Both the position numbers and the translations under genes were made by a program. This document shows positions 1-64,000 of a DNA stretch of 64,000 nucleotides, in pieces. The notes beneath the pieces are model-generated. The model searched no databases. It had not been told where the DNA came from and saw nothing but the letters and a program-made list of their open reading frames with translations. How positions within the stretch are numbered: position 1 is the stretch's first letter; each line of letters begins with the position of its first letter. Source of the stretch: Candidatus Wolfebacteria bacterium GW2011_GWB1_47_1 (GTDB lineage Bacteria; Patescibacteriota; Minisyncoccia; UBA6257; UBA9933); assembly GCA_001029635.1 (NCBI GenBank), contig CP011209.1, positions 618,435 to 682,434 on the forward strand. The letters are read 5' to 3'.

Positions 1-2
1 TT

Positions 3-968
3 CGGATATTTGAACAGAAGGCGAGGGAAGGTGTCCGTGTTCGTTTGTTGTGCGATGCCGCGGGCAGTTCTAATCTTTATAATTCCGCACGCGTAAAGCG
101 ATTGCTTGCGAGCGGCATCGAAGTGCTCTTTTTTAATCCCATCAAGCCGTGGCGCATTAATAACTATTCGTCATGGTTTTTCCGGGATCATCGAAAGGTA
201 TTGGTCATTGATTCCCATGTGGGATACATTGGTGGTGTCGGCGTGCATCAGCGCATGCATAATTGGCGCGATACACAGGTTCGTATCGAGGGGCCGGTGA
301 TCCATGAACTGGATTACGTGTTTGATCAGATGTGGAATCGCACTAAAGAGGGAAAGTTCTTTCGTTTTAATAAGCCATTTTTTAGTGCAGAGCAGCAGAC
401 TAGCAAGCCACAGGCGCTTACGAAATATTTTTATTTTCTCACTAATTCGCCCCGATTTCATCAGCGATTCATTTACCATAGCCTGATCGATGTGATCAGA
501 AATGCGCACACGTGCGTTTACTTGACTACGCCGTATTTTATTCCTGATCTGCGCCTTGTGCGTGTACTGCGGCTTGCGGCGCGCAGAGGGGTGGATGTTC
601 GCTTGATCGTTCCTAATGCATCAGACCATCCGATCGTCGACATTGCAACGCAATCGTATTTTTGGATTATGCTCAAGGCGGGGGTACGGATCTATCTGTA
701 TCGCGATCATGTGCTACATGCAAAAACTGTCATCATCGACGATGATTGGGCGTCGGTGGGGAGTGCAAATCTGGATAGCTTGAGCCTACTCCTTAACTAT
801 GAGGCGAATCTGGTCGGTACGAACCACACGTTTGTATCGGAATTAAGAGGGCACTTCATGGAAGATCTCAACCGGTCACGGGAAGTGATCTTTTCGGACT
901 GGAAAAAACGTTCCTGGTTTCGTAAGTTGTTTGAGGCAATCACGTGGCCTATTCACAAATTTTTGTAA
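3..968 (+). CDS. cls: cardiolipin synthase / phospholipase-D family protein, C-terminal part (5' end cut by window edge)
   Basis: frame open from nt 3 (RIFEQKAREGVRVRLLCDAAGS...); second HKD motif HAKTVIIDDDWASVGSANLD; track ORF 45..968 starts at an internal TTG. Confidence 0.75.
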   Translation, partial: RIFEQKAREGVRVRLLCDAAGSSNLYNSARVKRLLASGIEVLFFNPIKPWRINNYSSWFFRDHRKVLVIDSHVGYIGGVGVHQRMHNWRDTQVRIEGPVIHELDYVFDQMWNRTKEGKFFRFNKPFFSAEQQTSKPQALTKYFYFLTNSPRFHQRFIYHSLIDVIRNAHTCVYLTTPYFIPDLRLVRVLRLAARRGVDVRLIVPNASDHPIVDIATQSYFWIMLKAGVRIYLYRDHVLHAKTVIIDDDWASVGSANLDSLSLLLNYEANLVGTNHTFVSELRGHFMEDLNRSREVIFSDWKKRSWFRKLFEAITWPIHKFL

Positions 969-970
969 AG

Positions 971-998
971 AAAAAAAGCCCGCGCAAGCGAGCTTTTT
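971..998 (+). terminator. intrinsic terminator hairpin after cls (aaaaagcc-cgcgcaagcg-agcttttt)
   Basis: GC hairpin flanked by A-run and T-run immediately after TAA 966-968. Confidence 0.6.
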
Positions 999-1027
999 GA
1001 TACAGGGAAGAGACTTTATTTCTGGTC

Positions 1028-1097
1028 CCGGTTGAGTTGGGGGAAGCGGCGGTAACGGTATATTGCCGCCTTCTTGGTGCTTCCCGGTATTTTTTTG
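1028..1097 (+). other. compound (nested) hairpin followed by T7 run; second terminator or small structured RNA
   Basis: ccggttgagttgggggaagc[ggcggtaacggtatattgccgcc]ttcttggtgcttcccgg + tattttttt. Confidence 0.4.
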
Positions 1098-1247
1098 CTT
1101 GGGCGCTCTTCCTTGAGTGATGTGATATTAGGGATAAACCCCCAACGACTATGGATCGTTCCTCCCCTTATTTCTATCCTGGTGTCGCGCAATCCGAGCA
1201 TGACTCCTCCTCTGTGAGCGTGGTTTGGTGCTGTTATTATTTAAACA

Positions 1248-1557
1248 CAGCATTTTTTTGTTGTCAAACATAGTTTTAGGGTTGTGAACCTGGATCCCGT
1301 GTCGTGGCACGGGATGACATACGCATTGCCATTCCGACCCACGAGCCTGAATCCAGAGTCCTATAGGGTAACATCACGGGTGCAAAAACTCTGGATCCCG
1401 TGTCGGAGCACGGGATGATAACTATGTTCCGCTACTATGGTGTATGTTTTCGCTCGCATGTCTTTTTCCAAGAACCGGGAAGGGTGAATGTGGTGGCAAA
1501 TAGTATCGCCTGCTATGACGCTAATCTTTTGTCCGAAATATGCGTTGGTTGAGTAAA
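1248..1557 (+). repeat. copy 1 of a ~200-nt conserved noncoding element (second copy at 50814-51017), here with a 101-nt internal insertion flanked by a duplicated 28-nt hairpin module
   Basis: about 95 percent identity to 50814-51017 outside the insertion; perfect 8-bp stem atcccgtg/cacgggat at 1294-1315 and again at 1394-1416. Confidence 0.85.
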
Positions 1558-1635
1558 CACTGTTTTGGAAAATTGCTGTCACATGGCGTATACTGTATGC
1601 ATACATGCGATCAATGTCTGTTTTTATTTTTTGCG

Positions 1636-3168
1636 ATGACAACACTTATTAAAAATATTCTACTAATTGACGGATCCGGCCAGCCTGCCGTCAAGGCCGA
1701 TGTACTTATTAAGAACGAGAAGATCGCCGCCATCGGTTCGTTTCCCCGGTATCAGGCAGATACCATTATCGATGGCATGGGTGCCTACCTTGCCCCCGGA
1801 TTCATTGATAGTAATACGCATTCTGACCGCTATTTGACCATTTTTACCAATCCCGGGCAGGAGCATTTTCTTCGCCAGGGGATAACTACGATTATCGGTG
1901 GTCAAGACGGTATTTCGCTTGCTCCGCTTCTTTACGGCTCCCTTGATCTGCAACGGTTTTGGACAGATCCTTATCGGATTAATATCGATTGGCATACGGT
2001 GCGGGAATTTTTTGCTGTTCTTGCCCGACGTCCTCTCGGGGTCAATTTTGGCACCTTGGTAGGACATTCCACATTGCGCCATTCCATTATCGGTAACGAC
2101 TTTCGCGACCTTACATCGAAGGAGTTAGGTATATTTGAATATATGGTCGAGCGGGCATTGCAAGATGGAGCATTTGGTATTTCATTTGACCTGCAGTCAC
2201 CCGTCTCTTCGCTGACGCCGACTAAGGAAATAAAAACCGCCCTTGAACTTGTGGAAAAATATAAAGGACTCGCGACCTTTAAGATTAGGAGTGGCTCTGA
2301 CACCAATGTTTATACGCATGATATTGGAGACCATATTGTACCGGCGGTCACGGAAATCATCAACCTTTCCAAGGAAACAGGGGCACGGATCCAACTGAAT
2401 AATTTTTCTCCCTTGAAGGGCTTTGAGCATGCATATCAAAAAGCGCTTGATGTAATAGAGGAAAACGCCGCCGTTGCCGACCTTTACTTTGCCATGCATC
2501 CCTTTGAGTATTCGATCATCCCCATTGTTGCCTTTTTGCCTGTTTGGGCACAGCGCGGCGGAATGGATGCGATCGTAAATAATCTGCAATCATTTGAATT
2601 TGGAGCAAAGATTGTTGCCGATCTTGAACATATTCCGGACAATCTTATTATTCATGACGCTCCCGGATTTGATTATCTCGTCGGGAAGAGTCTTAAAGAA
2701 CTTGGAGACGATCGGGGGACTATTATGCCCGAAACATTATTTGCCCTTATGCGTATGACCAAGCTGCGAGCGACACTTGTGTATGATAATCTTTCGCTGC
2801 AGGAGTTCAATCGCGCACTTGCCCGTGATCGTTCTTTGATTGTGTCGTCAGGCGCAAGCTTTGAATCACAGCGCATACAGTCTCGTCACGGCAATTTGTT
2901 CGCCGATGCAATACCTACCTTTTTGCGTATGGTTGCAACCGATAAGGCGTTATCAATCGAAGCAGCCATACGTAAGATTACTAGTATCCCCGCTCAGCGG
3001 TTAGGCATTTCAGCGCGCGGATCCATTCGCGAAGGATACTTTGCTGATCTCGTCCTTTTCCGCGACACAACAATTGAGACGGTTTTTGTGAACGGTTTCA
3101 TCGCGATTCGCGATGGCGTTTCCACGGATAATTTAAAAGGTAGGGTATTGGATCATGCACATGAATAA
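1636..3168 (+). CDS. amidohydrolase-family protein (N-acyl-D-amino-acid deacylase / D-aminoacylase-like)
   Basis: N-terminus LIKNILLIDGSGQPAVKADVLIKNEKIAAIG typical of the D-aminoacylase/metal-dependent amidohydrolase fold; first ATG inside track ORF 1540..3168. Confidence 0.65.
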   Translation: MTTLIKNILLIDGSGQPAVKADVLIKNEKIAAIGSFPRYQADTIIDGMGAYLAPGFIDSNTHSDRYLTIFTNPGQEHFLRQGITTIIGGQDGISLAPLLYGSLDLQRFWTDPYRINIDWHTVREFFAVLARRPLGVNFGTLVGHSTLRHSIIGNDFRDLTSKELGIFEYMVERALQDGAFGISFDLQSPVSSLTPTKEIKTALELVEKYKGLATFKIRSGSDTNVYTHDIGDHIVPAVTEIINLSKETGARIQLNNFSPLKGFEHAYQKALDVIEENAAVADLYFAMHPFEYSIIPIVAFLPVWAQRGGMDAIVNNLQSFEFGAKIVADLEHIPDNLIIHDAPGFDYLVGKSLKELGDDRGTIMPETLFALMRMTKLRATLVYDNLSLQEFNRALARDRSLIVSSGASFESQRIQSRHGNLFADAIPTFLRMVATDKALSIEAAIRKITSIPAQRLGISARGSIREGYFADLVLFRDTTIETVFVNGFIAIRDGVSTDNLKGRVLDHAHE

Positions 3169-4279
3169 ACTATTCAACAATCGAAGGGGTGGGCATGCCC
3201 CGGATCATGTTTTTTTATGGACCCTTGGCATCCTTGTCGTTTTTGGGATCCTTATGCTTTCTAGTGCTTCCTCGGACCTGGGAAAGATTAAGTTTGATGA
3301 CACTTTTTTTTATCTGAAGCATCAGATCTACTATGGTCTTTTGCCGGGGATCGCCGGGTTTTTATTCGCGTCGTTCTTGTACTACAAACGATGGCAAACT
3401 ATGGCGTTATATTTGCTTCTCGTGAGTGTTGGCATGCTTTTGTTGGTATTTACCCCGCTTGGTATGCATTCGGGCGGGGCGACGCGGTGGATTAATATTG
3501 GTCCTGTTTCATTGCAACCTGCAGAATTGCTGAAGCTTACTTTTATCATTTACATGGCCGCATGGCTGAGTGGTAAGCGGACTAAACGACAAACGAGCTT
3601 CACTGAAGGATATTTGCCATTCCTTTCGATCTCAGGGTTTATTGCATTACTTATTGTATTACAACCAGCCACTACGACGGTTGCCGTCATTATGATGGCC
3701 AGTTTAATTGTTTATTTCATGAGCGGCGCAAAATTTAAATATATTGCCATGACGGTTGTGCTTGGGTTCGTTGCGCTTGCGATGTTGGTCGCGATAACCC
3801 CGTATCGCATGGAACGTGTCAAGAATTATTTTCGACAAGACAAGGTTGATGTCCTTGGGAAAGGATATCATTTGGAACAGGCGAAAATCGCCATCGGTTC
3901 GGGCGGCGCCATGGGGGTTGGATTTGGTCAATCTACGACAAAGTACAAATTTCTCCCTGAACCGATAGGGGATTCGATCTTTGCCGTTGTTGCCGAGGAG
4001 CTTGGTTTTGCCGGCTCGATACTCCTTATCTCCCTCTATATCCTGCTATTTACACGGGGGCTTCTTATTGCTAGCCGATGTAAGGATAAGTTTGGACAAC
4101 TTGCGGTGATTGGTATTATTTCCGTCGTTGCGATTCAAACGTTTATCAATATCGGAGCCATTTCTGGCATCTTGCCCTTAACGGGTGTTCCATTGCCATT
4201 TATTAGTTATGGAGGAACTGCGCTCGCTATTTTTCTTACCATGATGGGGGTTGTCGTCAATATATCGAAGCATGCATAA
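3155..4279 (+). CDS. ftsW: FtsW/RodA/SpoVE-family peptidoglycan glycosyltransferase (SEDS)
   Basis: 10-TM SEDS protein; adjacency to murG suggests ftsW rather than rodA. Confidence 0.8.
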   Translation: MHMNKLFNNRRGGHAPDHVFLWTLGILVVFGILMLSSASSDLGKIKFDDTFFYLKHQIYYGLLPGIAGFLFASFLYYKRWQTMALYLLLVSVGMLLLVFTPLGMHSGGATRWINIGPVSLQPAELLKLTFIIYMAAWLSGKRTKRQTSFTEGYLPFLSISGFIALLIVLQPATTTVAVIMMASLIVYFMSGAKFKYIAMTVVLGFVALAMLVAITPYRMERVKNYFRQDKVDVLGKGYHLEQAKIAIGSGGAMGVGFGQSTTKYKFLPEPIGDSIFAVVAEELGFAGSILLISLYILLFTRGLLIASRCKDKFGQLAVIGIISVVAIQTFINIGAISGILPLTGVPLPFISYGGTALAIFLTMMGVVVNISKHA

Positions 4280-4315
4280 TAACCTACTACCTACAACCAA
4301 TAACTAATAACGATA

Positions 4316-4343
4316 GTAAAAAATCCCCGCCGTAGGCGGGGAT
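4316..4343 (-). terminator. intrinsic terminator (atccccgcc-gtag-ggcggggat + T-run on minus strand)
   Basis: hairpin plus tttttt when read on minus strand, just downstream of the 4359..4607 gene. Confidence 0.6.
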
Positions 4344-4358
4344 TAAATCGTTATTTAC

Positions 4359-4607
4359 CTAAACTAGTCGCGTCCCTGATTTTCGCAAGGTGACTGTTAT
4401 CATCACGGCAATCGCCGTAAAAACTAACAGCCATACGATAATCGGGGGGAGAAACCAAGGGACGTTCGGGAATATGATAATGATCAATCCCGTAATGACG
4501 CCAACTACCGATAATCCGATAGGATTCCAGAGAAAGAATGAGGTCATGGCAGCAATAACCGTTCCGATTCCAGCGAGCATCAGCATGCGGAGCTTCCAAG
4601 GTTTCAT
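4359..4607 (-). CDS. small membrane protein (2 predicted TM helices), unknown function
   Basis: 82-aa hydrophobic ORF; the alternative overlapping frame 4351..4599 looks non-coding. Confidence 0.4.
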   Translation of the reverse strand: MKPWKLRMLMLAGIGTVIAAMTSFFLWNPIGLSVVGVITGLIIIIFPNVPWFLPPIIVWLLVFTAIAVMITVTLRKSGTRLV

Positions 4608-4703
4608 TGCGCGCCTCCTATAAAAGTAGGATATAGATCAAAATACTGTAATATATTTACCATATTTTTATAATATTGTCAACATGATGTATACTGAATC
4701 TAT

Positions 4704-5879
4704 ATGAGAATACTTTTTACCGGGGGAGTTACCGGGGGGCACATCATGCCTCTTATATCCGTCGCCGAGAAATTGCCTATTGTGGCACAGTCGAGAGGCA
4801 TTCCATCACTTGAGTTTTTTTACCTTGGCGTGCCGGGAATGTATGCGCAGGAGCTTACTTCTAAGGGGATTACTGTTTCCCGTGTTGCTTCCGTAAAGAT
4901 GCGTCGTGGAGCGATCATCCGTAATATTATCGAACTTCCGCTTTTAATCGTTGCTATTATACAGGCGCTTTGGCGCGTGTATTGGATCATGCCTGACGTC
5001 CTCTTTTCAAAAGGAGGACCGGGGGCATTGCCTGTTGTATTGGCATGTGCCTTCTATCGTATCCCGATCATCATTCATGAATCCGATTCTGTTGCGGGTC
5101 TTACTAACCTTGCTTCTGCCCGTTTTGCCAAACGTATTGCAATTGCCTATGCGACCGCAAAAGAGTCGTTTGTCGGTACTCCTGCTAGCGATGTTGCGCG
5201 GGCTGCCATTGAGCAAAAGATCGCGTTGATCGGCAATCCTATTCGTAATTTTTTCTTAACCTCTTTTGATACGACTGATCGCGCGACTGTAAAACGCATC
5301 ATGGATTTTGATCCTGCAAAGCCCCTCCTGGTTGTTATCGGGGGGTCTCAGGGGGCTGTGCGCATCAACGAATTCCTTCTTTCAATTGCAGAAGATTTAC
5401 TTACGCGCAATATTCAAGTTTTGCATCAAACAGGGGTCAACAATATTGGCTCCGTAAAAGGTGATCTTGCGCTTGTTATGAAAAAGTATTCAAACATGTA
5501 TCAGCATGCGTATCGGGCTGTTCCGTATTTTGAAGAAGATATAAAGGATGCCTATTGTGCTGCCGACATCGTGATCTCTCGGGCGGGGAGTGGGTCGATT
5601 TTTGAGATTGCAGCCATGGGCCGTCCAGCCATCCTTATTCCTTTGCCGCAAGAGATATCGCGCGACCAGGTAAAGAACGCATTCGAATATGCCGCGACTG
5701 GAGCCGCGATCACCATCGAAGAATCTAATCTGACCCGAAATATCTTCCTTGATCAGTTAGATCGGTTGTTGGCTAATCCGACAATGCTTGCCTCGATGGC
5801 AGCCGCGGCAAAGGCATTTTCCCGTCCGGAGGCTGCGGAAGTATTAGCCAAAGAGATTGTTCATTTGGGACGCCGATAA
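4704..5879 (+). CDS. murG: undecaprenyldiphospho-muramoylpentapeptide beta-N-acetylglucosaminyltransferase
   Basis: MRILFTGGVTGGHIMPLISVAEKL N-terminus, GT28 architecture. Confidence 0.85.
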   Translation: MRILFTGGVTGGHIMPLISVAEKLPIVAQSRGIPSLEFFYLGVPGMYAQELTSKGITVSRVASVKMRRGAIIRNIIELPLLIVAIIQALWRVYWIMPDVLFSKGGPGALPVVLACAFYRIPIIIHESDSVAGLTNLASARFAKRIAIAYATAKESFVGTPASDVARAAIEQKIALIGNPIRNFFLTSFDTTDRATVKRIMDFDPAKPLLVVIGGSQGAVRINEFLLSIAEDLLTRNIQVLHQTGVNNIGSVKGDLALVMKKYSNMYQHAYRAVPYFEEDIKDAYCAADIVISRAGSGSIFEIAAMGRPAILIPLPQEISRDQVKNAFEYAATGAAITIEESNLTRNIFLDQLDRLLANPTMLASMAAAAKAFSRPEAAEVLAKEIVHLGRR

Positions 5880-5891
5880 TACGAATTACCT

Positions 5892-7769
5892 ATGCTTCGT
5901 CATTTATTACTACTCGTCTTCTTTATCACCTTAACGTTGCCTGCCTCCGTACGGGCGTTTACCGTGCCATATCAACGGGTTTTTCAGCAACGGGGATCCA
6001 TTATGGCAATTGACGTGTACGGAGAAGCGGACCCGCATTATGTTCAGTGTGATCTTGATCAATGGACCTGTATAGAAACGGGTACGAGCACTCCCAACCT
6101 TTTCCCGGAATTTACTGAAAAGCAATATATTCTTTCGAAGGACCGACAACTCGCGCTTGTTTCAGAGGGGTATGGCGCTACGCAACAGTATGACCTGTAT
6201 ACATTGGAGGCCGGCGATGTGACAAAAAAGACAATTGATTTTATCGGGGAAACAAAGCGGGCTATCTTTAGCGATGATAATACGAAAATATTATTTGTCA
6301 CCTTGTATGGTGAGTTCGTTGTTTTTAACATTCAGACTAATAGTGCCATCAAAAGCATTCCTATCGTGGGTGGAGCTTCCTTTATCCGTTTTTCACCTCA
6401 CGGAAATTATGTCGCATATTTTTCTCCCAGCACACTGAGTGGAAAAGATCGGGTTTATACACTCGTTGATGTTGCACGCGGTCACACCTATACCTGGAAG
6501 GAAAAAAATGATTATTGGGACCTTTTGAGTGAGGAAGAAAAGGCCTTTGATTTTTCTCCCGATGAGCGGCACTTTTTTTATTTGAGCGATCGCGAGGGGA
6601 CGCAGACCCTGTATATGACCCGGCTCTGGCTTCTTGATGGGATCAATGGACGACTTGGTAAGCGAATGTTCAAATCCGACTTCACGGTGAACAATTTTCT
6701 CTTTGGTGCGGATGGACTACTATATTTTACGGCAAACCGCAAAAGTCCATTAATCTGGTCCCTCTACTCGTATGATTTTAGGGATCAATTGGTTAGAGGG
6801 CTTGTTGATGATGTGCTTTATTGGCCCGCACCACAACAGAGTGGTAAATACATTATATTCCTACGCTCGAAAAATGAGCTGCCTTCGTTGTATACATTTG
6901 ATATAACGAAACGTTCCGTTGCTTCGCTTCCATTGACTATCACTGCCTCGCCTTTTCCCCTTGGAGCGGGGAAGATAAAGAATTTTTCCGGACGCTATGG
7001 CGTTTTATACACACCCGATGGCTATGACAAGAAAAAGTCCTATCCTTTGATTGTGTGGTTGCATGGCGGCCCCCATAGACAGACATCCCCATCATTTCAT
7101 TCGTACCATAGTTACGGAACGTACGATGGCATATTGGAACATTTACGTAAAAATGGTTTCCTCGTACTCAAGCTTGATTATCGGGGAAGCTATGGATACG
7201 GGAAAAAATTTGCAACAGACCTAAAGGGTAATGTAGGCAATTTGGACGTCAAAGATGTTGTCGATGCTACCGCGGTACTTAAGAAGGAGATGAAGATCGG
7301 CGAGGTCTACCCTATGGGTACTAGCTATGGCGGTTATCTTGCGTTGCGTGCGTTGGCCGGCAAACCTACGTTGTTCGATGGTGCGATTTCCGTCAATGGC
7401 GTTACGGATTGGTGGACATTAATCAATAATGACCCCGATTCGATATTTCAGGTTCATTTTAACGGGACTCCTTCTGCAAAAAATAAAGTGTTATACGACC
7501 AGGCATCTATTTTCTTGCGGTTAAATAATCTTAAGAACAAGAAGGTCATATTGGTTAATGGCGAAGAGGATGCAACCGTGCCGCATCGTCAAACGACCAT
7601 GCTTTATGATGCCTTAATTGATAAGGGGATGGCTCCGACGATTATCTCCTACGAAAAAGAGGGTCATATTTTGACCAATAGCGCAAATATTGATGATCTG
7701 TGTAATCAGGTGGTTAAGTTGCCTACAGGGTATGAAGGAAAAGTGTGCGTGCAGGCAAGTACGCTTTGA
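5892..7769 (+). CDS. S9-family serine peptidase (prolyl oligopeptidase / dipeptidyl-aminopeptidase-like) with N-terminal beta-propeller and signal peptide
   Basis: signal peptide; C-terminal alpha/beta-hydrolase GTSYGGYLALRA (GxSxG) and HGGP motifs. Confidence 0.7.
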   Translation: MLRHLLLLVFFITLTLPASVRAFTVPYQRVFQQRGSIMAIDVYGEADPHYVQCDLDQWTCIETGTSTPNLFPEFTEKQYILSKDRQLALVSEGYGATQQYDLYTLEAGDVTKKTIDFIGETKRAIFSDDNTKILFVTLYGEFVVFNIQTNSAIKSIPIVGGASFIRFSPHGNYVAYFSPSTLSGKDRVYTLVDVARGHTYTWKEKNDYWDLLSEEEKAFDFSPDERHFFYLSDREGTQTLYMTRLWLLDGINGRLGKRMFKSDFTVNNFLFGADGLLYFTANRKSPLIWSLYSYDFRDQLVRGLVDDVLYWPAPQQSGKYIIFLRSKNELPSLYTFDITKRSVASLPLTITASPFPLGAGKIKNFSGRYGVLYTPDGYDKKKSYPLIVWLHGGPHRQTSPSFHSYHSYGTYDGILEHLRKNGFLVLKLDYRGSYGYGKKFATDLKGNVGNLDVKDVVDATAVLKKEMKIGEVYPMGTSYGGYLALRALAGKPTLFDGAISVNGVTDWWTLINNDPDSIFQVHFNGTPSAKNKVLYDQASIFLRLNNLKNKKVILVNGEEDATVPHRQTTMLYDALIDKGMAPTIISYEKEGHILTNSANIDDLCNQVVKLPTGYEGKVCVQASTL

Positions 7770-7790
7770 TGCGATTTTTCGCATAATAAA

Positions 7791-7820
7791 AGACCGTCTA
7801 ATGTTTAGTCGGTCTTTTAT
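7791..7820 (+). terminator. intrinsic terminator after S9 peptidase gene
   Basis: agaccgtctaa-tgt-ttagtcggtct hairpin followed by tttat. Confidence 0.55.
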
Positions 7821-7893
7821 TATGCGGCGTTTTGTTGTATACTAAATACCTAAACGAAGTCGAGATTTTTACGAATTTAGAAGTATTGTAGCA

Positions 7894-9354
7894 ATGGAAC
7901 CACAGATTGATATACAGACCGGCCAGGAAATTCGCGTGCGTATTGCTCCGTCACCCACGGGTCTTCTCCATTTTGGAACGGCCCGGACAGCTCTATTTAA
8001 CTGGCTTTTTGCACGGCACATGGGGGGGAAGTTCATCCTGCGTATTGAAGATACTGACATAGAGCGATCAACGAAGGAATTCGAGGAAGATATTGTTACC
8101 GGACTGCGGTGGCTTGGTTTTGATTGGGATGAGGGTCCTGATAAGGGTGGCCCCTTTGGTCCATATCGACAATCTGAACGGCTTGATATCTACGCCCACT
8201 ATTTACAACAGCTTCTTGATGAAGACAAGGCATATCATTGTTTTTGTACGAAGGAACAACTTGATGTCGATCGACAGGCGATGCAAACTCAGGGCACTAC
8301 GCCTATTTATGTCGGCCGTTGCAGTGCGCTAACCAAAGAAGAACAGGTTCAGCGTATCACTGCCGGCGAAGCATCCGTTATTCGATTGCGTGTTTCGGAA
8401 GGAGTAATCGAGTTCCATGATATTATTCGTGATGTCGTTACTGTACAGTCCGCATTGATCGGCGATATTATTATCGCTCGCAGTCTCGATCTTCCGCTCT
8501 ATAACTTTGCGGTTGTGGTTGATGACTATGAGATGAAGATCTCCCATGTCATCCGCGGCGAGGATCATATTTCCAATACGCCAAAGCAGATCGTCGTGCA
8601 ACGCGCACTTGGTTTCGCCACTCCGGAATATGCACACCTGCCATTGATCCTTGCCCCCGATCGCAGCAAGCTTTCAAAGCGATACATTGAAACGTCATTG
8701 AATGATTTTAAAGCGCAGGGATACCTTCCTGAGTCGTTAGTCAATTTTATGGCGTTCATCGGATGGCATCCTACTGATGATAAGGACGTTATGGCGCGCG
8801 AAGAGCTGATTGCAGAGTTTGATCTCGAACGTGTGCAGAAAGGTGGAGGGGTGTTCAATCTTGAAAAATTGGAATGGTTGAATGCGCAATACATTAAGCG
8901 GCTACCGGTCGGAATCCTTGTCGATGAATTGATGCCATTCATTCCGCAGGAATGGAATACGCAGCGTGCGCTTTTGGAGCGCGTTGCAATAGTAGAGCAA
9001 GACCGCTTGAAGCGACTGACTGATTTTGTCGAATCTGCTGCATTCTTTTTTGCATTGCCTGATTACGAGGCCGATCTATTAGCATGGAAAGGTGCCGATG
9101 TCTCAATGACTAAGGGTCATTTGCGGGCCGTTTTGGATATCTTACGAAACGCTCCCGAGAGTCAATTTACCAAGGATGCCCTTGAGACGCTTCTTATGCC
9201 TCTGGCTGAAGAAAAGGGCAGGGGAGATATACTGTGGCCCTTGAGGGCTTGTTTGAGCGGAAAAAAGGCATCCCCAGGACCATTCGAGATCATGCCAGCA
9301 CTTGGAAAGTCCGAAGTGATCCATCGGATCGAAGTTGCGATAGAGAAATTATAA
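7894..9354 (+). CDS. gltX: glutamyl-tRNA synthetase
   Basis: RIAPSPTGLLHFGTARTALFNWLFARH...FILRIEDTD class-I HIGH region; KLSKR motif. Confidence 0.9.
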   Translation: MEPQIDIQTGQEIRVRIAPSPTGLLHFGTARTALFNWLFARHMGGKFILRIEDTDIERSTKEFEEDIVTGLRWLGFDWDEGPDKGGPFGPYRQSERLDIYAHYLQQLLDEDKAYHCFCTKEQLDVDRQAMQTQGTTPIYVGRCSALTKEEQVQRITAGEASVIRLRVSEGVIEFHDIIRDVVTVQSALIGDIIIARSLDLPLYNFAVVVDDYEMKISHVIRGEDHISNTPKQIVVQRALGFATPEYAHLPLILAPDRSKLSKRYIETSLNDFKAQGYLPESLVNFMAFIGWHPTDDKDVMAREELIAEFDLERVQKGGGVFNLEKLEWLNAQYIKRLPVGILVDELMPFIPQEWNTQRALLERVAIVEQDRLKRLTDFVESAAFFFALPDYEADLLAWKGADVSMTKGHLRAVLDILRNAPESQFTKDALETLLMPLAEEKGRGDILWPLRACLSGKKASPGPFEIMPALGKSEVIHRIEVAIEKL

Positions 9355-9385
9355 TACAACCCGAACTCATCTTTTTGTAAAGTCC

Positions 9386-10648
9386 ATGCATGGAGCATAT
9401 CACAAGGGAATAGCCCTTTACGTATTGGTCACGATCATGACAGGTTCTTTTGTTGTGGTTCGCGGAGCGGAAACGCCTCCAGAGATCAAGACAGCTATCG
9501 AAAAGAAACGTCAGGAAGAGCAAGAACTTGGCAATCAGATCAAGGCTGTACAGGGTGCGCTTGAAACGACCGCCGGTGAAAAACAGACGTTACAACGTGA
9601 ACTGACACAGATTAATAGTAACGTGAAACAACTTGACCTGGGTATCCGCTATAGTAAGACTGCCGCTGAAAAGCTCGGCTATGAGATACAAGATACACAG
9701 TATACCATTGAAGAATCGGAGGAACGGATCGAAATCCGTAAAAAGGATATTGCCGAGATGTTGAGACAGGTTCAGCAAAAGGATTATTCCGAAGGACCGC
9801 TCATGTCCATTTTAAAAGGTAAAAGTCTTACCGATGCCGTCGGTGAAATCCAGGCACTAATCGAATTTCAAGAGAATTTTTCCCAGGAGATTCGCGAGCT
9901 ACAGGGTTATACGGTCGAGCTCGATCAACACCTCAAGACCGCCGAAGAAAAGAAGCACCAGAAAGAGGTCGAGACCGAGAATTTTAAAAACAAAAAGGTT
10001 ATTCTCGATCAGACTAAACAATATCAGCAACAGCTACTTGCACAGACCAAAAACAAGGAGCAGATCTATCAGAACTCGCTTACCGAACTGAAGAAGAAAC
10101 AAGATCAGATCGATATCGAGATCGCACGTTTGGAATCCGAAGCGCGCAAGGATATTAACATTAGTGCATTGCCAAAGGTTGATACCGGACCGCTTATGAT
10201 GCCTGCGCAAGGAAGGCTTACGCAGGGGTATGGCGCTACGCCGTTCGCATTGCGTAGTTATGCCAGTAAGCGACACAATGGTATCGATATCGCTGCACCG
10301 ATCGGAACGCCGATCTATGCAGCGTCTGATGGGCGAGTCGTCGGGGTCGCTGATCAAGACTTATATTGTCGCAAAGGGGCCTATGGCAAATTTGTTGCCA
10401 TAACGCACTATAACGGATTGACCACGCTCTATGCCCATTTGTCCTTGTGGAAGGTCAGTGAAGGTCAAGAGGTAAAAAAAGGAGATGTAATCGGATATAT
10501 GGGTAGTACTGGATTTTCTACCGGATCACATCTGCATTTTACCGTGTATGCGACCCCAACGTTTAAGATAGCTCCTGCGGCGAAAAGCTGCGGACCGAAG
10601 ATGCCGTTTGGAGGGGATCTAAATCCGTTTGATTATTTGGCCAAATAA
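9386..10648 (+). CDS. M23-family metalloendopeptidase with N-terminal coiled-coil (EnvC/murein-hydrolase-activator-like)
   Basis: long coiled-coil region then M23 motifs HNGIDIAAP...GSTGFSTGSHLHF. Confidence 0.8.
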   Translation: MHGAYHKGIALYVLVTIMTGSFVVVRGAETPPEIKTAIEKKRQEEQELGNQIKAVQGALETTAGEKQTLQRELTQINSNVKQLDLGIRYSKTAAEKLGYEIQDTQYTIEESEERIEIRKKDIAEMLRQVQQKDYSEGPLMSILKGKSLTDAVGEIQALIEFQENFSQEIRELQGYTVELDQHLKTAEEKKHQKEVETENFKNKKVILDQTKQYQQQLLAQTKNKEQIYQNSLTELKKKQDQIDIEIARLESEARKDINISALPKVDTGPLMMPAQGRLTQGYGATPFALRSYASKRHNGIDIAAPIGTPIYAASDGRVVGVADQDLYCRKGAYGKFVAITHYNGLTTLYAHLSLWKVSEGQEVKKGDVIGYMGSTGFSTGSHLHFTVYATPTFKIAPAAKSCGPKMPFGGDLNPFDYLAK

Positions 10649-10656
10649 AAACTTTT

Positions 10657-10782
10657 AAAAACCTCAAAAATTAGCGAACTGCGGCGTTACGGGGCCCAGT
10701 TGTGACAGGCGCCGTACACGTAAGTGCGTTTTCTGTTACAACTTTCCCGTGCCTCGCATTTCATCTAATTTTTGAGGTTTTT
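10657..10782 (+). ncRNA. 126-nt rod-like element bounded by 18-bp perfect inverted repeats, followed by a U-tract
   Basis: left arm aaaaacctcaaaaattag 10657-10674; right arm ctaatttttgaggttttt 10765-10782; internal helices such as agttgtgacag/ctgttacaact. Confidence 0.4.
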
Positions 10783-10847
10783 TATTTTTATTCCGAAATG
10801 TTTTTAATATGACGAGTTGATATGTTGTCTGGTATACTTATATCCAT

Positions 10848-11018
10848 ATGACAGATCTCATCAATCAAATTTTTGACATTGCGAAAGGCATCGCGCGTGT
10901 CGTTGAAACAAGCCTTATCGGTCCGCTGACGATGATATTCAAGAGCCTTGGGTTGCTGTTTGTGAAGGTGTTTGAGCTGGGGCTCATGGCGGTCAAGTGG
11001 CTTATGGCTCAGCTATAA
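10848..11018 (+). CDS. small hypothetical protein (56 aa, amphipathic/hydrophobic: MTDLINQIFDIAKGIARVVETSLIGPLTMIFKSLGLLFVKVFELGLMAVKWLMAQL)
   Basis: ORF below the 60-aa track cutoff, followed at once by a strong terminator; no clear SD, so confidence is low. Confidence 0.35.
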   Translation: MTDLINQIFDIAKGIARVVETSLIGPLTMIFKSLGLLFVKVFELGLMAVKWLMAQL

Positions 11019-11021
11019 CAA

Positions 11022-11052
11022 CTGTAAAACAAAAAATTTGTTTTACAGTTTG
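11022..11052 (+). terminator. intrinsic terminator (ctgtaaaacaaa-aaat-ttgttttacag + tttg)
   Basis: 12-bp perfect stem and T-run. Confidence 0.7.
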
Positions 11053-11201
11053 AAATTATTTTAAAACGGCGCGATGTATATATGCGTTGCAAATCATCCT
11101 GCGCGGAAGCATAGAGCCTTCAAGGGGATTTTTTGATGGTCTCATAATAAGATGTAATGCATATGATCGATGGATATTAGTGTATTGCATAAACTACCCA
11201 T

Positions 11202-11239
11202 ATTATCTGTCGTGAAACCTTCATTTTGCGACAGATAAT
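11202..11239. repeat. 11-bp perfect inverted repeat attatctgtcg...cgacagataat with a 16-nt loop, downstream of the 11299..11742 gene
   Basis: seen directly; could be an operator or part of a terminator. Confidence 0.5.
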
Positions 11240-11298
11240 GTAGGACAAAAAAGCCCTTTCCTTTCGGATTGGGTCTTGTTTGTTTTACATTGGTATAT

Positions 11299-11742
11299 TT
11301 ATCTACCCCAACGATGTTTGGATGAGTTCCATGCCGACCATCCGATCTCTTCTTGAATAATAATGGCAAGCTCCAAACAATCTTTGTAATCGTTTTTATA
11401 ATCAAGATCCAGTCGTTGCGCCACGGCATCCCAGGACTCTTCGTTGATCTGTGCGAGACAATAGTCGCCCGTCTTCCGGTTGATCGCCTCCTGTTTCCAT
11501 TCCGATTCGGCCGAAATGACGCGATTCCACTGTTTGTACTCCTTGACGCCTACTTGCTGTATTAAATACACCTTTGCATCCTCTTGGGCGGTCAATGGGC
11601 GGAGTTGTACCGATCCTCCTGGTTTCGGTATCTCGTATTGAGCGATAGCGGTCATGGTATTGGATAATAATGTAGTCATTATCATCCCTATCAACGCGAC
11701 AAGCGCCTTTTTATTGTAGTGTTTCATAATCCGCGGTCTCAC
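11299..11742 (-). CDS. secreted lytic-transglycosylase-like (SLT/lysozyme-like) protein
   Basis: N-terminal signal peptide; ...AESEW...GDYCLAQINEESW resembles the SLT catalytic E-S ... G-L-M-Q-I region. Confidence 0.45.
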   Translation of the reverse strand: MRPRIMKHYNKKALVALIGMIMTTLLSNTMTAIAQYEIPKPGGSVQLRPLTAQEDAKVYLIQQVGVKEYKQWNRVISAESEWKQEAINRKTGDYCLAQINEESWDAVAQRLDLDYKNDYKDCLELAIIIQEEIGWSAWNSSKHRWGR

Positions 11743-11828
11743 CCGCGCGTAGCACCTCGTGCAGCAATCTCCTTCACACGCTCATCTATTCAGTAGTTAT
11801 GGTTTAATTAAAGCATATTTATTATATC

Positions 11829-12644
11829 TTGTCAATATTTCGATACATGGGCGATTTTGCTATACTATTGCAAACTTATAACCGTATGTATTACAAAACA
11901 GGAGAAGAATTCAAGGAAGTTTCTGGCTATGATCTTGAGCGCGGATGGTATCCTCGTGTGACAAAGATTTTGGAGATTAAATCAAAACCTGCATTGTATA
12001 AATTCTATGGAGAGCTTAGTAGTTTTGATGAGGGTGAGATAATCAAAGAAAAATCCGCTTCGGAAGGGACTATGGTGCATGAGGCATGTCAGGCAATTTT
12101 GCTTGGTCAATCCCCTTCTATTGATCCTTTGATTCAGCCGGCAGTTGACGCGTTTGTCTCCTTTATCGACCATACACCGATTCATACATCAGCTGATTTC
12201 ATCGAACGACGCATTATTAACCATGGCGAGCGGTATACCGGAACCATCGATGCATTAGCGTTGATCAATGGTAACTATGGTGTATTGGACATCAAAACGT
12301 CTCAGTCAATCTATCGCGACTACAACTTGCAGACAGCCGCGTATATGGGCGCACTTGAAAAACAATTTCCGAAGTTGCAAACCCGATGGATCTTACGTAT
12401 TGATCAGGCAAAAGAATGCAGCAAGTGTGGCGCATCGCTGCGACAGAAAGGCGGGCGTGATAAGGTGCGCGCCGGGTTTGGTAAAGGCGATCCGAAATGC
12501 GAGCACGAATGGTCCGAGATGAAGGGTTCTATTGAGTTGAAGGAATTTCCGTATTGGCAGAATGACTACAAGGCATTCCTTGCTGCAAAGAAACTTTGGG
12601 AATGGGAAAATGATTATTGGTTACGTCAGATCGGATATTTGTGA
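11829..12644 (+). CDS. PD-(D/E)XK (RecB/Cas4-like) nuclease with C-terminal Cys zinc-ribbon
   Basis: GTIDALAL...VLDIKTS (D...D-x-K), QTAAY (QxxxY) motif, CSKCG...C.H cluster; the true start may be the internal ATG near 11847. Confidence 0.5.
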   Translation: MSIFRYMGDFAILLQTYNRMYYKTGEEFKEVSGYDLERGWYPRVTKILEIKSKPALYKFYGELSSFDEGEIIKEKSASEGTMVHEACQAILLGQSPSIDPLIQPAVDAFVSFIDHTPIHTSADFIERRIINHGERYTGTIDALALINGNYGVLDIKTSQSIYRDYNLQTAAYMGALEKQFPKLQTRWILRIDQAKECSKCGASLRQKGGRDKVRAGFGKGDPKCEHEWSEMKGSIELKEFPYWQNDYKAFLAAKKLWEWENDYWLRQIGYL

Positions 12645-12685
12645 GAAGGAACGTAGGAAAAAGGAATAGGGAATAAGAAAAAAGA

Positions 12686-12706
12686 AGGCCCGCGTGTGCG
12701 GGCCTT
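12686..12706. terminator. bidirectional terminator hairpin aaggcccgc-gtgt-gcgggcctt between convergent genes
   Basis: A-run before, T-run after. Confidence 0.65.
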
Positions 12707-12724
12707 TTAATTTGACTAGCTCTC

Positions 12725-13177
12725 TCAGTTCTTTTCGAACTTGCTCAAATCGAGCATTTTGAGGGCCATATCCAGGTAGCGGAGGTGTGGGGGGAAAATT
12801 CTTGACCGCATCGACCGCACCTTTTTCAACGTGAGAACGTGGACGATTTCAGTCACTCTCCCAGCCTCGTCCTCGTTTTGCTTCTTGAGCGTTTTTGGGA
12901 GGCGTGCTATCTGCGCCAGGAAGATCCCCGAGGTGTGTGTCGGTAGTACTCTAGGCTTGTCGATGAGTCGCATGTTCTCGGGTGCAACATGTACCCCGGT
13001 CTCCTCGTTAAGCTCCCGCTCGAAGCACTCCTCGAGTGAGTCGTCTTCGGGCTCCCCGTGTCCGCCCGGGAATTCGAGGCCACGCCCCTTTCCCGGCTTT
13101 TCGATGAACACGATCCCCTCCGGAGCGAGGACCATACCATACGCTCCGAATCTTCTTCCATCTGCTTGTTCTGCCAT
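12725..13177 (-). CDS. NUDIX hydrolase
   Basis: Nudix box GGHGEPEDDSLEECFERELNEETGV (Gx5Ex7REUxEExGU). Confidence 0.85.
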   Translation of the reverse strand: MAEQADGRRFGAYGMVLAPEGIVFIEKPGKGRGLEFPGGHGEPEDDSLEECFERELNEETGVHVAPENMRLIDKPRVLPTHTSGIFLAQIARLPKTLKKQNEDEAGRVTEIVHVLTLKKVRSMRSRIFPPHLRYLDMALKMLDLSKFEKN

Positions 13178-13254
13178 TTCCTCGCTCCTTCGCTACATAA
13201 TTTGAAATCTTCTGGATTTATATAAACACTTTAATCACAATTTGTCAATATCTC

Positions 13255-13285
13255 AAAAAAGGAGCCTAGAGGCTCCTGTGTTTTT
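13255..13285. terminator. bidirectional terminator ggagcc-taga-ggctcc with flanking A/T runs
   Basis: seen in sequence. Confidence 0.6.
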
Positions 13286-13287
13286 GC

Positions 13288-14009
13288 TTACGATTCGATC
13301 CATGAGGTTCTCCCGCGGAATGCATTACGCGGGAGGTCGTCCGGTAGGATGAGTGCCAATGCGAGGATCATATCGGCAATGTCATGCGCGAAGAAATCCA
13401 GTTCCGGTCCGCTCCAGCAAGGGTGTATGAAATCGGAGTCGAGGATCTTGAGCGTTTCTTGGAGTCTTTGTGCATTACCACCCCACCGTAGTAGCGCATT
13501 ATGTACCGTCACTGCGTCGCACACATTACGCGCAACGATGTATAGATGTTTTTCAGAAAACTTTTTGTCTGCTCGCTCGAGCGTGCGTGCCATTGTCTGC
13601 CCGCCCGTCAGGATGGATATCTCGCTTAACGCTCCCGTTTCGGAAACCTCTTTTTCCATTACCCTAACGAGGAATGCAATGATCTCTACGGCAAATAGAT
13701 CTGCCACGTATCCCCTTCCCATTGGTCCCAATTCGAATACCATGTGGTCGCCTCCTTTCTTTAGCAAAAGGTCGATCGAGTTGCTCGATGGAGATGCGTA
13801 TGTATTGGCGAGCCTTGTGTGATGACAATCGCCTTGATAAATACCTCTGCAACTTCTTCCGTTACGATATCGAGATCCCCCTCCCAATCCGGGTCGGCGT
13901 ATTTTTGGTCAAGCACCTTGATTATCATGGCTATCAGGTTTTGATTGCATGCGTATTCCGCCAATAGGACTTCCATATCATACCCTTCGGTCGCCGTACC
14001 CACGCACAT
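13288..14009 (-). pseudogene. probable frameshifted gene: Rossmann-like LOG/TIGR00730-family (lysine-decarboxylase-like) or RpiB-like protein split over two overlapping frames
   Basis: N-terminal frame 14009-13761 (MCVGTATEGYDMEVLLAEYACNQNLIA...) and C-terminal frame 13887-13288 (…LLLKKGGDHMVFELGPMGRGYVA…ISILTGGQTMARTLE…EKHLYIVARNV…) overlap by 127 nt; GGxxGxMG and PGGxGT-like motifs only in the second frame. Confidence 0.35.
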
Positions 14010-14033
14010 GACGAATGTGCCTACTTTTTTCTG

Positions 14034-14237
14034 TTACCCCTGTTGTTTTACGCGTGCTCCGATGATACCGTACTTATCCACAATGATTCGCACATTGCCA
14101 ATGGTTTCATCAGGGTCATCGTATGGCCTATCGGCAATGCGAGCCTCGAGTGATTCCAAAAGGGTTTCAATGCAGCTTTTTATAACCTCGGTTGGACTTG
14201 CGCCTCTGCGTTCTGTATCTGTCGAATCGGTACTCAT
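14034..14237 (-). CDS. hypothetical small acidic protein (67 aa)
   Basis: ORF only. Confidence 0.25.
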   Translation of the reverse strand: MSTDSTDTERRGASPTEVIKSCIETLLESLEARIADRPYDDPDETIGNVRIIVDKYGIIGARVKQQG

Positions 14238-14292
14238 TCGCGCACCTCCCTAGAGAAATTGTCATTGTTCTGCCTTTAGTCTATCGATAAAC

Positions 14293-14475
14293 TTACCGCT
14301 GCGTCAATTCGCACCGGTTAATGATGATCGGGGCTCGCTCCCCATCCTTCCCGATAATAACGCCAAGTGCGAAGCTTAACGTAGTTGCCAGAATCAAGAG
14401 TCCAGCGACGGCGATTTTTTGTTTGTGCTGTCCAACGGTTGTTTTGTAGTAAAAAACCTGGTCGTTAATGGTCAT
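14293..14475 (-). CDS. hypothetical small membrane protein (60 aa, one TM)
   Basis: ORF only. Confidence 0.25.
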   Translation of the reverse strand: MTINDQVFYYKTTVGQHKQKIAVAGLLILATTLSFALGVIIGKDGERAPIIINRCELTQR

Positions 14476-14526
14476 ATGCCTTTATTCTATGCGGTTTACG
14501 TCTTCTTGCTGTGGCCTTCTGCCCCG

Positions 14527-14556
14527 TTGACAGAATGTTTTATTATACGGTATACT
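14527..14556 (+). promoter_or_regulatory. sigma-70-like promoter for rpmA (TTGACA-N18-TATACT)
   Basis: -35 at 14527-14532, -10 at 14551-14556. Confidence 0.55.
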
Positions 14557-14584
14557 GGGGTGTAACAAAAGTAATACAGATATT

Positions 14585-14630
14585 GATCATACGGCGCACG
14601 ACTCTGAACCGCCTTATGATCCTTTTTTCT
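14585..14630 (+). promoter_or_regulatory. terminator-like hairpin plus U-run in the rpmA 5' leader (possible attenuator or ribosomal-protein autoregulatory leader)
   Basis: gatcata...tatgatc 7-bp stem followed by cttttttct, 10 nt before the rpmA ATG. Confidence 0.4.
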
Positions 14631-14640
14631 CTCAGGATAT

Positions 14641-14934
14641 ATGGCACATACCAAAGCCAAGGGGTCTACTAAAAATGGCCGAGACTCCCAGGCACAACGA
14701 TTAGGAGTAAAGCGACAGCACGGCCAGACTGTCGGCGCAGGTGAGATCTTGATCCGCCAGCGTGGAACTAAATATTTGCCGGGTCTCAATGTTGCCCGCG
14801 CAAAGGATGACACCTTGTACGCGATGATCCCGGGAACCCTTCAGTTCTTGTCACGCACCAAGATTAAGTTTGACGGAAACAAGCGAAGCGTAAAAGTTTT
14901 GACCATTGTTCCGAAGACTGTTGTCGAGGCATAA
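14641..14934 (+). CDS. rpmA: 50S ribosomal protein L27
   Basis: [25 protein letters not shown]...[11 protein letters not shown]. Confidence 0.9.
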
Positions 14935-14946
14935 TGTGATATTATG

Positions 14947-14980
14947 AAAAATCCGCCTTTCAGTTGATGGGCGGATTTTT
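14947..14980 (+). terminator. intrinsic terminator after rpmA (aaaaatccgcc...ggcggattttt)
   Basis: hairpin and T-run. Confidence 0.75.
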
Positions 14981-15010
14981 GTGTCTTCATTTTCTTAAAA
15001 AACGTTTTCT

Positions 15011-15032
15011 GTACTTTTTCTGGAAAAAGTAC
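15011..15032. other. second hairpin gtacttttt-ctgg-aaaaagtac
   Basis: 9-bp perfect stem. Confidence 0.4.
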
Positions 15033-15143
15033 CAAAAAGCCTGCGAGCGAAATAAAAAAGCGGAATGCCTTTAAAAATTCCTTACGAAGTCCGAGGGTGC
15101 GCCCGTTTATCAACGGGTCCCCGCACCTCGGATTCTGTGGGAA

Positions 15144-15490
15144 TTTTTTGCGTTCATTCTGGTCGCTTTTTTACAGCTCGCGCCCGGATGTGAGGAGGTT
15201 TTCTTTGTCTATTTAATCCTTGTTTTTATATGATCGCAACATCGAATACGAGAATTTTTCTTCGTTCATTTATACTTTATTTTTACAACTCGCATTGGAA
15301 TGCGGGGAGATTTTCTTCGCCTATCTTCACGCCGTTTTTACATGCTCGCAGGTGCGAATGCGATTCAAGAATTTTTTTTGCCTTCATTGCGCAGCAGATT
15401 TTATTTTTCGTGTGCGCGTTGTCATCCGGCCCTTTATTTTTCATGCCGCTTGCCACGTGGAACATAATCATTTTTTTTATGTTGCTACCG
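15144..15490. repeat. array of about 6-7 degenerate tandem repeats, period 55-57 bp (T-rich half tttttcttcg.ttcatt..., then tttttaca.ctcgc plus a 15-17 nt GC-rich variable segment)
   Basis: unit starts near 15144, 15199, 15255, 15311, 15372 and 15437; lies between the rpmA terminators and the terminator of the minus-strand membrane gene; preceded by a nested hairpin at 15091-15131. Confidence 0.8.
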
Positions 15491-15491
15491 T

Positions 15492-15519
15492 AAAAAAAGA
15501 GCTGCGGCGTTGCAGCTCT
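15492..15519 (-). terminator. intrinsic terminator of the 15556..16209 gene (agagctgc-ggcgt-tgcagctct + T7 on minus)
   Basis: seen in sequence. Confidence 0.7.
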
Positions 15520-15555
15520 TTCTGTGTCTACGGGATGTTTTTTAGTTATGCCGAT

Positions 15556-16209
15556 TTACGATGACATCGGCTGAATTTCTTCTCGTGAGGAATCCGGTCG
15601 CCTTCCGTACTTTACGTAGAGAAACACAAGCAACCGCGCAACGAGGGCCACCCCCAGCACCTCCATTAAGAAGGTAAGGCCACTTACGGTCGCCTGTTCT
15701 CCTAGAAACGATAAGCCACTGATAAGAACATACCCAAAGACCGCGCAGGTGGTGGCTCCGCATAACATGATCGATTTCAGGGTTTCGCAGAATATCGAAA
15801 ATAGCAGGAACACGGGCATGGAAATCAGGATTAACATGGTGATGAACCACTCCGGGCGATCCGATCGCTGCGGCTCCTTGAGCTTCGGGATGAAACGCCC
15901 ATCTTGATAGCTGTAGGTGATTTCGGTTATTTCCGTTATCTGCCTGAGCGGTAATCCGAATTGTAGATCTATCGCAACTTCTTTGCCGGTCCAGCTTGCT
16001 CCTTTTCCGAATTGCTTCAGTCGGTAGGCTGTTGCCAGAGGCAGGTCCTTTGGAACATCGTTGATCATCTCGATCACTCTTTCGCCTTGGCTCACCACTA
16101 CGGCGTTTTTTACCCGCTGAAAGGACAATTCCTGATCAGCCGCAGCTAAGGCAAAACCTGAAACAGGTATACTTACCAGCAAGATTGCCATCAAAATTAT
16201 TGTTCTCAT
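15556..16209 (-). CDS. membrane protein: signal peptide, extracytoplasmic domain of about 110 aa, three C-terminal TM helices; unknown function
   Basis: SD GGGAGGGG at 16216-16226, which fits the second ATG at 16209 better than the track start at 16215. Confidence 0.55.
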   Translation of the reverse strand: MRTIILMAILLVSIPVSGFALAAADQELSFQRVKNAVVVSQGERVIEMINDVPKDLPLATAYRLKQFGKGASWTGKEVAIDLQFGLPLRQITEITEITYSYQDGRFIPKLKEPQRSDRPEWFITMLILISMPVFLLFSIFCETLKSIMLCGATTCAVFGYVLISGLSFLGEQATVSGLTFLMEVLGVALVARLLVFLYVKYGRRPDSSREEIQPMSS

Positions 16210-16312
16210 CGCCATCCCCTCCCTATCCTTTTAGTATGGTGTACTGAAAACAAAATTGCACATACCTGTTATTTTGTCAATCTCCAGCTTACGGAATGTG
16301 CTCGAGGTATTT

Positions 16313-16342
16313 TTGACTTTTTGTTGGATAGGCTTATATACT
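16313..16342 (+). promoter_or_regulatory. sigma-70-like promoter of the mini-ORF pair (TTGACT-N18-TATACT)
   Basis: -35 at 16313-16318, -10 at 16337-16342. Confidence 0.5.
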
Positions 16343-16390
16343 GGGGGTAGATTCTTTATCATTCGTCATTCTTAGTGAGGAGGTTTGAAA

Positions 16391-16534
16391 ATGTTTTCGA
16401 TACCGGGTGGCTTGGCAGAGCGATTGGGATTCCCTTCGTTCAATATCAATCTTGACCTCGATGATATCGCTGACGTCAGCGAGGAAGCAGCTGCTCACGT
16501 GTCAGTGAATCCCCGATTCGCCAGAAGGAGGTAG
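16391..16534 (+). CDS. small acidic peptide, 47 aa (MFSIPGGLAERLGFPSFNINLDLDDIADVSEEAAAHVSVNPRFARRR); leader-peptide-like
   Basis: strong SD GAGGAGG 7 nt upstream of the ATG; ends at TAG 16532-16534; below the track size cutoff. Confidence 0.55.
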   Translation: MFSIPGGLAERLGFPSFNINLDLDDIADVSEEAAAHVSVNPRFARRR

Positions 16535-16540
16535 TCTGAT

Positions 16541-16696
16541 ATGCTTATGCGAATTAAGCGTGGAGGAAAGATGGTTTTTATCCGCACTCAGCCTGCTCCG
16601 AGGACAAAGTGTTCGTGCGGTAAATTGGGGTGTTGCTGTGGCGCTGTTGATCTCTCGGCGCGTCCCTGGACAGGATATGGGTATCCCCATAGGTAA
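16541..16696 (+). CDS. small basic Cys-rich peptide, 51 aa (MLMRIKRGGKMVFIRTQPAPRTKCSCGKLGCCCGAVDLSARPWTGYGYPHR)
   Basis: SD AGGAGG 9 nt upstream; same reading frame as the preceding ORF, separated from it only by TAG plus 2 codons; 5 Cys within 10 residues. Confidence 0.55.
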   Translation: MLMRIKRGGKMVFIRTQPAPRTKCSCGKLGCCCGAVDLSARPWTGYGYPHR

Positions 16697-16720
16697 GCCG
16701 CCGCATTACTTTTTATGACA

Positions 16721-16752
16721 AATGCCTCGCCGATACGGCGAGGCATTTTTTG
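16721..16752 (+). terminator. intrinsic terminator of the mini-ORF operon (aatgcctcgcc-gatac-ggcgaggcatt + tttttg)
   Basis: 11-bp stem and T-run. Confidence 0.75.
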
Positions 16753-16756
16753 TTGG

Positions 16757-17215
16757 CTATTTTTCTGGATTGAGTGTGACGGTTATCGTGCCGTTGATAC
16801 TGTGACCAAAGCTTATTTTTATTGCATGTGCGCCAAGTGTTTTGATCTGTTTTTCAAGATCTACTTTAATCACCGCATGCGCTTTTGCCAGAGGAGAAAG
16901 CTTCGCCTTGACCGCTTCCTCGATCTCGTGCTTGGTTACCGAGCCGAATACTTCCCCATTCTTTCCTACCTTTGTGATAAAGATGAATGCGTCATCGGCC
17001 AGTGTCTTTGCCAATGCATGCAACTCTGCTTCCAGTGTCTGTTGTTGTTTTGCCTTGCTTTCCTTCTGTACTTGCAAGATATGTGTTTCATGTCCTGTGG
17101 CAATCTTAACCAGCCCCTTTGGAATGAGCATATTTTTTGCGTGACCGTCGGAGACGTTTTTTACTTCTCCCTTTTTTCCTATACCCTTAATATCCTGCAA
17201 TAATATTACCTTCAT
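16757..17215 (-). CDS. rplI: 50S ribosomal protein L9
   Basis: [35 protein letters not shown]. Confidence 0.9.
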
Positions 17216-17300
17216 AAAATTTTACGGAACTGGATTTCCGCCTTCCTGCTTTCGCATGAAGCTATAGCAAGGCAATGCGCGGGAATAGCAATTCTTATGC

Positions 17301-18557
17301 TTATTTCAATTCTGCATTAAGTGTTTCGACTGCCTTTGTGAGTTGTGGATCTCTTTCGTTCTTGAGATCTTCTTCAGTTAGACTTACTTCTACGTCGGGT
17401 GTAATGCCGTTCTTGTCGATGATCGTGCCATTAGGCGTGAGCCAATGGGCGATCGTGATTTTTACCAGTGCATTAGCTTTGAGTGGGATTAATTCCTGCA
17501 CGCTCCCCTTTCCAAAGCTTTTCTTTCCAACGAGCTTGGTGCCGTTGTTGTCCTTGAGCGCTCCCGCAAGGATTTCTGATGCGGAAGCCGATCCTTCGTT
17601 GATCAGAACCACCGTCGGAACGTCCTTGAATATCGGCATACCTTGTGCCTTGAATTCAGTGTGACCGTTGTCTTCGGATCGGAATTTTTCCGTTACTACA
17701 ACACTTCCACGCTCCATAAACCATCCTGCGATATTGACCGATGCATCGAGATAGCCTCCTGGATTATTACGCAAATCAAGAATGACTCCTTGTGGATCCT
17801 TTTCCACTGCTTCTACGAGCGCCTGATAGAATAGCAACGGAGCCTTTTCGTAAAAATTATAAAGCTGAATGTATAAGATCTTCCCATTAGTGTCTTCCTT
17901 CCCTGCGTCATTGAGCATCTTCCAATCAAGCGTTGGGATTTGGATCACGTCGCGCGTGATCTCGATATCCTTTGTATCGGGCCAACCTTCACGGAAGATT
18001 GACAGGGTCACCTTTGTTCCTTTTAGTCCGCGGATCTTCTTTACTGCGTTTTCGGTCGACAATCCTTCAGTACTCGAGTTGTCTATTTTTATGATCGCAT
18101 CACCCGGCTTGAGTCCTGCGCGATCGGCCGGCGTATTCTTGAGCGGAGCGACGACTACCAGCTGTTCGTTGCGGATTCCTATTTCCGCGCCGATGCCGCC
18201 GAATTCCCCGCTGATTTCTTGCGTAAAATCATCAGCTTCTTTTGGTGGCATGAATACGGAATACGGATCACCCGTGGCGGCGAGCATACCTGAGATCGCA
18301 CCATAGACCATTTCTTGGTCGGTTACCTGTTCGGCATTCACATACTTTTCTTGCAGCACTTTCCATACATCCCAAAAGAGGCTGAAGTCAACCTTTTCTT
18401 CGTTTCCTTCCTCAAGATTTACCACTCCCTTTACGAGCGTGACACTCGGCTCCTCGACGCCTGCCCGGTAGCCATAATAGAATGAACCACCTCCTATAAG
18501 GGCTATGCCTATTACGATACTTCCCGCTAATGCGAGCCTTTTCACCAAAATTTTCAT
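17301..18557 (-). CDS. ctpA: carboxyl-terminal processing protease (S41, PDZ-containing)
   Basis: PDZ domain (GLKPGDAIIKID) and S41 catalytic region (GSASASEILAGAL). Confidence 0.8.
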   Translation of the reverse strand: MKILVKRLALAGSIVIGIALIGGGSFYYGYRAGVEEPSVTLVKGVVNLEEGNEEKVDFSLFWDVWKVLQEKYVNAEQVTDQEMVYGAISGMLAATGDPYSVFMPPKEADDFTQEISGEFGGIGAEIGIRNEQLVVVAPLKNTPADRAGLKPGDAIIKIDNSSTEGLSTENAVKKIRGLKGTKVTLSIFREGWPDTKDIEITRDVIQIPTLDWKMLNDAGKEDTNGKILYIQLYNFYEKAPLLFYQALVEAVEKDPQGVILDLRNNPGGYLDASVNIAGWFMERGSVVVTEKFRSEDNGHTEFKAQGMPIFKDVPTVVLINEGSASASEILAGALKDNNGTKLVGKKSFGKGSVQELIPLKANALVKITIAHWLTPNGTIIDKNGITPDVEVSLTEEDLKNERDPQLTKAVETLNAELK

Positions 18558-18627
18558 TGCTCAATTGTATCAAATGAAGGGCTTAAAGTCTATTAGAAAA
18601 AGCGTGGAAAAGAGGAATAGTATAAAA

Positions 18628-18653
18628 ATAGCACCTTACTATTGGGTGCTATT
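18628..18653 (-). terminator. intrinsic terminator of thpR (atagcacc...ggtgctat + T-run on minus)
   Basis: seen in sequence. Confidence 0.6.
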
Positions 18654-18674
18654 TTAATGAATATATCGAAGATA

Positions 18675-19253
18675 TTATTCATGTAGTAACGGTATTGATC
18701 GCACGATCGAATACTTTGCTCCTGTGCTTTCGAGGTGCGTTTCCATGATGTCGATCCGTGCGACTGGAATTGGTATTGTGTGCGCAAGCGCTATAGCGTG
18801 ATCTGCTATCTTTCGCCCCTCCGGGAGTCGGGCGAGTGTGATATGGCCGTTAAAGTTCGCAAACTGTTCTCCCTGTGGGTGAATTGCGTGATTCGCGAGC
18901 TCTTGCAGAACCCCCTTTTTGAATGTTCCTAGTACTGTATTTGATTCTGCCAATAGCGTCGCCCAGATCATGCGCGGGGGTCTGTGCGGTGGCGCTGTGG
19001 TTAGCATCTTGATTGCCAACTGCGGAATTGTTATCTGTCGTGCTACATCTGTTATGATGCGCTCGATCACATCGATTGAATGTTCCTCCTGCTCTCCCAA
19101 ATAAAGCACGGTAATGTGCCAATCTTGACTAGGCGTCATTCGCGCGTTTGCATACAGGTCTGGATATGTCGCACTATCCGCCTGCAGTAATTGGCGTACG
19201 GCCTCGATTGCTTCGGGGGGTATATTGATGGCAATAAAAAGGCTTTTTTTCAT
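18675..19253 (-). CDS. thpR: RNA 2',3'-cyclic phosphodiesterase / 2'-5' RNA ligase family (2H phosphoesterase)
   Basis: two H-x-T-x motifs: WHITVLYLG and NGHITLARL. Confidence 0.8.
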   Translation of the reverse strand: MKKSLFIAINIPPEAIEAVRQLLQADSATYPDLYANARMTPSQDWHITVLYLGEQEEHSIDVIERIITDVARQITIPQLAIKMLTTAPPHRPPRMIWATLLAESNTVLGTFKKGVLQELANHAIHPQGEQFANFNGHITLARLPEGRKIADHAIALAHTIPIPVARIDIMETHLESTGAKYSIVRSIPLLHE

Positions 19254-19293
19254 ATGCCTTAGTATATCAGAGTTATTTGTATTTGCATTCCGA

Positions 19294-19500
19294 TCATTCC
19301 CGTTTAGTGTTCTTTACTAATCGCACGATAAAACAGAACCCTGTGATCGAAGAAATAATAAGAGCGACTCCGATGATACCTGCGGTGAGTGAGACCGAAA
19401 AGCCTCCTTCGTACTTCCATGCAAAAAATACCAGCACCAAGCCGACAATTGCGCGAATAGCCCGATTGACAGCCCCAATATTTTTGATGTCATTGCACAT
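19294..19500 (-). CDS. DUF2892/YgaP-like small membrane protein
   Basis: NIGAVNRAIRAIVGLVLV motif; start trimmed to the first ATG, avoiding the overlap with the upstream gene. Confidence 0.45.
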   Translation of the reverse strand: MCNDIKNIGAVNRAIRAIVGLVLVFFAWKYEGGFSVSLTAGIIGVALIISSITGFCFIVRLVKNTKRE

Positions 19501-19531
19501 ATGTGTAAATATCTTTATGCGACCTTTCTTG

Positions 19532-20620
19532 TTACGGCTGAAGAATATCTTCCGTCCTGCCATTGATTGATACTATAACTTCTCTGATGGTCGAAAATTG
19601 TTTAAGCGTGTTTATGATCTGTGCACGGATCGCCGTTACACGGCATGAGCCGCCAACGTTCCGTTCGAGGTTTTCCGTAAAATCTATACGTGCGGTTCCA
19701 TTTTCTATTATGAGCGAATTGATCTGTACGTTCGGAGATATGTTCGTAAAATAGTCAGATTCCTTGTCTTGTTCGTTTGGGCCTTTGAGGAGTTCTTCGA
19801 TAGCCGCGCGACCAATACCTTCGGTCCACGGAATCTCCCGAGTCACCGGGAATACCTTATCGCATAGGAATGCAGGGTCAAGATTGCTGTTATTAAAGAA
19901 CACGTTTACCCTTCGTGTCTTTTGAGAAAAAACGATTGGCATCTCAAACGTCTTTTGATTCTCTTCTAGTCCGCTTGGATTGTCATTTTTAAACACAAGA
20001 AATCCTGTCGCGGTCGTTGGTTCCGTAAACTCAAGTATTGTGGTGAATGGGACCAGCGATTCCGACATCCAATCTTTTGTCGCGGTGACATAGTGTTGTC
20101 CTAACGGCTTGCGGTCTGCATCGGTAATTGTTACGGGAAACACCGCCTCGAAGTACCATAGTCCGCGCGCTAATCCTTCAATTTTGACCGGGCTGACAAC
20201 CGGGTCAATTTCTGTTGGGGCTAGTATGACAATCTCTGGTGTCATAACGATGCGCAGCTCTCCGATGATAAGCGCGTCAGTAGATACTACTTCTCCCTTT
20301 CCCTCAATAATCGAGCCTCGATAGATCTGGGTTGTGTCAATAGTCTCCCCTTTTTCATTCGCGATGCGCGTTTCCGGTACGATCGCCAATTGAATCGTTT
20401 TGCCGTCATCGTTTTGCACCGTGATCATCTGCGCATTTTGCATGACATCTGTAACCGTTCCTCGGATGGTCTTATTCATGCGAATCGTGGCGGTTAGTTC
20501 GTCTCCACGTTGCTGCTCGCTCCACGGTGGAGTAACCATCCTCCATACATATACCAAGCCCATTATGATCAAGATGCCGGCAATTGTTGTTGTGGTAAAA
20601 AAGAAAGCTCGTGATCTCAT
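19532..20620 (-). CDS. membrane-anchored GerMN-domain protein
   Basis: N-terminal TM; C-terminal GerMN-like region IEELLKGPNE... Confidence 0.5.
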   Translation of the reverse strand: MRSRAFFFTTTTIAGILIIMGLVYVWRMVTPPWSEQQRGDELTATIRMNKTIRGTVTDVMQNAQMITVQNDDGKTIQLAIVPETRIANEKGETIDTTQIYRGSIIEGKGEVVSTDALIIGELRIVMTPEIVILAPTEIDPVVSPVKIEGLARGLWYFEAVFPVTITDADRKPLGQHYVTATKDWMSESLVPFTTILEFTEPTTATGFLVFKNDNPSGLEENQKTFEMPIVFSQKTRRVNVFFNNSNLDPAFLCDKVFPVTREIPWTEGIGRAAIEELLKGPNEQDKESDYFTNISPNVQINSLIIENGTARIDFTENLERNVGGSCRVTAIRAQIINTLKQFSTIREVIVSINGRTEDILQP

Positions 20621-20634
20621 ATGGTCTAAGTGTA

Positions 20635-21900
20635 TTACTTGTTCTTCGGTGGTACAAGCCGATAGATGACCCCGGCCTTATCGTCGGAGATATATGCCGT
20701 TCCATTTGGTGCGAATAGTATATCAACAGGGCGTCCGAGCGCATCGTAGTCGTCCGTGAGCCATCCGTTTATGAAATCATCCATGCCTTCATATGCGCCG
20801 TTTTCCGTCAGTTTTATACGCACAATCTTATAGCCGGTCGGCGTGCTGCGATTCCAGGATCCATGGTATGCGACTAGTAGATCATTGTGATATTCGGTAG
20901 GCCAGCTATCCGGGATGAATGCGAGTCCAAGTGGTGCGGAATGTGCCGGGATATCTATGTAGCTTGGCGTCTCGAATGGTTCCATGCACGGATTGCGGAA
21001 GTAGGTATTCTTATCGAACTCCGTATCATGAATGTTCTTCCCGTAGCAGATGGGCCACCCGTAATTCCCCCCTTTCTTGATGATATTTAGTTCGTCGGGT
21101 GGTGTGCCGTCCCCTAACATATCCCGGCCCATTTCTGTTGCCCAAATGTCCCTGGTATAGGGGTGGAAAGCCATAAAAACGCTATTACGGAGCCCTGTGG
21201 CGAACGTTTGCATCTTTCCTGTGTCTATAGCTATTTCGAGTATCTTTGCCCGATTTTGGTCCGTTTCCCGGCAGACATTACAGGACGAGCCGACCGACAC
21301 TAGGAGGTTATTTCCGTATGACAATAGGGTACGGGTGGAATGCCCGCCTCCGATCGGCAGCGGTGCGATTGCCCGCTTATCGGATGCAGTCAGCGTTTTT
21401 GGGTCGTAGGAAAATTCGCCTACCAAATCGTTTTCGGCGACATAGAGCTTGCAGTCATTCGACTGTACGCATTGTGTGACAATACCGTGAGGACTGTTCA
21501 ATCCGCCTATAACTGTTTTCGTCTCGTCACTCTTTCCGTCGTTATTTTTGTCGATGAGCGCGACCACCTTCCCTTGCGCGGGAATGCTTGCAAGTAGGAT
21601 TCCATTCGGGTCAAAAGTCAGTACGCGGGGATCGACGAGATCCTTCGCAAAGATGGAAAGTGAAAATCCCCGCGGCATGCGTAATGGACCCTGCTGCACT
21701 CGCCGTTCGGGTTCTGCTGATTCTTTTTGTTCTTCTATTGGCGCGGGAGAACTCTCCTCGATGAGTCGGACAATATCCTGTTCGGGCTCTAATACCGCCG
21801 GCCAGATGCCGCGCAGCTGCGTCCAATAAACAGCCGTCAATCCCGCTACGATTGCGATCGCAAGTATGGCCTCTATAATGATGCGTATTTTTTGTTTCAT
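20635..21900 (-). CDS. PQQ-dependent soluble sugar (glucose/sorbosone) dehydrogenase family protein with N-terminal TM anchor
   Basis: SGDH-family conserved blocks; start at the ATG that overlaps the sodA stop (ATGA). Confidence 0.65.
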   Translation of the reverse strand: MKQKIRIIIEAILAIAIVAGLTAVYWTQLRGIWPAVLEPEQDIVRLIEESSPAPIEEQKESAEPERRVQQGPLRMPRGFSLSIFAKDLVDPRVLTFDPNGILLASIPAQGKVVALIDKNNDGKSDETKTVIGGLNSPHGIVTQCVQSNDCKLYVAENDLVGEFSYDPKTLTASDKRAIAPLPIGGGHSTRTLLSYGNNLLVSVGSSCNVCRETDQNRAKILEIAIDTGKMQTFATGLRNSVFMAFHPYTRDIWATEMGRDMLGDGTPPDELNIIKKGGNYGWPICYGKNIHDTEFDKNTYFRNPCMEPFETPSYIDIPAHSAPLGLAFIPDSWPTEYHNDLLVAYHGSWNRSTPTGYKIVRIKLTENGAYEGMDDFINGWLTDDYDALGRPVDILFAPNGTAYISDDKAGVIYRLVPPKNK

Positions 21901-22508
21901 CCGAGTGCGTTGTATCTTTCTTCTACCGCCTTCCAATCGAGCACGTTCCACCAGTTTTCGATGTATTCGGGGCGACGATTCTGGTAGTGCAGATAATACG
22001 CATGCTCCCAAATATCAATAACCATAAGTGGCGCATCTCCTGTCATTAGCGGATTGTCGTGGCCGGTGGTCGAAACGATCTTGAGCTTTTTATTTGCGTC
22101 GGCCGCTAACCACACCCAGCCACTCCCAAAAATATTTGCGGCCGCCTTTGAAAATTGCTCCTTGAACGCAATAATGCTCCCAAATGTTTCTACGAGCGCA
22201 TTGCCGAGTTCTTCAGGAATATATTCTTGTGTCGCCGGATTCATAATGTTCCAATACAGCGTGTGACTAAAGTGTCCACCCGCGTTGTTGCGCACGGTCG
22301 TGCGGATCTCTTCGGGAAGCTCGTTGAGTGACTTGATCAATTCCTCGACCGTCTTATCTTGCAGGTCGGGATATTTTTCAAGCGCGGCGTTGAGCTTGTC
22401 GACGTACGATTGATGATGTTTTGTGTGATGGATCTCGAGCGTCTTCGCGTCGATGAACGGCTCGAGCGCATTATATGCGTATGGAAGCGGAGGAAGTTCG
22501 TGTTTCAT
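21897..22508 (-). CDS. sodA: Fe/Mn superoxide dismutase
   Basis: MKHELPPLPYAYNALEPFIDAKTLEIHHTKHHQSYV. Confidence 0.9.
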   Translation of the reverse strand: MKHELPPLPYAYNALEPFIDAKTLEIHHTKHHQSYVDKLNAALEKYPDLQDKTVEELIKSLNELPEEIRTTVRNNAGGHFSHTLYWNIMNPATQEYIPEELGNALVETFGSIIAFKEQFSKAAANIFGSGWVWLAADANKKLKIVSTTGHDNPLMTGDAPLMVIDIWEHAYYLHYQNRRPEYIENWWNVLDWKAVEERYNALG

Positions 22509-22632
22509 ATTGACAGTGTTATTATGTTAACGAGTTAACGGGTTGCGCGTTAGGCATCCCACCGAATCGACTACTCTAATTATATACTTCCGTGGAAAAT
22601 TTAACACTGCGATCGATCACCGTAAAACAAAA

Positions 22633-22652
22633 AACGCCCCGGGAGGGGCGTT
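22633..22652 (-). terminator. terminator module aacgcccc-ggga-ggggcgtt (family copy 1)
   Basis: T-run on minus strand; downstream of the 22669..23022 gene. Confidence 0.65.
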
Positions 22653-22668
22653 GCGGATTTGCGACAAC

Positions 22669-23022
22669 TTACGGAAGATGGCCACTGCGATCAGGAGGGA
22701 TATAGTTCATGTATATGATCTGGATGCTGTAGCGGTACATGCCAGGATACTTGCTGATGATATCCAGGATCGGTGCAAGCGTAGCCGCGTCTTTGCATGT
22801 GTGATAGATGCGTACGTACGGAGTACCCGTGAACCTTTCCTGGACCCTTCCGCCGATGTACACTTCCTTGTCGTCGGTGATCGCTGTTACGATAAGGTCG
22901 ATGTCGGGGAATGCTTCCCGAAAATAGAGGGTAATTTTTTGATCGGTATTTTGTAGGTCCCATAACGCTTGCCCTCTGCCAATGCCATGGAATTCGATCT
23001 GAACTGTTATCCTTGAATTCAT
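22669..23022 (-). CDS. hypothetical protein (117 aa), no family recognised
   Basis: ORF with its own terminator; the overlapping R-rich frame 22691..23197 was rejected. Confidence 0.45.
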   Translation of the reverse strand: MNSRITVQIEFHGIGRGQALWDLQNTDQKITLYFREAFPDIDLIVTAITDDKEVYIGGRVQERFTGTPYVRIYHTCKDAATLAPILDIISKYPGMYRYSIQIIYMNYIPPDRSGHLP

Positions 23023-23098
23023 CTAGTCTCCTCCACTCTCTATGTGATGATATACTAGGTCTAGTGTGTCTTATTATTCCGGGTTTGTCAAAACAAAA

Positions 23099-23118
23099 AA
23101 CGCCCCGGGAGGGGCGTT
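23099..23118 (-). terminator. terminator module aacgccccgggaggggcgtt (family copy 2, identical stem-loop)
   Basis: seen in sequence. Confidence 0.65.
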
Positions 23119-23132
23119 GCTGCGACGAAGGG

Positions 23133-23480
23133 TTAGTTAGTCGGGAGAGTCGCGAGCGTCTTAAGGAAAGAGCGATAGCTGTCAATCTGAACCCCATCTG
23201 TCAATTGCAGATCGAATGTTCCTTTAAGTGGTTCCAGTGCCTCAGCGACAGAAAGCATTGCGGGGTTGTCCATTTCTCCGACGATGCGAATAATCGGCTT
23301 TGCCCGCTTAAGAGCTGAATGTAGCGAAATACGCCTGTTGTTTTCTGACACGATAATACAACACTGATCCCTGGCCTCCTGAGAAATACCTCCGAGTGCT
23401 TTTTTGATATCACCTAGCGTTGCACCTGTCATCTTTTGATCAGCGAAATCACCGATGCCATCTATAAAGATATTAATCAT
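23133..23480 (-). CDS. hypothetical protein (115 aa)
   Basis: ORF with its own terminator. Confidence 0.45.
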   Translation of the reverse strand: MINIFIDGIGDFADQKMTGATLGDIKKALGGISQEARDQCCIIVSENNRRISLHSALKRAKPIIRIVGEMDNPAMLSVAEALEPLKGTFDLQLTDGVQIDSYRSFLKTLATLPTN

Positions 23481-23566
23481 ACTACATCTCTCCTTTCTGT
23501 GGCTTGCTATGAACTAAAAGTACCTTAATTCTAAATATTTTTCCTGTCAATTTATTTGGTTAAAAA

Positions 23567-23586
23567 AACGCCCCAGGTGGGGCGTT
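23567..23586 (-). terminator. terminator module aacgcccc-aggt-ggggcgtt (family copy 3)
   Basis: seen in sequence. Confidence 0.6.
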
Positions 23587-23600
23587 GGATGCGTGTCTTG

Positions 23601-23957
23601 CTAAAGTTCATCCAGATAACTTTGCCGCACTACTGCGGGCGGGTTTGACGGATTGTACCACTCCCCCTTTTTTGCCTTGGGCGGAATGTAAGACGGCATA
23701 GGGATGATATTGATGCCGTATCCTGCTGCCCGGGTGTGTTGCTCCCGTGTGCGGATCAATGTGACGATCACGGTAACATCTTCTTCCGGTTCTACCCCGA
23801 TGCGGATGATAGAGGCCGGAGCATCGCTAACCACCCGAAACATGCAGTCTTTTGTGTTAATACCGTACGTTTCGATTGCTAGCCGCATTTGTCCGAGACT
23901 TTCTTCTGCCCATTGCCGTTGGTCCGGGGATTCTATCTGTAGTTCGAAAAAGACCAT
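23601..23957 (-). CDS. hypothetical protein (118 aa)
   Basis: ORF with its own terminator. Confidence 0.45.
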   Translation of the reverse strand: MVFFELQIESPDQRQWAEESLGQMRLAIETYGINTKDCMFRVVSDAPASIIRIGVEPEEDVTVIVTLIRTREQHTRAAGYGINIIPMPSYIPPKAKKGEWYNPSNPPAVVRQSYLDEL

Positions 23958-24146
23958 AGGTCCTCCTTTTTCATGAGCTGATGATCTAGAAGTACCCTAT
24001 GGCAAATTGCTTGGCGTGTCAATTTGATTGCAAAAAGGCCCACATCGTACTGGCCTTTGGGTAGATTATAGGAGGAAGTCTTTGCTGGAATTTTCTGCGT
24101 TTCTGATATACGCCAAAACAAAAAAACGTTATGGATGTTGTTACGA

Positions 24147-24770
24147 TTATAGCGAGACTATTTTGAATGTATTGTTCTCCAGCCATACCGCCTGAGTGTC
24201 CTGGATAAAAAGAAGTGGGTCGGTATTGATTGGGAGCTTTTCGACGACTTTGCCAAATTCGTTTACGAACTCCGGATTGTTGGAGTGTGGCATGATGCTG
24301 AAGTTTATGATTCCTAACCCCTTTTGATCAGGTACATCAGCGAGGAATGGCTTTTCCTCTTCGTCGAATGCGAACATTGCGAGTGAGGGCCCCATGATCA
24401 TCGCTCCCGCGCTGGTGCCGGTATAGATGATGGAATCGTTTTTGATCGTATCAACAATAGTCGATTCAAGCCCTCTCTTTCTGATCAGCCCGACGAGATA
24501 AAAAACAGCTCCACCTGCAATGTGTAGTATATCTGCGTCCGCGAGCGTTTGCTCGAGTTCTTCTGCGGTGATGGTGCGTAGGTCGATATCCGTCGTTTCG
24601 TATCCGAGCTCCTTAAATTTTATTCGATCGTTATCTACCCACCATGGGTGTTCTTGCGCATTATCTGATGCGTTTGCAATAAAGGCAACTTTTGTTGCGG
24701 GTTTATTTTTTAATAGCGGTCTTAGGAGTGGGAGGGTTTTGTCGAGTGATGAGGCGAGGAAGAGATACAT
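24147..24770 (-). CDS. S51-family peptidase (dipeptidase E / cyanophycinase-like)
   Basis: IYTGTSAGAMIMG nucleophile region; class-I glutamine-amidotransferase-like fold. Confidence 0.7.
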   Translation of the reverse strand: MYLFLASSLDKTLPLLRPLLKNKPATKVAFIANASDNAQEHPWWVDNDRIKFKELGYETTDIDLRTITAEELEQTLADADILHIAGGAVFYLVGLIRKRGLESTIVDTIKNDSIIYTGTSAGAMIMGPSLAMFAFDEEEKPFLADVPDQKGLGIINFSIMPHSNNPEFVNEFGKVVEKLPINTDPLLFIQDTQAVWLENNTFKIVSL

Positions 24771-24782
24771 TATCTATTGTAT

Positions 24783-25397
24783 TTATTTAACTTTAGCTCC
24801 CGATTCAATCTTCTTTTCTGGGGTCAATAAGACCGGGTTTTCTGCGCCACCTGCGGCGAGGAGCATGCCATGGCTTTCAACACCCATGAGGGCTCGTGGG
24901 GCCAGGTTTGCTACTATGATGATCTCTTTGCCGATGAGTTCGTCCGGTCTGTATGCCTTGCCGATACCCGCAACGATCTGGCGACTTTCTTCGCCGAGTT
25001 CGAGTTGGAGCTTAATGAGCTTCTCTGACTTTTCTACGCGTATAGCCTCCTTAATCTTGGCTACCTTCAATTCCACCTTTGCAAAATCATCGTAGGTGAT
25101 TTCGCCATCCTTAGTAGCGGTTTCTACAGTCAATTTTTCTTTTGTCGGTTCTTGTTCCTTTACCGCTTCCTTATGAACAGCCGATTTTGGCTTGCGCTTA
25201 GTATATAGGTAATAGACTTCGAGAATACCGACGGCATTAATCAACAACAATGCGATAAACCAACCCCTTTCTTTGCGTTCAAATGCGCGGAGCAGCGCGG
25301 CTCCTTTGATGATGAATGACCACGCGAGTAGGATAAGAAACGTGAGCGGATACTGAATAATGAGTGAGAGCAAGAAGAATTGAATTTCGGTTGACAT
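24783..25397 (-). CDS. membrane-anchored tRNA-binding-domain protein (CsaA/Trbp111/EMAP-like OB fold)
   Basis: two N-terminal TM helices; C-terminal KVELKVAKI...GKEIIIVANLAPRALMGVESHGMLLAA. Confidence 0.6.
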   Translation of the reverse strand: MSTEIQFFLLSLIIQYPLTFLILLAWSFIIKGAALLRAFERKERGWFIALLLINAVGILEVYYLYTKRKPKSAVHKEAVKEQEPTKEKLTVETATKDGEITYDDFAKVELKVAKIKEAIRVEKSEKLIKLQLELGEESRQIVAGIGKAYRPDELIGKEIIIVANLAPRALMGVESHGMLLAAGGAENPVLLTPEKKIESGAKVK

Positions 25398-25474
25398 ATG
25401 CTTGAATTTGTTAGTATTGCGTTATGCATTAGTATAGCGGGTTTTGGGTATGTTTGAAAAGTATCCCTTATCAA

Positions 25475-25499
25475 AAAGGGCACGTCGTGCGTGCCCTTT
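25475..25499 (-). terminator. intrinsic terminator (gggcacg-tcgtg-cgtgccc)
   Basis: A/T runs flanking. Confidence 0.6.
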
Positions 25500-25504
25500 G
25501 CGCC

Positions 25505-25831
25505 TTACTTGCCTTTTGCGGCGACGAGCTCTTTGAGGCGTTTTTTCGCCTCTCTGAGTTTTTTGGATGATTTCTTGGCCGGGATGCCGTATTTTTTGAT
25601 TGGCCTGTCCCCTGCCTGCTCGTAGAACTCGATCTTGATGCGTGAGTCGCCGTTGTTTTTTAGCCGCGTGATGAACTCGTGTGCGACGTAGTATCCCTTC
25701 TTTTCCTTACTTTGAAATGGGAAGGTTACCTCGTTGCCGCTTGCTGCACAGGTCTCCGCTAGCGCAGCGACGATGGTTTCGTTTGAAAAATGGTTTCGTG
25801 GAACGACGATGTACTTATACTTTGGCGGCAT
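25505..25831 (-). CDS. hypothetical protein with lysine-rich histone-H1-like C-terminal tail (108 aa)
   Basis: ...AKKSSKKLREAKKRLKELVAAKGK. Confidence 0.45.
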   Translation of the reverse strand: MPPKYKYIVVPRNHFSNETIVAALAETCAASGNEVTFPFQSKEKKGYYVAHEFITRLKNNGDSRIKIEFYEQAGDRPIKKYGIPAKKSSKKLREAKKRLKELVAAKGK

Positions 25832-25902
25832 ACACTCCCCCTCTTTTCCTCAGTGATATGAACTAAACGTAGCGTCGCATGTATCGATGGTTCTGTCAAA
25901 AA

Positions 25903-25924
25903 AGCCCCCGATTGCTCGGGGGCT
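25903..25924 (-). terminator. terminator module agcccccg-attgct-cgggggct + cttgactg (family B copy 1)
   Basis: identical over more than 30 nt to the copy at 26472. Confidence 0.65.
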
Positions 25925-25941
25925 TGACTGACTTTCTGGCT

Positions 25942-26376
25942 TTACGAGAGGGGTGGGATGTACAGCACTACCAAATCCTCTTCCGTTCCCGGATTTGGAA
26001 TGTTGATGATCTCGCCTTCGATTTCATGGTGTGCGAGTACTCTCTGATACTGTTTCGCAGCCTCCAATCGACCAGCGTATTCGCCGAAACCATTGGGATA
26101 CAGGAGTGTTCCGGCGTCGAGTGATTTGCCGGCAACTTTCTCTACGTGGGCGATGAATCCAGGCTCTTCCTCCTGAATGAGTACGGAGAAGCCGCGTTGT
26201 TGCGTCGGGCCGATGAACGGCGGAATGTCGTATCGTTGTAGGATATCAATGATCGGAGCACTCCGTTGGAGGCGTATCAACGCGCTGTTGTATGCTTTCT
26301 TGCGCGCTTTGTTCCCTACTTTTTCCCCGATCGCATCAGCTCGTTCGTATAGATCGCCTTGGTCTATTTTGTCCAT
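25942..26376 (-). CDS. hypothetical protein (144 aa)
   Basis: ORF with terminator. Confidence 0.45.
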   Translation of the reverse strand: MDKIDQGDLYERADAIGEKVGNKARKKAYNSALIRLQRSAPIIDILQRYDIPPFIGPTQQRGFSVLIQEEEPGFIAHVEKVAGKSLDAGTLLYPNGFGEYAGRLEAAKQYQRVLAHHEIEGEIINIPNPGTEEDLVVLYIPPLS

Positions 26377-26471
26377 GGTCCCTCCGTTAGGACGTATATG
26401 TTAGTACTATCGACAAAAATAGCCCGAATAGATTACTTTGTCAAAGCTTTCCGATATCGCCTATCAAAAAA

Positions 26472-26489
26472 CCCCCGATTGCTCGGGGG
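26472..26489 (-). terminator. terminator module cccccg-attgct-cggggg (family B copy 2)
   Basis: seen in sequence. Confidence 0.65.
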
Positions 26490-26562
26490 CTTGACTGTCG
26501 AAAGGCTAACCGAGAATTATTGTTCCTCGTCTTCCCTTCTTGTCTATTATGGACCGTATTGT

Positions 26563-27186
26563 CTACGACTCTTGGTCCTGGGTTTTTGCAGTAGTCCACC
26601 TGCTGAAGATTTCCTTGCTTCGCTCATCGATGTTGGGATTGGTGAATCCATGCCTTTCGCAGAAGGCCTCAACGGTATTCTCGAGGCTTTTCCAAAAGGA
26701 GATTATTTCCACATACCTTTGTTTCGACGCGAGGTAGATTCTCTCATTCTCCTTTTTATCGAGGGAGCCGCCGAAGTACTCTTCTCCGAGTGGTTTGAGC
26801 GTGTTATTGTCGCCGATGCGCATTTCCCATATCTCTATCTCACTCCCATCGGGAGGACCGAATACGTGGGCGATTTTCTTGAACGAAGTGTCGGCATGTT
26901 TCTCGACTGTTGTTTGCAACAGGCCGAGCAGCTCTTGGATGTGGGCTTCGGGCGATGCAATTGAGATGTTCAGGTGTCCCCATGGCTCCGGGTAAAAGCT
27001 ACTCGGGTGGTTTTTATCTGCTTCATCCGTTTCGTCGAGGTGTCCCGAACAACTCACGCCGAATGAGGCGCAGAACGGGATCTGATGGAACAGTTCGACG
27101 AGGGTTCGAAATAGCAGATCAATTCCGCGAAATCCATACCTACTTTCCAGTAATCTGACCGCTGCGTGTTGCCGTCCGCATCCCAT
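26563..27186 (-). CDS. hypothetical protein (207 aa)
   Basis: ORF with terminator. Confidence 0.45.
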   Translation of the reverse strand: MGCGRQHAAVRLLESRYGFRGIDLLFRTLVELFHQIPFCASFGVSCSGHLDETDEADKNHPSSFYPEPWGHLNISIASPEAHIQELLGLLQTTVEKHADTSFKKIAHVFGPPDGSEIEIWEMRIGDNNTLKPLGEEYFGGSLDKKENERIYLASKQRYVEIISFWKSLENTVEAFCERHGFTNPNIDERSKEIFSRWTTAKTQDQES

Positions 27187-27286
27187 ATTTTACTCCTCTT
27201 GATTATTATTGGTGTACTAAAAATACAATACCTATTCGCACCCATTTTGTCAAAGTCTTTTGCCGACATCCTTTTCAATACAACGG

Positions 27287-27375
27287 CATACCATCGATGA
27301 AATTGAATCAATAGCCCTCTTGTATAAATATACGTGTTTCTCACGTAAATGGTTCAGTCGGGAATCGATGTAAGT
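27287..27375 (-). pseudogene. about 90-bp diverged duplicate of an internal queA segment (queA codons ...GETRIFIQEGYRFNFIDGM...)
   Basis: first 57 nt nearly identical to 29777-29833, the rest diverged; frame disrupted. Confidence 0.7.
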
Positions 27376-27489
27376 CGATCCAGTCGTCTCCATGATCCTA
27401 TTAATGCATGTGTTCCGTAGCACCTATTATTAATGGATAATGCAGAACCGCCCCGAATACTGTCATGTTAGAGTTGATCGAGAAGTTGG

Positions 27490-28314
27490 TTAATCATCGT
27501 CGTCGTCATCACCTTTTTGGGACGCTGACGGCGTTGGGGTTGTCGTTTGTTGGATTGCCTGCGAGGTTGTCTGCTGTCCGACCGCTCCAACGAGATAGTT
27601 TGCAAGCATTTGATGCGCATTCATCGAATGAGGCAGCCCCTCAAATGCAGCCGTTCCATCCCTTCCACAATAAGGGCGTATCGCGCCTACCCCGCCTGGA
27701 TGTCTCGGAATATAGCTTGTTACGTTGTAGACATTGCCATTGACGATCATCCAGCAATCGTCTGTTGTGCTGTGTTTCGCAATTTCCTGAATTGATAACG
27801 TTACTGATGGATTGGTCACGGTCGTGCTTAGTGTCGTCGGCTTTGCAGTCGATGTTGTTGGTTGTGCTGTTGCGGTCGTCGGCTTTTGCGTGGCCGCATT
27901 TTGTGCTACAGGTTTCTGTCCGAAGTCCCCTATGTAGTAGGCCTTGAGCATTTCGGTCGCGTTTTGCGAATGTGACTTTGGACTGGATGTCCGCCCTTTA
28001 GTCGCGTAGGCTTGCGTCGCATCCGTTCCACAGGTTGGGAGAATCGTGCTTGCATCTCCCGGATGTTTATCGAGATAGGTCGTTACGTCGTAGACTTTGC
28101 CGCTCACAAGGAGCCAACAACTTGCGGCGGTATTGTGCGTCAAAATCTCTCGCATAGATAACAGGGCTCCTGGTGCTACTACTGAGGCCGATTGCTGTTC
28201 CGGAGGAATCTCAACAGCCTGTTGTTTATTTTGATAAAACACTAATCCTGAGGTTAATAACGCAGTTACTAATGCCCAGAAGATAAGAAGTGATACCGCG
28301 GTCAATTTTTTCAT
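27490..28314 (-). CDS. secreted or membrane-anchored protein with two cytochrome-b5-like heme-binding domains, Thr-rich linkers and a C-terminal poly-Asp tail
   Basis: two HPGD/HPGG...GxDAT...HS...YxxG blocks; N-terminal signal anchor; ends ...KGDDDDDD. Confidence 0.7.
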   Translation of the reverse strand: MKKLTAVSLLIFWALVTALLTSGLVFYQNKQQAVEIPPEQQSASVVAPGALLSMREILTHNTAASCWLLVSGKVYDVTTYLDKHPGDASTILPTCGTDATQAYATKGRTSSPKSHSQNATEMLKAYYIGDFGQKPVAQNAATQKPTTATAQPTTSTAKPTTLSTTVTNPSVTLSIQEIAKHSTTDDCWMIVNGNVYNVTSYIPRHPGGVGAIRPYCGRDGTAAFEGLPHSMNAHQMLANYLVGAVGQQTTSQAIQQTTTPTPSASQKGDDDDDD

Positions 28315-28320
28315 GGATTT

Positions 28321-29625
28321 TTAGCGGAAGCCGAATTCTTCCGTATGTATATGTGATTTTTTTGTGCCCTTTTCAATTAATTGTCGTGTGAGGGAATGCA
28401 TCATAGGTTGCGGCCCACAAATCAGGATTTCCTTACTGTGAATATCCTCGTCCATCTGGAGTGTTGCCGCAGAAATGTGCCCTTGCGTACTTGAACAGTA
28501 TGGAACTATGCGTATACTTGGGTTGCCTTGTTCGATTGTAAGCAGTTCGTCGAGAAATACTGCCTCGGCTTTATTAGTTACGCAGTAATAGATTGTTATG
28601 TGATAGGACGAATCAGTTACCGATTTCGCCATACCAATGAATGGTGTTATGCCGATGCCGCCCGCTATCCAGATCTGGTTTTTTCCTGCAAAATGGTCGT
28701 ATAAAAATGTGCCAAAAGGACCCTCTATCTGTGCAACCGTATTCTTTGCTATCAATTTGAATTTGCCGGTATGATCTCCGAGTGTCTTTATTGCTATTGC
28801 TAATCGTGGTTCATCGGGAGTGGATATGAGCGAAAATGGATGTGACTCTTTGCCCACCTTCTCATCTTCAAAACTAATAAATACAAACTGGCCTGGTCTG
28901 TAGGCGATAGGCCTGTATGCTGGCACCATATAGATGGAAACGGTATTCTTGTCCAATGTACGCACCTCATCGACGATATATTCGATATGTGGAACAAAGA
29001 ATTTCGGGGCTAATGTGCGATAACAGATCGCCACCACGCCGATCGCGATAAATGTCGCCATCAGCCAATATAATCCTGCAGAGTTTTGTGTATCGCTATA
29101 GATGACCAAGGTGTGGATCGACGCAAGAACAAACGATACGGAAAGAAACTGGTGCGTAAGCCTCCATTTGTGATACGCGAAACTGATAAAGAAGGTCAAT
29201 ATAAGAAACAGTATCATCGAAAGCAATGCGGCAGTACCCCAGAGGATATCGGGGTCCGTTGAAAGTAAAAATAATGCCGCGTCCCGGGTGGATGCAACGA
29301 GAGCAATCTTCAGGGCAATCACTATCGGATGAAATAAGAGTAATGAGAATGTGATCGCGCCAAGTCGATGGTGAGCCACATATGCTTTATTAATGCCATC
29401 GAAGAATTGTTCCAGTATCGGATGGCGGGTGCCAAGTACTAACGTCAATGCAAATAATGCCATTCCTATCAACCCAAAGATTTGACCAATACTGGTTAGT
29501 GTATATGTGGGCGTTTCAAATCGCAGGGTAATCGGCTTCATGGTCGCCCAAAATAATAGTGGCAAAAGCGAAAGCGCCACAATAATCAACCACCCCGATG
29601 ACCTTTTTATACGCTGCAGCTTCAT
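28321..29625 (-). CDS. NOX/ferric-reductase-type flavocytochrome: FRD bis-heme transmembrane domain plus FAD- and NAD(P)H-binding domains
   Basis: paired His 13-14 apart in two TM helices (AHHRLGAITFSLLLFH; HQFLSVSFVLASIH), HPFSL, GIGITPF and CGP motifs. Confidence 0.75.
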   Translation of the reverse strand: MKLQRIKRSSGWLIIVALSLLPLLFWATMKPITLRFETPTYTLTSIGQIFGLIGMALFALTLVLGTRHPILEQFFDGINKAYVAHHRLGAITFSLLLFHPIVIALKIALVASTRDAALFLLSTDPDILWGTAALLSMILFLILTFFISFAYHKWRLTHQFLSVSFVLASIHTLVIYSDTQNSAGLYWLMATFIAIGVVAICYRTLAPKFFVPHIEYIVDEVRTLDKNTVSIYMVPAYRPIAYRPGQFVFISFEDEKVGKESHPFSLISTPDEPRLAIAIKTLGDHTGKFKLIAKNTVAQIEGPFGTFLYDHFAGKNQIWIAGGIGITPFIGMAKSVTDSSYHITIYYCVTNKAEAVFLDELLTIEQGNPSIRIVPYCSSTQGHISAATLQMDEDIHSKEILICGPQPMMHSLTRQLIEKGTKKSHIHTEEFGFR

Positions 29626-29629
29626 ATAT

Positions 29630-30667
29630 TCAGTATATCAACATACCATCTCCAAATGAAAAGAATCGAAACTTTCGTTTAATTGCAATCTTGTAGAGCT
29701 TGAAGAGTGTATCCTTGCCGATCAGTGCCGCAACCAGCATCAAGAGGCTGGATTGTGGCACGTGAAAGTTGGTTACCATACCATCGATGAAATTGAATCG
29801 ATAGCCCTCTTGTATAAATATACGTGTTTCTCCTGTTAAACGTTTCAATTGGGAATCGATACAGGCTGACTCAAGTGTTCGGACTACTGTCGTACCTACT
29901 CCGATAATGGGGCGGCCTTCCTCCTTCGCCTTGTTGAGAAAGTTTGCCGTCTGCTTGTCTATTGAAAATGATTCGGTGTGTAGCGCGCCGGTATCGAGAT
30001 GCTCCTGCGTAAGTGGCGCAAATGTACCAATGTTTACATGGAGTGTTATAAAGCGAATGTCTACCCCCTGCTTCTGCAGCTTTTTTAATAGGCGATCAGT
30101 AAAATGGAGCGATGCGGTTGGTGCTGCGACTGAGCCGGCATGCTTAGCAAATACCGTCTGGTATTTTTTACGCAATTCGCGTTCGTTGAGTGGCGATTCT
30201 TTTATGTAAGGAGGGATCGGCGTGATGCCATGGCGATCAAGTATCGTATTGAGCTGCTGTAATGGAAACGATGGCTTAAGTAGATAATATTTTCCTTCTT
30301 GTTTTGCAACATTAAAAAATAAGCCACTTGTGATCCGGACATTGGTTCCTACTTCGAGCTTGCGATCTGACATAGCGCGGATTACATCTCCCTCTTGGGC
30401 AATATAAAGGATGCGCGCGGTTCCTCCTGTCGGTTTGGTAACCGTCAGGCGCGCGGGAAGAACTTTTGTTTGGTTGAATACCAATACCGCGCCCTTTGGC
30501 AGGTATTCCCCTATATGCGCAAAGGTCGTTTCAGTGATCGAATCGGCATTTCGATCGTATACCAAAAGTTTGGCGCTATCGCGGGGCGATGCGGGCTTTT
30601 GCGCGATCAGCGTTTCTGGAAATGCGTAATCGTATTCTTTGAGTATTTTTTCTAGTGGTTTTGACAT
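29630..30667 (-). CDS. queA: S-adenosylmethionine:tRNA ribosyltransferase-isomerase
   Basis: PIPPYIKE motif and C-terminal ...FFSFGDGMLI; start at the first ATG with no overlap. Confidence 0.85.
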   Translation of the reverse strand: MSKPLEKILKEYDYAFPETLIAQKPASPRDSAKLLVYDRNADSITETTFAHIGEYLPKGAVLVFNQTKVLPARLTVTKPTGGTARILYIAQEGDVIRAMSDRKLEVGTNVRITSGLFFNVAKQEGKYYLLKPSFPLQQLNTILDRHGITPIPPYIKESPLNERELRKKYQTVFAKHAGSVAAPTASLHFTDRLLKKLQKQGVDIRFITLHVNIGTFAPLTQEHLDTGALHTESFSIDKQTANFLNKAKEEGRPIIGVGTTVVRTLESACIDSQLKRLTGETRIFIQEGYRFNFIDGMVTNFHVPQSSLLMLVAALIGKDTLFKLYKIAIKRKFRFFSFGDGMLIY

Positions 30668-30671
30668 CGGC

Positions 30672-31193
30672 TTACGGACGGAGGTATTCTTTGTTGATCT
30701 CGATCCGCTCATCGATAATTGAATTCGGATCGTTCATCCAGATCTTTGAGGGAGCTATCTTATATAATCTATAGGTGTTCTCATTGAGCAATTTTTTCAA
30801 TCCCGTATTGAATGATTTTGTTGCACGTGCGTAGGGATATGTCCGTTTGAAGTAGGTTAATGATACCTCTGGTATTTCTAAAAGTGTTACCCTTTTTGCT
30901 GTTCCTTCGATCTGTAACCCTACCCCATCCCCTATCAATTGATGGGAATCGAATATCGCCACTGCAACGCTTTTGTTCTGCCCGATATTCACACAATGTT
31001 TTGAGCGGATATGGGAAACGAAATATAAATTCAGATCATTGTCGTATGCATATACAACCGGAGATACCCATGCCGTACCGTTTTTGCCGGCACTTCCAAT
31101 CGTCATGTATTGGTTGCTCTCCAGTATCTCTTTTGCCAATTTTTGCACATCGATTGCCATAGGATTATATTTTTCCCTTTTTAATCTCTTCAC
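30672..31193 (-). CDS. pyridoxamine-5'-phosphate-oxidase-like FMN-binding split-barrel protein
   Basis: PNPOx-like fold signature in the N-terminal half. Confidence 0.55.
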   Translation of the reverse strand: MKRLKREKYNPMAIDVQKLAKEILESNQYMTIGSAGKNGTAWVSPVVYAYDNDLNLYFVSHIRSKHCVNIGQNKSVAVAIFDSHQLIGDGVGLQIEGTAKRVTLLEIPEVSLTYFKRTYPYARATKSFNTGLKKLLNENTYRLYKIAPSKIWMNDPNSIIDERIEINKEYLRP

Positions 31194-32301
31194 GCACTTT
31201 CTTCACGAATCCGTGGAAGAAGTACATGTTGTGGAATGTGAGTAACTTAAGTGGCGTTATTTCGTTTGCCTTCAAGAGATGTGTGATATACCCCCTGCTG
31301 TAGTTTTGACATACAAAACACGAGCACTTTGGATCGAGGGGTTTTTTATCCAATAAAAATGTTCTTTTTTTCAAATCCAAGCGCCCTTTCGACGTAAATG
31401 CCATACCATGCCGCGCGTAATGCGTCGGAGCGATGCAGTCGAATGTATCGATGCCTGACTTCATGATCGGGATGATATCGTCGAGATGTCCGATGCCGAG
31501 TAGGTGGCGCGGTTTATTTTCTGGTAGTTTCTTGGTTACGATATCGAGCATGCCCGTCATCGAGCCTTTGTCTGCTCCGAATTCTCCTCCAATACCGAAG
31601 CCATCGAATGGCAGACTTCCGATAAATTCTGCACTTTCGGTCCGTAGATCCTTAAACTTTCCTCCTTGTACAATACCGTAGAGTGCCTGTTTCGACTTTT
31701 TTGTCTTGAGACAAACCTTTGCCCATTCGTTAGTATGCTCGAGCGACTTTTTTGTATATGCGCGGTCGGCCATCGGCGATGTACATTCGTCGAATGCAAA
31801 GATAATATCCGCGCCGATTTGTTCTTGTATCTTGATCGATTCTTTTGGCCCGAGAAACATTTCGCTACCATCATGATAGGAGCGGAACATAACCCCGTCC
31901 GGTGTTATGCTAAGTAGCTTGGGTTGTTGGCCAAGCTCGATGATATTTTCGCTTTCCTTTTTTAGAATCTTACCGGTCTGGAAGTCCCGACCGAACCCAA
32001 GGCTAAATACTTGAAATCCGCCCGAATCCGTCATAATCGGACGTTTCCAATTCATGAATTTGTGCAGACCCCCGTGCTTTTTAAGTACGGCTTCGCCTGG
32101 ACGGATGTGGAGATGATAGGTGTTAGCGATCAGTAATTGTGCGCCTGTCGCCTCGACCTCCTCGGATGTAAGCGTTTTAATAACCCCCTGGGTTGCTACC
32201 GAAACGTAGGCAGGTGTCTCCACTGTGCCATGCGTTGTTTTGAGCATGCCTATGCGCGCCTTGCTCTTCGCCGATCGTTTTTTGATTTTGAATTCGATCA
32301 T
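31165..32301 (-). CDS. tgt: queuine tRNA-ribosyltransferase (tRNA-guanine transglycosylase)
   Basis: TIM-barrel TGT with zinc site CSCFVCQNYSRGYITHL. Confidence 0.9.
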   Translation of the reverse strand: MIEFKIKKRSAKSKARIGMLKTTHGTVETPAYVSVATQGVIKTLTSEEVEATGAQLLIANTYHLHIRPGEAVLKKHGGLHKFMNWKRPIMTDSGGFQVFSLGFGRDFQTGKILKKESENIIELGQQPKLLSITPDGVMFRSYHDGSEMFLGPKESIKIQEQIGADIIFAFDECTSPMADRAYTKKSLEHTNEWAKVCLKTKKSKQALYGIVQGGKFKDLRTESAEFIGSLPFDGFGIGGEFGADKGSMTGMLDIVTKKLPENKPRHLLGIGHLDDIIPIMKSGIDTFDCIAPTHYARHGMAFTSKGRLDLKKRTFLLDKKPLDPKCSCFVCQNYSRGYITHLLKANEITPLKLLTFHNMYFFHGFVKKVREEIKKGKI

Positions 32302-32334
32302 AGGATTATCAGTATGCGCTAAACACCTTAAAAA

Positions 32335-35022
32335 TCAAGATGTTTTTTGCTTTTCATGAGTAAATATAAGGTATTTTGCCAATTCAATGAGTAGAATTTC
32401 AATGATCCCCGCAGTGATGATAACCGCCCAGGGCCGCCATCCGAGCGACACGGTTCCCATAATGGTCTGCATACCCGGGATATAGATGGCAAATCCGAGC
32501 AGTGCCAATCCTGCGACAATTGATCCATTGATCGCCTTATTTGAAAATACCCTTCTGTGAAATATGGATGTTTTAAGCGATCTGATGCACAGTACCAAAA
32601 GCAACGAATCAAAACAGGAGAGGGCAAAGACTGCGGTGCGTGCCAAACTTACATCTTCCGTTTTGCCAAGAAATGCTGCATACAGTCCTACCGCCATCGT
32701 TCCCGTCACGAAAAAGATGAATACTAGCCACTGCTTCAGGGCGGGGGTCAATATTGATTCATGCGGATCGCGGGGCGGTTCCTGCATGATTCCAAAACGG
32801 TCCCGCTCGGTCGTCAGCGCAATATTAGGGAGGCCGTCTTCTACCACGTTGATCCAGAGCAACTGCGTTGCCAGTAATGGAATCGGCAGTCCGAACGAAA
32901 TAGTCGCGATAAACAGAAAGAGTTCCGCAAAACTATCGGAGACAAGATAGACGAATATACGGCGTATATTATTAAACATGATTCTCCCCTCCTCAATCGT
33001 CTTCAATACTGTCTTAAGACTATTGTCGAGTAGAACGATATCGGACGCTTCGCGTGCTGCATCTGTTCCTGACCCGAGTGCTATACCCACATCGGAGGTT
33101 TGGAGTGCCGGGGCGTCGTTCACACCATCACCGATCATGGCAACTACTTCCCCGTTCTTTTGCAGTGCCTGCACGATGCGTAATTTGTGGTGTGGTGATA
33201 CCCGCGCGTAAAGACATACCGACTTTGCAACCTTTGCCAGTTCTTCGTCCGTCATTGCCTCGATATCTGCTCCTTCCATAATACATGACTCTGCTGACGG
33301 TATACCCACCTCATTGGCGATCGTGCGTGCCGTCAAGCGGTGGTCCCCCGTGATTAATACCGTTCGGATACCCGCTTTGCGTGCATCCTGTATGGTATGT
33401 CTTGCGTCCGAGCGCAACGGATCTTTAATGGCAATAAGTCCTACGAGCGTAAGGTCGTTTACCAGTTCCGATACAGCCTGATATGATGGGAGTCTTTGTA
33501 GTGTTTTGCGAGCGCATGCGATTACGCGGAGTCCTGTGGAAGTTGTCATTTCCATATGGCGGATGATGCGCTCGCGTTCGGGATCTCCAATGGGATGATG
33601 CGCGCCATTTTTATCAACCGATGTTGCCAGAGCGGTGAGCTGTTCGGCCGCACCGATGATCAATAGTTCAAACGTTCCTTTCGCTGTGCCAAATACCGTT
33701 GCCGCGTACTTTGTCTCCGATTCGAATGGTGCCATATCCTCTATCCAGCGACCTTGCCAGAGCTCATTGCGGTCGACTCCTGCCTGGATGGCTGCCAGAA
33801 GCAGTGCTTGTTCCGTCGGCGTTCCGCGAATAATCCAGTCTTTTAATTCGTCTTTTGGATTTTCTATATACGCTTCATTGACGAGCGCCGCGATTTGCAA
33901 TGATGTAATGTGCGAATCTGTCGGTTCTCCATTTGTTGCCAGATCTTTTATGTCGTTTTCTTCCGCGATTGGTAATTCATGCGTTGCGGTCAGGATGTGA
34001 CTTACCTGCATCGTTCCTTGAGTCAAGGTTCCTGTCTTGTCTGTGCAGATCACCGTTACGCTGCCAAGCGTTTCCGTCGCGGCCAATTTACGCACAAGAC
34101 CTCTCTCCTTGAGAATGCGGCGCATGCCCATAACCAACACAATCGTTATCGCAGGCAGCAACCCTTCCGGAATAGCCGACGCCGCGAGTGCAAGCGATGC
34201 GATGAAAATATCAGTAAACGGTTCACCGCGCGCAACCCCTAGTGCGATGATCAATACGACGATGCCACTGATGACCGCACCCAAGACGTTTGACATATGG
34301 CCGAGCTTTATCTGGAGCGGTGTGGGCCTCCGTTCTTCTTCGCGCAAGGACGATGCGATCTTCCCGAATTCGGTATCTCCCCCTGTAGCGACGACCAGAA
34401 GCGTCGCGCGTCCTGTTTCGACGGTTGTTCCCATGAATGCCATATTGCGCTGTTCGAAGACGGGTGCTTCCGCGGCGATCGTGCCCGTACTTTTTTCTAC
34501 CGGAGACCACTCGCCCGTGAGTGCCGATTCATTGACCGTCAATCGGGTTGCCGTGATAATGCGCGCATCAGCTGGAACCTTATTCCCTGCCTTTACCATA
34601 ATGACATCACCCGGTACCAATTCGGCGGCGTCTATCTCTCTTCGATTGCCCGCTCGTATGACGCTTGCTACCGTGCGTGCCATGCTGCGCAACGACTTAA
34701 GTGCTTCGTTCGCCTTGTCCTCCTGTAAAAAACTTACGATGCCATTCAATAACAAAACTGCAACCATAAAGCTCCCATCGATGTAGTGCTGTAACGCAAA
34801 TGAGATGATCGATGCACCAACCAGGATGTACATCAATGAATTATTAAATTGTTCAATAAATATACGTAGGCGTGAATATGACGCGCCTTCCGGCAGAACA
34901 TTCTTGCCGATCTTTGTCGCGAGACCATACGCCTGGTCATCTGAAAGGCCGCTGGGGCCACTTCCGGTAGCCTCATATACTTCTTCCGCAGTCAGTTCGT
35001 GCCAAAGGATTTTAATTGCCAT
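32335..35022 (-). CDS. P-type cation-transporting ATPase (type II, Ca2+/Mg2+-like)
   Basis: DKTGTLT phosphorylation motif, TGDHRLTA, GDGVNDAPAL. Confidence 0.85.
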   Translation of the reverse strand: MAIKILWHELTAEEVYEATGSGPSGLSDDQAYGLATKIGKNVLPEGASYSRLRIFIEQFNNSLMYILVGASIISFALQHYIDGSFMVAVLLLNGIVSFLQEDKANEALKSLRSMARTVASVIRAGNRREIDAAELVPGDVIMVKAGNKVPADARIITATRLTVNESALTGEWSPVEKSTGTIAAEAPVFEQRNMAFMGTTVETGRATLLVVATGGDTEFGKIASSLREEERRPTPLQIKLGHMSNVLGAVISGIVVLIIALGVARGEPFTDIFIASLALAASAIPEGLLPAITIVLVMGMRRILKERGLVRKLAATETLGSVTVICTDKTGTLTQGTMQVSHILTATHELPIAEENDIKDLATNGEPTDSHITSLQIAALVNEAYIENPKDELKDWIIRGTPTEQALLLAAIQAGVDRNELWQGRWIEDMAPFESETKYAATVFGTAKGTFELLIIGAAEQLTALATSVDKNGAHHPIGDPERERIIRHMEMTTSTGLRVIACARKTLQRLPSYQAVSELVNDLTLVGLIAIKDPLRSDARHTIQDARKAGIRTVLITGDHRLTARTIANEVGIPSAESCIMEGADIEAMTDEELAKVAKSVCLYARVSPHHKLRIVQALQKNGEVVAMIGDGVNDAPALQTSDVGIALGSGTDAAREASDIVLLDNSLKTVLKTIEEGRIMFNNIRRIFVYLVSDSFAELFLFIATISFGLPIPLLATQLLWINVVEDGLPNIALTTERDRFGIMQEPPRDPHESILTPALKQWLVFIFFVTGTMAVGLYAAFLGKTEDVSLARTAVFALSCFDSLLLVLCIRSLKTSIFHRRVFSNKAINGSIVAGLALLGFAIYIPGMQTIMGTVSLGWRPWAVIITAGIIEILLIELAKYLIFTHEKQKTS

Positions 35023-36250
35023 GCTCAGGTGTTGTTGGTCCTGTTACCAGGTGACTATGCGTTTCATTTGCCGCAATAAAGAGTAATGATGCGAATGCCG
35101 CAGCTACGAAGCTTAACGAGAAAAATACGTTTGTCGGTAGATAATACGCAATGATCATCAGTATAGGAATAAATATGACCCGTGCCGCATTGTACAATAT
35201 TTCTCTGCTGATGATGAATGCGGTAGCATCGGAAACTGTTTTTGTTATCTTATAATATTGACTTGTCCATGCGACCATTAGTCCCGACGTCACCACATTG
35301 CCTCCAATATGCACGCCGACGAGTATCGGCGGCAGTATAATAAAAGGCCTAATCAGCCATACAACCGCATTGCCGATCGACGTCCAGGTGATCACATTAC
35401 GACGTTTTCCGTAGTCCGCAAGATATCCCACAAGATATGTCACCACGGCTGTCACGATTAGTCCGAGTGAAATGATCGTTCCGAATTCCTTGAAATTTCC
35501 TATTGCTATGAAAATGAACAGTGGCCAGATCGCCCCTCGAACGATCGCTTCGGTCGCGTAGCCAATGCCTGATATGGTAAAGGGAAACAGCTCCGGCTCT
35601 TTGAAGAGCGGAGTAATGGAATGGATGCTTAGATTCTTCGATTTGTTTCTATTCGGAAAAAAGAAGAGCGGGAATACCGAAATAAGCAATATTGCACTTC
35701 CAATAAAGAAGGTGTTTTGAAACCCCGCAGCCGCGATCAATACACCGCCAAAAAACGGCGCCGCGAGCGAAAGGATTGAGGCTAATACCGATCGCATACC
35801 CACCTCCTTCCCCAGCTTTTCCCTATGAGCTACACTTGAAAAATCAATATGGTAGCCGATGTTAAATAGCAGTCCATGTATTGCGCTTGCGATTGGCAAT
35901 GCGAAGAACAATAGCGGAATCGTCTTCATTGTTCCGAGCCCCAAAAAATATAGCACCAGAAACGGAATACTTAAAAACATCATCATCTTATCACTGAGTT
36001 TTTTGATCAGCGGCAAGAGCGAGAATGTGAATACAAGAAACCACGCCGAATGAAGAAAGTAGAACAAAAGAATCTTCCACAGGGGAAATCCAAGATTCCA
36101 AAAATAGATAGGTACGAATACCCCGATCAGCCCTTCAGCGAATGCCAAAATCGCCAGCGTTAAATACAACGTTCCCATTTCGGGATTTCCGAAGAGTGGC
36201 GTGTGATGTTTATCGGTCAGCATGATATATTCATTATATATCATTTTCAT
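35012..36250 (-). CDS. MFS-type transporter (12 TM)
   Basis: hydrophobicity pattern. Confidence 0.6.
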   Translation of the reverse strand: MKMIYNEYIMLTDKHHTPLFGNPEMGTLYLTLAILAFAEGLIGVFVPIYFWNLGFPLWKILLFYFLHSAWFLVFTFSLLPLIKKLSDKMMMFLSIPFLVLYFLGLGTMKTIPLLFFALPIASAIHGLLFNIGYHIDFSSVAHREKLGKEVGMRSVLASILSLAAPFFGGVLIAAAGFQNTFFIGSAILLISVFPLFFFPNRNKSKNLSIHSITPLFKEPELFPFTISGIGYATEAIVRGAIWPLFIFIAIGNFKEFGTIISLGLIVTAVVTYLVGYLADYGKRRNVITWTSIGNAVVWLIRPFIILPPILVGVHIGGNVVTSGLMVAWTSQYYKITKTVSDATAFIISREILYNAARVIFIPILMIIAYYLPTNVFFSLSFVAAAFASLLFIAANETHSHLVTGPTTPEHGN

Positions 36251-36253
36251 GCA

Positions 36254-37327
36254 TCACTCGAGTTTTTCGATCTTTATGCCGATGAGCCGTATTGCTTTTC
36301 GTTTTGGATTTTCTCTCGCATCGAGAAATGGTAAAAGTAGTTTGAGCGTTTCAAATTCGAACTGTGTTCTATCGTTCGTGGCCACGGGCAATGTCTTTAC
36401 CCGTGTCTTTGTCTCAAATCCTTCGAACCGTACCGTAATGCCAACGGTCTTGAATGTAACAAAATCACTTTGTGTGAAGCGTGCATAAACCTGCCCGGAT
36501 AATTTTCTTAGTAGGCCGATAATTGTTTCTCCGACCAGTGTGTCGTGTTGCAACGTTTCCTGCTCGCTTATCGATTTCGCGATCCATTCTTCTATGAGTG
36601 GTGCCTCATCCATTCCCCGCGCTTTTTCATAGAGATAGAGCCCTTGTTTGCCAACAGCCAATTCAAGCTCGAATCGGTCAAGAGCCTGCAGATCGGCGAT
36701 TGTCCCTATGCCGCGCTCAAGCAATTCATCTGCGGTTTTTGGACCAATACCCGGTATTTTGCGCAGCTTATTTTTAAGCATGAATGCCCGCACTTCTTTC
36801 GGAAGTACTACTGTTAGTCCGTCTGGTTTCTGAAAATCCGAAGCGAGTTTTGCCACCAACTTGTTCGGTCCGATGCCAATCGATGCGGTCAGTGCTTCTT
36901 TTTTGCCTATTTCTTTCTTGATTGCCTCTCCGATCTTCTGCGCCTTTGCGAACGATCCTGTCTTACTGAGATCGAAATATGCCTCATCAATACTCGCCTC
37001 TTCTACTACGTTCGCATATGATCGAACGATTTCCATAATTTTTGCCGATGTTTCCTCATATTCATGCATATTGGGTGTAATAAAAACAACACCCGGCTTC
37101 CCGCACTTCCTTGCTTCTTCTGATAGAAACCATGCAGTCGAGATTGGGAGTGCCGAATGGATGCCGTATTCACGTGCCGCATAGTTCGCCGTCGATACCA
37201 CTCCTCGCCCCTTGCCATCCTGGGGATCTGACCCTACGGCGATCGGCAATCCGTTGAGTCGCGGTTTGTTGCGCTCTTCCACTGAAGCAAAGAACGCATC
37301 CATATCAATGTGAGCGATAATCCTCAT
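36254..37327 (-). CDS. dinB: DNA polymerase IV (Y-family)
   Basis: MRIIAHIDMDAFFASVEERNKP... Confidence 0.85.
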   Translation of the reverse strand: MRIIAHIDMDAFFASVEERNKPRLNGLPIAVGSDPQDGKGRGVVSTANYAAREYGIHSALPISTAWFLSEEARKCGKPGVVFITPNMHEYEETSAKIMEIVRSYANVVEEASIDEAYFDLSKTGSFAKAQKIGEAIKKEIGKKEALTASIGIGPNKLVAKLASDFQKPDGLTVVLPKEVRAFMLKNKLRKIPGIGPKTADELLERGIGTIADLQALDRFELELAVGKQGLYLYEKARGMDEAPLIEEWIAKSISEQETLQHDTLVGETIIGLLRKLSGQVYARFTQSDFVTFKTVGITVRFEGFETKTRVKTLPVATNDRTQFEFETLKLLLPFLDARENPKRKAIRLIGIKIEKLE

Positions 37328-37395
37328 GGGTTTAGTTATACCATTTTTGGGTCAATAAAACCGCATCTTTGCATTGCGCGGGTTTATTGTGCATA

Positions 37396-38637
37396 TTATT
37401 CACTGCGAAGCGCCTCCATGGGGCTTTTCCGCGCTGCCTGTTCGGCGGGAAAAATACCAAATATAAAACCGACAATCATCGCAACTACTGCCCCGATCAG
37501 GGCTCCTTCAAAGGGAAAGAAAAATCTGAAATCGATGGCATATATCTCCCCCAAAATGACCGTTAGTAAAACGCCCCCTCCCCATCCAAGCAGGATGCCG
37601 ATCACTGCCCCTGTCATGGTCAGTATGAGCGCTTCAAAAAGAAACTGGCGCAATATGTCTTGATCGGTAGCGCCAACGGCTTTGCGCAATCCTATTTCAT
37701 GCGTCCGTTCCGTAACTGATACGAACATAATATTCATAATGCCGACGCCGCCAACGACCAATGAGATCGCGGCAATCGTTGTAAGAAGAATGGTTAGGAT
37801 ATCGGTGATCGTCGTAAGCATCGCCGCGGCATCTTCCATTGTCATGGTGTAGAAATCATCCTTGGAAATATCCTTAATATCGTGACTCTCGCGCATCGTC
37901 GTTTTGATATCCTTTACCATCGAGTTGATCACGGTTTCCGTTTTTGCCTCAACCATTATATGGCTAATGAAATGTACGCCCATGACATATAGTTGTACGG
38001 TTGTGTAGGGCATTATGAACGAATCGTCGTATGCCGCAGCTGCTCCTGACCCTTTCTTTTTTAAAATACCCACGACTCGATAGTTCTTATCCTTGATCTT
38101 TATGTGCTTTCCGATGGGATCCTCTCCCTCGAACAGTTTTTCTGCAACCTTACTTCCGATAACCACAACGCTGTTCCGTTGCGCTACATCCTCGTCTGTG
38201 AATGTTTCGCCACTGGTAAGCTCGAGTTGAAATAACCGAAAGATGACTCCCTCACCTCCCAATGCCGGCCCGGCAAACAGTTGCGATCCGAATGTTGCCG
38301 TCACGCTGCTTTCCATGTACGGCATAACCACGTTTGCGTCGGGTACGTTTTCTTTTCTCCTCAGTGCTACAATATCCTCTTCTTGAAGTGAATCGTTCAT
38401 AATAGCGCCACTAAATCCTGAAAACCCCTTGGGTTGTTTACCTGGAAGTACAAAAACATTTTTAGGACCAAAACTTTGCACTTCTCGAATGACTAATTCC
38501 TGTGCACTTGCCCCGATTGCCAGAATAAGAATAATCGACGCTATCCCGATTACGATGCCTAAAATAGTCAGGAGCGAACGTGATCGGTGCATGACGACTC
38601 CCTCATATGCAATTTTAATTCTATCTTTGTTTGTCAT
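37396..38637 (-). CDS. ABC transporter permease (MacB/FtsX family)
   Basis: MacB-like periplasmic core plus FtsX C-terminal domain; start at the ATG coupled to the upstream stop (TGAtATG). Confidence 0.75.
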   Translation of the reverse strand: MTNKDRIKIAYEGVVMHRSRSLLTILGIVIGIASIILILAIGASAQELVIREVQSFGPKNVFVLPGKQPKGFSGFSGAIMNDSLQEEDIVALRRKENVPDANVVMPYMESSVTATFGSQLFAGPALGGEGVIFRLFQLELTSGETFTDEDVAQRNSVVVIGSKVAEKLFEGEDPIGKHIKIKDKNYRVVGILKKKGSGAAAAYDDSFIMPYTTVQLYVMGVHFISHIMVEAKTETVINSMVKDIKTTMRESHDIKDISKDDFYTMTMEDAAAMLTTITDILTILLTTIAAISLVVGGVGIMNIMFVSVTERTHEIGLRKAVGATDQDILRQFLFEALILTMTGAVIGILLGWGGGVLLTVILGEIYAIDFRFFFPFEGALIGAVVAMIVGFIFGIFPAEQAARKSPMEALRSE

Positions 38638-38638
38638 A

Positions 38639-39880
38639 TCATTCGTAGCGGAGCGCCTCCATCGGACTTTTTTTTGCCGCTTGCCGTGCGGGAAAAATAC
38701 CAAAGACGAATCCGACAACCGTTGAAACGATCAACCCAGCGATGGAGCCGCCAACCGGAAACGTGAACGAAAAGTCTATACCAAATGCGTATTTTATTAT
38801 GTATGCAAGCAGAATACCAATAGTAGCCCCAATCAAAACCCCAATTACTCCGCCACTGAGAGTCAGAATAATAGCTTCTGATAAAAACTGATCCAAGATG
38901 TCTTTGTTTGTTGCCCCTAGTGCCTTGCGGAGTCCGATCTCCCGCGTGCGCTCCATGACGGATACAAGCATAATGTTCATGATTCCTACTCCACCAACGA
39001 CCAACGAGATCGCGGCAACCGCAGAAAGGAGAATGGTTAGTATGTTTGTGACATTCCCGATGCGCTGTACGATATCATCCTGCGTCATAATAAAGAAGTC
39101 ATCTCTGCTTGGATCGTCAATATTGTGATTGTTGCGCAAGAGCGTCTCGATGTCACGGGAAACGTTTTGTATATTCGCTTCCGTATCTGCTTCCACGACC
39201 ATGCGTTGAAAATATTTAATTCCTAAAATATGTTGCTGTACGACCGTATAGGGTACTACTACGGCTTCGTCAAAATTAACAAAGGATCCCTGACCTTTCT
39301 GCGCAAATACCCCCATTACCCGATAGTTTTTATTTTTGATCTTGATTTTTTTGCCAATAGGTTCTTCCGTTGGGAATAGTTCCTCCGCAACTTTCTTGCC
39401 AATGACTGCGACCTCCTCCTTTTGGCTTACGCTTTCGTCAGGAAAAAAATCACCTTGGGCCATCTTGAGGTCAAATAATCGGATAATATCGGGCGTGCTT
39501 CCCATAACCAGCCCTGCATAGGATTCGTTTTCGAAAATCGATATTATGTTTCCAAATACGATCGGAGTCACTGATGCCGCATTGGGTACGTTTGCTTTTT
39601 TTTGGAGGTCATTAAGGTCTTTTTCGCGAAGTGAATCCGTAAACAGTGTTGAGCCCGCCCCGCCAACGTCCGTCGGAGCCTTCCCAGGGACAACAAATAC
39701 ATTCTTGGGCCCCATATTCTGGATCTCTCCTACAATAAGTTGTTTGCCGCTTTCGCCTAGTGCTATAACGACGATGATCGCCCCGATGCCGATGACAATC
39801 CCGAGAATGGTCAACAAAGAACGCGATCGATGCGTCGCCAATCCCACTGCTGCCATACGTACCGTGTCCCATGTCTGCAT
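38639..39880 (-). CDS. ABC transporter permease (MacB/FtsX family), paralog of the previous
   Basis: same architecture. Confidence 0.8.
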   Translation of the reverse strand: MQTWDTVRMAAVGLATHRSRSLLTILGIVIGIGAIIVVIALGESGKQLIVGEIQNMGPKNVFVVPGKAPTDVGGAGSTLFTDSLREKDLNDLQKKANVPNAASVTPIVFGNIISIFENESYAGLVMGSTPDIIRLFDLKMAQGDFFPDESVSQKEEVAVIGKKVAEELFPTEEPIGKKIKIKNKNYRVMGVFAQKGQGSFVNFDEAVVVPYTVVQQHILGIKYFQRMVVEADTEANIQNVSRDIETLLRNNHNIDDPSRDDFFIMTQDDIVQRIGNVTNILTILLSAVAAISLVVGGVGIMNIMLVSVMERTREIGLRKALGATNKDILDQFLSEAIILTLSGGVIGVLIGATIGILLAYIIKYAFGIDFSFTFPVGGSIAGLIVSTVVGFVFGIFPARQAAKKSPMEALRYE

Positions 39881-39884
39881 GCGG

Positions 39885-40640
39885 TTATTTAATCAGATCA
39901 TCCTTATGCACCCGGTGGCGATGTTCGACCCACTCATCACTTTCAATAAGCCCGTCTTTGATATGTATAATGCGTTCTGCGGCGGCCGCGACATATGATT
40001 CATGCGTCACCATAACAATCGTGTGTCCTTGCTCGTGCAATTCCTGTAGAAATTGCAAAATGACGGCTCCTGATTTTGAGTCCAGGCTGCCGGTTGGTTC
40101 GTCGGCAAAGATGACTTTGGGGCCGTTAACCAATGCGCGCGCTATCGCGACGCGCTGCTTCTGTCCCCCGGAAAGTTTTACCGTTGGAAAATTCTCGCGT
40201 TCGGATAGACCTACCATTTCTACCATCGCGCGGGCGATCCGTGTTCGCTCAGGCTCATACACGTCTGCATAGATAAGTGGAAGCTTTACGTTTTCGATCA
40301 CGGACAGGCGCGGCAATAGGTTGAATGCCTGAAATATAAAACCGATCTTTTTATTTCTTACCCGTGCGAGTTCATCATCGGAATAATGCTCGAGATCCTT
40401 GCCGTCGAGAAGATACTTCCCTCCCGATGGGCGTTCGAGGCATCCAAGTATCTGTAATAGGGTTGATTTTCCGGACCCTGAAGGTCCCATGATGGAAACA
40501 AATTCCCCTTCGTGGATATCGAGAGAAACATCCCGGAGTGCCACCGCTTCCAGATCTTCGATCATATATACCTTGCGAAGGTTCTTCGTGGAGAGTACCA
40601 GTGGACGATTTTTATGCTTCTGTTGATCTATTTGCTCCAT
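39885..40640 (-). CDS. ABC transporter ATP-binding protein (MacB/LolD-like)
   Basis: Walker A GPSGSGKST, signature LSGGQKQR. Confidence 0.9.
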   Translation of the reverse strand: MEQIDQQKHKNRPLVLSTKNLRKVYMIEDLEAVALRDVSLDIHEGEFVSIMGPSGSGKSTLLQILGCLERPSGGKYLLDGKDLEHYSDDELARVRNKKIGFIFQAFNLLPRLSVIENVKLPLIYADVYEPERTRIARAMVEMVGLSERENFPTVKLSGGQKQRVAIARALVNGPKVIFADEPTGSLDSKSGAVILQFLQELHEQGHTIVMVTHESYVAAAAERIIHIKDGLIESDEWVEHRHRVHKDDLIK

Positions 40641-40649
40641 TGTGCCGGT

Positions 40650-42317
40650 TTAGTTGATTATCACTTTGTCTCCTTCTTGGATGCCCGATACGATTTCCGT
40701 CCGGCCGTCTGAGCCTCGTAATCCGGTTACCACCTCCACTTCTTTGACGATACCTTCCTCTTCGCTTACCAATACTGTTACGTATTTCTTGCCTTCTCGA
40801 GAGACAATATTTCTGGTAGGGATGTATAATACACCACTCTTTTCTCCGGATAGTACGTCGATATTTGCCGTAAGCCCCGGCAGGATACGGACATCTTCAT
40901 TGATGAACTCGAACGTTGTCTTATAGGTAGCCACTCCTTCCAATACGGTTGACGATATATCGATTTGAATCAATTTTGTATCAAACAACACGTCCGTACC
41001 ATACGCGTCGAGCGTTACCTGTGCCGTATTGCCCACCTTTACCTTTGCGATGTCTGCTTCTGCAACATATGATTCAATTAAAAATTTACCCGATCCGATG
41101 ATTGAAACCGTTGGTATGTTTGGTAAGATGATATCTCCGAGTGTGGGGACTATCTTCGTTACCGTTCCCGTGAATGGTGCTCGCAATATGGTCTTATCAA
41201 CCTGTGCCTGATAATAGTCTACATTAGCGCGTGCGTTTTCGAGCTGACTCTGTTGATATGCGATGTCCTGGGAAGAAGCCCCTGCGATCTTCAGGGCTAA
41301 TTCGCGTTGTGCTTGATCAAGCGCACTTTGTGCTGCGGTGATACTCGATTGGGCATTCGCAATAGCCGTCTGATTCGCCGATCGCTGTGTCGCGATCGAT
41401 TGGCGTTGTTTGTTCACGCTTGCTAGTGCGGCGACAATGCTGTTGCGCCCGGTTGAAACGGCTGTCTTGTATGTGTTGAGTGTTGTCGCATCAAGACTAT
41501 TTGGACTATTGACCACATCTTGTAGATCACCAAAAAAGACTAGGAAGATATCCAGGTGTATCTTCGCATTGTTCAGTGCGGCATCCAATGCGTCGGTATC
41601 GCCATTTATATTTTTGACCCCGTTCAGCTCTGCCGAAAAATCTGCCAAGTGTTCTGTTGAGAGAGCCCTCCCTGCCTCAGAGTCTATCCTTGCCTGACTA
41701 TTAAATGATGTGAACGATATGGTTGGTCGATCTGTATCATCATTCAAAAAAAGATTGTCTACTTGATTGCGAAGCGCGTCGTCCGACTTGGTATATGTGT
41801 CTGTTAGCGTGTCCGGTACGGAGCTGTAGAGATTTGCCAGATCGATTTCAGCCTTACTCGTTACATTTACCAGATTGCGTTCGACATCCGCCAAGCCATT
41901 CTTCGCATTGGTCACTCGCGTTTCCGAGACGGCAAGATCTTCCTGTCGAGCGCCTATCTCGAGTTGGTCGAGTTTTGCCTCTTGCGAACGAACGTTTGCG
42001 CGCGCCTGCGCGAGCTGTGCCTGGAGATCGGAATTCTCAAGCGTCATTAGCTCTTGTCCTTCTCGTACCGTATTTCCTACCGCAACGCGGATGCGAGCCA
42101 CGCGTCCACCTTTTTCAAACGCGATATCGAGGTTTTGCGTCGGCCTTACTTTGCCGGTAATGCTCACCTCTTCTCGTACCTGTCCGAGCGTAGCCGCTGT
42201 GGTTTCATATGTTTGTGCTGTTGTATTTTTGCGATAGACATATCCGCCAATCACAAGCAGCACAACCACTCCCGTAATAACCCATTTATTTTTTATCAAT
42301 GCCTTTATTTTTTGCAT
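40650..42317 (-). CDS. HlyD/MacA-type membrane-fusion periplasmic adaptor with long coiled-coil
   Basis: N-terminal TM then coiled-coil plus beta-barrel; start at MQKIKALIK. Confidence 0.75.
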   Translation of the reverse strand: MQKIKALIKNKWVITGVVVLLVIGGYVYRKNTTAQTYETTAATLGQVREEVSITGKVRPTQNLDIAFEKGGRVARIRVAVGNTVREGQELMTLENSDLQAQLAQARANVRSQEAKLDQLEIGARQEDLAVSETRVTNAKNGLADVERNLVNVTSKAEIDLANLYSSVPDTLTDTYTKSDDALRNQVDNLFLNDDTDRPTISFTSFNSQARIDSEAGRALSTEHLADFSAELNGVKNINGDTDALDAALNNAKIHLDIFLVFFGDLQDVVNSPNSLDATTLNTYKTAVSTGRNSIVAALASVNKQRQSIATQRSANQTAIANAQSSITAAQSALDQAQRELALKIAGASSQDIAYQQSQLENARANVDYYQAQVDKTILRAPFTGTVTKIVPTLGDIILPNIPTVSIIGSGKFLIESYVAEADIAKVKVGNTAQVTLDAYGTDVLFDTKLIQIDISSTVLEGVATYKTTFEFINEDVRILPGLTANIDVLSGEKSGVLYIPTRNIVSREGKKYVTVLVSEEEGIVKEVEVVTGLRGSDGRTEIVSGIQEGDKVIIN

Positions 42318-42415
42318 AATTAAATTCGTGCGATCGCACGTTACGCGTAAGAACTTTTCTTTAGTATACACTAGAATGGACGGCAAAAAAACAGCCCAAT
42401 TGGGGCTGTTTTTTA

Positions 42416-43222
42416 TTAACGAATTTCGTAGCGAAGGGTGACATTGATATTCACCTCCTGTGATCCTGGCTCGATGGATGGGGCGATCGGTGTCGCCATT
42501 TCCATTGATGAGGTCTTTAGCATATCTCCTCCTCTGCCATATGCATAGTACGGGATCTGCCCTCCACTTTCGTCGATCGAAAGTAATTTTCCAATACCGA
42601 AGTCCCCGCTCTTTGCAATCGCCTTTGCCTTTTCTTGCGCCTGCTTGATTGCTGCTTCCCGTGCTTCTGTTTCAATCTTCACCTTGTCGTCTATCGTGAA
42701 TGAAAGCTGCGAAACGGTATTGGCCCCTTTCTGGGTAAGTGTCCCCATAATATCTCCGATCTTTGCGAAGTCACGTATTTTCACCGTAGCGCTTTGTGTG
42801 ATCGTATACCCAACAATGTCCGGAGGCGGGCATGGGCGCACCTCCATCGTTGTCGGAGTAAGTGATCGTGACGAGCAATCGTAGTACTGATATCGCGGAT
42901 CGATACTAAACTGCTGCGTCTTGATATCTTTTACATCAACTCCCTGTGATTTGATGAATGAGATGATCGCATTCATCTTTTCGGCATTCTGTTCCTGCGA
43001 TTCGGTAATATCTTTACCTCCTTGCGTTACGACGCCAAAGTTAAACTGTGCGATATCCGGGATCGCCGTTACCTTGCCTTCTCCACTGACTGCGAAACTG
43101 CGAAATGATGACGGTTGTATCGATTCCGCGTACGCGCGTGCGTAGATGAACCCTGCGTAGGTGAGTAGTGTGATGGCGATGACTCCAATCGCACTAAGAC
43201 TATTTTTAATCTTTGTATCCAT
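42416..43222 (-). CDS. SIMPL-domain (DUF541) periplasmic protein
   Basis: signal anchor then SIMPL conserved blocks. Confidence 0.6.
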   Translation of the reverse strand: MDTKIKNSLSAIGVIAITLLTYAGFIYARAYAESIQPSSFRSFAVSGEGKVTAIPDIAQFNFGVVTQGGKDITESQEQNAEKMNAIISFIKSQGVDVKDIKTQQFSIDPRYQYYDCSSRSLTPTTMEVRPCPPPDIVGYTITQSATVKIRDFAKIGDIMGTLTQKGANTVSQLSFTIDDKVKIETEAREAAIKQAQEKAKAIAKSGDFGIGKLLSIDESGGQIPYYAYGRGGDMLKTSSMEMATPIAPSIEPGSQEVNINVTLRYEIR

Positions 43223-43236
43223 GATTGTGATGATGA

Positions 43237-43635
43237 TTATAGAAGTCCGAGTACTTCTTTTGATTTTAGTATGACATCCTCCATACTCCAATTCGACTTT
43301 AGGAGATAGAATGCCGGTTCCGCTAATGAAACTTTTTTGAGCATTTCATCATCGGTGTCGAAATTTGTAAGAACGATTACTTTTACCATCTTCCCCCATT
43401 CGTCTTCCCTGACCCTTTTAAGCATTGTCAGGCCGTCCATTTTTGGCATGAGAATGTCAACTAATAGTAGATCAGGATGTTCTTTAAGTGCCAACGCAAG
43501 TCCATCTTCCCCATTTCTTGCGGTCAGTACCTCTATCACTCCCTCACGTTTAAATGAGTCGACGAGCGCATTGAGCATCGATTCTTCATCTTCGACAAAA
43601 AGAATCTTTTTCCGTTGCAATGACTGTGGTTCCAT
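43237..43635 (-). CDS. stand-alone response-regulator receiver (CheY-like)
   Basis: KILFVEDEESM...LLLVDILMPKMDG... Confidence 0.85.
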   Translation of the reverse strand: MEPQSLQRKKILFVEDEESMLNALVDSFKREGVIEVLTARNGEDGLALALKEHPDLLLVDILMPKMDGLTMLKRVREDEWGKMVKVIVLTNFDTDDEMLKKVSLAEPAFYLLKSNWSMEDVILKSKEVLGLL

Positions 43636-43691
43636 ATTGCCTATAGTATATACCTGTTTTCTTTATTCGACCAGGGATTGCTTCTCTGAAA

Positions 43692-45911
43692 TTACACTGC
43701 GAGCGGTCGTGTGCCCTGTTTTGCCTTCATGCCGGTAAGCGGGAGTGATACGTAGAATGTCGTCCCTTTGTTTTCTTCTGATTCGAACCAAACCTTACCA
43801 CTCGAATATTCAATCAATGATTTTATAATATAGAGACCGAGTCCATTGCCATCAGGCTCCTTCGCGCGTGCATTGTCCGCACGGAAAAACTTTGTAAAGA
43901 TTTTCGACTGCTGATCAATTGGAATTCCCAGTCCAGTATCTTTAATCGATATCAGAATGTCCCCATCGTGTTCGTTAAGCGCTATTACGATTACACCACT
44001 TTCTTGGGTGTATTTTACCGCGTTTGTTAGTAGATTTTGAAATACCATCCGTAGTAATTTTGGATCGGCATTAATTTGAGGTAATTGTTCGCCATAATTT
44101 TTTGTTATTTGCAACTTTTTACTGGTTATTTGTGGTGCCAGATCTTTTAACGTTTCATTCATTACCGATGCAAAATCGAGCGGCTGTACATCGACCATGA
44201 AGGTTCCCATGTCAATGCGCGAAACGTTAAGCAGCGCATTTACTAAGTCGATCATGCGTTTGCTTGCGCGCATGATCTCGTCCAGGTATTGTCGTTGCTT
44301 TTCCGATAGTTCCGTATTGGACGTCGTCAGCATCTCTACGTACCAATTGATAATAGTCAGGGGGGTGCGCAATTGGTGTGATGCGATCGAAACGAACTCG
44401 GTTTTTGATTTGTCTATTTCCTTTTGTCGCGTAATGTCCCGTTCGACTCCGACGAATCCGTACAAGTTCTGCTTTTCGTCAAATATCGGTGATATATGCG
44501 ATTCTGCGATATAGAGCTGTCCATTTTTCCGCTTATTAGTTACCTCGCCATGAAAACTTTGCCTATCTTCCTTGATTGTTCTCCACATACGCCGATAAAA
44601 CTCCGCGGGCATCTGCTTGCCCCATAGTGATGGCCGATTTCCTTTCATTTCGTCTATTGAATACCCCGTAATCTCTTCAGCAGCTTTGTTTGCATAAAGG
44701 ATAATTCCCTCCTTATCCGTAATAATAATATGATCAGATGCCCCTTCAACGGCAAGTTTGAATTTTTCAAGATCCTCGGTCACCTCCTGTATTTTTTTTT
44801 CGAGAATCATGTGGGAACCTTCCAAGTTTTTTGCCATTTCGTTAAAAGACGCACCGAGATCCCCTAATTCATCTCTTGAATCCACACTTGTCCGTATGCC
44901 GAACATGCCTCGCCCGAGCTTTAATGCGGAATCTGAGAGCATCCTAAGTGGTTCGATGACTGTTCGCATTAATACATACATGAGAACCAATATAAATGCG
45001 ACGAGAATGATTACCAGCGCGAGCGTATTCGCGCGCATCTGCTCTATTGACGCAAACGCCTGAGCTCGATCTATTTCAGTTACTATTTTCCATCCATTAT
45101 CCAAACATACCATCGCTCCAATTACCAATACGCCATCGCTATTAGTGTACTGCCTCGCTTTGCCGCATTGCGCAACCACATCGCTTGACTCAGGATGTTT
45201 TGTCAGTGCACCACTTCTTTGAAGGCTAAACCCTTTGCCGTCGATGATAAATGTCGTGAGTGTTGAATATTTTGGAGAATCTTGCGTTACTGTTTTATTA
45301 AGCGTTTTCAGTACTCCTGCAATATAGTCTGCTCGAATAAAGTTTATAAGCGTCCCAATGTGCTCCCCGGTCACCTTGTCTATGAGTGGTGCACTAATCG
45401 CAAGTGAAATTTCTTCAGTGTCAAAGTGACGTATTATCTCAAAATCGCTTAGATATGTGGATCCATAATTCAAGTCTTCAGACTGGGTGAGATACACATC
45501 TTCCGATTCATTTTTACCGATTTCTGTTTGTTTTGTGGAGGCAATAACTACAGCTGTTTTATCAAGAATATTAATCCCATAGATCGATGGATCGATCGAC
45601 CGCTTATTCTTTTCCAAATGTTCATTCAGCGCTGTTATTTTTTTTGCATCTCCTGACATAACTATCTCTTTAGTTGTATCGCGAATGAATCCGTCAGATG
45701 AAAAATCAGCTGCGCGTTGGCTCATTTGTTTGATTGCTTCGAGCAGCGTCATTTTGGATGTGTTATTTACGATTGCAAGTATATCGGATGTTTCTCCAAT
45801 GATCCTATTTCTTTGTGTCGTAAAAATCATGTAGTTAGCCCCAATAACCAGCAGTAGTAGTAATGTTAGGCCGCTTAGTATTTTCCACCCTATCGTGTAT
45901 CGTTTTAACAT
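43692..45911 (-). CDS. sensor histidine kinase (TM, Cache-like extracellular domain, HAMP, PAS, HisKA, HATPase_c)
   Basis: H-box SIASHQLRTPL; N/G boxes. Confidence 0.85.
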   Translation of the reverse strand: MLKRYTIGWKILSGLTLLLLLVIGANYMIFTTQRNRIIGETSDILAIVNNTSKMTLLEAIKQMSQRAADFSSDGFIRDTTKEIVMSGDAKKITALNEHLEKNKRSIDPSIYGINILDKTAVVIASTKQTEIGKNESEDVYLTQSEDLNYGSTYLSDFEIIRHFDTEEISLAISAPLIDKVTGEHIGTLINFIRADYIAGVLKTLNKTVTQDSPKYSTLTTFIIDGKGFSLQRSGALTKHPESSDVVAQCGKARQYTNSDGVLVIGAMVCLDNGWKIVTEIDRAQAFASIEQMRANTLALVIILVAFILVLMYVLMRTVIEPLRMLSDSALKLGRGMFGIRTSVDSRDELGDLGASFNEMAKNLEGSHMILEKKIQEVTEDLEKFKLAVEGASDHIIITDKEGIILYANKAAEEITGYSIDEMKGNRPSLWGKQMPAEFYRRMWRTIKEDRQSFHGEVTNKRKNGQLYIAESHISPIFDEKQNLYGFVGVERDITRQKEIDKSKTEFVSIASHQLRTPLTIINWYVEMLTTSNTELSEKQRQYLDEIMRASKRMIDLVNALLNVSRIDMGTFMVDVQPLDFASVMNETLKDLAPQITSKKLQITKNYGEQLPQINADPKLLRMVFQNLLTNAVKYTQESGVIVIALNEHDGDILISIKDTGLGIPIDQQSKIFTKFFRADNARAKEPDGNGLGLYIIKSLIEYSSGKVWFESEENKGTTFYVSLPLTGMKAKQGTRPLAV

Positions 45912-45961
45912 GGGAGCTTTACGTGCATTATGTGTAATCAGTGCGACTTTTGATCGACCTA

Positions 45962-48199
45962 TTAGTCTTTTTTATTTGGTAATACCGCATAAAATGTCGA
46001 TCCTTTATTTTCTTCCGACTCGAACCAAATAGTCCCCCCGATGAGTTCAAGAATTGATTTTACGATATAGAGCCCGAGCCCATTTCCTTCGGGTTGCTCC
46101 TTTTGCGCATTGTCCGCACGAAAGAATTTCTCAAAAATACGTGCCTGTTGGCCGACCGGAATCCCGTATCCATTGTCTGCTACGGTGATAAGTATTTCCG
46201 CAATACCCTTCCGTGCTATTCCAATAGTAATAATCCCCTTTTCTGGAGTGTACTGTATGGCATTTAGTATCAGATTCTGGAATATAATCCGGACAAGCGC
46301 AGGATCAGCATTAATACTTGATGCCTGTGGATCATATTCTCGTACGATATGTAGCTGCTTTTTCTCGATAGGATTTCCCATCTCAACCAGTATCGAGTCC
46401 GCTATTTCCGTCAGTTGTATCTGCTCGGGTTTGACATTTAGTGCCCCCAAGTCAACCCGCGAGACGCTCAAAAGTGAATTTATCAGATCCACCATTCTTT
46501 TGCTTGCTGACTGAATCCTTCCGAGATATTCTTGCTGCTCATTATTTAGTTGCCCAACTTCTCCTTTGGAGAGCATTTGTGTGTACCAATTTATGACAGT
46601 GAGTGGGGTGCGGAGCTGATGTGATGCGATTGAGATGAATTCGTTTTTTGTTTTATCCGCTTCTCTTCGCGCTGTAATATCCCGTTGGATACTCACAAAA
46701 CCATACAGTTTCCCTTTATTCATAAGAAGTGGGGATATATGCAGCTCGGACAAATATCGTTCACCACCCTTTCTTTTATTAGTGATTTCTCCGTGAAACT
46801 CCTCCTTTTTTATCTTGATTGTTTCCCATAGTTTCCCATAAAATTCAATTGGCATTTGTCGACCCCAGAGGGATGGTTTTACTCCAATCAATTCTAACTG
46901 TGTGTATCCGGTTAGCGTTTCCATTGCTTTGTTTGCATACAGAATACGACCATCAACGTCTGTGATGATGACAGGATCTGAAACGGCTTCTATAGCCAAA
47001 CGAAACTTTTCGAAATCCGCAGTACGCTCCCATACCTTTCCCTCGAGGTTTGTGTATGTGTCATTGAGTTTCGCAGTCATGTTATTGAATGCCATTCCGA
47101 GTTCTTCAAACTCATCCCCTGTGTCAATAGTAACCACCTGTTTTAGATTTCCTTTGCCAATTTGAGATGCTACCGCTTTTAGCTTTGTTAATGGTTTTAG
47201 TAATTTTGCGACAAGCAAAAATAATAGTATTGCGACACCGGCTGACGCGAGCGCTATAAAAATACTGACAATGCGAGCGATTTTTTTTGCTACAGCTACA
47301 AAACCTTGCGTGGGTTCTTCAAGGAGAATGAAAAACGGCGCATTATTGACCCGAGCTATTCCAATAATCTCATTTCGCTGGTGTTGGGCATCATACGTTT
47401 CGAAAGCCGTTGATCGTTTAATTTCAGTAAGTATTACCCCTTCCGCTTCATACTGCAGTGGCATTATGGTGATATTGCCGAATTTATGGGTATCCGCAAG
47501 TATTTTTTGTAGTGCGGGAGACAGTGGCCTAAAGCTTTTATACAGCAGTTCTTGCCTATCAGTTTGTATCACAACCCCGTATTCGTCGATTAACATCGCC
47601 CCCCCCTCCGGACTTAATATTTTTGGACGCAATGCATCGCCGATCAATGTATCTTTTAATTTTGCGACTAAAACACCAATTATCACCCCATCGGGTGTTT
47701 TGACCGGATGCGAAAAATAATATCCGAATTTTTTACTCGTTACCCCGATTGCCGAATCAATCACTAGTTCTCCTTCAATAGCCTTTTTAAAATAAGGACG
47801 AAATCCATAATTTTGACCAACAAAGGTCGGATCGGTTGAAACCACCGTCCTCCCTGTCATATCCATTAGATAGATCGCTTGATAGCTGTGATCTATATCA
47901 AATCTAGTAAAATGGGCGAGAAGAAAGGCGTCTTGCGGCTGTGGATCCTCTTGTTGCAAATATTTAATTACCTCATCATGCGCCGCAAGATGCTGTACGA
48001 ATGATTTCGAATTATTAAACACATTCGTAAGCGTCTCTTCTTGTTGAATGACGATTGATTCGAAATATTCAATTGCGAGCACCGAGATAGTTCGCTGCAT
48101 CATACCATACACCGCGATTGTCGCGAGTGTTCCGAAAAAAAACATAACCGTAATAATTACCAGAACAACCTTCTTCTTAAATGATATACGAAGTTTCAT
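45962..48199 (-). CDS. sensor histidine kinase, paralog of the adjacent kinase
   Basis: same domain order; start at MKLRISFKK. Confidence 0.8.
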   Translation of the reverse strand: MKLRISFKKKVVLVIITVMFFFGTLATIAVYGMMQRTISVLAIEYFESIVIQQEETLTNVFNNSKSFVQHLAAHDEVIKYLQQEDPQPQDAFLLAHFTRFDIDHSYQAIYLMDMTGRTVVSTDPTFVGQNYGFRPYFKKAIEGELVIDSAIGVTSKKFGYYFSHPVKTPDGVIIGVLVAKLKDTLIGDALRPKILSPEGGAMLIDEYGVVIQTDRQELLYKSFRPLSPALQKILADTHKFGNITIMPLQYEAEGVILTEIKRSTAFETYDAQHQRNEIIGIARVNNAPFFILLEEPTQGFVAVAKKIARIVSIFIALASAGVAILLFLLVAKLLKPLTKLKAVASQIGKGNLKQVVTIDTGDEFEELGMAFNNMTAKLNDTYTNLEGKVWERTADFEKFRLAIEAVSDPVIITDVDGRILYANKAMETLTGYTQLELIGVKPSLWGRQMPIEFYGKLWETIKIKKEEFHGEITNKRKGGERYLSELHISPLLMNKGKLYGFVSIQRDITARREADKTKNEFISIASHQLRTPLTVINWYTQMLSKGEVGQLNNEQQEYLGRIQSASKRMVDLINSLLSVSRVDLGALNVKPEQIQLTEIADSILVEMGNPIEKKQLHIVREYDPQASSINADPALVRIIFQNLILNAIQYTPEKGIITIGIARKGIAEILITVADNGYGIPVGQQARIFEKFFRADNAQKEQPEGNGLGLYIVKSILELIGGTIWFESEENKGSTFYAVLPNKKD

Positions 48200-48245
48200 A
48201 AAAGTAGTCCGCAATTTAATATATATATAAGTATACAATATTTTT

Positions 48246-49382
48246 TTACGGCTCCCTATGGTGCTCAATTTTTGAGCCAATAGCTTCGGAAAGCGTCTTA
48301 AATCCATCTTGCTTAAGTAGTTCAATAATTCCCCTGTTAATTTCACTGATGACCTGAGGACCTTCAAAAATCATACCCGTTATCATTTGCACCAAGGATG
48401 CGCCACTGCAGATTTTTTTATACGCATCGTTTGCTGAAAAGATGCCTCCACAACCAACGATGATATATCTTCCCCGTGTTCTCTTATAAATATACCCAAT
48501 CATCGCATCGGACCGGTCTTGCACAAGCTTGCCGCTCATTCCTCCATATGGAGGAATGTTGGCATCCTTTATATTTTCGTTTCCTCGGTCTTTGGTTAGA
48601 TTTGTACAGATAAATCCATTAATGCGATGTCTATCCGCGACCTCAATAATCCCGTTGATATGGTCGTTTGACAGATCCGCGGACAACTTGAGAAATACGG
48701 GTTTTGTTGTTTTGATTGCATCGAGCCTTGTTAGCAACGCATCGAGTGCCGTGGGTTCCACAAATGGCTCCCCCATACAGGTGTTCGGACAACTAATGTT
48801 GATCGTAAAATAGTCTCCTATTGTTGCGAATGTCTCGAATGCCTTTGCGTAGTCGGCAATCCCCGCGTCTTGGGTTGCCGTGCTTGCATCATTGGTCATC
48901 GCAATACTTGTCCCGATCGGTATAAAAAATTTTTTTAATGCAAGCCGTTTGGCAATTACATCGCATCCGGCGTTTTTTAATCCATAATAAACAACCAGTC
49001 CTTTTGATTTTTTCATACGCCAAAGCCGCGGCTTTGGATTGCCTTTACATGCGCGGCCGGTTATCGAACCTATTTCTTCGAATCCGAACCCGACTGAGCC
49101 AATGATGTCGGTCAGGACACCATCTTTATCGAATCCCGCAGCCAGCCCTACGGGATTTGTAAATTCAATTCCTGCTATCGTTTGTTTTAATATCGGATGC
49201 GTATAGCCGAACGTCAGCCGTGTTAGTGTCCGAGTTAACGCATATCTTCCGAGGCGTTGTCCTATGTGTGTCATTGCATCGTGCACCTGTTCCGGGTCAA
49301 TGCGGAAATATATGCGCTTGAGAATATTTTTGTATATCGCGGCAATCGAGCCGTTTCTTACGGCAATGAGGCTATTTTTCAT
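48246..49382 (-). CDS. pyrD: dihydroorotate dehydrogenase (quinone), class 2
   Basis: NPVGLAAGFDKDG, GFGFEEIGSIT. Confidence 0.8.
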   Translation of the reverse strand: MKNSLIAVRNGSIAAIYKNILKRIYFRIDPEQVHDAMTHIGQRLGRYALTRTLTRLTFGYTHPILKQTIAGIEFTNPVGLAAGFDKDGVLTDIIGSVGFGFEEIGSITGRACKGNPKPRLWRMKKSKGLVVYYGLKNAGCDVIAKRLALKKFFIPIGTSIAMTNDASTATQDAGIADYAKAFETFATIGDYFTINISCPNTCMGEPFVEPTALDALLTRLDAIKTTKPVFLKLSADLSNDHINGIIEVADRHRINGFICTNLTKDRGNENIKDANIPPYGGMSGKLVQDRSDAMIGYIYKRTRGRYIIVGCGGIFSANDAYKKICSGASLVQMITGMIFEGPQVISEINRGIIELLKQDGFKTLSEAIGSKIEHHREP

Positions 49383-49445
49383 CAGTTTAGTATATATAAA
49401 AAACGATACTACTGTATCGTTTTTATTATATCATGGAATGCTTTT

Positions 49446-49694
49446 TTATTTCTGCATTGCCGCAAATTTTCCCGCAATTGCTTGCTGGGCCTTCTTTACC
49501 GCATCATTAAACACCTCCTTCATTAATTTCTGCAGTCTATCATTCGCAATACCCTCCTCAATACTCACTTCGTTTACTTCGAATGCACCATTCATCGTTA
49601 TGCGCACACCATCTCTTTCCGCCGTCACCTCCTCCTTCTGGATCGCATTCTGTAATTCTTTGAGTTGTTTTAGTTGTTTAAATGAATCGAACAT
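49446..49694 (-). CDS. ybaB: YbaB/EbfC-family nucleoid-associated protein
   Basis: family pattern; start at the second ATG. Confidence 0.75.
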   Translation of the reverse strand: MFDSFKQLKQLKELQNAIQKEEVTAERDGVRITMNGAFEVNEVSIEEGIANDRLQKLMKEVFNDAVKKAQQAIAGKFAAMQK

Positions 49695-49762
49695 ATTTTT
49701 GTTGTAGTCGTTAGTTACTATGTCAGTAAATTGTATCATACGGCGGGTAAAAATTCATATAC

Positions 49763-49791
49763 AAAAAGCCGCCAGTCTAAAGACTGGCGGT
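49763..49791 (-). terminator. intrinsic terminator of the GC-rich gene
   Basis: ccgccagtct...agactggcgg + T5 on minus. Confidence 0.65.
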
Positions 49792-49829
49792 TGGTGTTCT
49801 GCCTTGGCAAGGGGCGTGTCCGTTACGTT

Positions 49830-50612
49830 TTACTCGCCGGTAGCGACCGGCGTGAGTGTGAGCTCGCGCCCCCGGATCGCCGCATAGAGCGCGCCCCCAG
49901 CGTGGTTTATTTCACCAAGGAGCGTGCCTATTCTTTGCCCGAAGGCAAAGCGGCCGGTTACCGTCGCCTTGGACCGGGTGAGGGTCGCAATGACTGTGGT
50001 CGAGTCCGAAAGGGTCACGGCGATCTTCTTGTCCTGTACCCGCCCGAGGAACGTTACGGGTTTGCCGAATTCGTGCATGATGTCCGCCCCCTCGACCCAG
50101 TTCTCGTTGAGCTGAGAAAGAGGGATCCTTTTCAGTTGGCCGACCTGTGTGAACAGGACGCCCTGGCCGTCGTTTAAAAGTCTGATGTTGCTTATGTTCG
50201 GATTGGCGGCGCGAAGCTTGGCCGTACCGAAGCCAAAGTAGTACTGGCTCATCACCGGCGTCTTTTCCGAAGCGCTGCCCGGGAAGAACGCGGTGACCAT
50301 GTTGAGTGCCGACATCTGCTCGGTGATCAGACTAGCAACGGCCTTGACCGTTTCGTTGAGCGGCCCGTCTACTTCCAGGACCACCAGGCGATTCTTCATC
50401 TGAATACTAATGATCTTGGTCACGGGGACCGCGGGCATGATCTCCATTGCGGGAATCGGCATGCTCATCTTTTCGGCTATGCGCGCGGGGAGGTCGAGGG
50501 TCTGCGTGTGGACGCCTTTCCCCTGTACGACGAGGCTCAGGATCCTGCGAGGGTCTAACAAATTGCTGCGAAGATCTCCTACTCCGGTGTACCTGTTATG
50601 GCTGCACTTCAT
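49830..50612 (-). CDS. hypothetical protein (260 aa) encoded by a conspicuously GC-rich gene; weak Roadblock/LC7-like resemblance only
   Basis: first ATG with SD AAAGGAG; about 60% GC against a much lower surrounding GC; own promoter and terminator. Confidence 0.55.
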   Translation of the reverse strand: MKCSHNRYTGVGDLRSNLLDPRRILSLVVQGKGVHTQTLDLPARIAEKMSMPIPAMEIMPAVPVTKIISIQMKNRLVVLEVDGPLNETVKAVASLITEQMSALNMVTAFFPGSASEKTPVMSQYYFGFGTAKLRAANPNISNIRLLNDGQGVLFTQVGQLKRIPLSQLNENWVEGADIMHEFGKPVTFLGRVQDKKIAVTLSDSTTVIATLTRSKATVTGRFAFGQRIGTLLGEINHAGGALYAAIRGRELTLTPVATGE

Positions 50613-50692
50613 GAGCGCTCCTTTTCTTGTTGGGGTTGCGGTTGATGTCCTTGCCAAGACATTGTGAAATTCGAAATGTGCTACAGATTTTT

Positions 50693-50720
50693 ATTTTACC
50701 ACATCATCTAATTTTGTCAA
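50693..50720 (-). promoter_or_regulatory. sigma-70-like promoter (TTGACA-N16-TAAAAT, minus strand) of the GC-rich gene
   Basis: seen in sequence. Confidence 0.5.
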
Positions 50721-50813
50721 CTAACACTCCGCTAACGCACATTTCGGCCAAAGTAATTTACAATACCCTAATAGGGCTCCGGTTACATTGTCATATCGGC
50801 GGAGGCCGGTATC

Positions 50814-51017
50814 CAGCATTGTTGTGGAAAAATAGTTTTAGGGTTGTGAACCTGGATCCCGTGTCGGAGCACGGGATGACAACAATGTTCCGTTACTATG
50901 GTGTATGTTTCCGCTCGCATGTCTTTTTCCAAGAACCGGGAAGGGTGAATGTGGTGGCGAATAGTATCGCCTGCTATGACGCTAATCTTTTGTTCGAAAT
51001 ATGCGTTGGTTGAGTAA
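50814..51017 (+). repeat. copy 2 of the ~200-nt conserved noncoding element (no insertion)
   Basis: aligns to 1248-1317 plus 1419-1557. Confidence 0.85.
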
Positions 51018-51022
51018 CTAAT

Positions 51023-51049
51023 AAAAATCCTCTCATCGAGAGGATTTTT
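51023..51049 (-). terminator. terminator aaaaatcctctc-atcg-agaggattttt
   Basis: follows the PspC-domain gene on the minus strand. Confidence 0.65.
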
Positions 51050-51050
51050 A

Positions 51051-51293
51051 TTATGCCGCGTTTTCTTCCGTAGTTTTCTTTGCTTTAGCTACCTTTTTAT
51101 GCTCACTTCGATGTGGAACAATGAGTGCGGCGAAGATGTACGCGATCACTCCCGGGAATATTCCCGTAAAGACTACAACCAGTATCCATACGACCCGCAA
51201 CAATACGGGGTCGAGATCAAAATATTCACCTACTCCTCCGATCACACCGCTGACCGCTTTATTCGATTCGCTTTTGTATAATCGCTTTGTCAT
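51051..51293 (-). CDS. PspC-domain membrane protein
   Basis: KAVSGVIGGVGEYFDLDPVLLRVVWILVVVF. Confidence 0.75.
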   Translation of the reverse strand: MTKRLYKSESNKAVSGVIGGVGEYFDLDPVLLRVVWILVVVFTGIFPGVIAYIFAALIVPHRSEHKKVAKAKKTTEENAA

Positions 51294-51298
51294 ATCCG

Positions 51299-51988
51299 TT
51301 ATTCGCTGAGCGTTATCGAAAGGACCTTTGCCGGCTTTACCGGTGTTGATGGTTCTCCGCTGTATCGATTTGGTGTCACTGCCGCATCCGCAATTTTATC
51401 TACCGTTTCCATGCCGTTCGTCACTCGCCCAAAAATAACATAATTCTTCGGCAACGGATAATCGGCGTGCATGATAAAGAATTGGCTGCCGTTGGTATTC
51501 GGACCCGCGTTTGCCATTGCAATCGTTCCACGGGTGTATTCTCCTGTGAACGGCTCATCCGCAAACGTGTAGCCTGGACCTCCCGTACCATCCCCTTTGG
51601 GGTCACCTCCTTGAATCATAAATCCTTTGATTACGCGGTGGAATACCGTGTTATTGTAAAAGCCTTTTTTTGCGAGGGTTTTGAAGTTTTCTACCGTCTT
51701 CTGAGTCTGCTCCTTGTTTAGTTTGATCACGATCGTGCCTTCTGTTGTTTCCACCGTCGCGGTAAATTGATTTGTCATTAGTTCTGTTGATTCCATAGGT
51801 TGTTCATTTTTTGCCGACGAAGTTAGCTGTGTTTGTTTTTGTTGCGTATTCGTATTTTTCCGTGTGATGTCTGATCTCCCATACATTCCAAGACCGATCA
51901 CTATCAACACCAAGAAAATAATGAGCGCAACTCCTTCCTTGTAATTCATATGTCTATTGTACCGAACACTCCCCTTCCTTTGCAACAA
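51299..51988 (-). CDS. ppiB: cyclophilin-type peptidyl-prolyl cis-trans isomerase with N-terminal TM anchor
   Basis: FHRVIKGFMIQGGDP... Confidence 0.85.
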   Translation of the reverse strand: MLQRKGSVRYNRHMNYKEGVALIIFLVLIVIGLGMYGRSDITRKNTNTQQKQTQLTSSAKNEQPMESTELMTNQFTATVETTEGTIVIKLNKEQTQKTVENFKTLAKKGFYNNTVFHRVIKGFMIQGGDPKGDGTGGPGYTFADEPFTGEYTRGTIAMANAGPNTNGSQFFIMHADYPLPKNYVIFGRVTNGMETVDKIADAAVTPNRYSGEPSTPVKPAKVLSITLSE

Positions 51989-52025
51989 CGACGCCTTGCG
52001 GCGTCGTTGTTCTCTCCCCCTTCTT

Positions 52026-53810
52026 TTATTTCCCCTTGGATGCTCTGACGCGATCGGTTTCCGTAAGATATTTTTTGCGGAGACGGATGCTTTTAGGCGT
52101 TACTTCTAAGTATTCATCTTCGGCCATCACTTCGAGGCCACGCTCTAATGTGACGGTAAGCGGCGGAACAAGTTGAATTGCTTCGTCTGCGCGGGATGCA
52201 CGCATGTTCGTAAGTTGCTTCCCCTTGATCGGGTTAACGGACATATCGTTGCCCTTTGCGGTGTTTCCAATAACCATTCCCTCATACACCTCAGTGTTTG
52301 CCTCAATAAACAATGTGCCACGCTCCTGCAGGTTTGCCAACGAGAATGCCAATGCCTTTCCGGCTGCCATGGAAATCATGGATCCGAGTTCGGTCTTTAC
52401 GATCTCTCCGGCATACGGGCGAAACCCGATGAACCGGCTGCATAAAATACCTTCTCCGCGCGTGTCGATCGTAAACTGACCACGATAGCCTAGTAATCCG
52501 CGTGTTGGCATTTCGAACAGGAGGCGCGTATAGCTTTCAATTTGTTTCATCTGCGTCATGATGCCACGGCGTTTGCCAAGCGTTTCGATGACCACTCCTG
52601 CCATCTTTTCCGGCACATCGATTACGACTTCTTCAAACGGTTCCATCTTTTGTCCGTCCACTTCGTGCATGATGACCTGCGGTTGGGATACTTGCAGCTC
52701 AAACCCTTCGCGACGCATGTTTTCAAGCAAGATTGCGATGTGCATTTCTCCACGGCCGTATACTTTAAAGCTATCTCCTTCGGAAAAATCAACCTTTAGC
52801 CCCACATTCACTTCCAGTTCTTTATCCAAGCGCTCCTTGATCTGGCGGGTCGTTACGAACTTACCCTCCTTTCCCGCGAACGGTGAATCGTTGACAAGGA
52901 AGTTCAAAGAGATTGTCGGCTCGTCGATGGCGATCGCCGGCAATGCCTCCTGGTCGGGGTTTGCACAAAGTGTTTCCCCAATATCGATATTTGCCAATCC
53001 TGCAATCATAACGATGTCTCCGGCGCTTACCGACGGCGAGTCAACACGTTCCAGTCCCTTAAACGAAAAGAGTTTAGTAATCTTGCCATTTCGAATCTCT
53101 CCGGTCGGCTTTTTGATGATAATCGTATCCCCTACTTTAACTGTTCCTTCATAGACGCGCGCAATGGCGAGGCGTCCTAGGAAATTGTCATAGGCCAAAT
53201 TAAACGGCTGTGCGCGAAATGGTGCATCCCCACGCATATGGCTCGGTTCTACCTCTTCGATGATTGTATCGAGGAGCGGTGTCAAATCTTTTGAATCGTC
53301 CGTTAGATGTTTTTTTGCAATACCTTCTCTTCCAATCGCATAGACGGTCGTAAAGTTGAGTTGCTTGTCGGTCGCTCCTAGATCCATAAACAGTTCCAAA
53401 ACCATTTCATGTGCTTCGTCCGGATTTGCTGCCGGCTTGTCGATCTTGTTAATGATGACGATCGGCTGCAACCCCAGTTCGAGCGACTTCTTAAGTACAA
53501 AGCGAGTCTGCGGCATCGGGCCTTCCTGTGCGTCGACAACCAACAAAACGGAGTCGATCGAGCGCAGTACGCGCTCCACTTCGGACCCGAAATCCGCGTG
53601 ACCAGGCGTGTCCACAATATTGATCTTTGTGCCCTTATACATTACTGACGCATTCTTTGCGTAAATGGTAATGCCACGCTCCTTTTCGAGCGTGTTACTG
53701 TCCATGCTGACACCCTCCGCGGCTGCTCCTGTCTGTTTTAGAATAGCGTCGGTTAGTGTTGTCTTGCCGTGGTCAACGTGTGCGATGATCGCAATGTTTC
53801 GGATTTCCAT
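52026..53810 (-). CDS. typA: translational GTPase TypA/BipA
   Basis: IRNIAIIAHVDHGKTTLTDAIL. Confidence 0.9.
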   Translation of the reverse strand: MEIRNIAIIAHVDHGKTTLTDAILKQTGAAAEGVSMDSNTLEKERGITIYAKNASVMYKGTKINIVDTPGHADFGSEVERVLRSIDSVLLVVDAQEGPMPQTRFVLKKSLELGLQPIVIINKIDKPAANPDEAHEMVLELFMDLGATDKQLNFTTVYAIGREGIAKKHLTDDSKDLTPLLDTIIEEVEPSHMRGDAPFRAQPFNLAYDNFLGRLAIARVYEGTVKVGDTIIIKKPTGEIRNGKITKLFSFKGLERVDSPSVSAGDIVMIAGLANIDIGETLCANPDQEALPAIAIDEPTISLNFLVNDSPFAGKEGKFVTTRQIKERLDKELEVNVGLKVDFSEGDSFKVYGRGEMHIAILLENMRREGFELQVSQPQVIMHEVDGQKMEPFEEVVIDVPEKMAGVVIETLGKRRGIMTQMKQIESYTRLLFEMPTRGLLGYRGQFTIDTRGEGILCSRFIGFRPYAGEIVKTELGSMISMAAGKALAFSLANLQERGTLFIEANTEVYEGMVIGNTAKGNDMSVNPIKGKQLTNMRASRADEAIQLVPPLTVTLERGLEVMAEDEYLEVTPKSIRLRKKYLTETDRVRASKGK

Positions 53811-53890
53811 ACAAAAAAGCCCCCTGAGGCACTAGTGATTAATTGAGCTCCCATTATATCCTTAATCTATAAATTTGTCCAGTCAAAAAA

Positions 53891-53911
53891 GCCCCCGAAT
53901 CGAAAGGGGGC
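53891..53911 (-). terminator. terminator gccccc-gaatcgaaa-gggggc
   Basis: downstream of the HAD gene. Confidence 0.6.
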
Positions 53912-53923
53912 TTATCTAGGCAA

Positions 53924-54553
53924 TTAGAATAACAGCTGCTTGAGCCAGCGGATCTTCCTTGCTCCTTTGATGGTTTGTGCGCTGTTGGTGAGCCAGTAGA
54001 CTCGCATGCCAGCCGCTAGGGCCGACTCAACTCCCGCCTCACCATCCTCGACGGCGATACAGTCTCTTGGTTCGCATTCGAGCCGCTCTGCCGCAAGGAG
54101 AAATACGTCCGGAGACGGCTTCCCTTTGGCTACTTCATCGACTGACGCGTAACAGCTTATGTAACGATCCATCTGGATCGTCGACATACATAGTTCGATC
54201 CATGCAAGTGGTGATGCGGATGCTATCCCCATGGGGATTCCTCGTCTGTGTAATTTCCTGAGCAGCTTTTGTGCGTAATCAATCGGTTCTATTGAGCGGG
54301 CTATCGCCATTATCTGCATCCTCCGCCACTTCTCTTCAAGGAGTTCTTGCGGATCATGGCGTGGAGCCAGCTGGCGAAAAACCTCGCGTGTGTGCACACC
54401 GGCAAAGCGCCGCGAAATTTCTTCGGGCCTAACTGCGATACCATACTGTGCCAGCACAGCCGCTTCTGCCGGCGCATGAAATTCCTTTTGCGTCTTCACT
54501 AACGTACTATCGAGATCAAAGATCCATCCCTGTTTTGACCAGAGTTCGTTCAT
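53924..54553 (-). CDS. HAD-superfamily hydrolase (subfamily IA)
   Basis: DLDSTLV motif I. Confidence 0.7.
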   Translation of the reverse strand: MNELWSKQGWIFDLDSTLVKTQKEFHAPAEAAVLAQYGIAVRPEEISRRFAGVHTREVFRQLAPRHDPQELLEEKWRRMQIMAIARSIEPIDYAQKLLRKLHRRGIPMGIASASPLAWIELCMSTIQMDRYISCYASVDEVAKGKPSPDVFLLAAERLECEPRDCIAVEDGEAGVESALAAGMRVYWLTNSAQTIKGARKIRWLKQLLF

Positions 54554-54662
54554 AATCCCTCCTTTTACTATCTAGTTGTAGTGATCTATTACCAAGTGTT
54601 GCACGCGATCGTTTTGTTGTCAAAAAAGCCGCCCGATATTCGGGCGGCTTTTGAGTTGTGCG

Positions 54663-55169
54663 CTAGATGAGACTTCCTCCGAAGTACTCATGAAAACCGA
54701 GCACTTCCCCCGCTTGGTCATGGTCAAACCTAATTTCTTCTCGTCCTTTGAATTGGACGAAATTCCCACCAGGTTCAACCACATTCTCGTACCGCATACC
54801 AATGCGAGTGTGAGCCTTCGGCCCACGACCCCCATTAAAAAAGTGGCATACGTATGCCGCACCAAGCGCGTCTTTGAGGAGCGGGATTACCTCTTTGGGA
54901 TAACTTCCACCATACGACATCCACCAGACGGGCATGCCCCCGAAGAATATCATGGTCATCCCCGCCGAACGGTCAGAATGAGGCGTCGTGTAGTAGTAAT
55001 CGACTACCTTATAGCTCCCTCGTACGAACTGGATAGTGGTACACCCTGTTATAGACTCCTTGGTCTTAGTTACTCCATCCCCATCCCCTACATACCCAGC
55101 CAGCATTGCTGCAAAGAAAACGTGCTTCGCTTCTTTGAGTACTGCGTCTCTGACGATCATTACTAGCAC
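54663..55169 (-). CDS. hypothetical protein (168 aa)
   Basis: ORF only. Confidence 0.4.
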   Translation of the reverse strand: MLVMIVRDAVLKEAKHVFFAAMLAGYVGDGDGVTKTKESITGCTTIQFVRGSYKVVDYYYTTPHSDRSAGMTMIFFGGMPVWWMSYGGSYPKEVIPLLKDALGAAYVCHFFNGGRGPKAHTRIGMRYENVVEPGGNFVQFKGREEIRFDHDQAGEVLGFHEYFGGSLI

Positions 55170-55236
55170 CTCCGTTCCTTGAATTAATCTACTAAAAACA
55201 AAAATAGCACAAATGTGCTATTTTGTCAATATATTT

Positions 55237-55731
55237 TCATTTACACCATAGGCACTTCTTTATCCAAGTAGGAAGCTGCCTCGATCTCTGTATCATACCA
55301 TCAATACCCCAATATATTCCCGCATTGAAGACAACCAGCACAATAAATCCAGCGATGTAGATAATATGCTCGTCGACAATGTAGGCGTGCTCCCCTGCGT
55401 ATGGAAAGTTAAGCGTTGGAATATAATACAATGCCATAATTAGTACTCCTAGCGATGCGGCAATCCGCGTACCAACACCAAGCATAAGCGTCGCACCTAC
55501 GAGAAATAATCCCCACTCGTTCAGCATATCCACCCATGTTATATTTTGCGGCAACGCAAGCCAACCATAAAATCCTGATAGGGTTTGAGCACCGGCGAGA
55601 TAACCTACAGAAGTCCATTCCGGATTCATTAGCTTTGCAATGCCCGCATACAGAAACAACGCCCCAAGCGCCATACGCAAGAGAAACACTGCTTTTTTCT
55701 GTGATTGTGTCATATGTATACAGTATAGCAA
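55237..55731 (-). CDS. DoxX-family membrane protein
   Basis: DoxX pattern; the start may be the internal ATG 18 nt downstream. Confidence 0.6.
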   Translation of the reverse strand: MLYCIHMTQSQKKAVFLLRMALGALFLYAGIAKLMNPEWTSVGYLAGAQTLSGFYGWLALPQNITWVDMLNEWGLFLVGATLMLGVGTRIAASLGVLIMALYYIPTLNFPYAGEHAYIVDEHIIYIAGFIVLVVFNAGIYWGIDGMIQRSRQLPTWIKKCLWCK

Positions 55732-58700
55732 TTAATCCCCCTCTTGTGTCATTAAATCTCGCAGTGCGCAATACTCGCATTCTTGATCATCACATCGCTT
55801 ATCCCAAAACGCTCCTTCAATAATCTCGGACCCAACCCTTATAATTTCCTTTTCGAGTTTGACTATTTCTTCTGGCGTTACTTCAAACATTTCCTTCTTA
55901 TATTTTCCACTTTGCATCGGCTCTATAAAATCAACATCCGCCGATACCATATCATACTTTCCTTGCCTATCTAATAGGATCTTATAGAAGACTAGCTGAC
56001 GTTTTATTCCTCCTCCTTCGGTCTTTATTTCGTCATCACCTTCCATCTCATCATCCTTTGCAACGCCTTCTATTTGATTGCGGGATTTCGGCTTACCTGT
56101 CTTATAATCTACGACGTTTACTGCCTTCCCTGTATCGATAAATTCCATCTTGTCGATCTTTCCGGTCAGGCGGATCTCTGGGGTCATCATCACGTCGCTT
56201 ACCGCGTATTCGGTAAGAACGTTCCCTCTCCATATTTGGTGATACGTATCGTACCACCCTTCAAGCGCAGTTATTCCTTTTTTCTTTGCATCTTCAAAAT
56301 CCCTTCCTGTAAGCGATTGATGGCCGAGATGATATACGAATTTATCGATCAGAAACTGCTTGTCAGCACCCCGTTCGGCTAGCGCGTTGAAGAAGTCTTG
56401 CAGCGCGTTGTGCACTGCAGTCCCGAACATTTGGTGCTTTTCGGGGGCTCCGGGGATGCGCAATAGGTTTGAATAGAAATAGCGCCATGGACAGGTTAGA
56501 TAATTATTTAATGCAGTTGCCGAAAGGCCGTTGCGCATAAACAGCTCTTTGATATATTCCTTATCTCGGATATCCACAGACGTGATTGCGCGCTGAGTAA
56601 ATAATAATTCTTTGTGTCGGTTTAGCTCCTTTTCATATTGTTCTACTTGCATCGGCTCACATAGGTCTTCGCGTATCTCGCTAATAAATAACGAGGGTAA
56701 TAATTCCCGTTTGTGCGTATTTTCCTTTGCGTATGATACTGTTGCTGTCTGCTTTGCGCGTGTAAGCGCGACGTAAAATAGCCTTCGCTCATCGGCGTTT
56801 TCGTCATCACCTTCCATCATAAGATCTTCTGTCCGCGCAAATACGCTCATCGGCAGTACGAGCAACTCACGACTTCTCTTGTTGCCCCAATGCGTATCAA
56901 ATACATTGATAATATAGACATGATCGAACTCGAGACCCTTCGACCGATGCGCGGTCATTAGGCGCACCTTTCCTGTTCCATATCCACCAATGCTTCTTTT
57001 AATGGTTAGTCCATGTCGCTCCATCGTGTCCAGATGCGCGAAAAGGTCTGCGAGTTTTGCGTCTCGGTGCGTTTCTACTATTTTTTTAATCTCGTCAAAA
57101 AAGGCTGCCAGTTTTTCCATCTTCTCAACCGGTTCGGTACCCTTAAGTACGTGCGCCAACAGTCCTGATTCACGCATAATCATCTCTACGCTTTCGGCTA
57201 GACTCTTATTCTTCGCTGCCGCATTCCACTGCGCCATTTTCCCATATATTTTCTGCATACCTTCCGGATCCTGCAGATTCAGTTTTTCGTCGTGCATTAT
57301 TTGCTCTGATCGCACTACCTCGTAAATGGAGGTCCTGTTTCGATTTGCATATTCCATGCATTTATACAGGTCCAGTGGTTCAATGCCAAGAAAATCAATA
57401 TGCAACATTGCAATGAATTCCTCCGGAGATCCGAATGTATTGACCGCCCGTAATATGCGCACCATCTTTCCGATTTCATCATCACGCATGATGTCCTGAT
57501 CGGACTCTATGGCAGCGGGAATCCCCACACGCTCAAGCATCTCCATTATCGGGAATGCATCTCGATTATTTCTATACAAAATAGCGATCTCTTCTGGTTT
57601 AACTCCTTGAGCGATCCGTTCTTTTATATCGCGCGTGATACCGTATTGCTCGGCATCCTCATTTGCGAAGGAGCCAATCCTTATCGGTCGTGGGGTATGC
57701 GGGGCGTTTGCTCGCAATTCCTTTTTTCCAGGGATGACCCCATGCGCAGCATCGAGAATGATCTGCGTGGATCGATAGTTTTCTTCCAATACGATCAGTT
57801 GCGCTGATGGATATAACTTCTGAAAGTACAGGAAATTTTCGAGAGATGCGCCCTGAAACCGGTAGATTGCTTGCTTCTCATCACCTACTACAAAGATATT
57901 TGGGTCCTGATGAAATCCACACAGCAATTCAACAATCTTGTTTTGCGCATTGTTCGTATCTTGATGTTCATCCACTAGAATATATTGATACTGCTCCTGT
58001 AATAGAAGCAGCAGATTCGCATCCTTTTGCAGTGCCCCTAGCGCTTCCATAATCATATCGGCATAGTCATACCACTTTCCTTCGGCAAGCGCCTGCTCAT
58101 ACGCCTCATACAATAATACAAGCTCTTCGTTCTTTTTTATATTTTTTTGTTGCTTTTGGTACACCCCCTTCATCTTTCCCTTGTGGGCACCTTTGTCGTA
58201 ATACAGATCCTCGATGCTCTCGAATGCGCGCAACTCTTTCCCAACGATCTCCTTAAACCGGTCGACCGAAACACCTTCCTGCTTTAATTTGTCGATTGAT
58301 GACAAAATTTTCCCGACATAATATGTTGGGTCTCCATACGGTCTTAGGAGCTCTAATGGATGCTTTTCGAGCATCTGCTCGATAATCCGTACTCGGTCGA
58401 CTTCGGTTACCGGTTCGGCCCCGATGATCCTCGGAAAATTTTCCGGATAATTGCCAATAATATCATTACAAAATCCATGGAATGTACTGATCGCTACCGT
58501 GTATGCCGGGCCACCGATCAACTCCATAAGGCGGCGGCGCATCGATACCACTCCTGATTCCGTAAAAGTGAGCGCTAGAATATTATCTGGCTCCATATCT
58601 GTCTTTTGCAAAATGTTCGCAATGCGAAGCGTTAGTATCTGCGTTTTTCCAGTGCCTGGCCCTGCGATAACCATAACAGGGCCTTCTATCGTATCTACTG

Positions 58701-58758
58701 CGTGCTTTTGCTGTGCGTTAAGTTTTGCGTATGCGACTCGGAATGCATCGTTGATCAT
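55732..58758 (-). CDS. UvrD/PcrA-like SF1 helicase fused to a C-terminal PD-(D/E)XK (Cas4/RecB-like) nuclease with Cys cluster
   Basis: Walker A GPGTGKTQ; C-terminal ...VDYKTGKPK...CDDQECEYCALRD. Confidence 0.8.
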   Translation of the reverse strand: MINDAFRVAYAKLNAQQKHAVDTIEGPVMVIAGPGTGKTQILTLRIANILQKTDMEPDNILALTFTESGVVSMRRRLMELIGGPAYTVAISTFHGFCNDIIGNYPENFPRIIGAEPVTEVDRVRIIEQMLEKHPLELLRPYGDPTYYVGKILSSIDKLKQEGVSVDRFKEIVGKELRAFESIEDLYYDKGAHKGKMKGVYQKQQKNIKKNEELVLLYEAYEQALAEGKWYDYADMIMEALGALQKDANLLLLLQEQYQYILVDEHQDTNNAQNKIVELLCGFHQDPNIFVVGDEKQAIYRFQGASLENFLYFQKLYPSAQLIVLEENYRSTQIILDAAHGVIPGKKELRANAPHTPRPIRIGSFANEDAEQYGITRDIKERIAQGVKPEEIAILYRNNRDAFPIMEMLERVGIPAAIESDQDIMRDDEIGKMVRILRAVNTFGSPEEFIAMLHIDFLGIEPLDLYKCMEYANRNRTSIYEVVRSEQIMHDEKLNLQDPEGMQKIYGKMAQWNAAAKNKSLAESVEMIMRESGLLAHVLKGTEPVEKMEKLAAFFDEIKKIVETHRDAKLADLFAHLDTMERHGLTIKRSIGGYGTGKVRLMTAHRSKGLEFDHVYIINVFDTHWGNKRSRELLVLPMSVFARTEDLMMEGDDENADERRLFYVALTRAKQTATVSYAKENTHKRELLPSLFISEIREDLCEPMQVEQYEKELNRHKELLFTQRAITSVDIRDKEYIKELFMRNGLSATALNNYLTCPWRYFYSNLLRIPGAPEKHQMFGTAVHNALQDFFNALAERGADKQFLIDKFVYHLGHQSLTGRDFEDAKKKGITALEGWYDTYHQIWRGNVLTEYAVSDVMMTPEIRLTGKIDKMEFIDTGKAVNVVDYKTGKPKSRNQIEGVAKDDEMEGDDEIKTEGGGIKRQLVFYKILLDRQGKYDMVSADVDFIEPMQSGKYKKEMFEVTPEEIVKLEKEIIRVGSEIIEGAFWDKRCDDQECEYCALRDLMTQEGD

Positions 58759-58895
58759 ATAACCTATGATACCATGTCTGATATTTTATCAAAACTACTA
58801 CATGAGCTTGCAAAAAATTCAATACTAGATATAGTCTGCTGAATCAACGTTTTTTATATACCCGCAGATGCGATAGGGGTATATTTTGAGCAATA

Positions 58896-60071
58896 TCACT
58901 CCACGACGAATGATCCGCGGACCATACCCATCCAACAGCTGAATGGAATTTTCCCATCTTCTTTTGGCGTAAAGTATAGAACGTTATCTCCCGGTTCTAT
59001 ATCTTTTGTAATATTGAGTGACGGGATAATAATTCGATTGGTACATCCGCTAACCTGTTCGGCGCTAATAATCCATTTGACCGGTATTCCTTTCTTTAAT
59101 TCCAACGATTCCGGCTCGAACCCTTTTGCGGTAATGCGCGTCCTAACCTCTTGTTCATCTCCTGCTGGGACCTGTTCCTCTGCCACATTACCGGTTAGCT
59201 CCCCAGTCCGTGCGGGCGTAACTGTTCCCCAAAGTGCATGCCCCGCACTGAATGTAGCAATCGCAAACAAGAGCACAATCACCCCGGATACCTTCTTAAA
59301 GATGGACATGTTGTTTGCCGATGACCAGCTGCTTGCGACTCCAAGCGCAAGTAGTGCCGGCATCGTACCAATGGCAAATAACGCCAAACTTGCGCCTCCG
59401 ATCCAAGCGCTTCCTGATGCCAATGCAAACAACTGCATACTTTGGGTAAAGCCACACGGTAGGAAGAAGCTCAGTCCGCCCAGTACAAACGGTGTCGTAG
59501 GGTGATCTGATGTGCTTAATTTGTGCCACAATTTTGACATTCCCTCCGGAGTGCGAATTCCAAGACGCGCGATCGATGGAACTAATCCTAAAATATTTAA
59601 TCCGAGCCACGCCATAATGACCGCAATCACAATATTAAACACAGCAATCGTTGCGACGCTGATATGGATTGTGCCGCCGATCGCCCCTAGCGTGCTTCCT
59701 AGTACAAAAAAGGATGTTATTCTCCCAACATGAAATGTGATATGTGGCTGAGTAGCCCGTATCAATGACCTGTTATTTTTTCCCGCATAGCGTTGCGCGA
59801 ATGCGACCACCACTCCACCGATCGTCGCCATACAAGATGATAGCGATGCAACGATGCCGATTAATACCGCAACGCCGAACGTAATCTCTGCGCTGCCTGG
59901 CCCCAGCGTATCGAATGCCCCTGTCGAACGGATCATATTATAGAATATAATCATGATGGTTACGATACCGATCGCAGAAATCCATTCGTATAGACTCGAT
60001 CCTTTATATTTTGAATGCGCAGAGACACAGCATTTATCTTGCTGCGCATGTTTTGTAATTATTTTTTGCAT
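58896..60071 (-). CDS. membrane protein: TauE/SafE/DsbD_2-like transmembrane domain fused to a C-terminal cupredoxin-like domain
   Basis: TM Cys motifs SSCMATIGG and FLPCGF; C-terminal beta-sandwich ...GCTNRIIIPS...FSCWMGM. Confidence 0.5.
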   Translation of the reverse strand: MQKIITKHAQQDKCCVSAHSKYKGSSLYEWISAIGIVTIMIIFYNMIRSTGAFDTLGPGSAEITFGVAVLIGIVASLSSCMATIGGVVVAFAQRYAGKNNRSLIRATQPHITFHVGRITSFFVLGSTLGAIGGTIHISVATIAVFNIVIAVIMAWLGLNILGLVPSIARLGIRTPEGMSKLWHKLSTSDHPTTPFVLGGLSFFLPCGFTQSMQLFALASGSAWIGGASLALFAIGTMPALLALGVASSWSSANNMSIFKKVSGVIVLLFAIATFSAGHALWGTVTPARTGELTGNVAEEQVPAGDEQEVRTRITAKGFEPESLELKKGIPVKWIISAEQVSGCTNRIIIPSLNITKDIEPGDNVLYFTPKEDGKIPFSCWMGMVRGSFVVE

Positions 60072-60077
60072 TGTTTT

Positions 60078-60533
60078 TTATAAGGCGGCTTCGTGTATCG
60101 TCTCATCAACCTTCATTTCAATTCGCCGCTCCCAATCCATGCGCCGTTCAAATCCGCTTTTTTCCAACCGTTCCGAAATACGCCAAATACCCTGATAGAG
60201 CTTTTGTATCTCGATCAAGAGTTCGGGCATCGTTTGTTTTGTGGAAACTAATATCGACTTCTTACCTTTGAAGATACGCCAGATGACAGGGTCGATCCCG
60301 TAGGCCTTACCGCCATATTCTACAATCAGTAGATCATGATGAACCTTGCGGTCGATAATACCTTTTACAATATAGATACGCGCGTTAGGAAGCTCATCGA
60401 GAATCCAATTTCCCGCCAGATGGACAACCTCATCGCAATAATTTTGAGCCAAAATGGGCAGCGGTTTATCACCCACCTTCTTGAGTAGATGTATCATCTT
60501 CTTCTGGACACCCTCAATTAGCTCTTTAGTCAT
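60078..60533 (-). CDS. hypothetical protein (151 aa)
   Basis: ORF only. Confidence 0.4.
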   Translation of the reverse strand: MTKELIEGVQKKMIHLLKKVGDKPLPILAQNYCDEVVHLAGNWILDELPNARIYIVKGIIDRKVHHDLLIVEYGGKAYGIDPVIWRIFKGKKSILVSTKQTMPELLIEIQKLYQGIWRISERLEKSGFERRMDWERRIEMKVDETIHEAAL

Positions 60534-60601
60534 AGTGCAATTATATCACTTTATTCTTCCGCAATAAAAGCCCCTTCTTGAGAGGCTTTTATTGTGTCAT
60601 C

Positions 60602-61060
60602 TTATCGAGCAATATCGCCACAGGCATAATAGATTCCGGCTTCTTGAGGCGATTTATGTACATTAATTGCCAGTGGCAATCCTCCAAGCAACTTTGTCAT
60701 TGGTACATCGAGTATCGTCGTTGATTCACCATCAACCGGAAATGTAAGTGGGTAGACTACTTGACCGATTGATGCACACGTCCCTGTGTGGATATGTGCA
60801 GGCTGGACTACTCCCTCCGGCCCTCCTGTCAGTTTGAGGACCACCTGCGTCTTTCCATTTGTAGCAGTCAGTGTTGCGGTTCCCATTTGTCCTGATCCAT
60901 TTTGGGAATCAAGAACAACGACCATTGCCTGCGCCTGCGGAGCTGGTACGGAAATTTCAGGGGCAGTCGTTCCTCGGCGAAATGCTTGAGAAGCGCCATA
61001 TCCTCCTATAGCTATCGCAATCAGCACCAATGTACCAAACATGACCATTTTTTTGTCCAT
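60602..61060 (-). CDS. CHRD-domain protein with signal anchor
   Basis: AHIHTGTCASIG... Confidence 0.55.
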   Translation of the reverse strand: MDKKMVMFGTLVLIAIAIGGYGASQAFRRGTTAPEISVPAPQAQAMVVVLDSQNGSGQMGTATLTATNGKTQVVLKLTGGPEGVVQPAHIHTGTCASIGQVVYPLTFPVDGESTTILDVPMTKLLGGLPLAINVHKSPQEAGIYYACGDIAR

Positions 61061-61220
61061 TGTTTTCGTATATGTATGTAGTTTTTGTCTGTATGCCCTA
61101 TGCCACAGTCGACCTACTGGGTATGCTATGTATCATGCATTATTATATCACGTACTAGTATATAAGACGACTTTCGTTTGTATTGCATTTACTAGCGGTA
61201 TATAAGCGCATTGTGTAATT

Positions 61221-61242
61221 AAAAAGCCCGGATGATCCGGGC
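61221..61242 (-). terminator. orphan minus-strand intrinsic terminator gcccggat-c-atccgggc + T5
   Basis: no annotated minus-strand gene upstream of it; terminates the minigene transcript. Confidence 0.6.
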
Positions 61243-61282
61243 ATTAGGTTGCGGAGCGATAGATATGATTCATCCATCGCCC

Positions 61283-61348
61283 CTAGCGTATACAGCCTTC
61301 TTTGCAGTGGTTAACCGCTGCGAGGGCCCATTTTTTGCTTGTCCACAT
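61283..61348 (-). CDS. 21-codon mini-ORF (MWTSKKWALAAVNHCKEGCIR) with consensus SD, inside a roughly 160-nt promoter-to-terminator unit
   Basis: AAGGAGG 9 nt upstream of the ATG. Confidence 0.35.
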   Translation of the reverse strand: MWTSKKWALAAVNHCKEGCIR

Positions 61349-61386
61349 GGGGTGCTACCTCCTTTTTTCGATATGTACAGATTCGA

Positions 61387-61415
61387 ACTATATAACAACC
61401 CTTACACCTTGTCAA
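61387..61415 (-). promoter_or_regulatory. sigma-70-like promoter TTGACA-N17-TATAGT on the minus strand, overlapping face-to-face the putative obg -35
   Basis: -35 at 61415-61410, -10 at 61392-61387. Confidence 0.5.
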
Positions 61416-61446
61416 TATACTTGTTTTGTTCTACACTGTATCCATT

Positions 61447-62415
61447 ATGCTGATCGATGACGTAGTAATCAAAGTAAGTTCCGGACGCGGTGGGCGGGGC
61501 GCAGTTGCCTTCAATAAGAATATGAAGAGTCTTGGGCCTGCGGGCGGAAGCGGTGGTAATGGCGGAAACGTCATTGTTGAGGGTGCTTCGGATTTGGGTC
61601 TTTTAAGCCAATTCCGCTATAAAAAGGATGTTTCTGCGGAAAACGGCGAGCCGGGTAAGCCTCAGTTCAATGATGGCCACACTGGCGTTGATCTCATACT
61701 TAAGGTTCCCGTAGGGACCATTCTTCACAACATGACAACCGGTGCCGATTATGAAATCGTCAAGATTGGCGAGCGCATCACGATCGCCAAGGGAGGCAAG
61801 GGAGGCAAGGGAAATCTGCAATTCAAGTCATCCACCAATACCAGCCCGACTCAATATCAAAACGGAACGCCCGGAGAGGAATTCATGTTTCGGCTCGAAT
61901 TAAAGCTGATCGCGGACGTTGGCATTATTGGATTACCAAGTGCCGGGAAATCCAGTCTTTTAAACGAAATTACCAATGCACAGAGCAAGGTCGGTAACTA
62001 CCCATTCACAACCCTCGAACCGAACTTGGGAGTGTACTATGAGCTGATTTTGGCTGATATTCCAGGACTGATCGAGGGATCTAGTGAAGGAAAGGGATTA
62101 GGTGACCGATTCTTGCGCCACATTGAGCGAACCGAAATATTATTCCATTTAGTTCCCGCTGATTCCACAGACCTTGCCCATGATTATGCAATCATTCGTA
62201 AGGAGCTCGGAGCACACAATCCCGCTCTGCTCGCCAAAAAGGAATACCTCTTTTTAAGCAAGAGTGATACCGTCGCGGAGCCGGAGCTCAACGAGAAACT
62301 TGCGCTTCTCAAAAAACTCAATCCTACTGTTACTCCAATTTCGGTATACAACTGGGAGAGCCTTGACGGCGTAAAACGCATTCTCAATGAAGTAATTAAG
62401 CAGAAAAAGGTTTAG
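61447..62415 (+). CDS. obg: GTPase Obg/CgtA
   Basis: MLIDDVVIKVSSGRGGRGAVAF...; track ORF begins at an upstream TTG at 61426; the plus promoter TTGTCA-N17-TACACT ends a few nt before the ATG (possibly leaderless). Confidence 0.85.
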   Translation: MLIDDVVIKVSSGRGGRGAVAFNKNMKSLGPAGGSGGNGGNVIVEGASDLGLLSQFRYKKDVSAENGEPGKPQFNDGHTGVDLILKVPVGTILHNMTTGADYEIVKIGERITIAKGGKGGKGNLQFKSSTNTSPTQYQNGTPGEEFMFRLELKLIADVGIIGLPSAGKSSLLNEITNAQSKVGNYPFTTLEPNLGVYYELILADIPGLIEGSSEGKGLGDRFLRHIERTEILFHLVPADSTDLAHDYAIIRKELGAHNPALLAKKEYLFLSKSDTVAEPELNEKLALLKKLNPTVTPISVYNWESLDGVKRILNEVIKQKKV

Positions 62416-62460
62416 TATTGCTTCGTACAAAAACCGACCCATTGCGGGTCGGTTTTTGTA

Positions 62461-62904
62461 TTATTTGATAATCGTCTTTTTAATATGCTCCAGTATTTCT
62501 TCCGGATGTCTCTCGCATAGATTTTTTTTGATACGCATGGCTACTATCTTCTTTACCGCTACAGGAAGCAGAGCCTCAACTTCTCCTACGATCGGAGATA
62601 CCAGCACAATCTGTGTCGGCGTCACGCGACCAACAATATCCTTTGCCGCTGTCCTGAATTTTGCCGTGAATTCCTGTTGATACTGCTCTTTTGTTGTCTT
62701 AGAGCTTCCTCCGGTTACGCCCGTTTTGCCTGTCCTCACCGAAAGGCCTTCCTTATCGGAATACCTGATGCGTGGAATGCGGAATGTTTCGATCTTCTCT
62801 ATCACTCCATCTCCGGCAAGATAGAACTCTGCCTCTTGCGTCCCCGTTAGGATCACTAGCGCCCTTTCTTTTTTGAATTGTGGAAATTGTTGTGCGATCT
62901 TCAT
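62461..62904 (-). CDS. hypothetical protein (147 aa)
   Basis: ORF only. Confidence 0.4.
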   Translation of the reverse strand: MKIAQQFPQFKKERALVILTGTQEAEFYLAGDGVIEKIETFRIPRIRYSDKEGLSVRTGKTGVTGGSSKTTKEQYQQEFTAKFRTAAKDIVGRVTPTQIVLVSPIVGEVEALLPVAVKKIVAMRIKKNLCERHPEEILEHIKKTIIK

Positions 62905-62935
62905 ATCATTTATTATATACCATTAAGAATATTTA

Positions 62936-63934
62936 TCACAGATACCCTTCTTTCCGCAGTGTGGATACTACGCCTTCGGTGTCATGTTGTGCCATCAAAT
63001 GTATACGCAGCTCCCGCGCTCCATCGAAGCCGTGCACATATGCCTTGTAGTGTTTCTTCATTACATCAAACCGTTTTGCGTCTCCAAATAACTCCTCGAA
63101 TAATCGAGAATGCTCAACCATAACCCGCATTTTTTCCTGCAATCCGATATTGCGCGCGTCGACCTCTTTTCTTGCTTTGTACGCGTTCTTATCCGCAAAG
63201 AACCACGGATTCCCGAACATTCCCCTACCGACCATAATACCATCGACACCATACTGATTTACCCGTTCCATTGCTTCGGTCATATTTTGCACATCTCCGT
63301 TTCCCAATATAAACGGCCGTTCTTTGCCTGTATAATATGTACGTGTCATTTCAGCACCTCGCGCTATGACGTCCCAATGAGCGGGAACATCAGACATTTC
63401 CTTTTTTGTTCTTCCGTGAATAGTTATCGCAGCAGGCTCCATTTCTAAAATATGAGGCAACCACTCATCTAGTGTTTCCTTTGCATATCCTATGCGTGTC
63501 TTTACCGAAACGGGTATCGTTCCCGCTCCCCGTTTTGTTTCGGATATTATTTTCTTTGCTAGTTGCGGACTTTGAATCAACTTTGCGCCCGCATTCTGTT
63601 TCTGGATGTTCTTATCCGGACATCCCATATTAATATCTATGCCGTCAAATCCAAGTTCCTTAACCAAGAGCGCCGTCTGATAGAAATGTTCCGGTGTCGC
63701 GCCAAATACCTGCGCAACAATCGGCCGCTCGCGATCGTCAAAGCGAAGATCGAGCATTAACGCTTCCCTTCCCGCAGAACATATCCCATCGCATGATACG
63801 AATTCCGTCCACATTATGTCGGGCTTTCCGTATGTTGCGATCATGCGGCGAAATGCCGCATCAGTAACATCTGCCATTGGTGCCAGTGCAAAAATAGGCA
63901 TGTCTAAGTTTTTCCAAAATCCATGTTCGATCAT
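62936..63934 (-). CDS. dus: tRNA-dihydrouridine synthase
   Basis: FALAPMADVTDAAFRRM... TIM-barrel Dus motifs. Confidence 0.85.
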   Translation of the reverse strand: MIEHGFWKNLDMPIFALAPMADVTDAAFRRMIATYGKPDIMWTEFVSCDGICSAGREALMLDLRFDDRERPIVAQVFGATPEHFYQTALLVKELGFDGIDINMGCPDKNIQKQNAGAKLIQSPQLAKKIISETKRGAGTIPVSVKTRIGYAKETLDEWLPHILEMEPAAITIHGRTKKEMSDVPAHWDVIARGAEMTRTYYTGKERPFILGNGDVQNMTEAMERVNQYGVDGIMVGRGMFGNPWFFADKNAYKARKEVDARNIGLQEKMRVMVEHSRLFEELFGDAKRFDVMKKHYKAYVHGFDGARELRIHLMAQHDTEGVVSTLRKEGYL

Positions 63935-64000
63935 ATACTTATAGCCCCAGCCCTGCGGGGATTTGCAGCGTCTTCAAAAATGCCGGGATGGCAAATAGTA

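Follow-up and report, generated by a model that had tools for sequence, protein, structure and literature searches.

The window, by which is meant the whole 64-kb stretch of Candidatus Wolfebacteria DNA analysed here, contains two copies of a larger repeat that align with each other in two parts, 1391-1556 with 50852-51017 (96%) and 1266-1319 with 50828-50881 (94%). Copy 1 sits between two promoter boxes, one being the TTGGAA-N18-TATACT promoter of an amidohydrolase gene and the other a conserved minus-strand box, TTGACA-N17-TTAAAT, which is presumed to be the promoter of a conserved 61-aa gene and has no promoter-scan call. An earlier note on this DNA had proposed that copy 1 exceeds copy 2 by 101 nt and that the extra sequence is bounded by direct copies of a hairpin, and alignment of the two copies confirmed this. 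The additional 101 nt consist of one 28-nt module and a 73-nt segment (1318-1390), catacgcattgcc...gtgcaaaaact.

The module, CTGGATCCCGTGTCG(TG/GA)GCACGGGATGA, is found in direct orientation at 1290-1317 (CTGGATCCCGTGTCGTGGCACGGGATGA) and 1391-1418 (CTGGATCCCGTGTCGGAGCACGGGATGA) in copy 1, where both the sequence itself and a repeat finder bear out the earlier observation, and once in copy 2, at 50852-50879, in a form identical to the right module of copy 1. The two copy-1 modules are identical at 26 of 28 positions and lie 101 nt apart, measured from start to start; their sole differences, TG (1305-1306) versus GA (1406-1407), fall in the hairpin loop. A search allowing up to 3 mismatches yielded these three copies in the 64-kb window and no match in 100 dinucleotide-preserving shuffles. 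As single-stranded DNA, each module is predicted to fold into an 8-9-bp stem with a 6-nt loop (dG -7.9 kcal/mol, z from -2.4 to -4.2). The hairpin was also checked for a role as sigma-70 promoter or terminator, and neither a T-run nor a promoter call was obtained there. The 8-nt palindrome CCTATAGG that had been remarked upon within the insert is present, at 1360-1367, and is unremarkable for a segment of 73 nt, in which roughly 0.3 such palindromes are expected by our estimate.

In Neisseria, the 28-nt NTS repeat (CGTCATTCCCGCGMAVGCGGGAATCYRG) contains the dRS3 sequence (Chenal et al. 2025, PMC11893778). It has been placed in a wider family of Ssn-related motifs (SRM), which can be searched for with the pattern HGTCWYN(0-2)YYVSBRHN(0-5)WNVSBRGN(0-2)RNCYNB (PMC11893778). 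Small single-domain GIY-YIG genes (ssn, cd10448) are flanked by SRMs, following an NTS-ssnA-NTS layout, and their products bind the motif only as single-stranded DNA and on one strand only, cutting a few nucleotides upstream, 5' of the GTCAT side; GTC upstream of the palindrome is critical for cutting, and the C directly after the palindrome for binding (PMC11893778).

On the minus strand, the motif in the window reads 5'-TGTCAT-CCCGTG-loop-CACGGG-ATCCAG-3', and its conserved flanks, GTCAT...ATCCAG, give it an orientation. The two minus-strand units of copy 1, hpA and hpB, the single unit of copy 2 and an additional unit that faces it all match the SRM search pattern, either exactly or with one base off. 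The window holds one further match, unrelated and inside a gene, and first-order Markov simulations yielded a mean of 0.18 chance matches per 64 kb. Both hpA and the copy-2 unit carry the critical GTC and C within their GTCAT and ATC-C flanks; hpB here has ATC, not GTC. This mismatch is a strain SNP at 1419 (GTC to ATC), and strain L004 has C at that position, which restores the match. The features of both copies are as follows, the designation of units as SRMs being an assignment from sequence.

1266-1289, plus strand: leader common to copy 2, AAAcATAGTTTTAGGGTTGTGAAC; equals the right part of the linker between the opposite-facing hairpins of copy 2.
1290-1319, minus strand: SRM hpA, reading TGTCATCCCGTGCCACGACACGGGATCCAG on the minus strand; exact match to the SRM pattern, dG -7.9, plus-strand loop bases TG at 1305-1306.
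1320-1324, no strand: head-to-head spacer of 5 nt from hpA to the relic repeat, defined from the sequence.
1325-1356, plus strand: decayed, opposite-facing SRM relic, ATTGCCATTCCGACCCACGAGCCTGAATCCAG; GTC changed to GCC, stem broken.
1357-1390, plus strand: tail-to-tail linker of 34 nt, AGTCCTATAGGGTAACATCACGGGTGCAAAAACT, containing the palindrome.
1391-1420, minus strand: SRM hpB, reading TATCATCCCGTGCTCCGACACGGGATCCAG on the minus strand; loop bases GA at 1406-1407, one base off the SRM pattern.
1419-1467, no strand: SNP tract directly beside hpB, containing all 6 differences between L004 and the window over 14,279 aligned bases.
1421-1556, plus strand: tail common, by alignment, to copy 2 and to a third context (L134/L135); right end GGTTGAGTA.
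1424-1552, plus strand: candidate ORF of 42 codons within the tail.
50789-50816, plus strand: SRM of opposite orientation lying upstream of copy 2, TGTCATATCGGCGGAGGCCGGTATCCAG; departs from the SRM pattern at one base.
50817-50851, plus strand: tail-to-tail linker of the copy-2 doublet, 35 nt, whose right 24 nt equal the copy-1 leader.
50852-50881, minus strand: SRM of copy 2 with GA loop, standing alone where copy 1 has hpA and hpB; exact match to the SRM pattern.
50882-51017, plus strand: tail of copy 2; a hairpin resembling an intrinsic terminator follows at about 51020-51052.

The segment that separates hpA from hpB resolves into parts that have counterparts in other Wolfebacteria. The putative relic at 1325-1356 is identical at 26 of 30 positions to an intact hairpin (TTGTCATTCCGGCCCGAGAGCCTGAATCCA, locus L053) that, like the relic, sits just upstream of a CCCGTG SRM, and it carries the ATTGnCAT prefix common to other Wolfebacteria SRMs. 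In its present state it yields no hairpin fold and has more than 3 mismatches to the SRM pattern in its strict form, so that naming it an SRM rests on the 26/30 match and on its position. The 34-nt linker that follows resembles linkers of the form ATCCAGAGTCT-N-GCAGAAAACACT-GGATCCCGTG at three loci (L021, L032, L071), to which it is similar at both ends (AGAGTC...GCAAAAACT in copy 1). The whole arrangement of an opposite-facing hairpin, a linker (AGAGTC...GCAGAAAACACT) and a CCCGTG hairpin recurs in other Wolfebacteria, and the opposite-facing SRM that precedes copy 2 has nearly identical counterparts among Wolfebacteria, in L124, L106 and others. Judged from these matches, the 73-nt "insert" is not foreign DNA: it is made up of the presumptive decayed, opposite-facing SRM and the 34-nt linker. 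At the level of sequence, copy 1 is a mosaic of SRM, relic SRM and SRM, and copy 2 consists of an SRM in opposite orientation followed by an SRM. The search for the insert as an independent element, which the earlier note had advised, was thus successful in part: this arrangement recurs, and no near-identical free copy of the 73 nt was found.

All units in the 64 kb, namely three strict or near-strict SRM copies, one related unit and one relic, lie at these two loci. No further SRM was detected in about 17 kb of extra flank, giving some five SRM-like units in approximately 81 kb of genome, versus hundreds in Neisseria. A third, degenerate SRM in the tail (~1489-1518, with a period of ~100 nt) was considered and rejected, as matches with up to 3 mismatches arise about once per kb in control sequence.

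The distribution of the hairpin beyond this genome was assessed by scanning one genome per species for the 26-nt pattern GGATCCCGTGN6CACGGGATGA. The exact core was found at more than 119 genome loci, in about 10 phyla, against an estimated chance expectation of ~1. Among the matches listed are Thermoanaerobaculia, Bacteroidota, Fibrobacter, Zixibacteria, Dehalococcoidales, Campylobacterota, several Pseudomonadota (including Rickettsia endosymbionts) and others, as well as Wolfebacteria and at least five other CPR groups, with Saccharibacteria and Doudnabacteria among the CPR groups represented. The flanks are likewise conserved among the matches listed, CT preceding the motif and CA or CG following it. 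The same exact pattern had no occurrence in 2.9 million IMG/VR viral contigs. In other Wolfebacteria, the two main loop variants are TCGTGG and TCGGAG, with 4 copies each, and these are the loops of hpA and hpB, respectively; because the TG and GA loops are thus the two commonest Wolfebacteria alleles, hpA is probably not a fresh copy of hpB made in place. Elsewhere the module occurs as singletons and as inverted pairs. The favoured arrangement is an opposite-facing SRM lying 12-35 nt upstream, seen for 13 of 137 strict-pattern matches versus 2 for each other arrangement, and same-orientation SRM pairs 109-154 nt apart were found at five loci (L012, L087, L113, L117, L119). Further opposite-facing doublets, in addition to those counted with the strict pattern, are visible by eye.

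The loci fetched in this way were searched for GIY-YIG genes by six-frame translation, motif and then HMM. At 6 of 119 loci among the matches listed (L024, L049, L050, L092, L106, L110), the hairpin has an ORF of 94-116 aa with a GIY-YIG domain (PF01541, E-values from 1e-12 to 1e-17) no more than ~500 nt away, and more distant GIY-YIG ORFs were found at two others (L126, L118). No other recurrent neighbour family emerged near the hairpin from an all-against-all comparison of neighbouring ORFs. The hairpin-adjacent GIY-YIG proteins were assigned to no NCBIfam family, and in PDB they had only weak matches to UPF0213. In Wolfebacteria RIFOXYD12_FULL_48_21 (L106), an SRM (4625-4654) is followed after 24 nt by the gene (4678-4977) and, after a further 8 nt, by an inverted SRM (4985-5012) and then another SRM, an SRM-gene-SRM order that corresponds to the NTS-ssnA-NTS layout (PMC11893778). 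Neither the window nor the ~17 kb of extra flank contains an ssn-like GIY-YIG gene. We infer that these hairpins may be acted on by a cognate Ssn nuclease whose gene lies elsewhere in the genome, and that nicks in transiently single-stranded DNA would promote recombination, gene conversion and the spread of SRM units.

Compared with the SRM/NTS-Ssn system, the hairpins described here share a length of 28-30 nt, oriented flanks (GTCAT upstream, ATC-C downstream), clustering of units in intergenic regions, a cross-phylum spread and the flanking of small GIY-YIG genes, including in one Wolfebacteria genome. They differ from it in their stem, which is CCCGTG/CACGGG with a 6-nt loop instead of the TCCCGCG/CGCGGGA of Neisseria, in their low copy number in the stretch seen, and in their host, since CPR/Patescibacteria are unmentioned in the main text of PMC11893778. 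There is also a clear likeness to the NIMEs of Neisseria, dRS3-RS-dRS3 arrays in which dRS3 repeats flank RS segments of 50-150 bp (PMC1797815). In both cases short palindromic repeats, proposed to serve as recombination sites, bracket a segment (of 73 nt in this instance), and the number of units varies between copies, by one between copy 1 and copy 2. Unlike NIMEs, the mosaic comprises only 2-3 units, its host is not Neisseria, and its 73-nt "RS" would be a decayed repeat plus a linker. The module of the window, ATCCCG-N10-CGGGAT, also fails the dRS3 consensus ATTCCCN8GGGAAT, which some units of related Wolfebacteria (L056, L062) fit exactly (GGATTCCCGTTTTCACGGGAATGACA). The element is a further example of the recently described Ssn/SRM kind of repeat, forming a NIME/BIME-like mosaic in a member of the Wolfebacteria (CPR).

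Neighbouring proteins are unchanged on many groundwater and sediment contigs, and the two-hairpin form was found at the copy-1 locus in nine near-identical strain contigs (L001, L002, L004-L010); copy 2 is unchanged in two contigs (L136, L137). Two apparent shorter alleles were discarded as artefacts, one being an NN gap (L003) and the other a 104-nt assembly collapse (L138). Orthologous copy-1 loci were found via homologues of the amidohydrolase. In two relatives (L130 and L131, with amidohydrolases 81% and 78% identical) the site is empty and reads TTGTCAA-(4-5 nt)-GTTTTGGAAAA, and a third (L133, 75% identical) has only an 81-nt spacer at the copy-1 site. The whole copy-1 element is therefore absent from the same site in three relatives and is a newcomer at this locus. 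No locus orthologous to the copy-2 site was present among the fetched loci. The third context of the tail adjoins parAB (L134, L135), on contigs that both break inside the repeat; a metagenome DNA-pattern scan for the repeat returned two contigs only, both broken inside it, so that the third copy is known from its tail. The variants of strain L004 match this third copy, L134 being 100% identical to L004 over 99 nt. The L004 tract may represent either a gene-conversion patch from the third copy, starting at the predicted Ssn cut side of hpB, or an assembly chimera.

The composition of copy 2 bears on how the 101-nt difference arose. In copy 2 the left flank is that of hpA, whereas the GA loop and the right flank are those of hpB; the exchange point must therefore lie either within 1290-1304, the 15 nt in which the modules do not differ, or at the module's left edge. 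A junction inside or to the left of the left arm of the hairpin is consistent with recombination between two direct SRMs, by which one "SRM plus spacer" unit of 101 nt would have been gained or lost. Excision or insertion of the 101 nt at the cut sites predicted for Ssn (minus strand, to the right of 1319 and of 1420) was considered as a model and rejected, given that the single-hairpin form would then keep the TG loop, yet copy 2 has GA; the junction lies elsewhere. For hpA, the cut zone expected from the published specificity (PMC11893778) would fall in 1320-1324 on the minus strand. Between the two directions, we lean slightly towards a loss in copy 2, with the direct 28-nt repeats undergoing slippage or homologous exchange, over a gain in copy 1, because a deletion requires no dedicated enzyme and the relic in the interior appears old. 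Taken together, the module is probably an Ssn-related motif, the region 1290-1420 a small mosaic of three such units, and the 101-nt difference the outcome of inter-SRM recombination.

Other explanations of the same structure were weighed against this one. Copy 1 could instead have grown by SRM-targeted insertion, either of a 101-nt unit, circular or linear, that comprised an SRM and 73 nt, or of the relic-linker-SRM doublet acting as a miniature ssn-less element, into the resident SRM of a copy-2-like ancestor, in which case copy 1 would record the growth of an array. Tail-to-tail SRM doublets share their end arrangement with the SRM-ssn-SRM unit of L106, this type of doublet recurs in several Wolfebacteria, the order of the loops, with TG on the left and GA on the right, agrees with a crossover 5' of the loop, and integration into dRS3 is known from Neisseria (PMC1797815). 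We nevertheless regard such an insertion as a possible but rather doubtful origin: the interior SRM is decayed and unable to fold and therefore does not resemble an element that is fresh and active, the 73 nt were found neither free nor in a second copy, the neighbourhood has no recombinase or ssn gene, and the junction is away from the predicted Ssn cut sites. An extension of this idea, which we consider unlikely, is that tail-to-tail SRM doublets (GTCAT-hairpin-ATCCAG, linker, CTGGAT-hairpin-ATGAC) are miniature, gene-less versions of SRM-ssn-SRM units that are mobilised in trans by a GIY-YIG Ssn protein via single-stranded DNA. The hairpins might also be ordinary repetitive extragenic palindromes in alternating orientation, of the REP/BIME kind driven by RAYTs (Y1 HUH transposases). 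Like BIMEs and REPINs (PMC2817692, PMC3116915), they are extragenic hairpins with alternating orientation, short linkers and recurring inverted doublets, and in both systems the presumed driver is a nuclease whose gene is present once and has its own repeats on either side. The module nonetheless fits the SRM pattern, with GTCAT/ATCCAG flanks, and the gene recurrently found beside it in the all-against-all comparison encodes a small GIY-YIG nuclease and not a Y1 transposase, which makes a RAYT-driven origin quite improbable. A GTAG/GTGG head is typical of REPs, and the module has none.

A role at the RNA level would have the hairpin and insert form alternative structures 5' of the 42-codon ORF, as an attenuator or translational switch that differs between the paralogues. 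Both copies have the ORF intact, with the repeat ending 4 nt past its stop codon; three of the four inter-copy differences within the ORF are synonymous third-position changes, and the insert contains AUCCAGAGU, which can pair with ACUCUGGAU at hpB. The proportion of synonymous changes falls to only 3 of 6, however, once the L004 variants are included, and protein queries with the 42-aa ORF or with a minus-strand ORF retrieved no homologue beyond this species. The predicted fold of the copy-1 RNA is no better than that of shuffled sequences (z -1.06), Rfam gave no meaningful match (the window at gathering thresholds, 1150-1650 by E-value), no promoter was detected upstream, and the same hairpin stands in hundreds of unrelated contexts across many phyla. 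No tRNA or tmRNA was found. An RNA leader is, on these grounds, very improbable. A classical transposon or MITE that had duplicated a 28-bp target site, or a CRISPR array degenerated to a single spacer, would account for direct 28-nt repeats around a unique 73-nt segment, and a hairpin-forming repeat of this length is CRISPR-like. In a target-site duplication, the flanking repeat is a duplicated piece of the target that is unique to the site, and the element has defined ends. The present "duplication" is an independent repeat with its own flanks that is dispersed in many phyla, its two copies are distinct common alleles, and the 73 nt have neither terminal inverted repeats nor other transposon ends, so that the target-site duplication proposed in the earlier note is not upheld. 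CRISPR arrays have three or more regularly spaced repeats with spacers of 25-50 nt, and usually cas genes. Two repeats and a 73-nt spacer are atypical of such an array, and the repeat is dispersed across phyla singly and in inverted pairs; Pfam lists of neighbouring genes contained no cas or transposase gene within 5-10 kb. The wording "repeat-spacer-repeat unit" stands as a formal description of the structure and does not hold in a CRISPR-like sense, and we consider an origin as transposon or CRISPR array extremely improbable.

The reading preferred here supplies a concrete and testable identity for what had appeared as an odd local duplication, and it removes the transposon-scar and CRISPR readings. 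At a practical level, the repeat breaks or collapses public assemblies of the organism. If doublets were indeed mobilised as miniature units, Ssn/SRM would be a transposon-like system built on a GIY-YIG nuclease and active even in tiny CPR genomes. Its activity, in the form of array growth beside an existing SRM and of nick-induced gene conversion, would then have been captured in the difference between the two copies, in the lineage-specific arrival of copy 1 at a site flanked by promoters and in the SNP patch adjoining hpB. Copies that differ by exactly one hairpin-plus-spacer unit, together with the empty sites in relatives, constitute a small natural experiment on how such mosaics gain or lose units. 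The finding also extends the Ssn/SRM repeat system to CPR bacteria, including Wolfebacteria, Saccharibacteria, Doudnabacteria and others, with a near-identical hairpin of 26-30 nt, and even two shared loop variants, found across some 10 phyla.

Three related species have the intergenic site of copy 1 but lack the entire element there (approximately 290 nt, 1266-1556), as determined by comparing window positions 1266-1556 with the corresponding sites in relatives whose amidohydrolases are 81%, 78% and 75% identical (L130 2140-2200, L131 3800-3850 and L133 3919-4000, respectively). The element lies in the 4-5-nt gap separating the -35 boxes of two divergent promoters and is flanked on both sides by AACA, which may represent microhomology or a 4-bp duplication. 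In the 78% relative, the amidohydrolase gene carries in its 5' leader a different hairpin resembling the Ssn-related motif (SRM) (L131 3905-3945; AGATTCCTGCCTTCGCAGAAATGACA), which shows that a repeat was gained independently at the locus occupied by copy 1.

The repeat ends 4 nt past the stop codon of a 42-codon ORF that is intact in both copies:

1424-1552, copy 1: 42-codon ORF (MFRYYGVCFRSHVFFQEPGRVNVVANSIACYDANLL[S/F]EICVG), intact
50885-51013, copy 2: the same 42-codon ORF, intact

A search for homologues of this ORF found none beyond the same species, and the substitution pattern between the two copies is uninformative. The repeat tail has a third genomic context, adjoining parA/parB genes (L134 1-110 and, in reverse, L135), and both contigs terminate within the repeat, short of the hairpin region of this third copy. 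Comparison of the near-identical strain contig L004 with the window revealed 6 differences in 14.3 kb, all of them within 49 nt (1419-1467) directly adjoining hpB, the GA-loop SRM of copy 1. The L004 variants agree with the third copy (L134), and the cluster reflects either gene conversion or a chimera made in metagenome assembly.

In Wolfebacteria RIFOXYD12_FULL_48_21, a 100-aa GIY-YIG gene is closely bracketed by SRMs in inverted orientation (L106 4625-5065), an SRM-ssn-SRM unit resembling an IS in a CPR genome. Inverted SRM doublets in Bacteroidetes MAGs (L015, L016, L080) each comprise one TG-loop and one GA-loop hairpin, a pairing reminiscent of the Y and Z palindromic-unit types of E. 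coli BIMEs; both loop variants are also present in Wolfebacteria and in the window.

The window contains other repeats. A 31-nt terminator-like hairpin (AAAACAAAAAACGCCCCGGGAGGGGCGTTGC) occurs three times (22624-22654, 23090-23120, 23558-23588) at a spacing of 466-468 nt, with intervening bodies of only ~60% similarity. A 68-nt repeat (27287-27354 and 29777-29844) is 91% identical, and a 223-nt repeat (37586-37808 and 38829-39051; 71% identity) lies inside neighbouring ORFs of similar size that are possibly tandem paralogues. Cumulative GC skew peaks at ~30000-34000, where genes on the plus strand to the left meet minus-strand genes to the right in convergent orientation, and these two features suggest a region of replication termination.

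Public assemblies are faulty precisely at this repeat element, with an NN gap in one (L003 8070-8080) and a 104-nt collapse in another (L138, ~560). Assembly of this organism's genome is thus at risk wherever the element occurs.

Follow-up and report, generated by a model that had tools for sequence, protein, structure and literature searches.

Sequence comparison indicates that the long hairpin at positions 10657–10782 of the window (the whole 64-kb stretch that was analysed, from a Candidatus Wolfebacteria genome) belongs to a family of rod-shaped structured elements that appears to be undescribed. It does not fit the usual definition of a MITE and, as a family, it is not a terminator. Among the candidates raised in the original prediction, a small or otherwise structured RNA is favoured by the existence of homologues, by compensatory covariation and by conserved loop nucleotides. 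The explanation that we prefer, to which we give an even chance of being right, is a co-transcribed RNA module of 3′ UTRs and intercistronic spacers, the core of which would be recognised by a conserved partner for the processing or protection of mRNA ends.

Results

The hairpin downstream of the M23 gene is a continuous rod

The element starts 8 nt past the stop codon of a co-directional gene (9386–10648, plus strand), an ORF encoding a 420-aa protein with a coiled coil and an M23 peptidase domain (PF01551), and it lies in the 3′ UTR of that gene. The M23 protein is 100% identical to a protein of Candidatus Wolfebacteria bacterium GW2011_GWE1_48_7 (CPR/Patescibacteria). As originally described, the hairpin lies between the end of the M23 gene (10648) and a 56-codon ORF (10848–11018) that is followed by a hairpin of its own (11020–11050). 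Its arms, 10657–10674 (AAAAACCTCAAAAATTAG) and 10765–10782 (CTAATTTTTGAGGTTTTT), do form the predicted 18-bp perfect inverted repeat, being 100% complementary and 90 nt apart, and RNAfold returned one continuous rod containing every helix proposed earlier: GAA/UUC and UGCGG/UCGCA, ACGGGG/UCCCGU, and AGUUGUGACAGG/UCUGUUACAACU with its G-U pair. The minimum free energy of this fold is −61.5 kcal/mol, versus −30.6 ± 3.6 kcal/mol for dinucleotide shuffles (z = −8.69), and none of 200 shuffles was as stable. The 18-mer arm has no other match in the 64 kb, even when 3 mismatches are allowed (0.14 expected by chance).

Along the plus strand, the rod opens with the 5′ arm of the closing helix (10657–10674), a perfect 18-bp complement of 10765–10782 with a sequence specific to this copy: homologues carry a 14–18-bp helix of other sequence at this position, and all but one of its first 16 pairs covary. 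The conserved 5′ core motif (CGAACTGCGGCGTTACGGGGCCC, 10675–10697) pairs with 10743–10765, and its positions G16, C17, G18, A19, T22, C24 and G28–T30 are invariant in 12 sequences and conserved in 30. A variable middle helix comes next, with its 5′ strand at 10698–10709 (AGTTGTGACAGG), which pairs with 10732–10743 in the fold, and its 3′ strand at 10732–10743 (TCTGTTACAACT), placed by the fold and by covariation; across the family the sequence of this helix is wholly replaced and its pairing kept (11–17 double changes per pair in columns 54–57/135–138). Between its strands lies the apical module (10710–10731), a conserved GYCG..CGTAC hairpin with a variable loop, in which the CGTAC/GTRCG stem is conserved and G56, T57 and A58 are invariant in A1. 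The 3′ core motif (TTTCCCGTGCCTCGCATTTCATC, 10743–10765) is the most conserved stretch of the family and was the search pattern that retrieved the homologues from metagenomes and GTDB genomes. The 5′ and 3′ cores pair through short helices with small pyrimidine loops between them, and one U.G pair is kept in 28 of 30 copies. Directly behind the 3′ arm (10765–10782), which complements the 5′ arm, we confirmed the T-rich run (TATTTTTATT, 10783–10792), which together with the closing helix resembles an intrinsic terminator for the M23 gene. The minus strand of the hairpin also ends in a U-run (GAGGUUUUUAAAAGUUUUU).

A family with a constant core and arbitrary ends

Homologues were searched for in JGI metagenomes with the 3′ core motif and in GTDB species genomes with a relaxed form of that motif, and matches were filtered by a covariance model built from 12 members. 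At least 31 distinct members were recovered, including a second copy from the window's own organism. They come from Wolfebacteria (GW2011_GWE2_44_13, RIFOXYD12_FULL_48_21, RIFOXYB1_FULL_54_12 and metagenome contigs), a Parcubacteria MAG, a Minisyncoccia MAG, a Lloydbacteria MAG and two Saccharibacteria MAGs; two copies each were found in a Lachnospiraceae MAG and in a Thermodesulfobacteriota MAG (where each copy has an extra inserted hairpin), and one member lies on a GC-rich contig of unknown origin. Pattern matches in Sporolactobacillus, Methylobacillus, Rhizomicrobium, Planctomycetota and others were discarded as chance matches in coding sequence that lack the hairpin.

The element measures ~120 nt and consists of three conserved modules inside a 14–18-bp closing helix of copy-specific sequence. 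The consensus of the 5′ module is G-CGA-N-YTGC...GTT-R-CGGG-NCCC; the apical module is a GTCR-NN-GTAC hairpin with a pyrimidine-rich 3′ shoulder; the 3′ module reads TTTCCCG-Y-GCCT-Y-GCA-YYTCATC. Conserved unpaired positions are nearly all pyrimidines and sit in 1x1 to 3x3 loops of a continuous rod, and neither a junction nor a pseudoknot is evident in the fold. Literature searches on palindromic elements, on the sequences of the motifs and on non-coding RNAs of CPR, Wolfebacteria, Parcubacteria and Saccharibacteria yielded no description of it.

Helices covary, but the strand signature is ambiguous

An independent MAFFT alignment of 12 members, analysed with RNAalifold, predicted 40 pairs, 28 of them with compensatory changes. 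A 30-member alignment was fitted to the covariance model, and the independent 12-sequence MAFFT/alifold analysis (28 of 40 pairs) agrees with it; here 92.8% of cells are paired, versus 36–49% when partners are slid by 1–3 columns, and double changes occur in 33 of the 40 pairs. The covariation score of these 30 members is 0.617, versus at most 0.144 in the slid controls, and none of 500 shuffles reached the observed values. Small internal loops, unpaired bases and the U.G pair are conserved as well, which argues for selection on a specific shape and not on any hairpin.

The identity of the active strand is less clear-cut. The alignment has 47 G.U cells and 24 A.C cells, and 28 of the G.U cells come from the one conserved pair; outside it, G.U (19) is no commoner than A.C (24), so the usual signature of an RNA strand is missing. 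The complement strand folds more stably in 27 of the 30 members (mean −54.1 vs −46.8 kcal/mol, p = 1e-5) and also as a consensus (−56.5 for the complement vs −42.0 for the sense strand, alifold). Pyrimidines dominate the conserved loops of the sense strand, and purines those of the complement. We considered an apparent UUCG tetraloop in the additional hairpin of L057 (loci are given L numbers) as evidence for the RNA strand but set it aside, the loop being 3 nt or 5 nt long.

The element is inherited at the M23 site

Five of the eight relatives examined carry the element at the same gltX-M23-[element]-small-ORF site, with M23 identities of 86–61%. A homologous hairpin is in the same place in L004, L005, L007 and L011 (M23 identity 86, 83, 80 and 61%), and L009 and L010 (80% and 73%) have only a plain terminator there. 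The gap in L009 also takes the last two M23 codons, which points to loss of the element by deletion and not to an empty insertion site. Among the orthologues, the core motifs are constant and the closing and middle helices are altered by paired substitutions; the closing helix, for example, is CAAAAATTAG/CTAATTTTTG in the window and CTGGAATTAG/CTAATTCCATG in L005.

L008 has a different hairpin of ~105 nt at this site (3762–3960), with closing helix GCTAAACGGAAGCG/CGCTTCCGTTTAGC and apical CGTACAC/GTGTACG, which scores only 9 bits with the family covariance model and may represent a second, related element family. Two copies of a motif GGAAGCG(G)ATACCGTCAACCC were also seen in L008. In L011 (3930–4020) and L004 (3915–3945), the full element is immediately followed by one or two further, degenerate copies in tandem of just the 3′ motif, each with its own downstream 'arm'. 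The 56-aa hydrophobic protein encoded at 10848–11018 is kept in all relatives, with or without the hairpin.

Recovered copies are few, diverged and often placed behind stop codons

A model scan with filters off found one copy in the 64-kb window. A second copy of the window's organism lies between an HTH_25 gene and recA, on contigs that were linked to this organism by an encoded FtsZ annotated to it and by the shared sample series, and each of two related Wolfebacteria assemblies has at least 5 copies. Genomes carry two to at least five, perhaps about 8, copies, all strongly diverged from each other. The original prediction had tied a reading as a plain terminator to a single copy: the element is indeed single in the window, but it is multi-copy in the organism and its relatives.

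Fifteen of 31 copies start between −1 and 11 nt past the stop codon of a gene that runs in the same direction, and the upstream gene is co-directional in 21 of 27 cases. Several fill gaps of 6–26 nt inside operons (S6|SSB, i.e. rpsF|ssb; FtsA|FtsZ; PheS|PheT-like; HTH_25|RecA) and one follows FtsX; such copies, behind stop codons or inside operons, leave no space for a promoter of their own. Six copies run antisense to the adjacent genes (nusA, rplO, def and comM), and L013, L016, L018 and L079 are among those with no co-directional upstream gene. No conserved promoter was found beside any copy, and a promoter scan beside the window element yielded none usable on either strand, the sole good promoter being that of the downstream small ORF.

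On two long contigs, all copies share one strand, including copies whose neighbouring genes run in the opposite direction: five copies at 254–448 kb of Ga0076121_11 (L012, L016, L023) and three at 342–434 kb of LCHW01000001.1 (L036, L070, L078). This shared strand could reflect a DNA-level or replication-linked role. Closing-helix sequences are common to copies from different contexts or phyla (L014, L031 and L057a; L036 and L078), so the hairpin has occasionally been duplicated or transferred as a whole. A duplicated 220-nt block of the Lachnospiraceae MAG includes the element and has a terminator at its end. As separate observations, co-oriented element pairs bracket pyrG in the Parcubacteria MAG (L029, 3328–5682) and ~730 nt in the Thermodesulfobacteriota MAG (L057, 6036–7046).

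Probable termination is a local property of the window copy

The suggestion of an unusually long terminator or attenuator is plausible for the window copy, where a stable hairpin with its helix end at 10782 is followed by a U-tract and T makes up 11 of the 12 bases around its 3′ end. It does not extend to the family: with a T-tract taken as at least 8 T in 12 positions at the 3′ end, only 2 of 30 members have one, which makes termination a local extra of the window copy and not a family property. L005, the closest orthologue with the element, has no T-tract, and the orthologues L005, L004 and L007 have either no T-tract or a separate canonical terminator after the element; L004, L007, L034 and L052 have canonical terminators of gene-sense orientation 3′ of the element. 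A simple terminator scanner misses the window copy because its 'loop' is 90 nt long. Since only 4 of the 18 pairs of the AU-rich closing helix are G-C and the rod far exceeds the usual size of a terminator, termination is not assured even here; from its sequence, the window copy probably also terminates the M23 transcript.

The element matches neither a typical mobile repeat nor an Rfam family

A MITE with 18-bp terminal inverted repeats, also raised in the original prediction, is contradicted by three results. The arms are the least conserved part of the element and differ in every copy, conservation being internal; a search of the flanks for direct repeats found no target-site duplication in 29 of 30 copies, the window copy included; and the copy at the M23 site is inherited in place in five of the eight relatives. 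L077 alone is flanked by a direct repeat, of 15 nt (AAAGTAAAACACATG), which includes the stop codon of the upstream gene; at 4890–5095 (minus strand) of the same locus, the element is followed by another long hairpin (GCAAACCCATGCGG...CCGCATGGGTTTGC). The ftsA|ftsZ gap holds the element in RIFOXYD12_FULL_48_21 and unrelated sequence in the window's organism, but comparisons at L009 and at ftsA|ftsZ revealed no clean empty insertion site. Insertion into the loop of a pre-existing terminator was considered and rejected, given that the empty ftsA|ftsZ site of L082 has no palindrome.

BLAST against plasmid and phage collections gave no match to the element, two pattern scans of IMG/VR gave only chance matches that the covariance model rejected, and no transposase was found near the element. 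An integron attC site (R''/R' core sites RYYYAAC ... GTTRRRY, cassettes, integrase) was likewise discarded: the base of the hairpin is its variable part, and its neighbours are housekeeping genes (S6, SSB, FtsA, FtsZ, PheS, NusA, L15, RecA), not cassettes.

Rfam 15 gave no match at gathering score over the whole window, only microRNA and snoRNA noise on the element at E ≤ 10, and nothing beyond noise on 14 other loci and on tight cut-outs of two members. SRP, 6S and Y RNA were set aside, as no model matched and their architecture differs.

Discussion

A proposed module of mRNA ends and its rivals

In the scheme that we prefer, the element would be transcribed on the gene-sense strand as the 3′ UTR of the upstream gene or as an intercistronic spacer, and the transcript would form an almost uninterrupted duplex of about 45 bp. 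The core would be bound by a partner that is itself conserved and probably a protein, and the mRNA end would thereby be defined or protected, either by processing or by shielding from 3′ exonucleases; in the window copy, closing helix and U-tract would probably terminate the M23 transcript as well. Co-transcription with the upstream gene is suggested by the tight placement, the orientation bias and the gene-sense terminators downstream. Such a duplex, whether it closes an mRNA or separates two cistrons, has the classic form of a processing or stability signal (REP, ERIC, T7 RNase III sites). That RNA and not DNA is the active form, that the sense strand is the active one and that the role lies in processing or stability are steps that we infer. 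Against them stand the more stable complement (27 of 30), which also has the purine-rich loops more typical of RNA motifs, the lack of a G.U excess, the six antisense copies and the one-strand contigs. No partner protein was identified for the element and no partner gene is linked to it.

The rod might instead be a stand-alone, trans-acting RNA, either excised from the mRNA or transcribed from a promoter of its own, and forming the RNA part of an RNP (in the manner of Y RNA, 6S or vault RNA), with a closing helix that serves only stability or processing. Several diverged paralogues per genome, as for Y RNAs, a core conserved across phyla and a long terminal helix of arbitrary sequence, typical of such RNAs, fit this proposal, as do the terminator that ends the duplicated Lachnospiraceae block and the copies without a co-directional upstream gene (L013, L016, L018, L079); we nevertheless consider it unlikely, as there is no conserved promoter, many copies occupy 0–26-nt operon gaps, Rfam (Y RNA, 6S and SRP included) gives no match and no gene for a partner is linked to it. 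A minus-strand transcript, that is an antisense small RNA with purine-rich internal loops lying tail-to-tail with the upstream gene, would agree with the stability of the complement (27 of 30 and the consensus), with the U-run at its end in the window and with purine-rich conserved loops as the norm in RNA tertiary motifs. It would however need promoters that lie within the initial codons of ftsZ, ssb, pheT and recA in the tight intercistronic copies, and none was found; it would turn the conserved U.G into a conserved A-C mismatch, and in L004, L034 and L052 the terminators behind the element have gene-sense orientation, all of which makes this reading very unlikely. Still more far-fetched, and highly improbable in our view, would be a new class of self-cleaving ribozyme, acting at these sites to cut the transcripts of operons: the pattern of spread is that of small ribozymes (sporadic phyla, several copies, intergenic sites, a conserved core with freely covarying stems), but pyrimidine loops in a continuous rod, with no junction or pseudoknot and no similarity to any ribozyme model, speak against it.

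Other explanations do without a dedicated RNA. The hairpin could be a DNA-level palindromic repeat, either selfish or domesticated, like REPIN, ERIC or MITE sequences, which would spread as a whole, possibly as single-stranded DNA, into safe sites behind stop codons and then be tolerated or co-opted as a terminator. Its multi-copy, intergenic occurrence in both orientations, its sporadic phylogenetic distribution, the different ftsA|ftsZ occupancy of related species and the direct repeat of L077 are compatible with such an origin, and so are the closing-helix sequences shared across contexts and phyla, the lack of a G.U excess over A.C and the one-strand contigs. We rate this origin as quite improbable all the same: termini are not conserved, 29 of 30 copies have no target duplication, the recovered copy number is low and the gap in L009 points to a deletion; the element is absent from plasmid, phage and IMG/VR collections and has no transposase nearby; and at the M23 site compensatory changes keep both helices together with the small conserved mismatches, which neither decay nor palindrome correction would do. 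A merely unusually long intrinsic terminator of the M23 gene, finally, would account for a hairpin and T-tract right behind the stop codon but would leave unexplained the conserved core, the covariation, the operon paralogues and the 28 of 30 members without a T-tract; contradicted by the family data, it is scarcely credible. More broadly, and with doubts that outweigh our confidence, the family might be a previously unrecognised cross-phylum class of structured RNA with a dedicated partner or activity, or else a hairpin element oriented by the replication strand. Such a class would span CPR/Patescibacteria, Firmicutes and Thermodesulfobacteriota and could be, for example, a new RNP, a processing signal for mRNA ends within essential operons of minimal genomes, or a self-cleaving ribozyme.

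Comparison with known systems

ERIC/IRU sequences of enterobacteria (imperfect palindromes of about 127 bp) and the Correia elements of Neisseria are co-transcribed with neighbouring genes, and their hairpin affects mRNA processing or stability. The element resembles them as a rod-like imperfect palindrome of about 125 nt that is intergenic or intercistronic and occurs in either orientation and in several copies. ERIC/IRU and Correia elements, however, have conserved terminal inverted repeats, a TA target duplication and tens to hundreds of near-identical copies in one lineage, whereas the element has variable termini, no duplication, few and old copies, covarying helices and a range of several phyla. 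With REPINs (RAYT-mobilised REP doublets) it shares a long hairpin of two inverted conserved halves, an intergenic location and long vertical inheritance. REPINs have conserved REP ends, high copy number and a RAYT gene alongside; the conserved ends and high copy number of REP/REPIN sequences seem to be absent from the element, and unlike in REPINs its conserved halves are enclosed by an extra 14–18-bp helix of arbitrary sequence.

Like the RNase III signals of phage T7, copies of the element are paralogous hairpins with conserved internal loops, located between cistrons, and their duplex would suit a double-strand-specific nuclease; by analogy, a hairpin left at the 3′ end would stabilise the upstream message. 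T7 signals are however about 60 nt long, phage-specific and experimentally proven, whereas cleavage of the element is hypothetical and the conservation of its core is far above the known requirement of RNase III. Y RNAs, 6S and SRP 4.5S RNA are similar in size (about 100–120 nt), in having a terminal helix formed by both ends, a bulged conserved basal helix and a variable upper part, and in their paralogues. The element differs from them in lacking an Rfam match at E ≤ 10, linkage to rsr, the central bubble of 6S, the conserved apical GNAR or symmetric loop of SRP and, in most copies, room for a promoter of its own. To intrinsic terminators, the window copy is alike in its hairpin and U-tract past a stop codon and in a closing helix that resembles the genome's own; unlike in these, the ~90-nt 'loop' is a conserved structured core, and 28 of 30 members have no U-tract.

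The architecture is the opposite of that of a MITE, with a constant core set in a helix of arbitrary sequence. CPR/Patescibacteria genomes are tiny and densely packed, and to our knowledge almost nothing is known of their non-coding RNAs or of how their mRNA ends are set. The element keeps both sequence and shape across phyla, in two to at least five copies per roughly 1-Mb genome and inside operons such as rpsF-ssb, ftsA-ftsZ and pheS-pheT, and their upkeep in genomes selected for small size speaks for a genuine function. It is thus a clean and well-supported candidate for a new RNA family, with 33 covarying pairs (enough for an Rfam seed), and would give experiments on RNA processing a tractable entry point in organisms that are difficult to culture.

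Other features of the window

The 64-kb window contains no tRNA and no Rfam family. Unusually long (14–22 bp), perfect and A/T-flanked hairpins with 3–5-nt loops occur at gene ends at 7780–7826, 49392–49431, 51019–51053 and 62426–62460, and the closing helix of the element has the same look. The terminal hairpin of the 56-codon ORF (11020–11050) has 14 bp. This ORF is preceded by a promoter-like site, ATGACG-18-TG-TATACT (10809–10838), which predicts a transcription start a few bases before its ATG and thus suggests a leaderless or near-leaderless mRNA. A palindrome, ATTATCTGTCG-N16-CGACAGATAAT, at 11197–11244, also present at about 4190–4232 of L010 (73% M23 identity), may act as an operator or form a short hairpin in the gap that separates the small ORF from a convergent 147-aa gene. 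Gene orientation flips at ~12650–12725, with plus-strand genes up to 12644 and minus-strand genes from 12725 to ~61000, and GC skew is positive to ~12 kb and consistently negative from ~32 kb; this switch could mark a convergence (terminus-like) region or be a plain coding-strand effect.

Follow-up and report, generated by a model that had tools for sequence, protein, structure and literature searches.

BOX elements are composite repeats made up of a boxA, a variable number of boxB modules and a boxC; like the terminator-like SPRITE repeats, they are found preferentially downstream of coding sequences, and both kinds of repeat change through gain or loss of tandem modules (PMC3049150). In Streptococcus pneumoniae, BOX elements are intergenic, occur in more than 100 copies per genome, carry conserved end modules around an internal tandem module of variable length, and have a stable stem-loop as their predicted fold. 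MITEs and the ERIC/IRU, Correia and RUP repeats are non-coding elements of 100-300 bp with AT-rich, strongly base-paired arms, dispersed between genes and present or absent between relatives; REP families are short GC-rich palindromes with tens to hundreds of copies. The genomes of CPR bacteria (Patescibacteria) are small and streamlined and are usually called poor in repeats and mobile DNA, and our full-text literature searches turned up no account of small dispersed repeats between their genes. CPR bacteria commonly carry TIGR arrays; these show weak repeat conservation, 9-nt spacers and a terminator at the end, and can be hard to detect (PMC12045711; bioRxiv 10.64898/2026.09.09.750476), each unit being defined by two 8-12-nt spacers with the same box C before and the same box D after each (PMC12045711).

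We analyzed a 64-kb stretch of the genome of Candidatus Wolfebacteria bacterium GW2011_GWB1_47_1 (the window), in which a first-pass annotation had described positions 15144-15490, beyond rpmA, as an array of six or seven degenerate 55-57-bp tandem repeats. The array is the locally multiplied arm of a hairpin-forming, non-coding element of about 270 bp (copy B; a second copy, copy A, lies at the polA locus). What had been taken for a second rpmA terminator, the nested hairpin beside it and the first repeat unit are a single module, composed of an AT-rich hairpin and a 147-nt imperfect palindrome with an inverted unit as its left arm and unit 1 as its right. The features of the locus, in window coordinates, are as follows.

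14947-14980, + strand: T1, the true intrinsic terminator of rpmA, outside the element (RNAfold, -19 kcal/mol, then TTTTTGTGT)
14997-15002, no strand: left-junction A-run, start of homology with the polA-locus copy (alignments)
15005-15038, no strand: T2, AT-rich 9-bp hairpin, left module of the element (fold; also in copy A)
15039-15088, - strand: U0, inverted unit, left arm of the long palindrome (reverse complement against U1, z = 4.2, and against the U4 core, z = 4.4; inverted-repeat pairs)
15042-15183, no strand: imperfect palindrome of about 142-147 nt, U0 plus central hairpin plus U1 (RNA and DNA folds)
15089-15133, no strand: central GC-rich nested hairpin, apex of the palindrome (-26 kcal/mol on either strand; unique in the window)
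15125-15233, + strand: first alpha-beta dimer, R1 and R2 (re-phased alignment with z-scores; R1 doubles as the right arm of the palindrome)
15234-15345, + strand: second alpha-beta dimer, R3 and R4 (lag-112 duplication, z = 13; best counterpart of the two units of copy A)
15346-15462, + strand: third alpha-beta dimer, R5 and R6, decayed (R5 against R1, z = 5.4, and against R3, z = 4.2; R6 marginal)
15398-15425, - strand: predicted sigma-70-like promoter match, ATGACA-16-TAAAAT, 10/12, inside the decayed block and directed toward rpmA (absent from copy A)
15490-15521, no strand: right boundary, an A-run and T3, the bidirectional terminator of the convergent orphan gene (-15.9 kcal/mol on the + strand, -17.5 kcal/mol on the - strand)
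15556-16215, - strand: orphan gene for a 219-aa membrane protein (a search of 5.8 billion proteins gave a single cluster, at 100% identity)

Folded as RNA, positions 15039-15185 reach -66.1 kcal/mol on the + strand and -64.6 kcal/mol on the - strand, and the DNA fold of the palindrome has a z of -5.5; the nested hairpin reported earlier at 15091-15131 is borne out as its apex. Two terminators had been assigned to rpmA. The first of these stands (T1), but the second is T2 and belongs to the repeat element; T2 is not a + strand terminator, because the hairpin is followed by CCAAAAAG on that strand; on the - strand the bases that come next are TTTTTT (copy B) or TTTCTTTC (copy A). The tail of T1 (14973-14991) resembles the start of a unit (79%). 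On the other side, the terminator of the convergent membrane-protein gene is present as described and works out as bidirectional (15496-15521), and to call the spacer transcriptionally insulated is fair, given predicted terminators on both sides. Neither inspection of the outermost ends (about 14997 and about 15490) nor comparison of the tails (z of about 0) gave a convincing inverted repeat; the A-runs at 14997-15002 and 15490-15496, low-complexity sequence as they are, may be the two halves of a putative target-site duplication.

The repeat search confirmed a degenerate tandem repeat at 15144-15490, in the form of an 84-nt pair with a spacing of 112 and 70% identity, together with families of 30 nt and 15 nt at spacings of 55-57 and 112-118. 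The dominant period of the array is 112 bp, not the 55-57 bp originally proposed: over 15144-15371 the autocorrelation is 0.62 at lag 112 (the largest value in 1000 dinucleotide shuffles being 0.47) and 0.41 at lag 57 (mean of the shuffle maxima 0.377, standard deviation 0.018), and Tandem Repeats Finder, run over the whole window, reported no array here even with a score threshold of 30. Blocks 15144-15255 and 15256-15371 represent a 112-bp duplication (alignment z = 13), each block being a pair of related units, about 56 bp apiece; a third block, reaching to about 15462, is decayed. The count of six or seven units has to be lowered, in that the individually significant units are only the four within 15144-15371 (U1-U4; pairwise z of 4.2-8, with the exception of the U1/U2 pair); units 5-7 are marginal (z of 3.9 or less) and are missed by a profile made from units 1-4. 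Identity among units is about 40-70%, and the segments described as variable are homologous from unit to unit. The small hairpin that the units had been said often to form is found in U1, U3 and U4 (-6.3 to -8.8 kcal/mol on the + strand) but not in the other units. Elsewhere within the 64-kb window the unit motifs occur at chance level only. The units are a recent, lineage-specific tandem amplification.

Copy A sits elsewhere in this genome, flanked by polA and a second orphan gene for a membrane protein (199 aa); the product of the latter, AKM78080.1, and the L27 protein AKM78393.1 are encoded in one genome of 984,447 bp. The two copies are 91% identical by BLAST over 14997-15182 of the window and 94% identical in an alignment over 15003-15186. 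Each copy is enclosed by the terminators of a convergent gene pair, the two share one orientation, and an A-run marks each junction: AAAAAA and AAAAAAA for copy B, AAAGAAA and AAAAAA for copy A. These runs are of low complexity and overlap the terminator A-tract. The copies have the same palindrome architecture and share the left module (no distinct right module was seen), and they differ in tandem number: copy A has two units, copy B four clear and two decayed ones. R2 of copy A matches R4 of copy B (z = 9.9), and BLAST gives 72% over 92 nt for the second dimer of copy B (R3 and R4). The divergence between them is uneven, with 11 differences in 83 positions of the left part versus 3 in 98 (two substitutions and one gap) over 15086-15183, the central hairpin and unit 1 (Fisher p = 0.012), where the differences within the central hairpin fall in its loop only. 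T2 carries one compensatory pair between the copies, A-T to G-C (15013 A to G with 15030 T to C), a single event in two sequences; in the outer palindrome arms of copy A the pairs at 15060 and 15067 are broken, with no compensation. The uneven divergence and the compensatory pair hint at constraint or gene conversion, neither of which is required of a purely selfish element.

An nhmmer profile of the unit and BLAST with the whole element recovered just these two copies from 130 loci (about 950 kb, mostly from other CPR genomes); within the genome itself, of 984 kb, the analysis covered about 100 kb, and the known copy number is at least two. Viral contigs and the records of phages and plasmids gave no match or single chance hits. 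All same-species contigs are 100% identical at both loci and show no copy-number polymorphism, nor any hint that copy number is still changing. A segmental duplication that included the adjacent gene was rejected, the neighboring 219-aa and 199-aa proteins being unrelated.

The element and the 219-aa gene jointly make up a lineage-specific insertion, about 1.8 kb long, that separates rpmA from rplI. The distance between these two genes is 38-70 bp in relatives whose L27 is 94-99% identical; in one relative (L084) it is 338 bp, with a small open reading frame (ORF) as its sole content, and in another (L004) the rpmA locus holds an unrelated 188-aa ORF. The element is absent from the rpmA-rplI interval in L086, L088-L090, L084 and L004 and from the polA locus in L131 and L132 (PolA 77-81% identical; intergenic distance 158 bp or 43 bp). 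Three different insertions between rpmA and rplI in three close relatives point to convergent terminator regions as insertion hot spots. An annotated hypothetical protein of 62 aa, AKM78394.1, falls inside the array; its ORF has no homologs, its protein cluster has no variants, and it is a mis-annotation of the array. Protein coding was rejected, given periods of 55, 57 and 61 bp that are out of frame, the absence of a Shine-Dalgarno sequence, and a 42-aa ORF on the + strand that lacks its ATG in copy A.

On balance we lean toward a MITE-like or BOX-like composite intergenic repeat whose arm has been multiplied by slippage. The element would be built of the left AT-rich hairpin, the palindrome of about 147 nt (inverted unit, GC-rich central hairpin, direct unit) and one more direct unit, and, by insertion or copying, it would have reached two or more intergenic sites between convergent genes in a single Candidatus Wolfebacteria species, each site adjoining a terminator A/T tract. 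Its two-unit tail (alpha-beta, 112 bp) would then have been duplicated twice at rpmA, likely by slipped-strand mispairing or unequal recombination, with slippage presumably aided by CTCG microhomology and by the pairing of every direct unit with the single inverted unit; the decayed block would be the oldest or the least constrained. The conserved T-rich half of the unit and its core, TTTTTACA.CTCGC, would be palindrome-arm sequence, and the small hairpin and T-run would be inherited from the junction between central hairpin and arm. The very stable hairpin would offer at most redundant transcriptional insulation between the convergent genes, and we infer that the element has no dedicated function, being probably selfish or neutral and a redundant insulator at most.

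Each of the described families resembles the element in part. As expected of MITEs, non-coding copies stand at two unrelated loci (rpmA and polA), and orthologous sites in relatives differ by presence or absence; the element also shares with MITEs and with ERIC/IRU, Correia and RUP repeats its size, AT-rich and strongly paired arms and intergenic placement, and we infer that it has been mobile. Unlike MITEs, it shows no convincing terminal inverted repeats at its outermost ends, its putative target-site duplication is an A-run, and no partner IS is known; no transposase or integrase gene lies within 10 kb of either copy, and the second copy could have arisen by ectopic recombination, not transposition. 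The likeness to BOX lies in the composite intergenic build, the predicted stable stem-loop, the flanking module shared between copies (here the left one) and the varying number of tandem modules (two units versus four to six), whereas the two known copies, the lack of a distinct 3' module comparable to boxC, a tandem module that is the palindrome arm itself, the CPR host and the absence of sequence similarity set it apart. With SPRITE and REP/BIME repeats it has in common hairpin and T-rich modules at gene 3' ends, between convergent genes, and a possible incidental role as terminator or insulator, but its unit hairpins are far weaker than the real terminators of this genome. A decayed minisatellite, or neutral duplication, which the first-pass annotation had listed among its options, is the nearest alternative and agrees with the lineage-specific tandem units; the duplication is nevertheless not purely local, because the array forms the end of a longer palindromic element, of which the genome has a second copy. 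A composite palindrome that spread in one Wolfebacteria species and multiplied its arm would mean that MITE-like and BOX-like dynamics occur in CPR genomes too. The importance of the element is modest unless it proves to be transcribed.

One reading that gives the units a function is a DNA-level protein-binding array (iterons, a sopC-like centromere, operators, or recombinase or transposase sites), in which the palindrome would form a cruciform or serve for recognition. A regular spacing of 55-57 bp, with a pair of conserved blocks in every unit, would suit it, as would a small dyad on the left (AAAAAACGTTTT for copy B, AAGAAATGTTTCTT for copy A) and a palindrome arm that is kept in sequence, beyond pairing. 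We nevertheless consider it distinctly unlikely, since neither copy has a rep, dnaA, partition or recombinase gene within 10 kb, and since units only about 40-70% identical, in numbers that differ three-fold between the copies, would be unexpected in a cooperative binding array under selection. The 6/9 match to a DnaA box that had been pointed out is not meaningful: TTATCCACA with at most one mismatch occurs 14 times in the window (15.5 expected) and not once in the array, and cumulative GC skew shows a terminus-like maximum plateau at 13-31 kb, with no minimum at the locus, so that the suggestion of iterons or oriC falls away with it. A rolling-circle origin was also rejected, the TTGATA in the - strand hairpin loop not being conserved in copy A. 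Turning from DNA to transcript ends, the units could be tandem intrinsic terminators that act as a functional backup for rpmA read-through and insulate the convergent genes. U1 and U3 do pass a loose terminator scan (6-7-bp stems, then TTTTCT), their hairpins are more stable on the + strand because of G-U pairs (-6.4 and -8.8 kcal/mol, versus -2.5 and -5.1 kcal/mol on the - strand), and the co-option of repeats as terminators has a precedent in SPRITE elements. Their stems, however, are weaker than those of genuine terminators of this genome (8-13 bp, 5-8 G-C pairs, -16 to -19 kcal/mol), hits as weak as these arise at the chance rate (27 found, 21 expected), and U2, U5 and U6 have no usable hairpin; the strong T1 already precedes the array, and relatives make do with one shared terminator, all of which leaves this reading improbable as well.

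A further possibility is that the - strand encodes either an independent non-coding RNA or additional 3' sequence of the mRNA of the orphan gene. Transcription would begin within the units or rightward of them, and the RNA would form the long hairpin and stop at T2 and its T-run, the tandem units then being duplicated 5' or promoter-proximal modules, because the core TTTTTACA reads TGTAAAAA(T) on the - strand, like an extended -10 element. At each locus, terminators flank the element, which follows directly on the orphan gene and has its orientation; a T-rich run follows T2 on the - strand in both copies, the pairing of T2 is kept by the one compensatory change, and the near-identity of the central hairpin and unit 1 between the copies, the 10/12 promoter match at 15425-15398 and the presence in this genome of another long hairpin clearly under structural selection (10646-10793) all speak for it. 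Yet no promoter is common to both copies by position, the 10/12 match lying in the decayed block that copy A lacks; the invariant T of the -10 hexamer in TGTAAAAA is present in some units only, the breaks in the outer arms of copy A are uncompensated, and the covariation amounts to a single event in two sequences. Rfam returned nothing relevant, whether at gathering scores for the entire window or with E-values up to 10 for 14900-16800, and a search for tRNA and tmRNA found none. We regard a - strand RNA as rather unlikely. The array of small RNAs considered in the first-pass annotation fails more simply, as a promoter and terminator are not present in every unit and the units have no Rfam match; the + strand promoter match, in U2 only, scores 9/12, and such matches are no commoner than chance predicts (32 found, 33 expected). 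The same annotation noted a likeness to repeat-spacer arrays, and the array could indeed be mistaken for a CRISPR-like or TIGR-like one: it shares with CRISPR arrays a fixed period and the alternation of better- and less-conserved segments, and with TIGR arrays a CPR host, poor repeat conservation, a terminator at the end and variable segments of about 9 nt, two per unit (V1 has TTCATT on one side and TTTTTACA on the other; V2 makes up the loop of a CTCGC/GYGRG hairpin). CRISPR repeats, however, are near-identical, and a CRISPR array was rejected on the absence of near-identical repeats, of unique spacers, of cas genes within 10 kb of either copy and of any CRISPR-DR match in Rfam. Against a TIGR array stand motif pairs flanking V1 and V2 that differ on either strand, with no box C/box D pseudo-symmetry, and "variable" segments that are homologous between units, V1 of unit 1 being near-identical in both copies (one substitution) and partly base-paired inside the palindrome. 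Pfam searches covering every gene up to 10 kb away from each copy found no Nop domain (PF01798) or relative, with hmmscan applied to the unannotated neighbors at E-values up to 10, although a divergent Tas could escape Pfam. A degenerate guide-RNA array akin to either system is thus largely refuted, and we give it almost no credence. A functional, strand-specific RNA module of this CPR lineage, whether a 147-nt hairpin transcript of the - strand ending at T2 or a new kind of degenerate guide-like array with its two short variable segments per unit and an effector encoded elsewhere, is in our judgment very unlikely. A template/variable repeat pair of a diversity-generating retroelement (DGR) type was rejected too, with mismatches that are not confined to adenines and no reverse transcriptase nearby.

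Kinship of the dispersed palindromic repeat with the hairpin at 10646-10793 was rejected, the covariance model giving 13.7 bits, the level of a generic hairpin. That hairpin, 148 nt long and matching no Rfam family, shows strong covariation in its own right.

The feature between rpmA and its convergent neighbor belongs to a known kind of element, found here in a CPR genome: a dispersed intergenic repeat of composite, palindromic build, one module of which has been amplified in tandem. The gene order is rpmA (+), 620 bp of non-coding DNA, a 219-aa orphan gene (-), two small plus-strand open reading frames (ORFs) and rplI (-); alpha and beta below are two unit subtypes of the array.

14641-14934, plus strand: rpmA, L27 protein AKM78393.1; host Candidatus Wolfebacteria (CPR/Patescibacteria)
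From the rpmA end (14934) to the orphan gene: non-coding region, 620 bp
15125-15233: alpha-beta dimer 1
15234-15345: alpha-beta dimer 2
15346-15462: alpha-beta dimer 3, decayed
15556-16215, minus strand: orphan 219-aa membrane-protein gene

The first-pass annotation had described a simple array of six or seven 55-57-bp units; a degenerate repeat is indeed present, but not in that simple form. Tandem Repeats Finder reported nothing for the array, and a repeat search returned an 84-nt repeat pair (spacing 112, 70% identity) together with families of short repeats spaced at 55-57 and 112-118. Over 15144-15371 the autocorrelation peaked at 0.62 at lag 112 (the highest of 1000 dinucleotide shuffles was 0.47) and reached only 0.41 at lag 57 (shuffle mean of the maximum 0.377, standard deviation 0.018). 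Alignment of the 112-bp blocks 15144-15255 and 15256-15371 to each other gives z=13, and the four roughly 56-bp units that they contain (U1 to U4 in the original phasing) are mutually related (z 4.2-8), except for the pair U1/U2; units 5-7 are related only marginally by pairwise alignment z, and a profile built from units 1-4 did not recover them. Re-phasing at the CTCG junction yields alternating subtypes, alpha (re-phased units R1, R3 and R5, carrying GAATTTTTTGCGTTCATT) and beta (R2 and R4, carrying GGAGRTTTTCTTYGYCTAT), so that the array amounts to three alpha-beta dimers, the last of them decayed. The small hairpin attributed to many of the units exists in weak form in U1, U3 and U4 (-6.4, -8.8 and -6.3 kcal/mol on the plus strand) and is missing from U2, U5 and U6; genuine terminators of the host genome have stems of 8-13 bp and -16 to -19 kcal/mol, and a reading of the array as tandem terminators is not supported. 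A 62-aa hypothetical protein annotated publicly inside the array (AKM78394.1, UX70_C0001G0683; 15283-15471, minus strand) lacks a Shine-Dalgarno sequence, its only homologue is its own alternative-start version, and it almost certainly does not correspond to a real gene.

Folding of the region revealed a single long imperfect palindrome at 15042-15183 (RNA fold over 15039-15185, -66.1 kcal/mol on the plus strand and -64.6 on the minus strand; as single-stranded DNA folded over 14990-15262, z-score -5.5), and the nested hairpin noticed earlier is real, forming its apex (15089-15133, -26 kcal/mol). The right arm is unit 1 (GGAATTTTTTGCGTTCATTCTGGTCGCTTTTTTACAGCTCGC) and the left arm (15039-15088) is an inverted unit copy, the reverse complement of which aligns with U1 (z=4.2) and with the U4 core (z=4.4). 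Because the arms are unit sequences, what was seen as a conserved 'T-rich half' and 'core' in each unit is palindrome-arm sequence. The hairpin at 15005-15038 (T2), previously taken for a second rpmA terminator, is an AT-rich 9-bp hairpin followed on the plus strand by CCAAAAAG, and is not a plus-strand terminator.

Scanning metagenome contigs with an exact pattern (core, 15-19 nt, TTTTCTT) found 27 stretches, with real units in only one locus, L114, which matches window positions 14997-15182 at 91% (BLAST); the common variant of that locus, L124, is 94% identical to 15003-15186. The 199-aa protein of L114 is AKM78080.1 (locus tag UX70_C0001G0355, as against UX70_C0001G0683 for the ORF in the window array), both proteins are carried by a contig of one and the same length (984,447 bp), and L114 is another locus of the window's own organism. 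This second copy (copy A) occupies the interval between the polA 3' end and a 199-aa orphan gene that is convergent with polA and belongs to a tandem set of three paralogues. A good terminator flanks copy A on each side, and the orientation of the copy with respect to the orphan gene matches that seen in the window. It consists of the AT-rich hairpin, the inverted unit, the central hairpin and only two units (alpha and beta), which are nearest to R3/R4 of the window (second unit of copy A versus R4, z=9.9; 72% over 92 nt). The neighboring 219-aa and 199-aa proteins are unrelated, and no further copies were found in the window or in the 130 fetched loci. The three paralogues at the polA locus (L124 8381-10600) are orphan membrane proteins of 184, 270 and 199 aa that share the motif SRYxRAD(L/I)xPGIxVxxYDRDVLKR and have no Pfam match; two relatives (L131 and L132) carry 3-4 genes of varying size at this position.

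In relatives with 94-99% identical L27 (L086, L088-L090) the rpmA-rplI distance is just 38-70 bp (for example, L086 415-452). L084 has a gap of 338 bp (5295-5632) with one small ORF homologous to window ORF 16541-16696, and in L004 (97% L27) the interval is 870 bp (4292-5161) and contains a 188-aa ORF of unrelated sequence; the window interval (14935-16756) holds a 1.8-kb insert comprising the repeat element and the 219-aa orphan gene. The convergent rpmA-rplI junction is an insertion hot spot, the contents of which differ among close relatives, and the element at this site came with, or beside, roughly 1.8 kb of further new DNA. At the polA locus of relatives with 81% and 77% identical PolA, the intergenic regions are 158 bp and 43 bp and lack the element. 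Given its absence at both sites in relatives, the element entered both in this lineage. Contigs of the same species are identical at both element loci, with one exception: L114 shows an indel-type difference in the area of the T2 loop and the A-run beside it. Both small plus-strand ORFs beside the orphan gene (16385-16534 and 16541-16696) have strong Shine-Dalgarno sequences and no Pfam match; the second (51 aa) is Cys-rich (KCSCGKLGCCCG), and its N-terminal IKRGG motif recurs in the small ORF at the same position in L084 (5405-5554).

The simplest account is that a small non-autonomous repeat, either through mobility or through copying by ectopic recombination, settled in two convergent intergenic regions beside the A-tract of a bidirectional terminator. 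A-runs lie at both flanks of each copy and are compatible with a target-site duplication, their complexity being too low for proof. The alpha-beta tail would have multiplied afterwards at the rpmA site, by slippage that may have been favored both by microhomology at every junction (CTCGC ends each unit and CTCGG ends the central hairpin) and by alternative hairpins, as any direct unit could pair with the single inverted one. The boxB modules inside pneumococcal BOX elements behave likewise, and both BOX elements and the SPRITE repeats, which resemble terminators, are enriched on the 3' side of coding sequences (PMC3049150). We infer that the element has no dedicated function; insulation by its hairpins would be redundant, because strong terminators already flank it on both sides. 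'Decaying duplication' was the only earlier interpretation near the mark.

The main rival to such a neutral or selfish repeat is a minus-strand RNA, which we judge unlikely and which is kept viable by four observations: divergence between the copies is uneven (11/83 positions in 15003-15085 versus 3/98 in 15086-15183; Fisher p=0.012), one compensatory change (A-T to G-C, 15013 with 15030) falls in the T2 hairpin, a T-rich run follows T2 on the minus strand in both copies, and a 10/12 sigma-70 match lies on that strand at 15425-15398. Set against these, copy A has two uncompensated pair-breaking changes in the outer palindrome (15060 and 15067), no promoter is common to the two copies, and the element matches no Rfam family; the sRNA array proposed earlier is likewise not supported. 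The importance of the feature is modest, and would grow only given demonstrated transcription or an associated effector.

Among known systems, a TIGR-Tas reading was taken seriously because TIGR arrays are frequent in CPR, poorly conserved and built with 9-nt spacers (PMC12045711; bioRxiv 10.64898/2026.09.09.750476), and each unit here has two variable segments of about 9 nt. These segments, however, lack matched box C/box D motifs at their flanks, and the first of them in unit 1 differs between the copies by just one substitution and is in part paired within the palindrome; even with Pfam E-values as high as 10, the genes within 10 kb of either copy include no Nop-domain protein. CRISPR was rejected (degenerate repeats, variable parts homologous between units, no cas genes within 10 kb of either copy), and no similarity to phage or plasmid was found. 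The iteron or DnaA-box idea, and with it an oriC, fails because DnaA boxes occur at chance level, with none within the array, and the GC skew is terminus-like: cumulative skew has its maximum plateau at 13-31 kb of the window, with convergent gene orientation, which flips from mostly plus to mostly minus across 13000-31000. The window probably covers the region where replication ends, not an origin.

Other features of the window were observed in passing. Just upstream, a 271-aa conserved protein (11829-12644, plus strand) gives a weak match to the PD-(D/E)XK nucleases (Pfam PDDEXK_1) that falls short of the curated cutoff (E=0.013). Three tandem small paralogues (117, 115 and 118 aa; 22633-23957, minus strand) each end in a near-identical terminator, AACGCCCC[AT]CC[TC]GGGGCGTT, at a spacing of 466-468 bp, and represent a tandem triplication of gene plus terminator. 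Directly after an M23-peptidase gene lies a hairpin of about 148 nt (10646-10793, plus strand) flanked by an A-run and a T-run; related Wolfebacteria carry homologues of it at this site (L084 881-1030, L091 970-1117, L092 17-163 and 380-526), and the window's own genome has a paralogue between nusB and rpmF (L124 5115-5261). It has no matching Rfam family, and its covariance model scores 13.7 bits on the palindrome at 15 kb, with no detectable relationship. The hairpin may represent a structured RNA not described before or, alternatively, a family of terminator-like repeats; 29/47 of its RNAalifold pairs have compensatory double changes and the model strongly favors the plus strand (128-153 bits, against 42-60 bits on the minus strand), showing that structurally selected long intergenic hairpins exist in this lineage.

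Follow-up and report, generated by a model that had tools for sequence, protein, structure and literature searches.

CPR bacteria such as the Wolfebacteria have tiny genomes, and differences between their strains are thought to govern dealings with hosts and phages. Three kinds of described system come close to the locus considered here. CPR genomes encode hypervariable surface proteins, including the targets of diversity-generating retroelements (DGRs), which have a C-terminal variable region. Integrons keep variable cargo at a fixed locus, beside imperfect palindromes with conserved ends and a variable centre (attC sites, with ends RYYYAAC/GTTRRRY). Class II bacteriocin loci join a double-glycine precursor to an immunity protein and an ABC/C39 exporter, so that short ORFs sit beside a small polytopic membrane protein, the form that immunity proteins commonly take.

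The DNA analysed here (the window) is a stretch of 64,000 nucleotides from a Candidatus Wolfebacteria (CPR/Patescibacteria) bacterium. Between the ribosomal protein genes rpmA and rplI it carries a gene for a putative exported membrane protein and, divergently from it, two small protein genes that we call pep1 and pep2 (Table 1). We lean, with modest confidence, toward reading the membrane gene as a monocistronic, rapidly diverging accessory surface protein gene in a variable island, without a functional tie to pep1 and pep2. It is an uncharacterised, lineage-restricted accessory gene that had been deposited in GenBank as hypothetical (AKM78395.1 / KKU74578.1, from GW2011-series Candidatus Wolfebacteria genomes). 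These deposits equal the window sequence exactly, apart from differing start calls that give 211, 217 or 219 aa.

Table 1. Features of the rpmA-rplI region. Nucleotide positions are those of the window; protein segments are residues of the 217-aa product.
Feature	Position	Strand	Basis or remark
rpmA (L27), conserved left flank	14641..14934	+	Pfam
rpmA terminator hairpin	14947..14980	+	repeat/fold analysis
Long imperfect palindrome, 146 nt, GCGAGC...GCTCGC	15040..15185	.	homologous elements in L087, L098, L165
Repeat array, four tandem copies, 55-57-nt period, TTTTYAYA-N1-2-NTCGC	15168..15403	+	motif of palindrome right arm
Membrane gene intrinsic terminator, 11-bp GC-rich stem then U7	15488..15533	-	-24.3 kcal/mol, z -5.9
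Membrane gene CDS, 217 aa	15556..16209 (stop codon included)	-	ORF listing, alignment, hydropathy
Predicted signal peptide	residues about 1-22		sequence inspection
Predicted ectodomain, ~95 aa	residues about 23-120		hydropathy, alignment
Three predicted TM helices	residues about 121-143, 146-170, 175-200		hydropathy and AlphaFold helices
Shine-Dalgarno GGAGG, membrane gene	16218..16222	-	sequence; 8 nt upstream of ATG 16209
Membrane gene promoter: -35 TTGACA (16280-16275), 17-nt spacer, TGc and weak -10 AATTTT (16257-16252)	16252..16280	-	sequence
pep1/pep2 promoter TTGACT-18-TATACT	16313..16342	+	consensus scan; homologous to L092 pep1 promoter
pep1, 47-aa acidic small protein	16391..16534	+	SD GAGGAGG at 16377-16383; kept in L092/L097
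pep2, 51-aa basic Cys-rich small protein	16541..16696	+	SD AGGAGG within last pep1 codons
pep unit terminator, perfect 13-bp hairpin	16720..16748	+	between pep2 and rplI stop; conserved in L091
rplI (L9), conserved right flank	16757..17215	-	Pfam; S41 protease next

The preliminary description placed a 217-aa membrane protein at 15556-16209, and this call holds. The listing of open reading frames begins the gene six nucleotides earlier (15556..16215, 219 aa), and ATG 16209 is the best-supported start, since it has GGAGG 8 nt upstream, since both homologues described below begin at an aligned M-R-(T/Q)-I-I, and since two upstream boxes lie at matching distances from it in all three family genes (TTGAC at -71/-72/-73, TTCAG at -39/-40/-41). 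That real homologues exist also means that this is not a chance ORF.

The domain order first proposed, with a signal peptide, an extracytoplasmic domain and three C-terminal TM helices, likewise agrees with the predictions made here. The protein begins MR / TIILMAILLVSIPVSGF / ALA|AAD, that is, with a positive n-region, 17 hydrophobic residues and a small-residue site, and similar cleavage motifs are found in both homologues (AGA|A, FAA|D). Under rule-based inspection (n-region, h-region, small residues at -3/-1, AXA) this looks like a cleavable SPase I-type signal peptide for Sec export. Kyte-Doolittle windows of at least 1.6 cover residues 1-25, 119-145, 146-170 and 173-202. AlphaFold2 models from the single sequence (pLDDT 53) and from a three-sequence alignment (pLDDT 52.5) are both unusable as folds; the helices of both (121-143, 147-168 and 172-201 in the second) match the hydropathy segments. 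A Foldseek comparison of the second model with the PDB was meaningless (best E 0.27, TM <0.3). The C-terminal tail is basic (KYGRRPDSSR), so by the positive-inside rule an N-out/C-in orientation is predicted. Within the gene, a 9-nt tandem repeat (2.2 copies, 15920-15939) encodes ITEITEIT and explains a 2-residue insertion relative to the homologue P0122 (see below).

Transcription signals suggest a gene that stands by itself. It has its own promoter, which has the same geometry in both homologues and which a consensus scan missed because the -10 is weak, and its own strong terminator, 35 nt past the stop; the gene is therefore most simply read as a monocistronic unit. The preliminary description had the peptide genes share a back-to-back promoter region with it, including a TTGTCAA palindrome as -35. 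The divergent geometry and the heptamer (16274-16280) are both there, yet each unit has a -35 of its own: in minus-strand orientation TTGTCAA contains the TTGACA of the membrane gene, whereas the peptides use a separate TTGACT box. The two -35 hexamers lie back-to-back, 32 nt apart.

Searches of public data turned up few relatives of the membrane protein. A word-indexed search of 5.8 billion proteins returned the protein itself only, the seven members of its cluster being one sequence with different start calls, and a metagenome scan gave no match. With phmmer, 1.84 billion representatives yielded a single relative, P0122 (E 1.6e-5), which matches the window protein in pairwise BLASTP at 1e-13, with 33% identity over the signal peptide and ectodomain. 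P0122 as query found P0123 (E 1.3e-31, 36% identity), which tblastn relates to the window at 4e-6 and which is 23% identical to the window protein in the three-way alignment A3. All public copies of the window gene are identical, and the homologues are saturated for dN/dS. These comparisons show a family of three members, restricted to Wolfebacteria, in which conservation is limited to signal peptide, ectodomain and promoter geometry. No significant match was found in Pfam, NCBIfam, PADLOC or PHROGs for the membrane protein, its homologues or any of the small proteins, and a PDB sequence-profile search with A3 returned nothing at E<=10.

Both homologues lie at another locus, arranged as rpoC, then a small gene (86 or 75 aa) on the opposite strand, then the membrane gene and rpsF (L161/L162 and L163). 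The S6 proteins encoded beside them are 94% and 90% identical to S6 of the window organism, so the bacteria that encode them are close Wolfebacteria relatives that carry the family elsewhere. Between L161 and L163, rpoC is 94% and S6 90% identical, whereas the membrane proteins share 36% and the small neighbours 29%, and alignable DNA is left only at the promoter and 5' end of the membrane gene. A spacer so diverged between such flanks is therefore a hypervariable island. Sequence comparison thus shows family members in hypervariable islands between highly conserved translation or transcription genes, at rpmA|rplI here and at rpoC|rpsF in two relatives. P0122 and P0123 resemble the window protein in signal peptide, ectodomain, promoter geometry, a divergent small neighbour and a place between core genes; they differ in having more TM helices, a longer C-terminus, another locus and a non-homologous small neighbour.

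The small neighbours at the rpoC|rpsF island (L161 594-854, minus strand, 86 aa; L163 826-1053, minus strand, 75 aa) have nothing in common beyond GDxLxLC and, at the C-terminus, I(K/Q)CVPA; homology searches found them unrelated to pep1 and pep2. Still, the membrane gene is paired divergently with small ORFs, from back-to-back promoters, at all three loci, which leaves some room for the logic of a small protein and membrane protein module like that at L161 and L163. The family could then supply one of the two genes of a hypervariable module, perhaps a recognition pair or a polymorphic toxin/immunity pair, whose small partner was lost or replaced in the window, with pep1/pep2 now in its place. 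The motifs that the 86- and 75-aa proteins have in common, the TTGACA boxes 9-10 nt apart at both loci, and the strong divergence of both genes within well-conserved surroundings all speak for such a module. But such pairs occur at two loci only, the small proteins match no family, there is no toxin-like domain, and the window copy lacks such a partner, so that the membrane gene can stand alone; we regard the module as rather unlikely, if the least so of the alternatives.

The homologues are 276 and 283 aa long (P0123 and P0122, respectively) with roughly 5-6 TM helices, and the window protein, 60-65 aa shorter than either, lacks their C-terminal helices. Together with its confinement to one clonal population, this would fit a truncated, functionless remnant left in a variable spacer. 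Against such decay, the frame, the Shine-Dalgarno sequence, the conserved promoter geometry and the strong terminator close behind the stop are all intact, the downstream DNA holds no frameshifted remains of the missing part, and the three-TM topology obeys the positive-inside rule. A remnant therefore seems to us quite unlikely.

An accessory surface protein fits these observations better. In such a scheme, a sigma-70-like promoter, a Shine-Dalgarno sequence and an intrinsic terminator would drive the membrane gene as a single unit, and the product would leave by the Sec route, with its signal peptide cut after ALA. A domain of about 95 aa would then face outward from the membrane, to which the C-terminal three-helix bundle would anchor it, with a short basic tail on the cytoplasmic side. 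Since it has no output domain in the cytoplasm, the protein is more readily seen as an anchored surface or envelope protein than as a classical sensor. Export, conservation limited to the ectodomain, a variable number of TM helices and extreme divergence between conserved flanks all point to a protein of the surface or envelope with an external domain that would be under selection for change. The ectodomain would be the working part, diverging fast as it faces the outside, be it host cell, phage or competitors. That the protein takes part in a surface interaction is something we infer from its topology and rate of divergence.

DGR targets and further hypervariable surface proteins described from CPR genomes are likewise exported and diverge very fast, but no reverse transcriptase is encoded within +/-6 kb of this locus and there is no template/variable repeat pair. 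Where DGR targets change in one C-terminal region, at the Wolfebacteria locus the whole island is replaced or diverged.

The small genes on the other side of the divergent promoters have a history of their own. A pep1 homologue is found in a related lineage, L092/L097 (tblastn E 5.5e-16, 68% aa identity), and differences are distributed 11/12/26 by codon position (dN/dS about 0.17). Such a homologue and so low a ratio mark pep1 as a genuine gene for a conserved small protein; its family spans 47-48 aa, and it has been deposited without family assignment as KKU74579.1. The L092 copy (7431-7574, minus strand) directly follows rpmA and has a homologous promoter (TTGACTTTT...), a Shine-Dalgarno sequence, the same stop position and a terminator of its own. 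For pep2, the L091 spacer (run SRR12846150, L9 87% identical) has a counterpart followed by the same terminator adjoining rplI, on a contig that ends inside pep2; the C-terminus ARPWTGYGYPHR is matched there by TRPWAGYYHPFSGR, with synonymous changes.

The two frames are closely joined. The pep1 TAG and the pep2 ATG are in the same frame, two codons apart (16526-16543), and the pep2 Shine-Dalgarno sequence is formed by the last Arg codons of pep1, an arrangement that suggests translational coupling. We considered whether pep1-TAG-pep2 might be one gene split by a nonsense mutation and rejected this, as in L092 the homologous frame has its stop at that very position, with a terminator behind it. 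Within pep2, five Cys fall in ten residues (CSCGKLGCCC).

The preliminary description suggested that the membrane protein could be an immunity, export or sensor protein for these peptides. Such a bacteriocin-like cassette, co-regulated from the divergent promoter region, would account for the closely spaced divergent units, for the presence of membrane gene and peptides alike inside a lineage-specific spacer, for the Cys-rich, basic character of pep2 and for the polytopic form of the putative immunity protein. The two parts nevertheless occur apart, in both directions, an outcome that the preliminary description had named as refuting the link: pep1 lies beside rpmA in L092/L097, in a spacer without a membrane-gene homologue, and pep1 and pep2 are absent from the loci of the membrane homologues (L161-L163). 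Each occurs alone, so the partnership is not supported, and this negative outcome is our main result. Inspection of the peptide sequences agrees with it. Neither pep1 nor pep2 has a signal peptide, a 15-30-aa double-glycine leader or a hydrophobic mature part; pep1 is acidic with its sole GG at residues 6-7, and nothing in pep2 resembles a leader. Genes for an ABC transporter, a C39 peptidase or a modification enzyme are absent within +/-6 kb, where the Pfam content is SOD, GSDH, Gmad2/Germane, YgaP-like, LigT, S41 protease, L9, L27, NUDIX and M23, and the membrane protein and the peptides have no family match in Pfam, NCBIfam or PADLOC. Of the three marks of class II bacteriocin loci that were sought (leader, exporter and co-occurrence of peptide and membrane gene), the locus has none. 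A role for the membrane protein as partner of pep1/pep2 is thus unlikely, and we give it little credence.

Comparison of the rpmA/rplI spacer across relatives puts the membrane gene in context. The survey compared contigs with L9 homologues from 99% to 64% identity; a search of genome contigs with L9 brought up no close Wolfebacteria, the identities of its matches reaching 47% at most. The synteny S41-protease/rplI...rpmA is conserved in the relatives, and the convergent spacer is variable. It measures 1822 bp in the window, 38 bp in L164 (L9 78%), 94 bp in L083/L084 (81%), 258 bp in L085/L086 (77%) and about 340 bp in L094 (71%). Longer spacers carry other genes: 870 bp with an unrelated 188-aa gene in L088/L089 (69%), about 2230 bp with three other genes in L098 (66%), and, in L092/L097 (68%), 2224 bp with the pep1 homologue, a 72-aa ORF and genes for a membrane protein of 304 aa (called in L093) and a P-loop kinase-like protein of 208 aa. 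None of the surveyed spacers encodes a relative of the window membrane protein. Spacers between near-identical core genes can thus carry very different cargo, and the fast-diverging exported membrane protein family is one such cargo.

Names attached to these other genes are few. The 188-aa protein has a precomputed Pfam assignment to PF27329 'Rv1289', and the 208/211-aa P-loop protein bears the UniRef name '2-phosphoglycerate kinase'; further cargo in L088, L092/L093 and L098 includes a 201-aa gene and a 164-aa gene. Upstream of rpmA (13288-14475), small genes in succession encode hypothetical proteins of 60-199 aa without Pfam match; they have counterparts in L085, with a gene set that varies between relatives.

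The 1.8-kb block had first been described as an inserted accessory module. Accessory it is, as one state of a variable spacer whose other states are short or hold different cargo, but it is not one module. It is rather a mosaic, in which the conserved palindrome and the genes for the membrane protein, pep1 and pep2 differ in their histories. A 7-bp direct repeat, ATTTTTG (14975-14981 and 16309-16315), bounds a 1334-bp segment (14982-16315) that contains the membrane gene together with palindrome and array, and excising this segment joins the T-run of the rpmA terminator to TTGACTTTT, which is exactly the L092 junction. The repeat is a possible insertion scar; as a T-run, it could also be chance. 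Since the segment includes a palindrome that is also found in other relatives, the history must be more complex than a single insertion.

Such a scar, in a lineage-specific insertion, would fit a moron brought by a prophage or mobile element, with the membrane protein as, for example, a holin or superinfection-exclusion protein, and PHROG 2359 (holin) does match the membrane protein weakly. That match is not significant (E 0.049), and holins lack signal peptides and ectodomains, whereas this protein has both, the ectodomain some 95 aa long. There is no integrase, transposase, phage gene, lysin or reverse transcriptase within +/-6 kb, and searches of IMG/VR and of phage and plasmid collections with the membrane protein, pep1 and the 1.8-kb DNA gave no match. 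Given this, and a repeat that could be chance, we consider a moron highly improbable. The accessory surface gene that we favour would instead be lineage-specific cargo set beside older residents, namely pep1/pep2 and the palindrome.

The palindrome is shared by several Wolfebacteria. Its folding energy is -67 kcal/mol whichever strand is folded (z about -5), and it aligns full-length with elements in the same spacer of L087 (6654-6790), L098 (6403-6539) and L165 (4551-4687); 15 of 48 pairs on the plus strand and 13 of 46 on the minus strand are preserved by changes in both partners. Candidate roles include that of a recombination site, an insulator/terminator or a novel ncRNA; Rfam, searched with the window region and the relatives' spacers, gave sub-threshold hairpin matches only. 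As in an integron, variable cargo occupies a fixed place beside an imperfect palindrome whose ends are conserved and whose centre varies. The locus is unlike an integron in that no integrase is encoded within +/-6 kb, the ends are GCGAGC/GCTCGC, and each locus has a single palindrome where an integron has one for every cassette.

The tandem array next to it, whose motif occurs four times against 0.17 expected, is by its sequence a tandem amplification of one palindrome arm; its units have no significant structure of their own. Derived as it is from a conserved palindrome, the array would be an older spacer resident, locally amplified, and no part of a peptide/membrane system; a search for repeats linking the membrane CDS to the array found nothing beyond a 22-nt match at 73%. 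Two other identities for the array were rejected: CRISPR, as the conserved unit is only about 14 nt and lacks CRISPR-type spacer/repeat regularity, and DGR, as there is no reverse transcriptase or TR/VR pair.

What most merits follow-up at this locus is the pattern of hypervariable islands, together with the conserved palindrome. A bolder scheme, which we think doubtful, would combine them: Wolfebacteria-specific hypervariable modules, each an exported membrane protein with one or more divergent small proteins under back-to-back promoters, would be swapped at a few terminator-rich spacers between core translation and transcription genes, perhaps marked by the ~146-nt palindrome as a recombination or landing site, and would give these episymbiotic bacteria a means of strain-specific recognition, such as toxin/immunity, attachment to hosts or exclusion of phages. 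If the family does mediate strain-specific recognition, it offers a handle on CPR cell-surface biology. The shorter spacers also hold sequence of interest: in L085/L086 the 258-bp spacer (3745-4002) has, between two terminators, a TTGACA promoter-like box followed by a hairpin-forming stretch of ~110 nt, which is possibly a small RNA gene.
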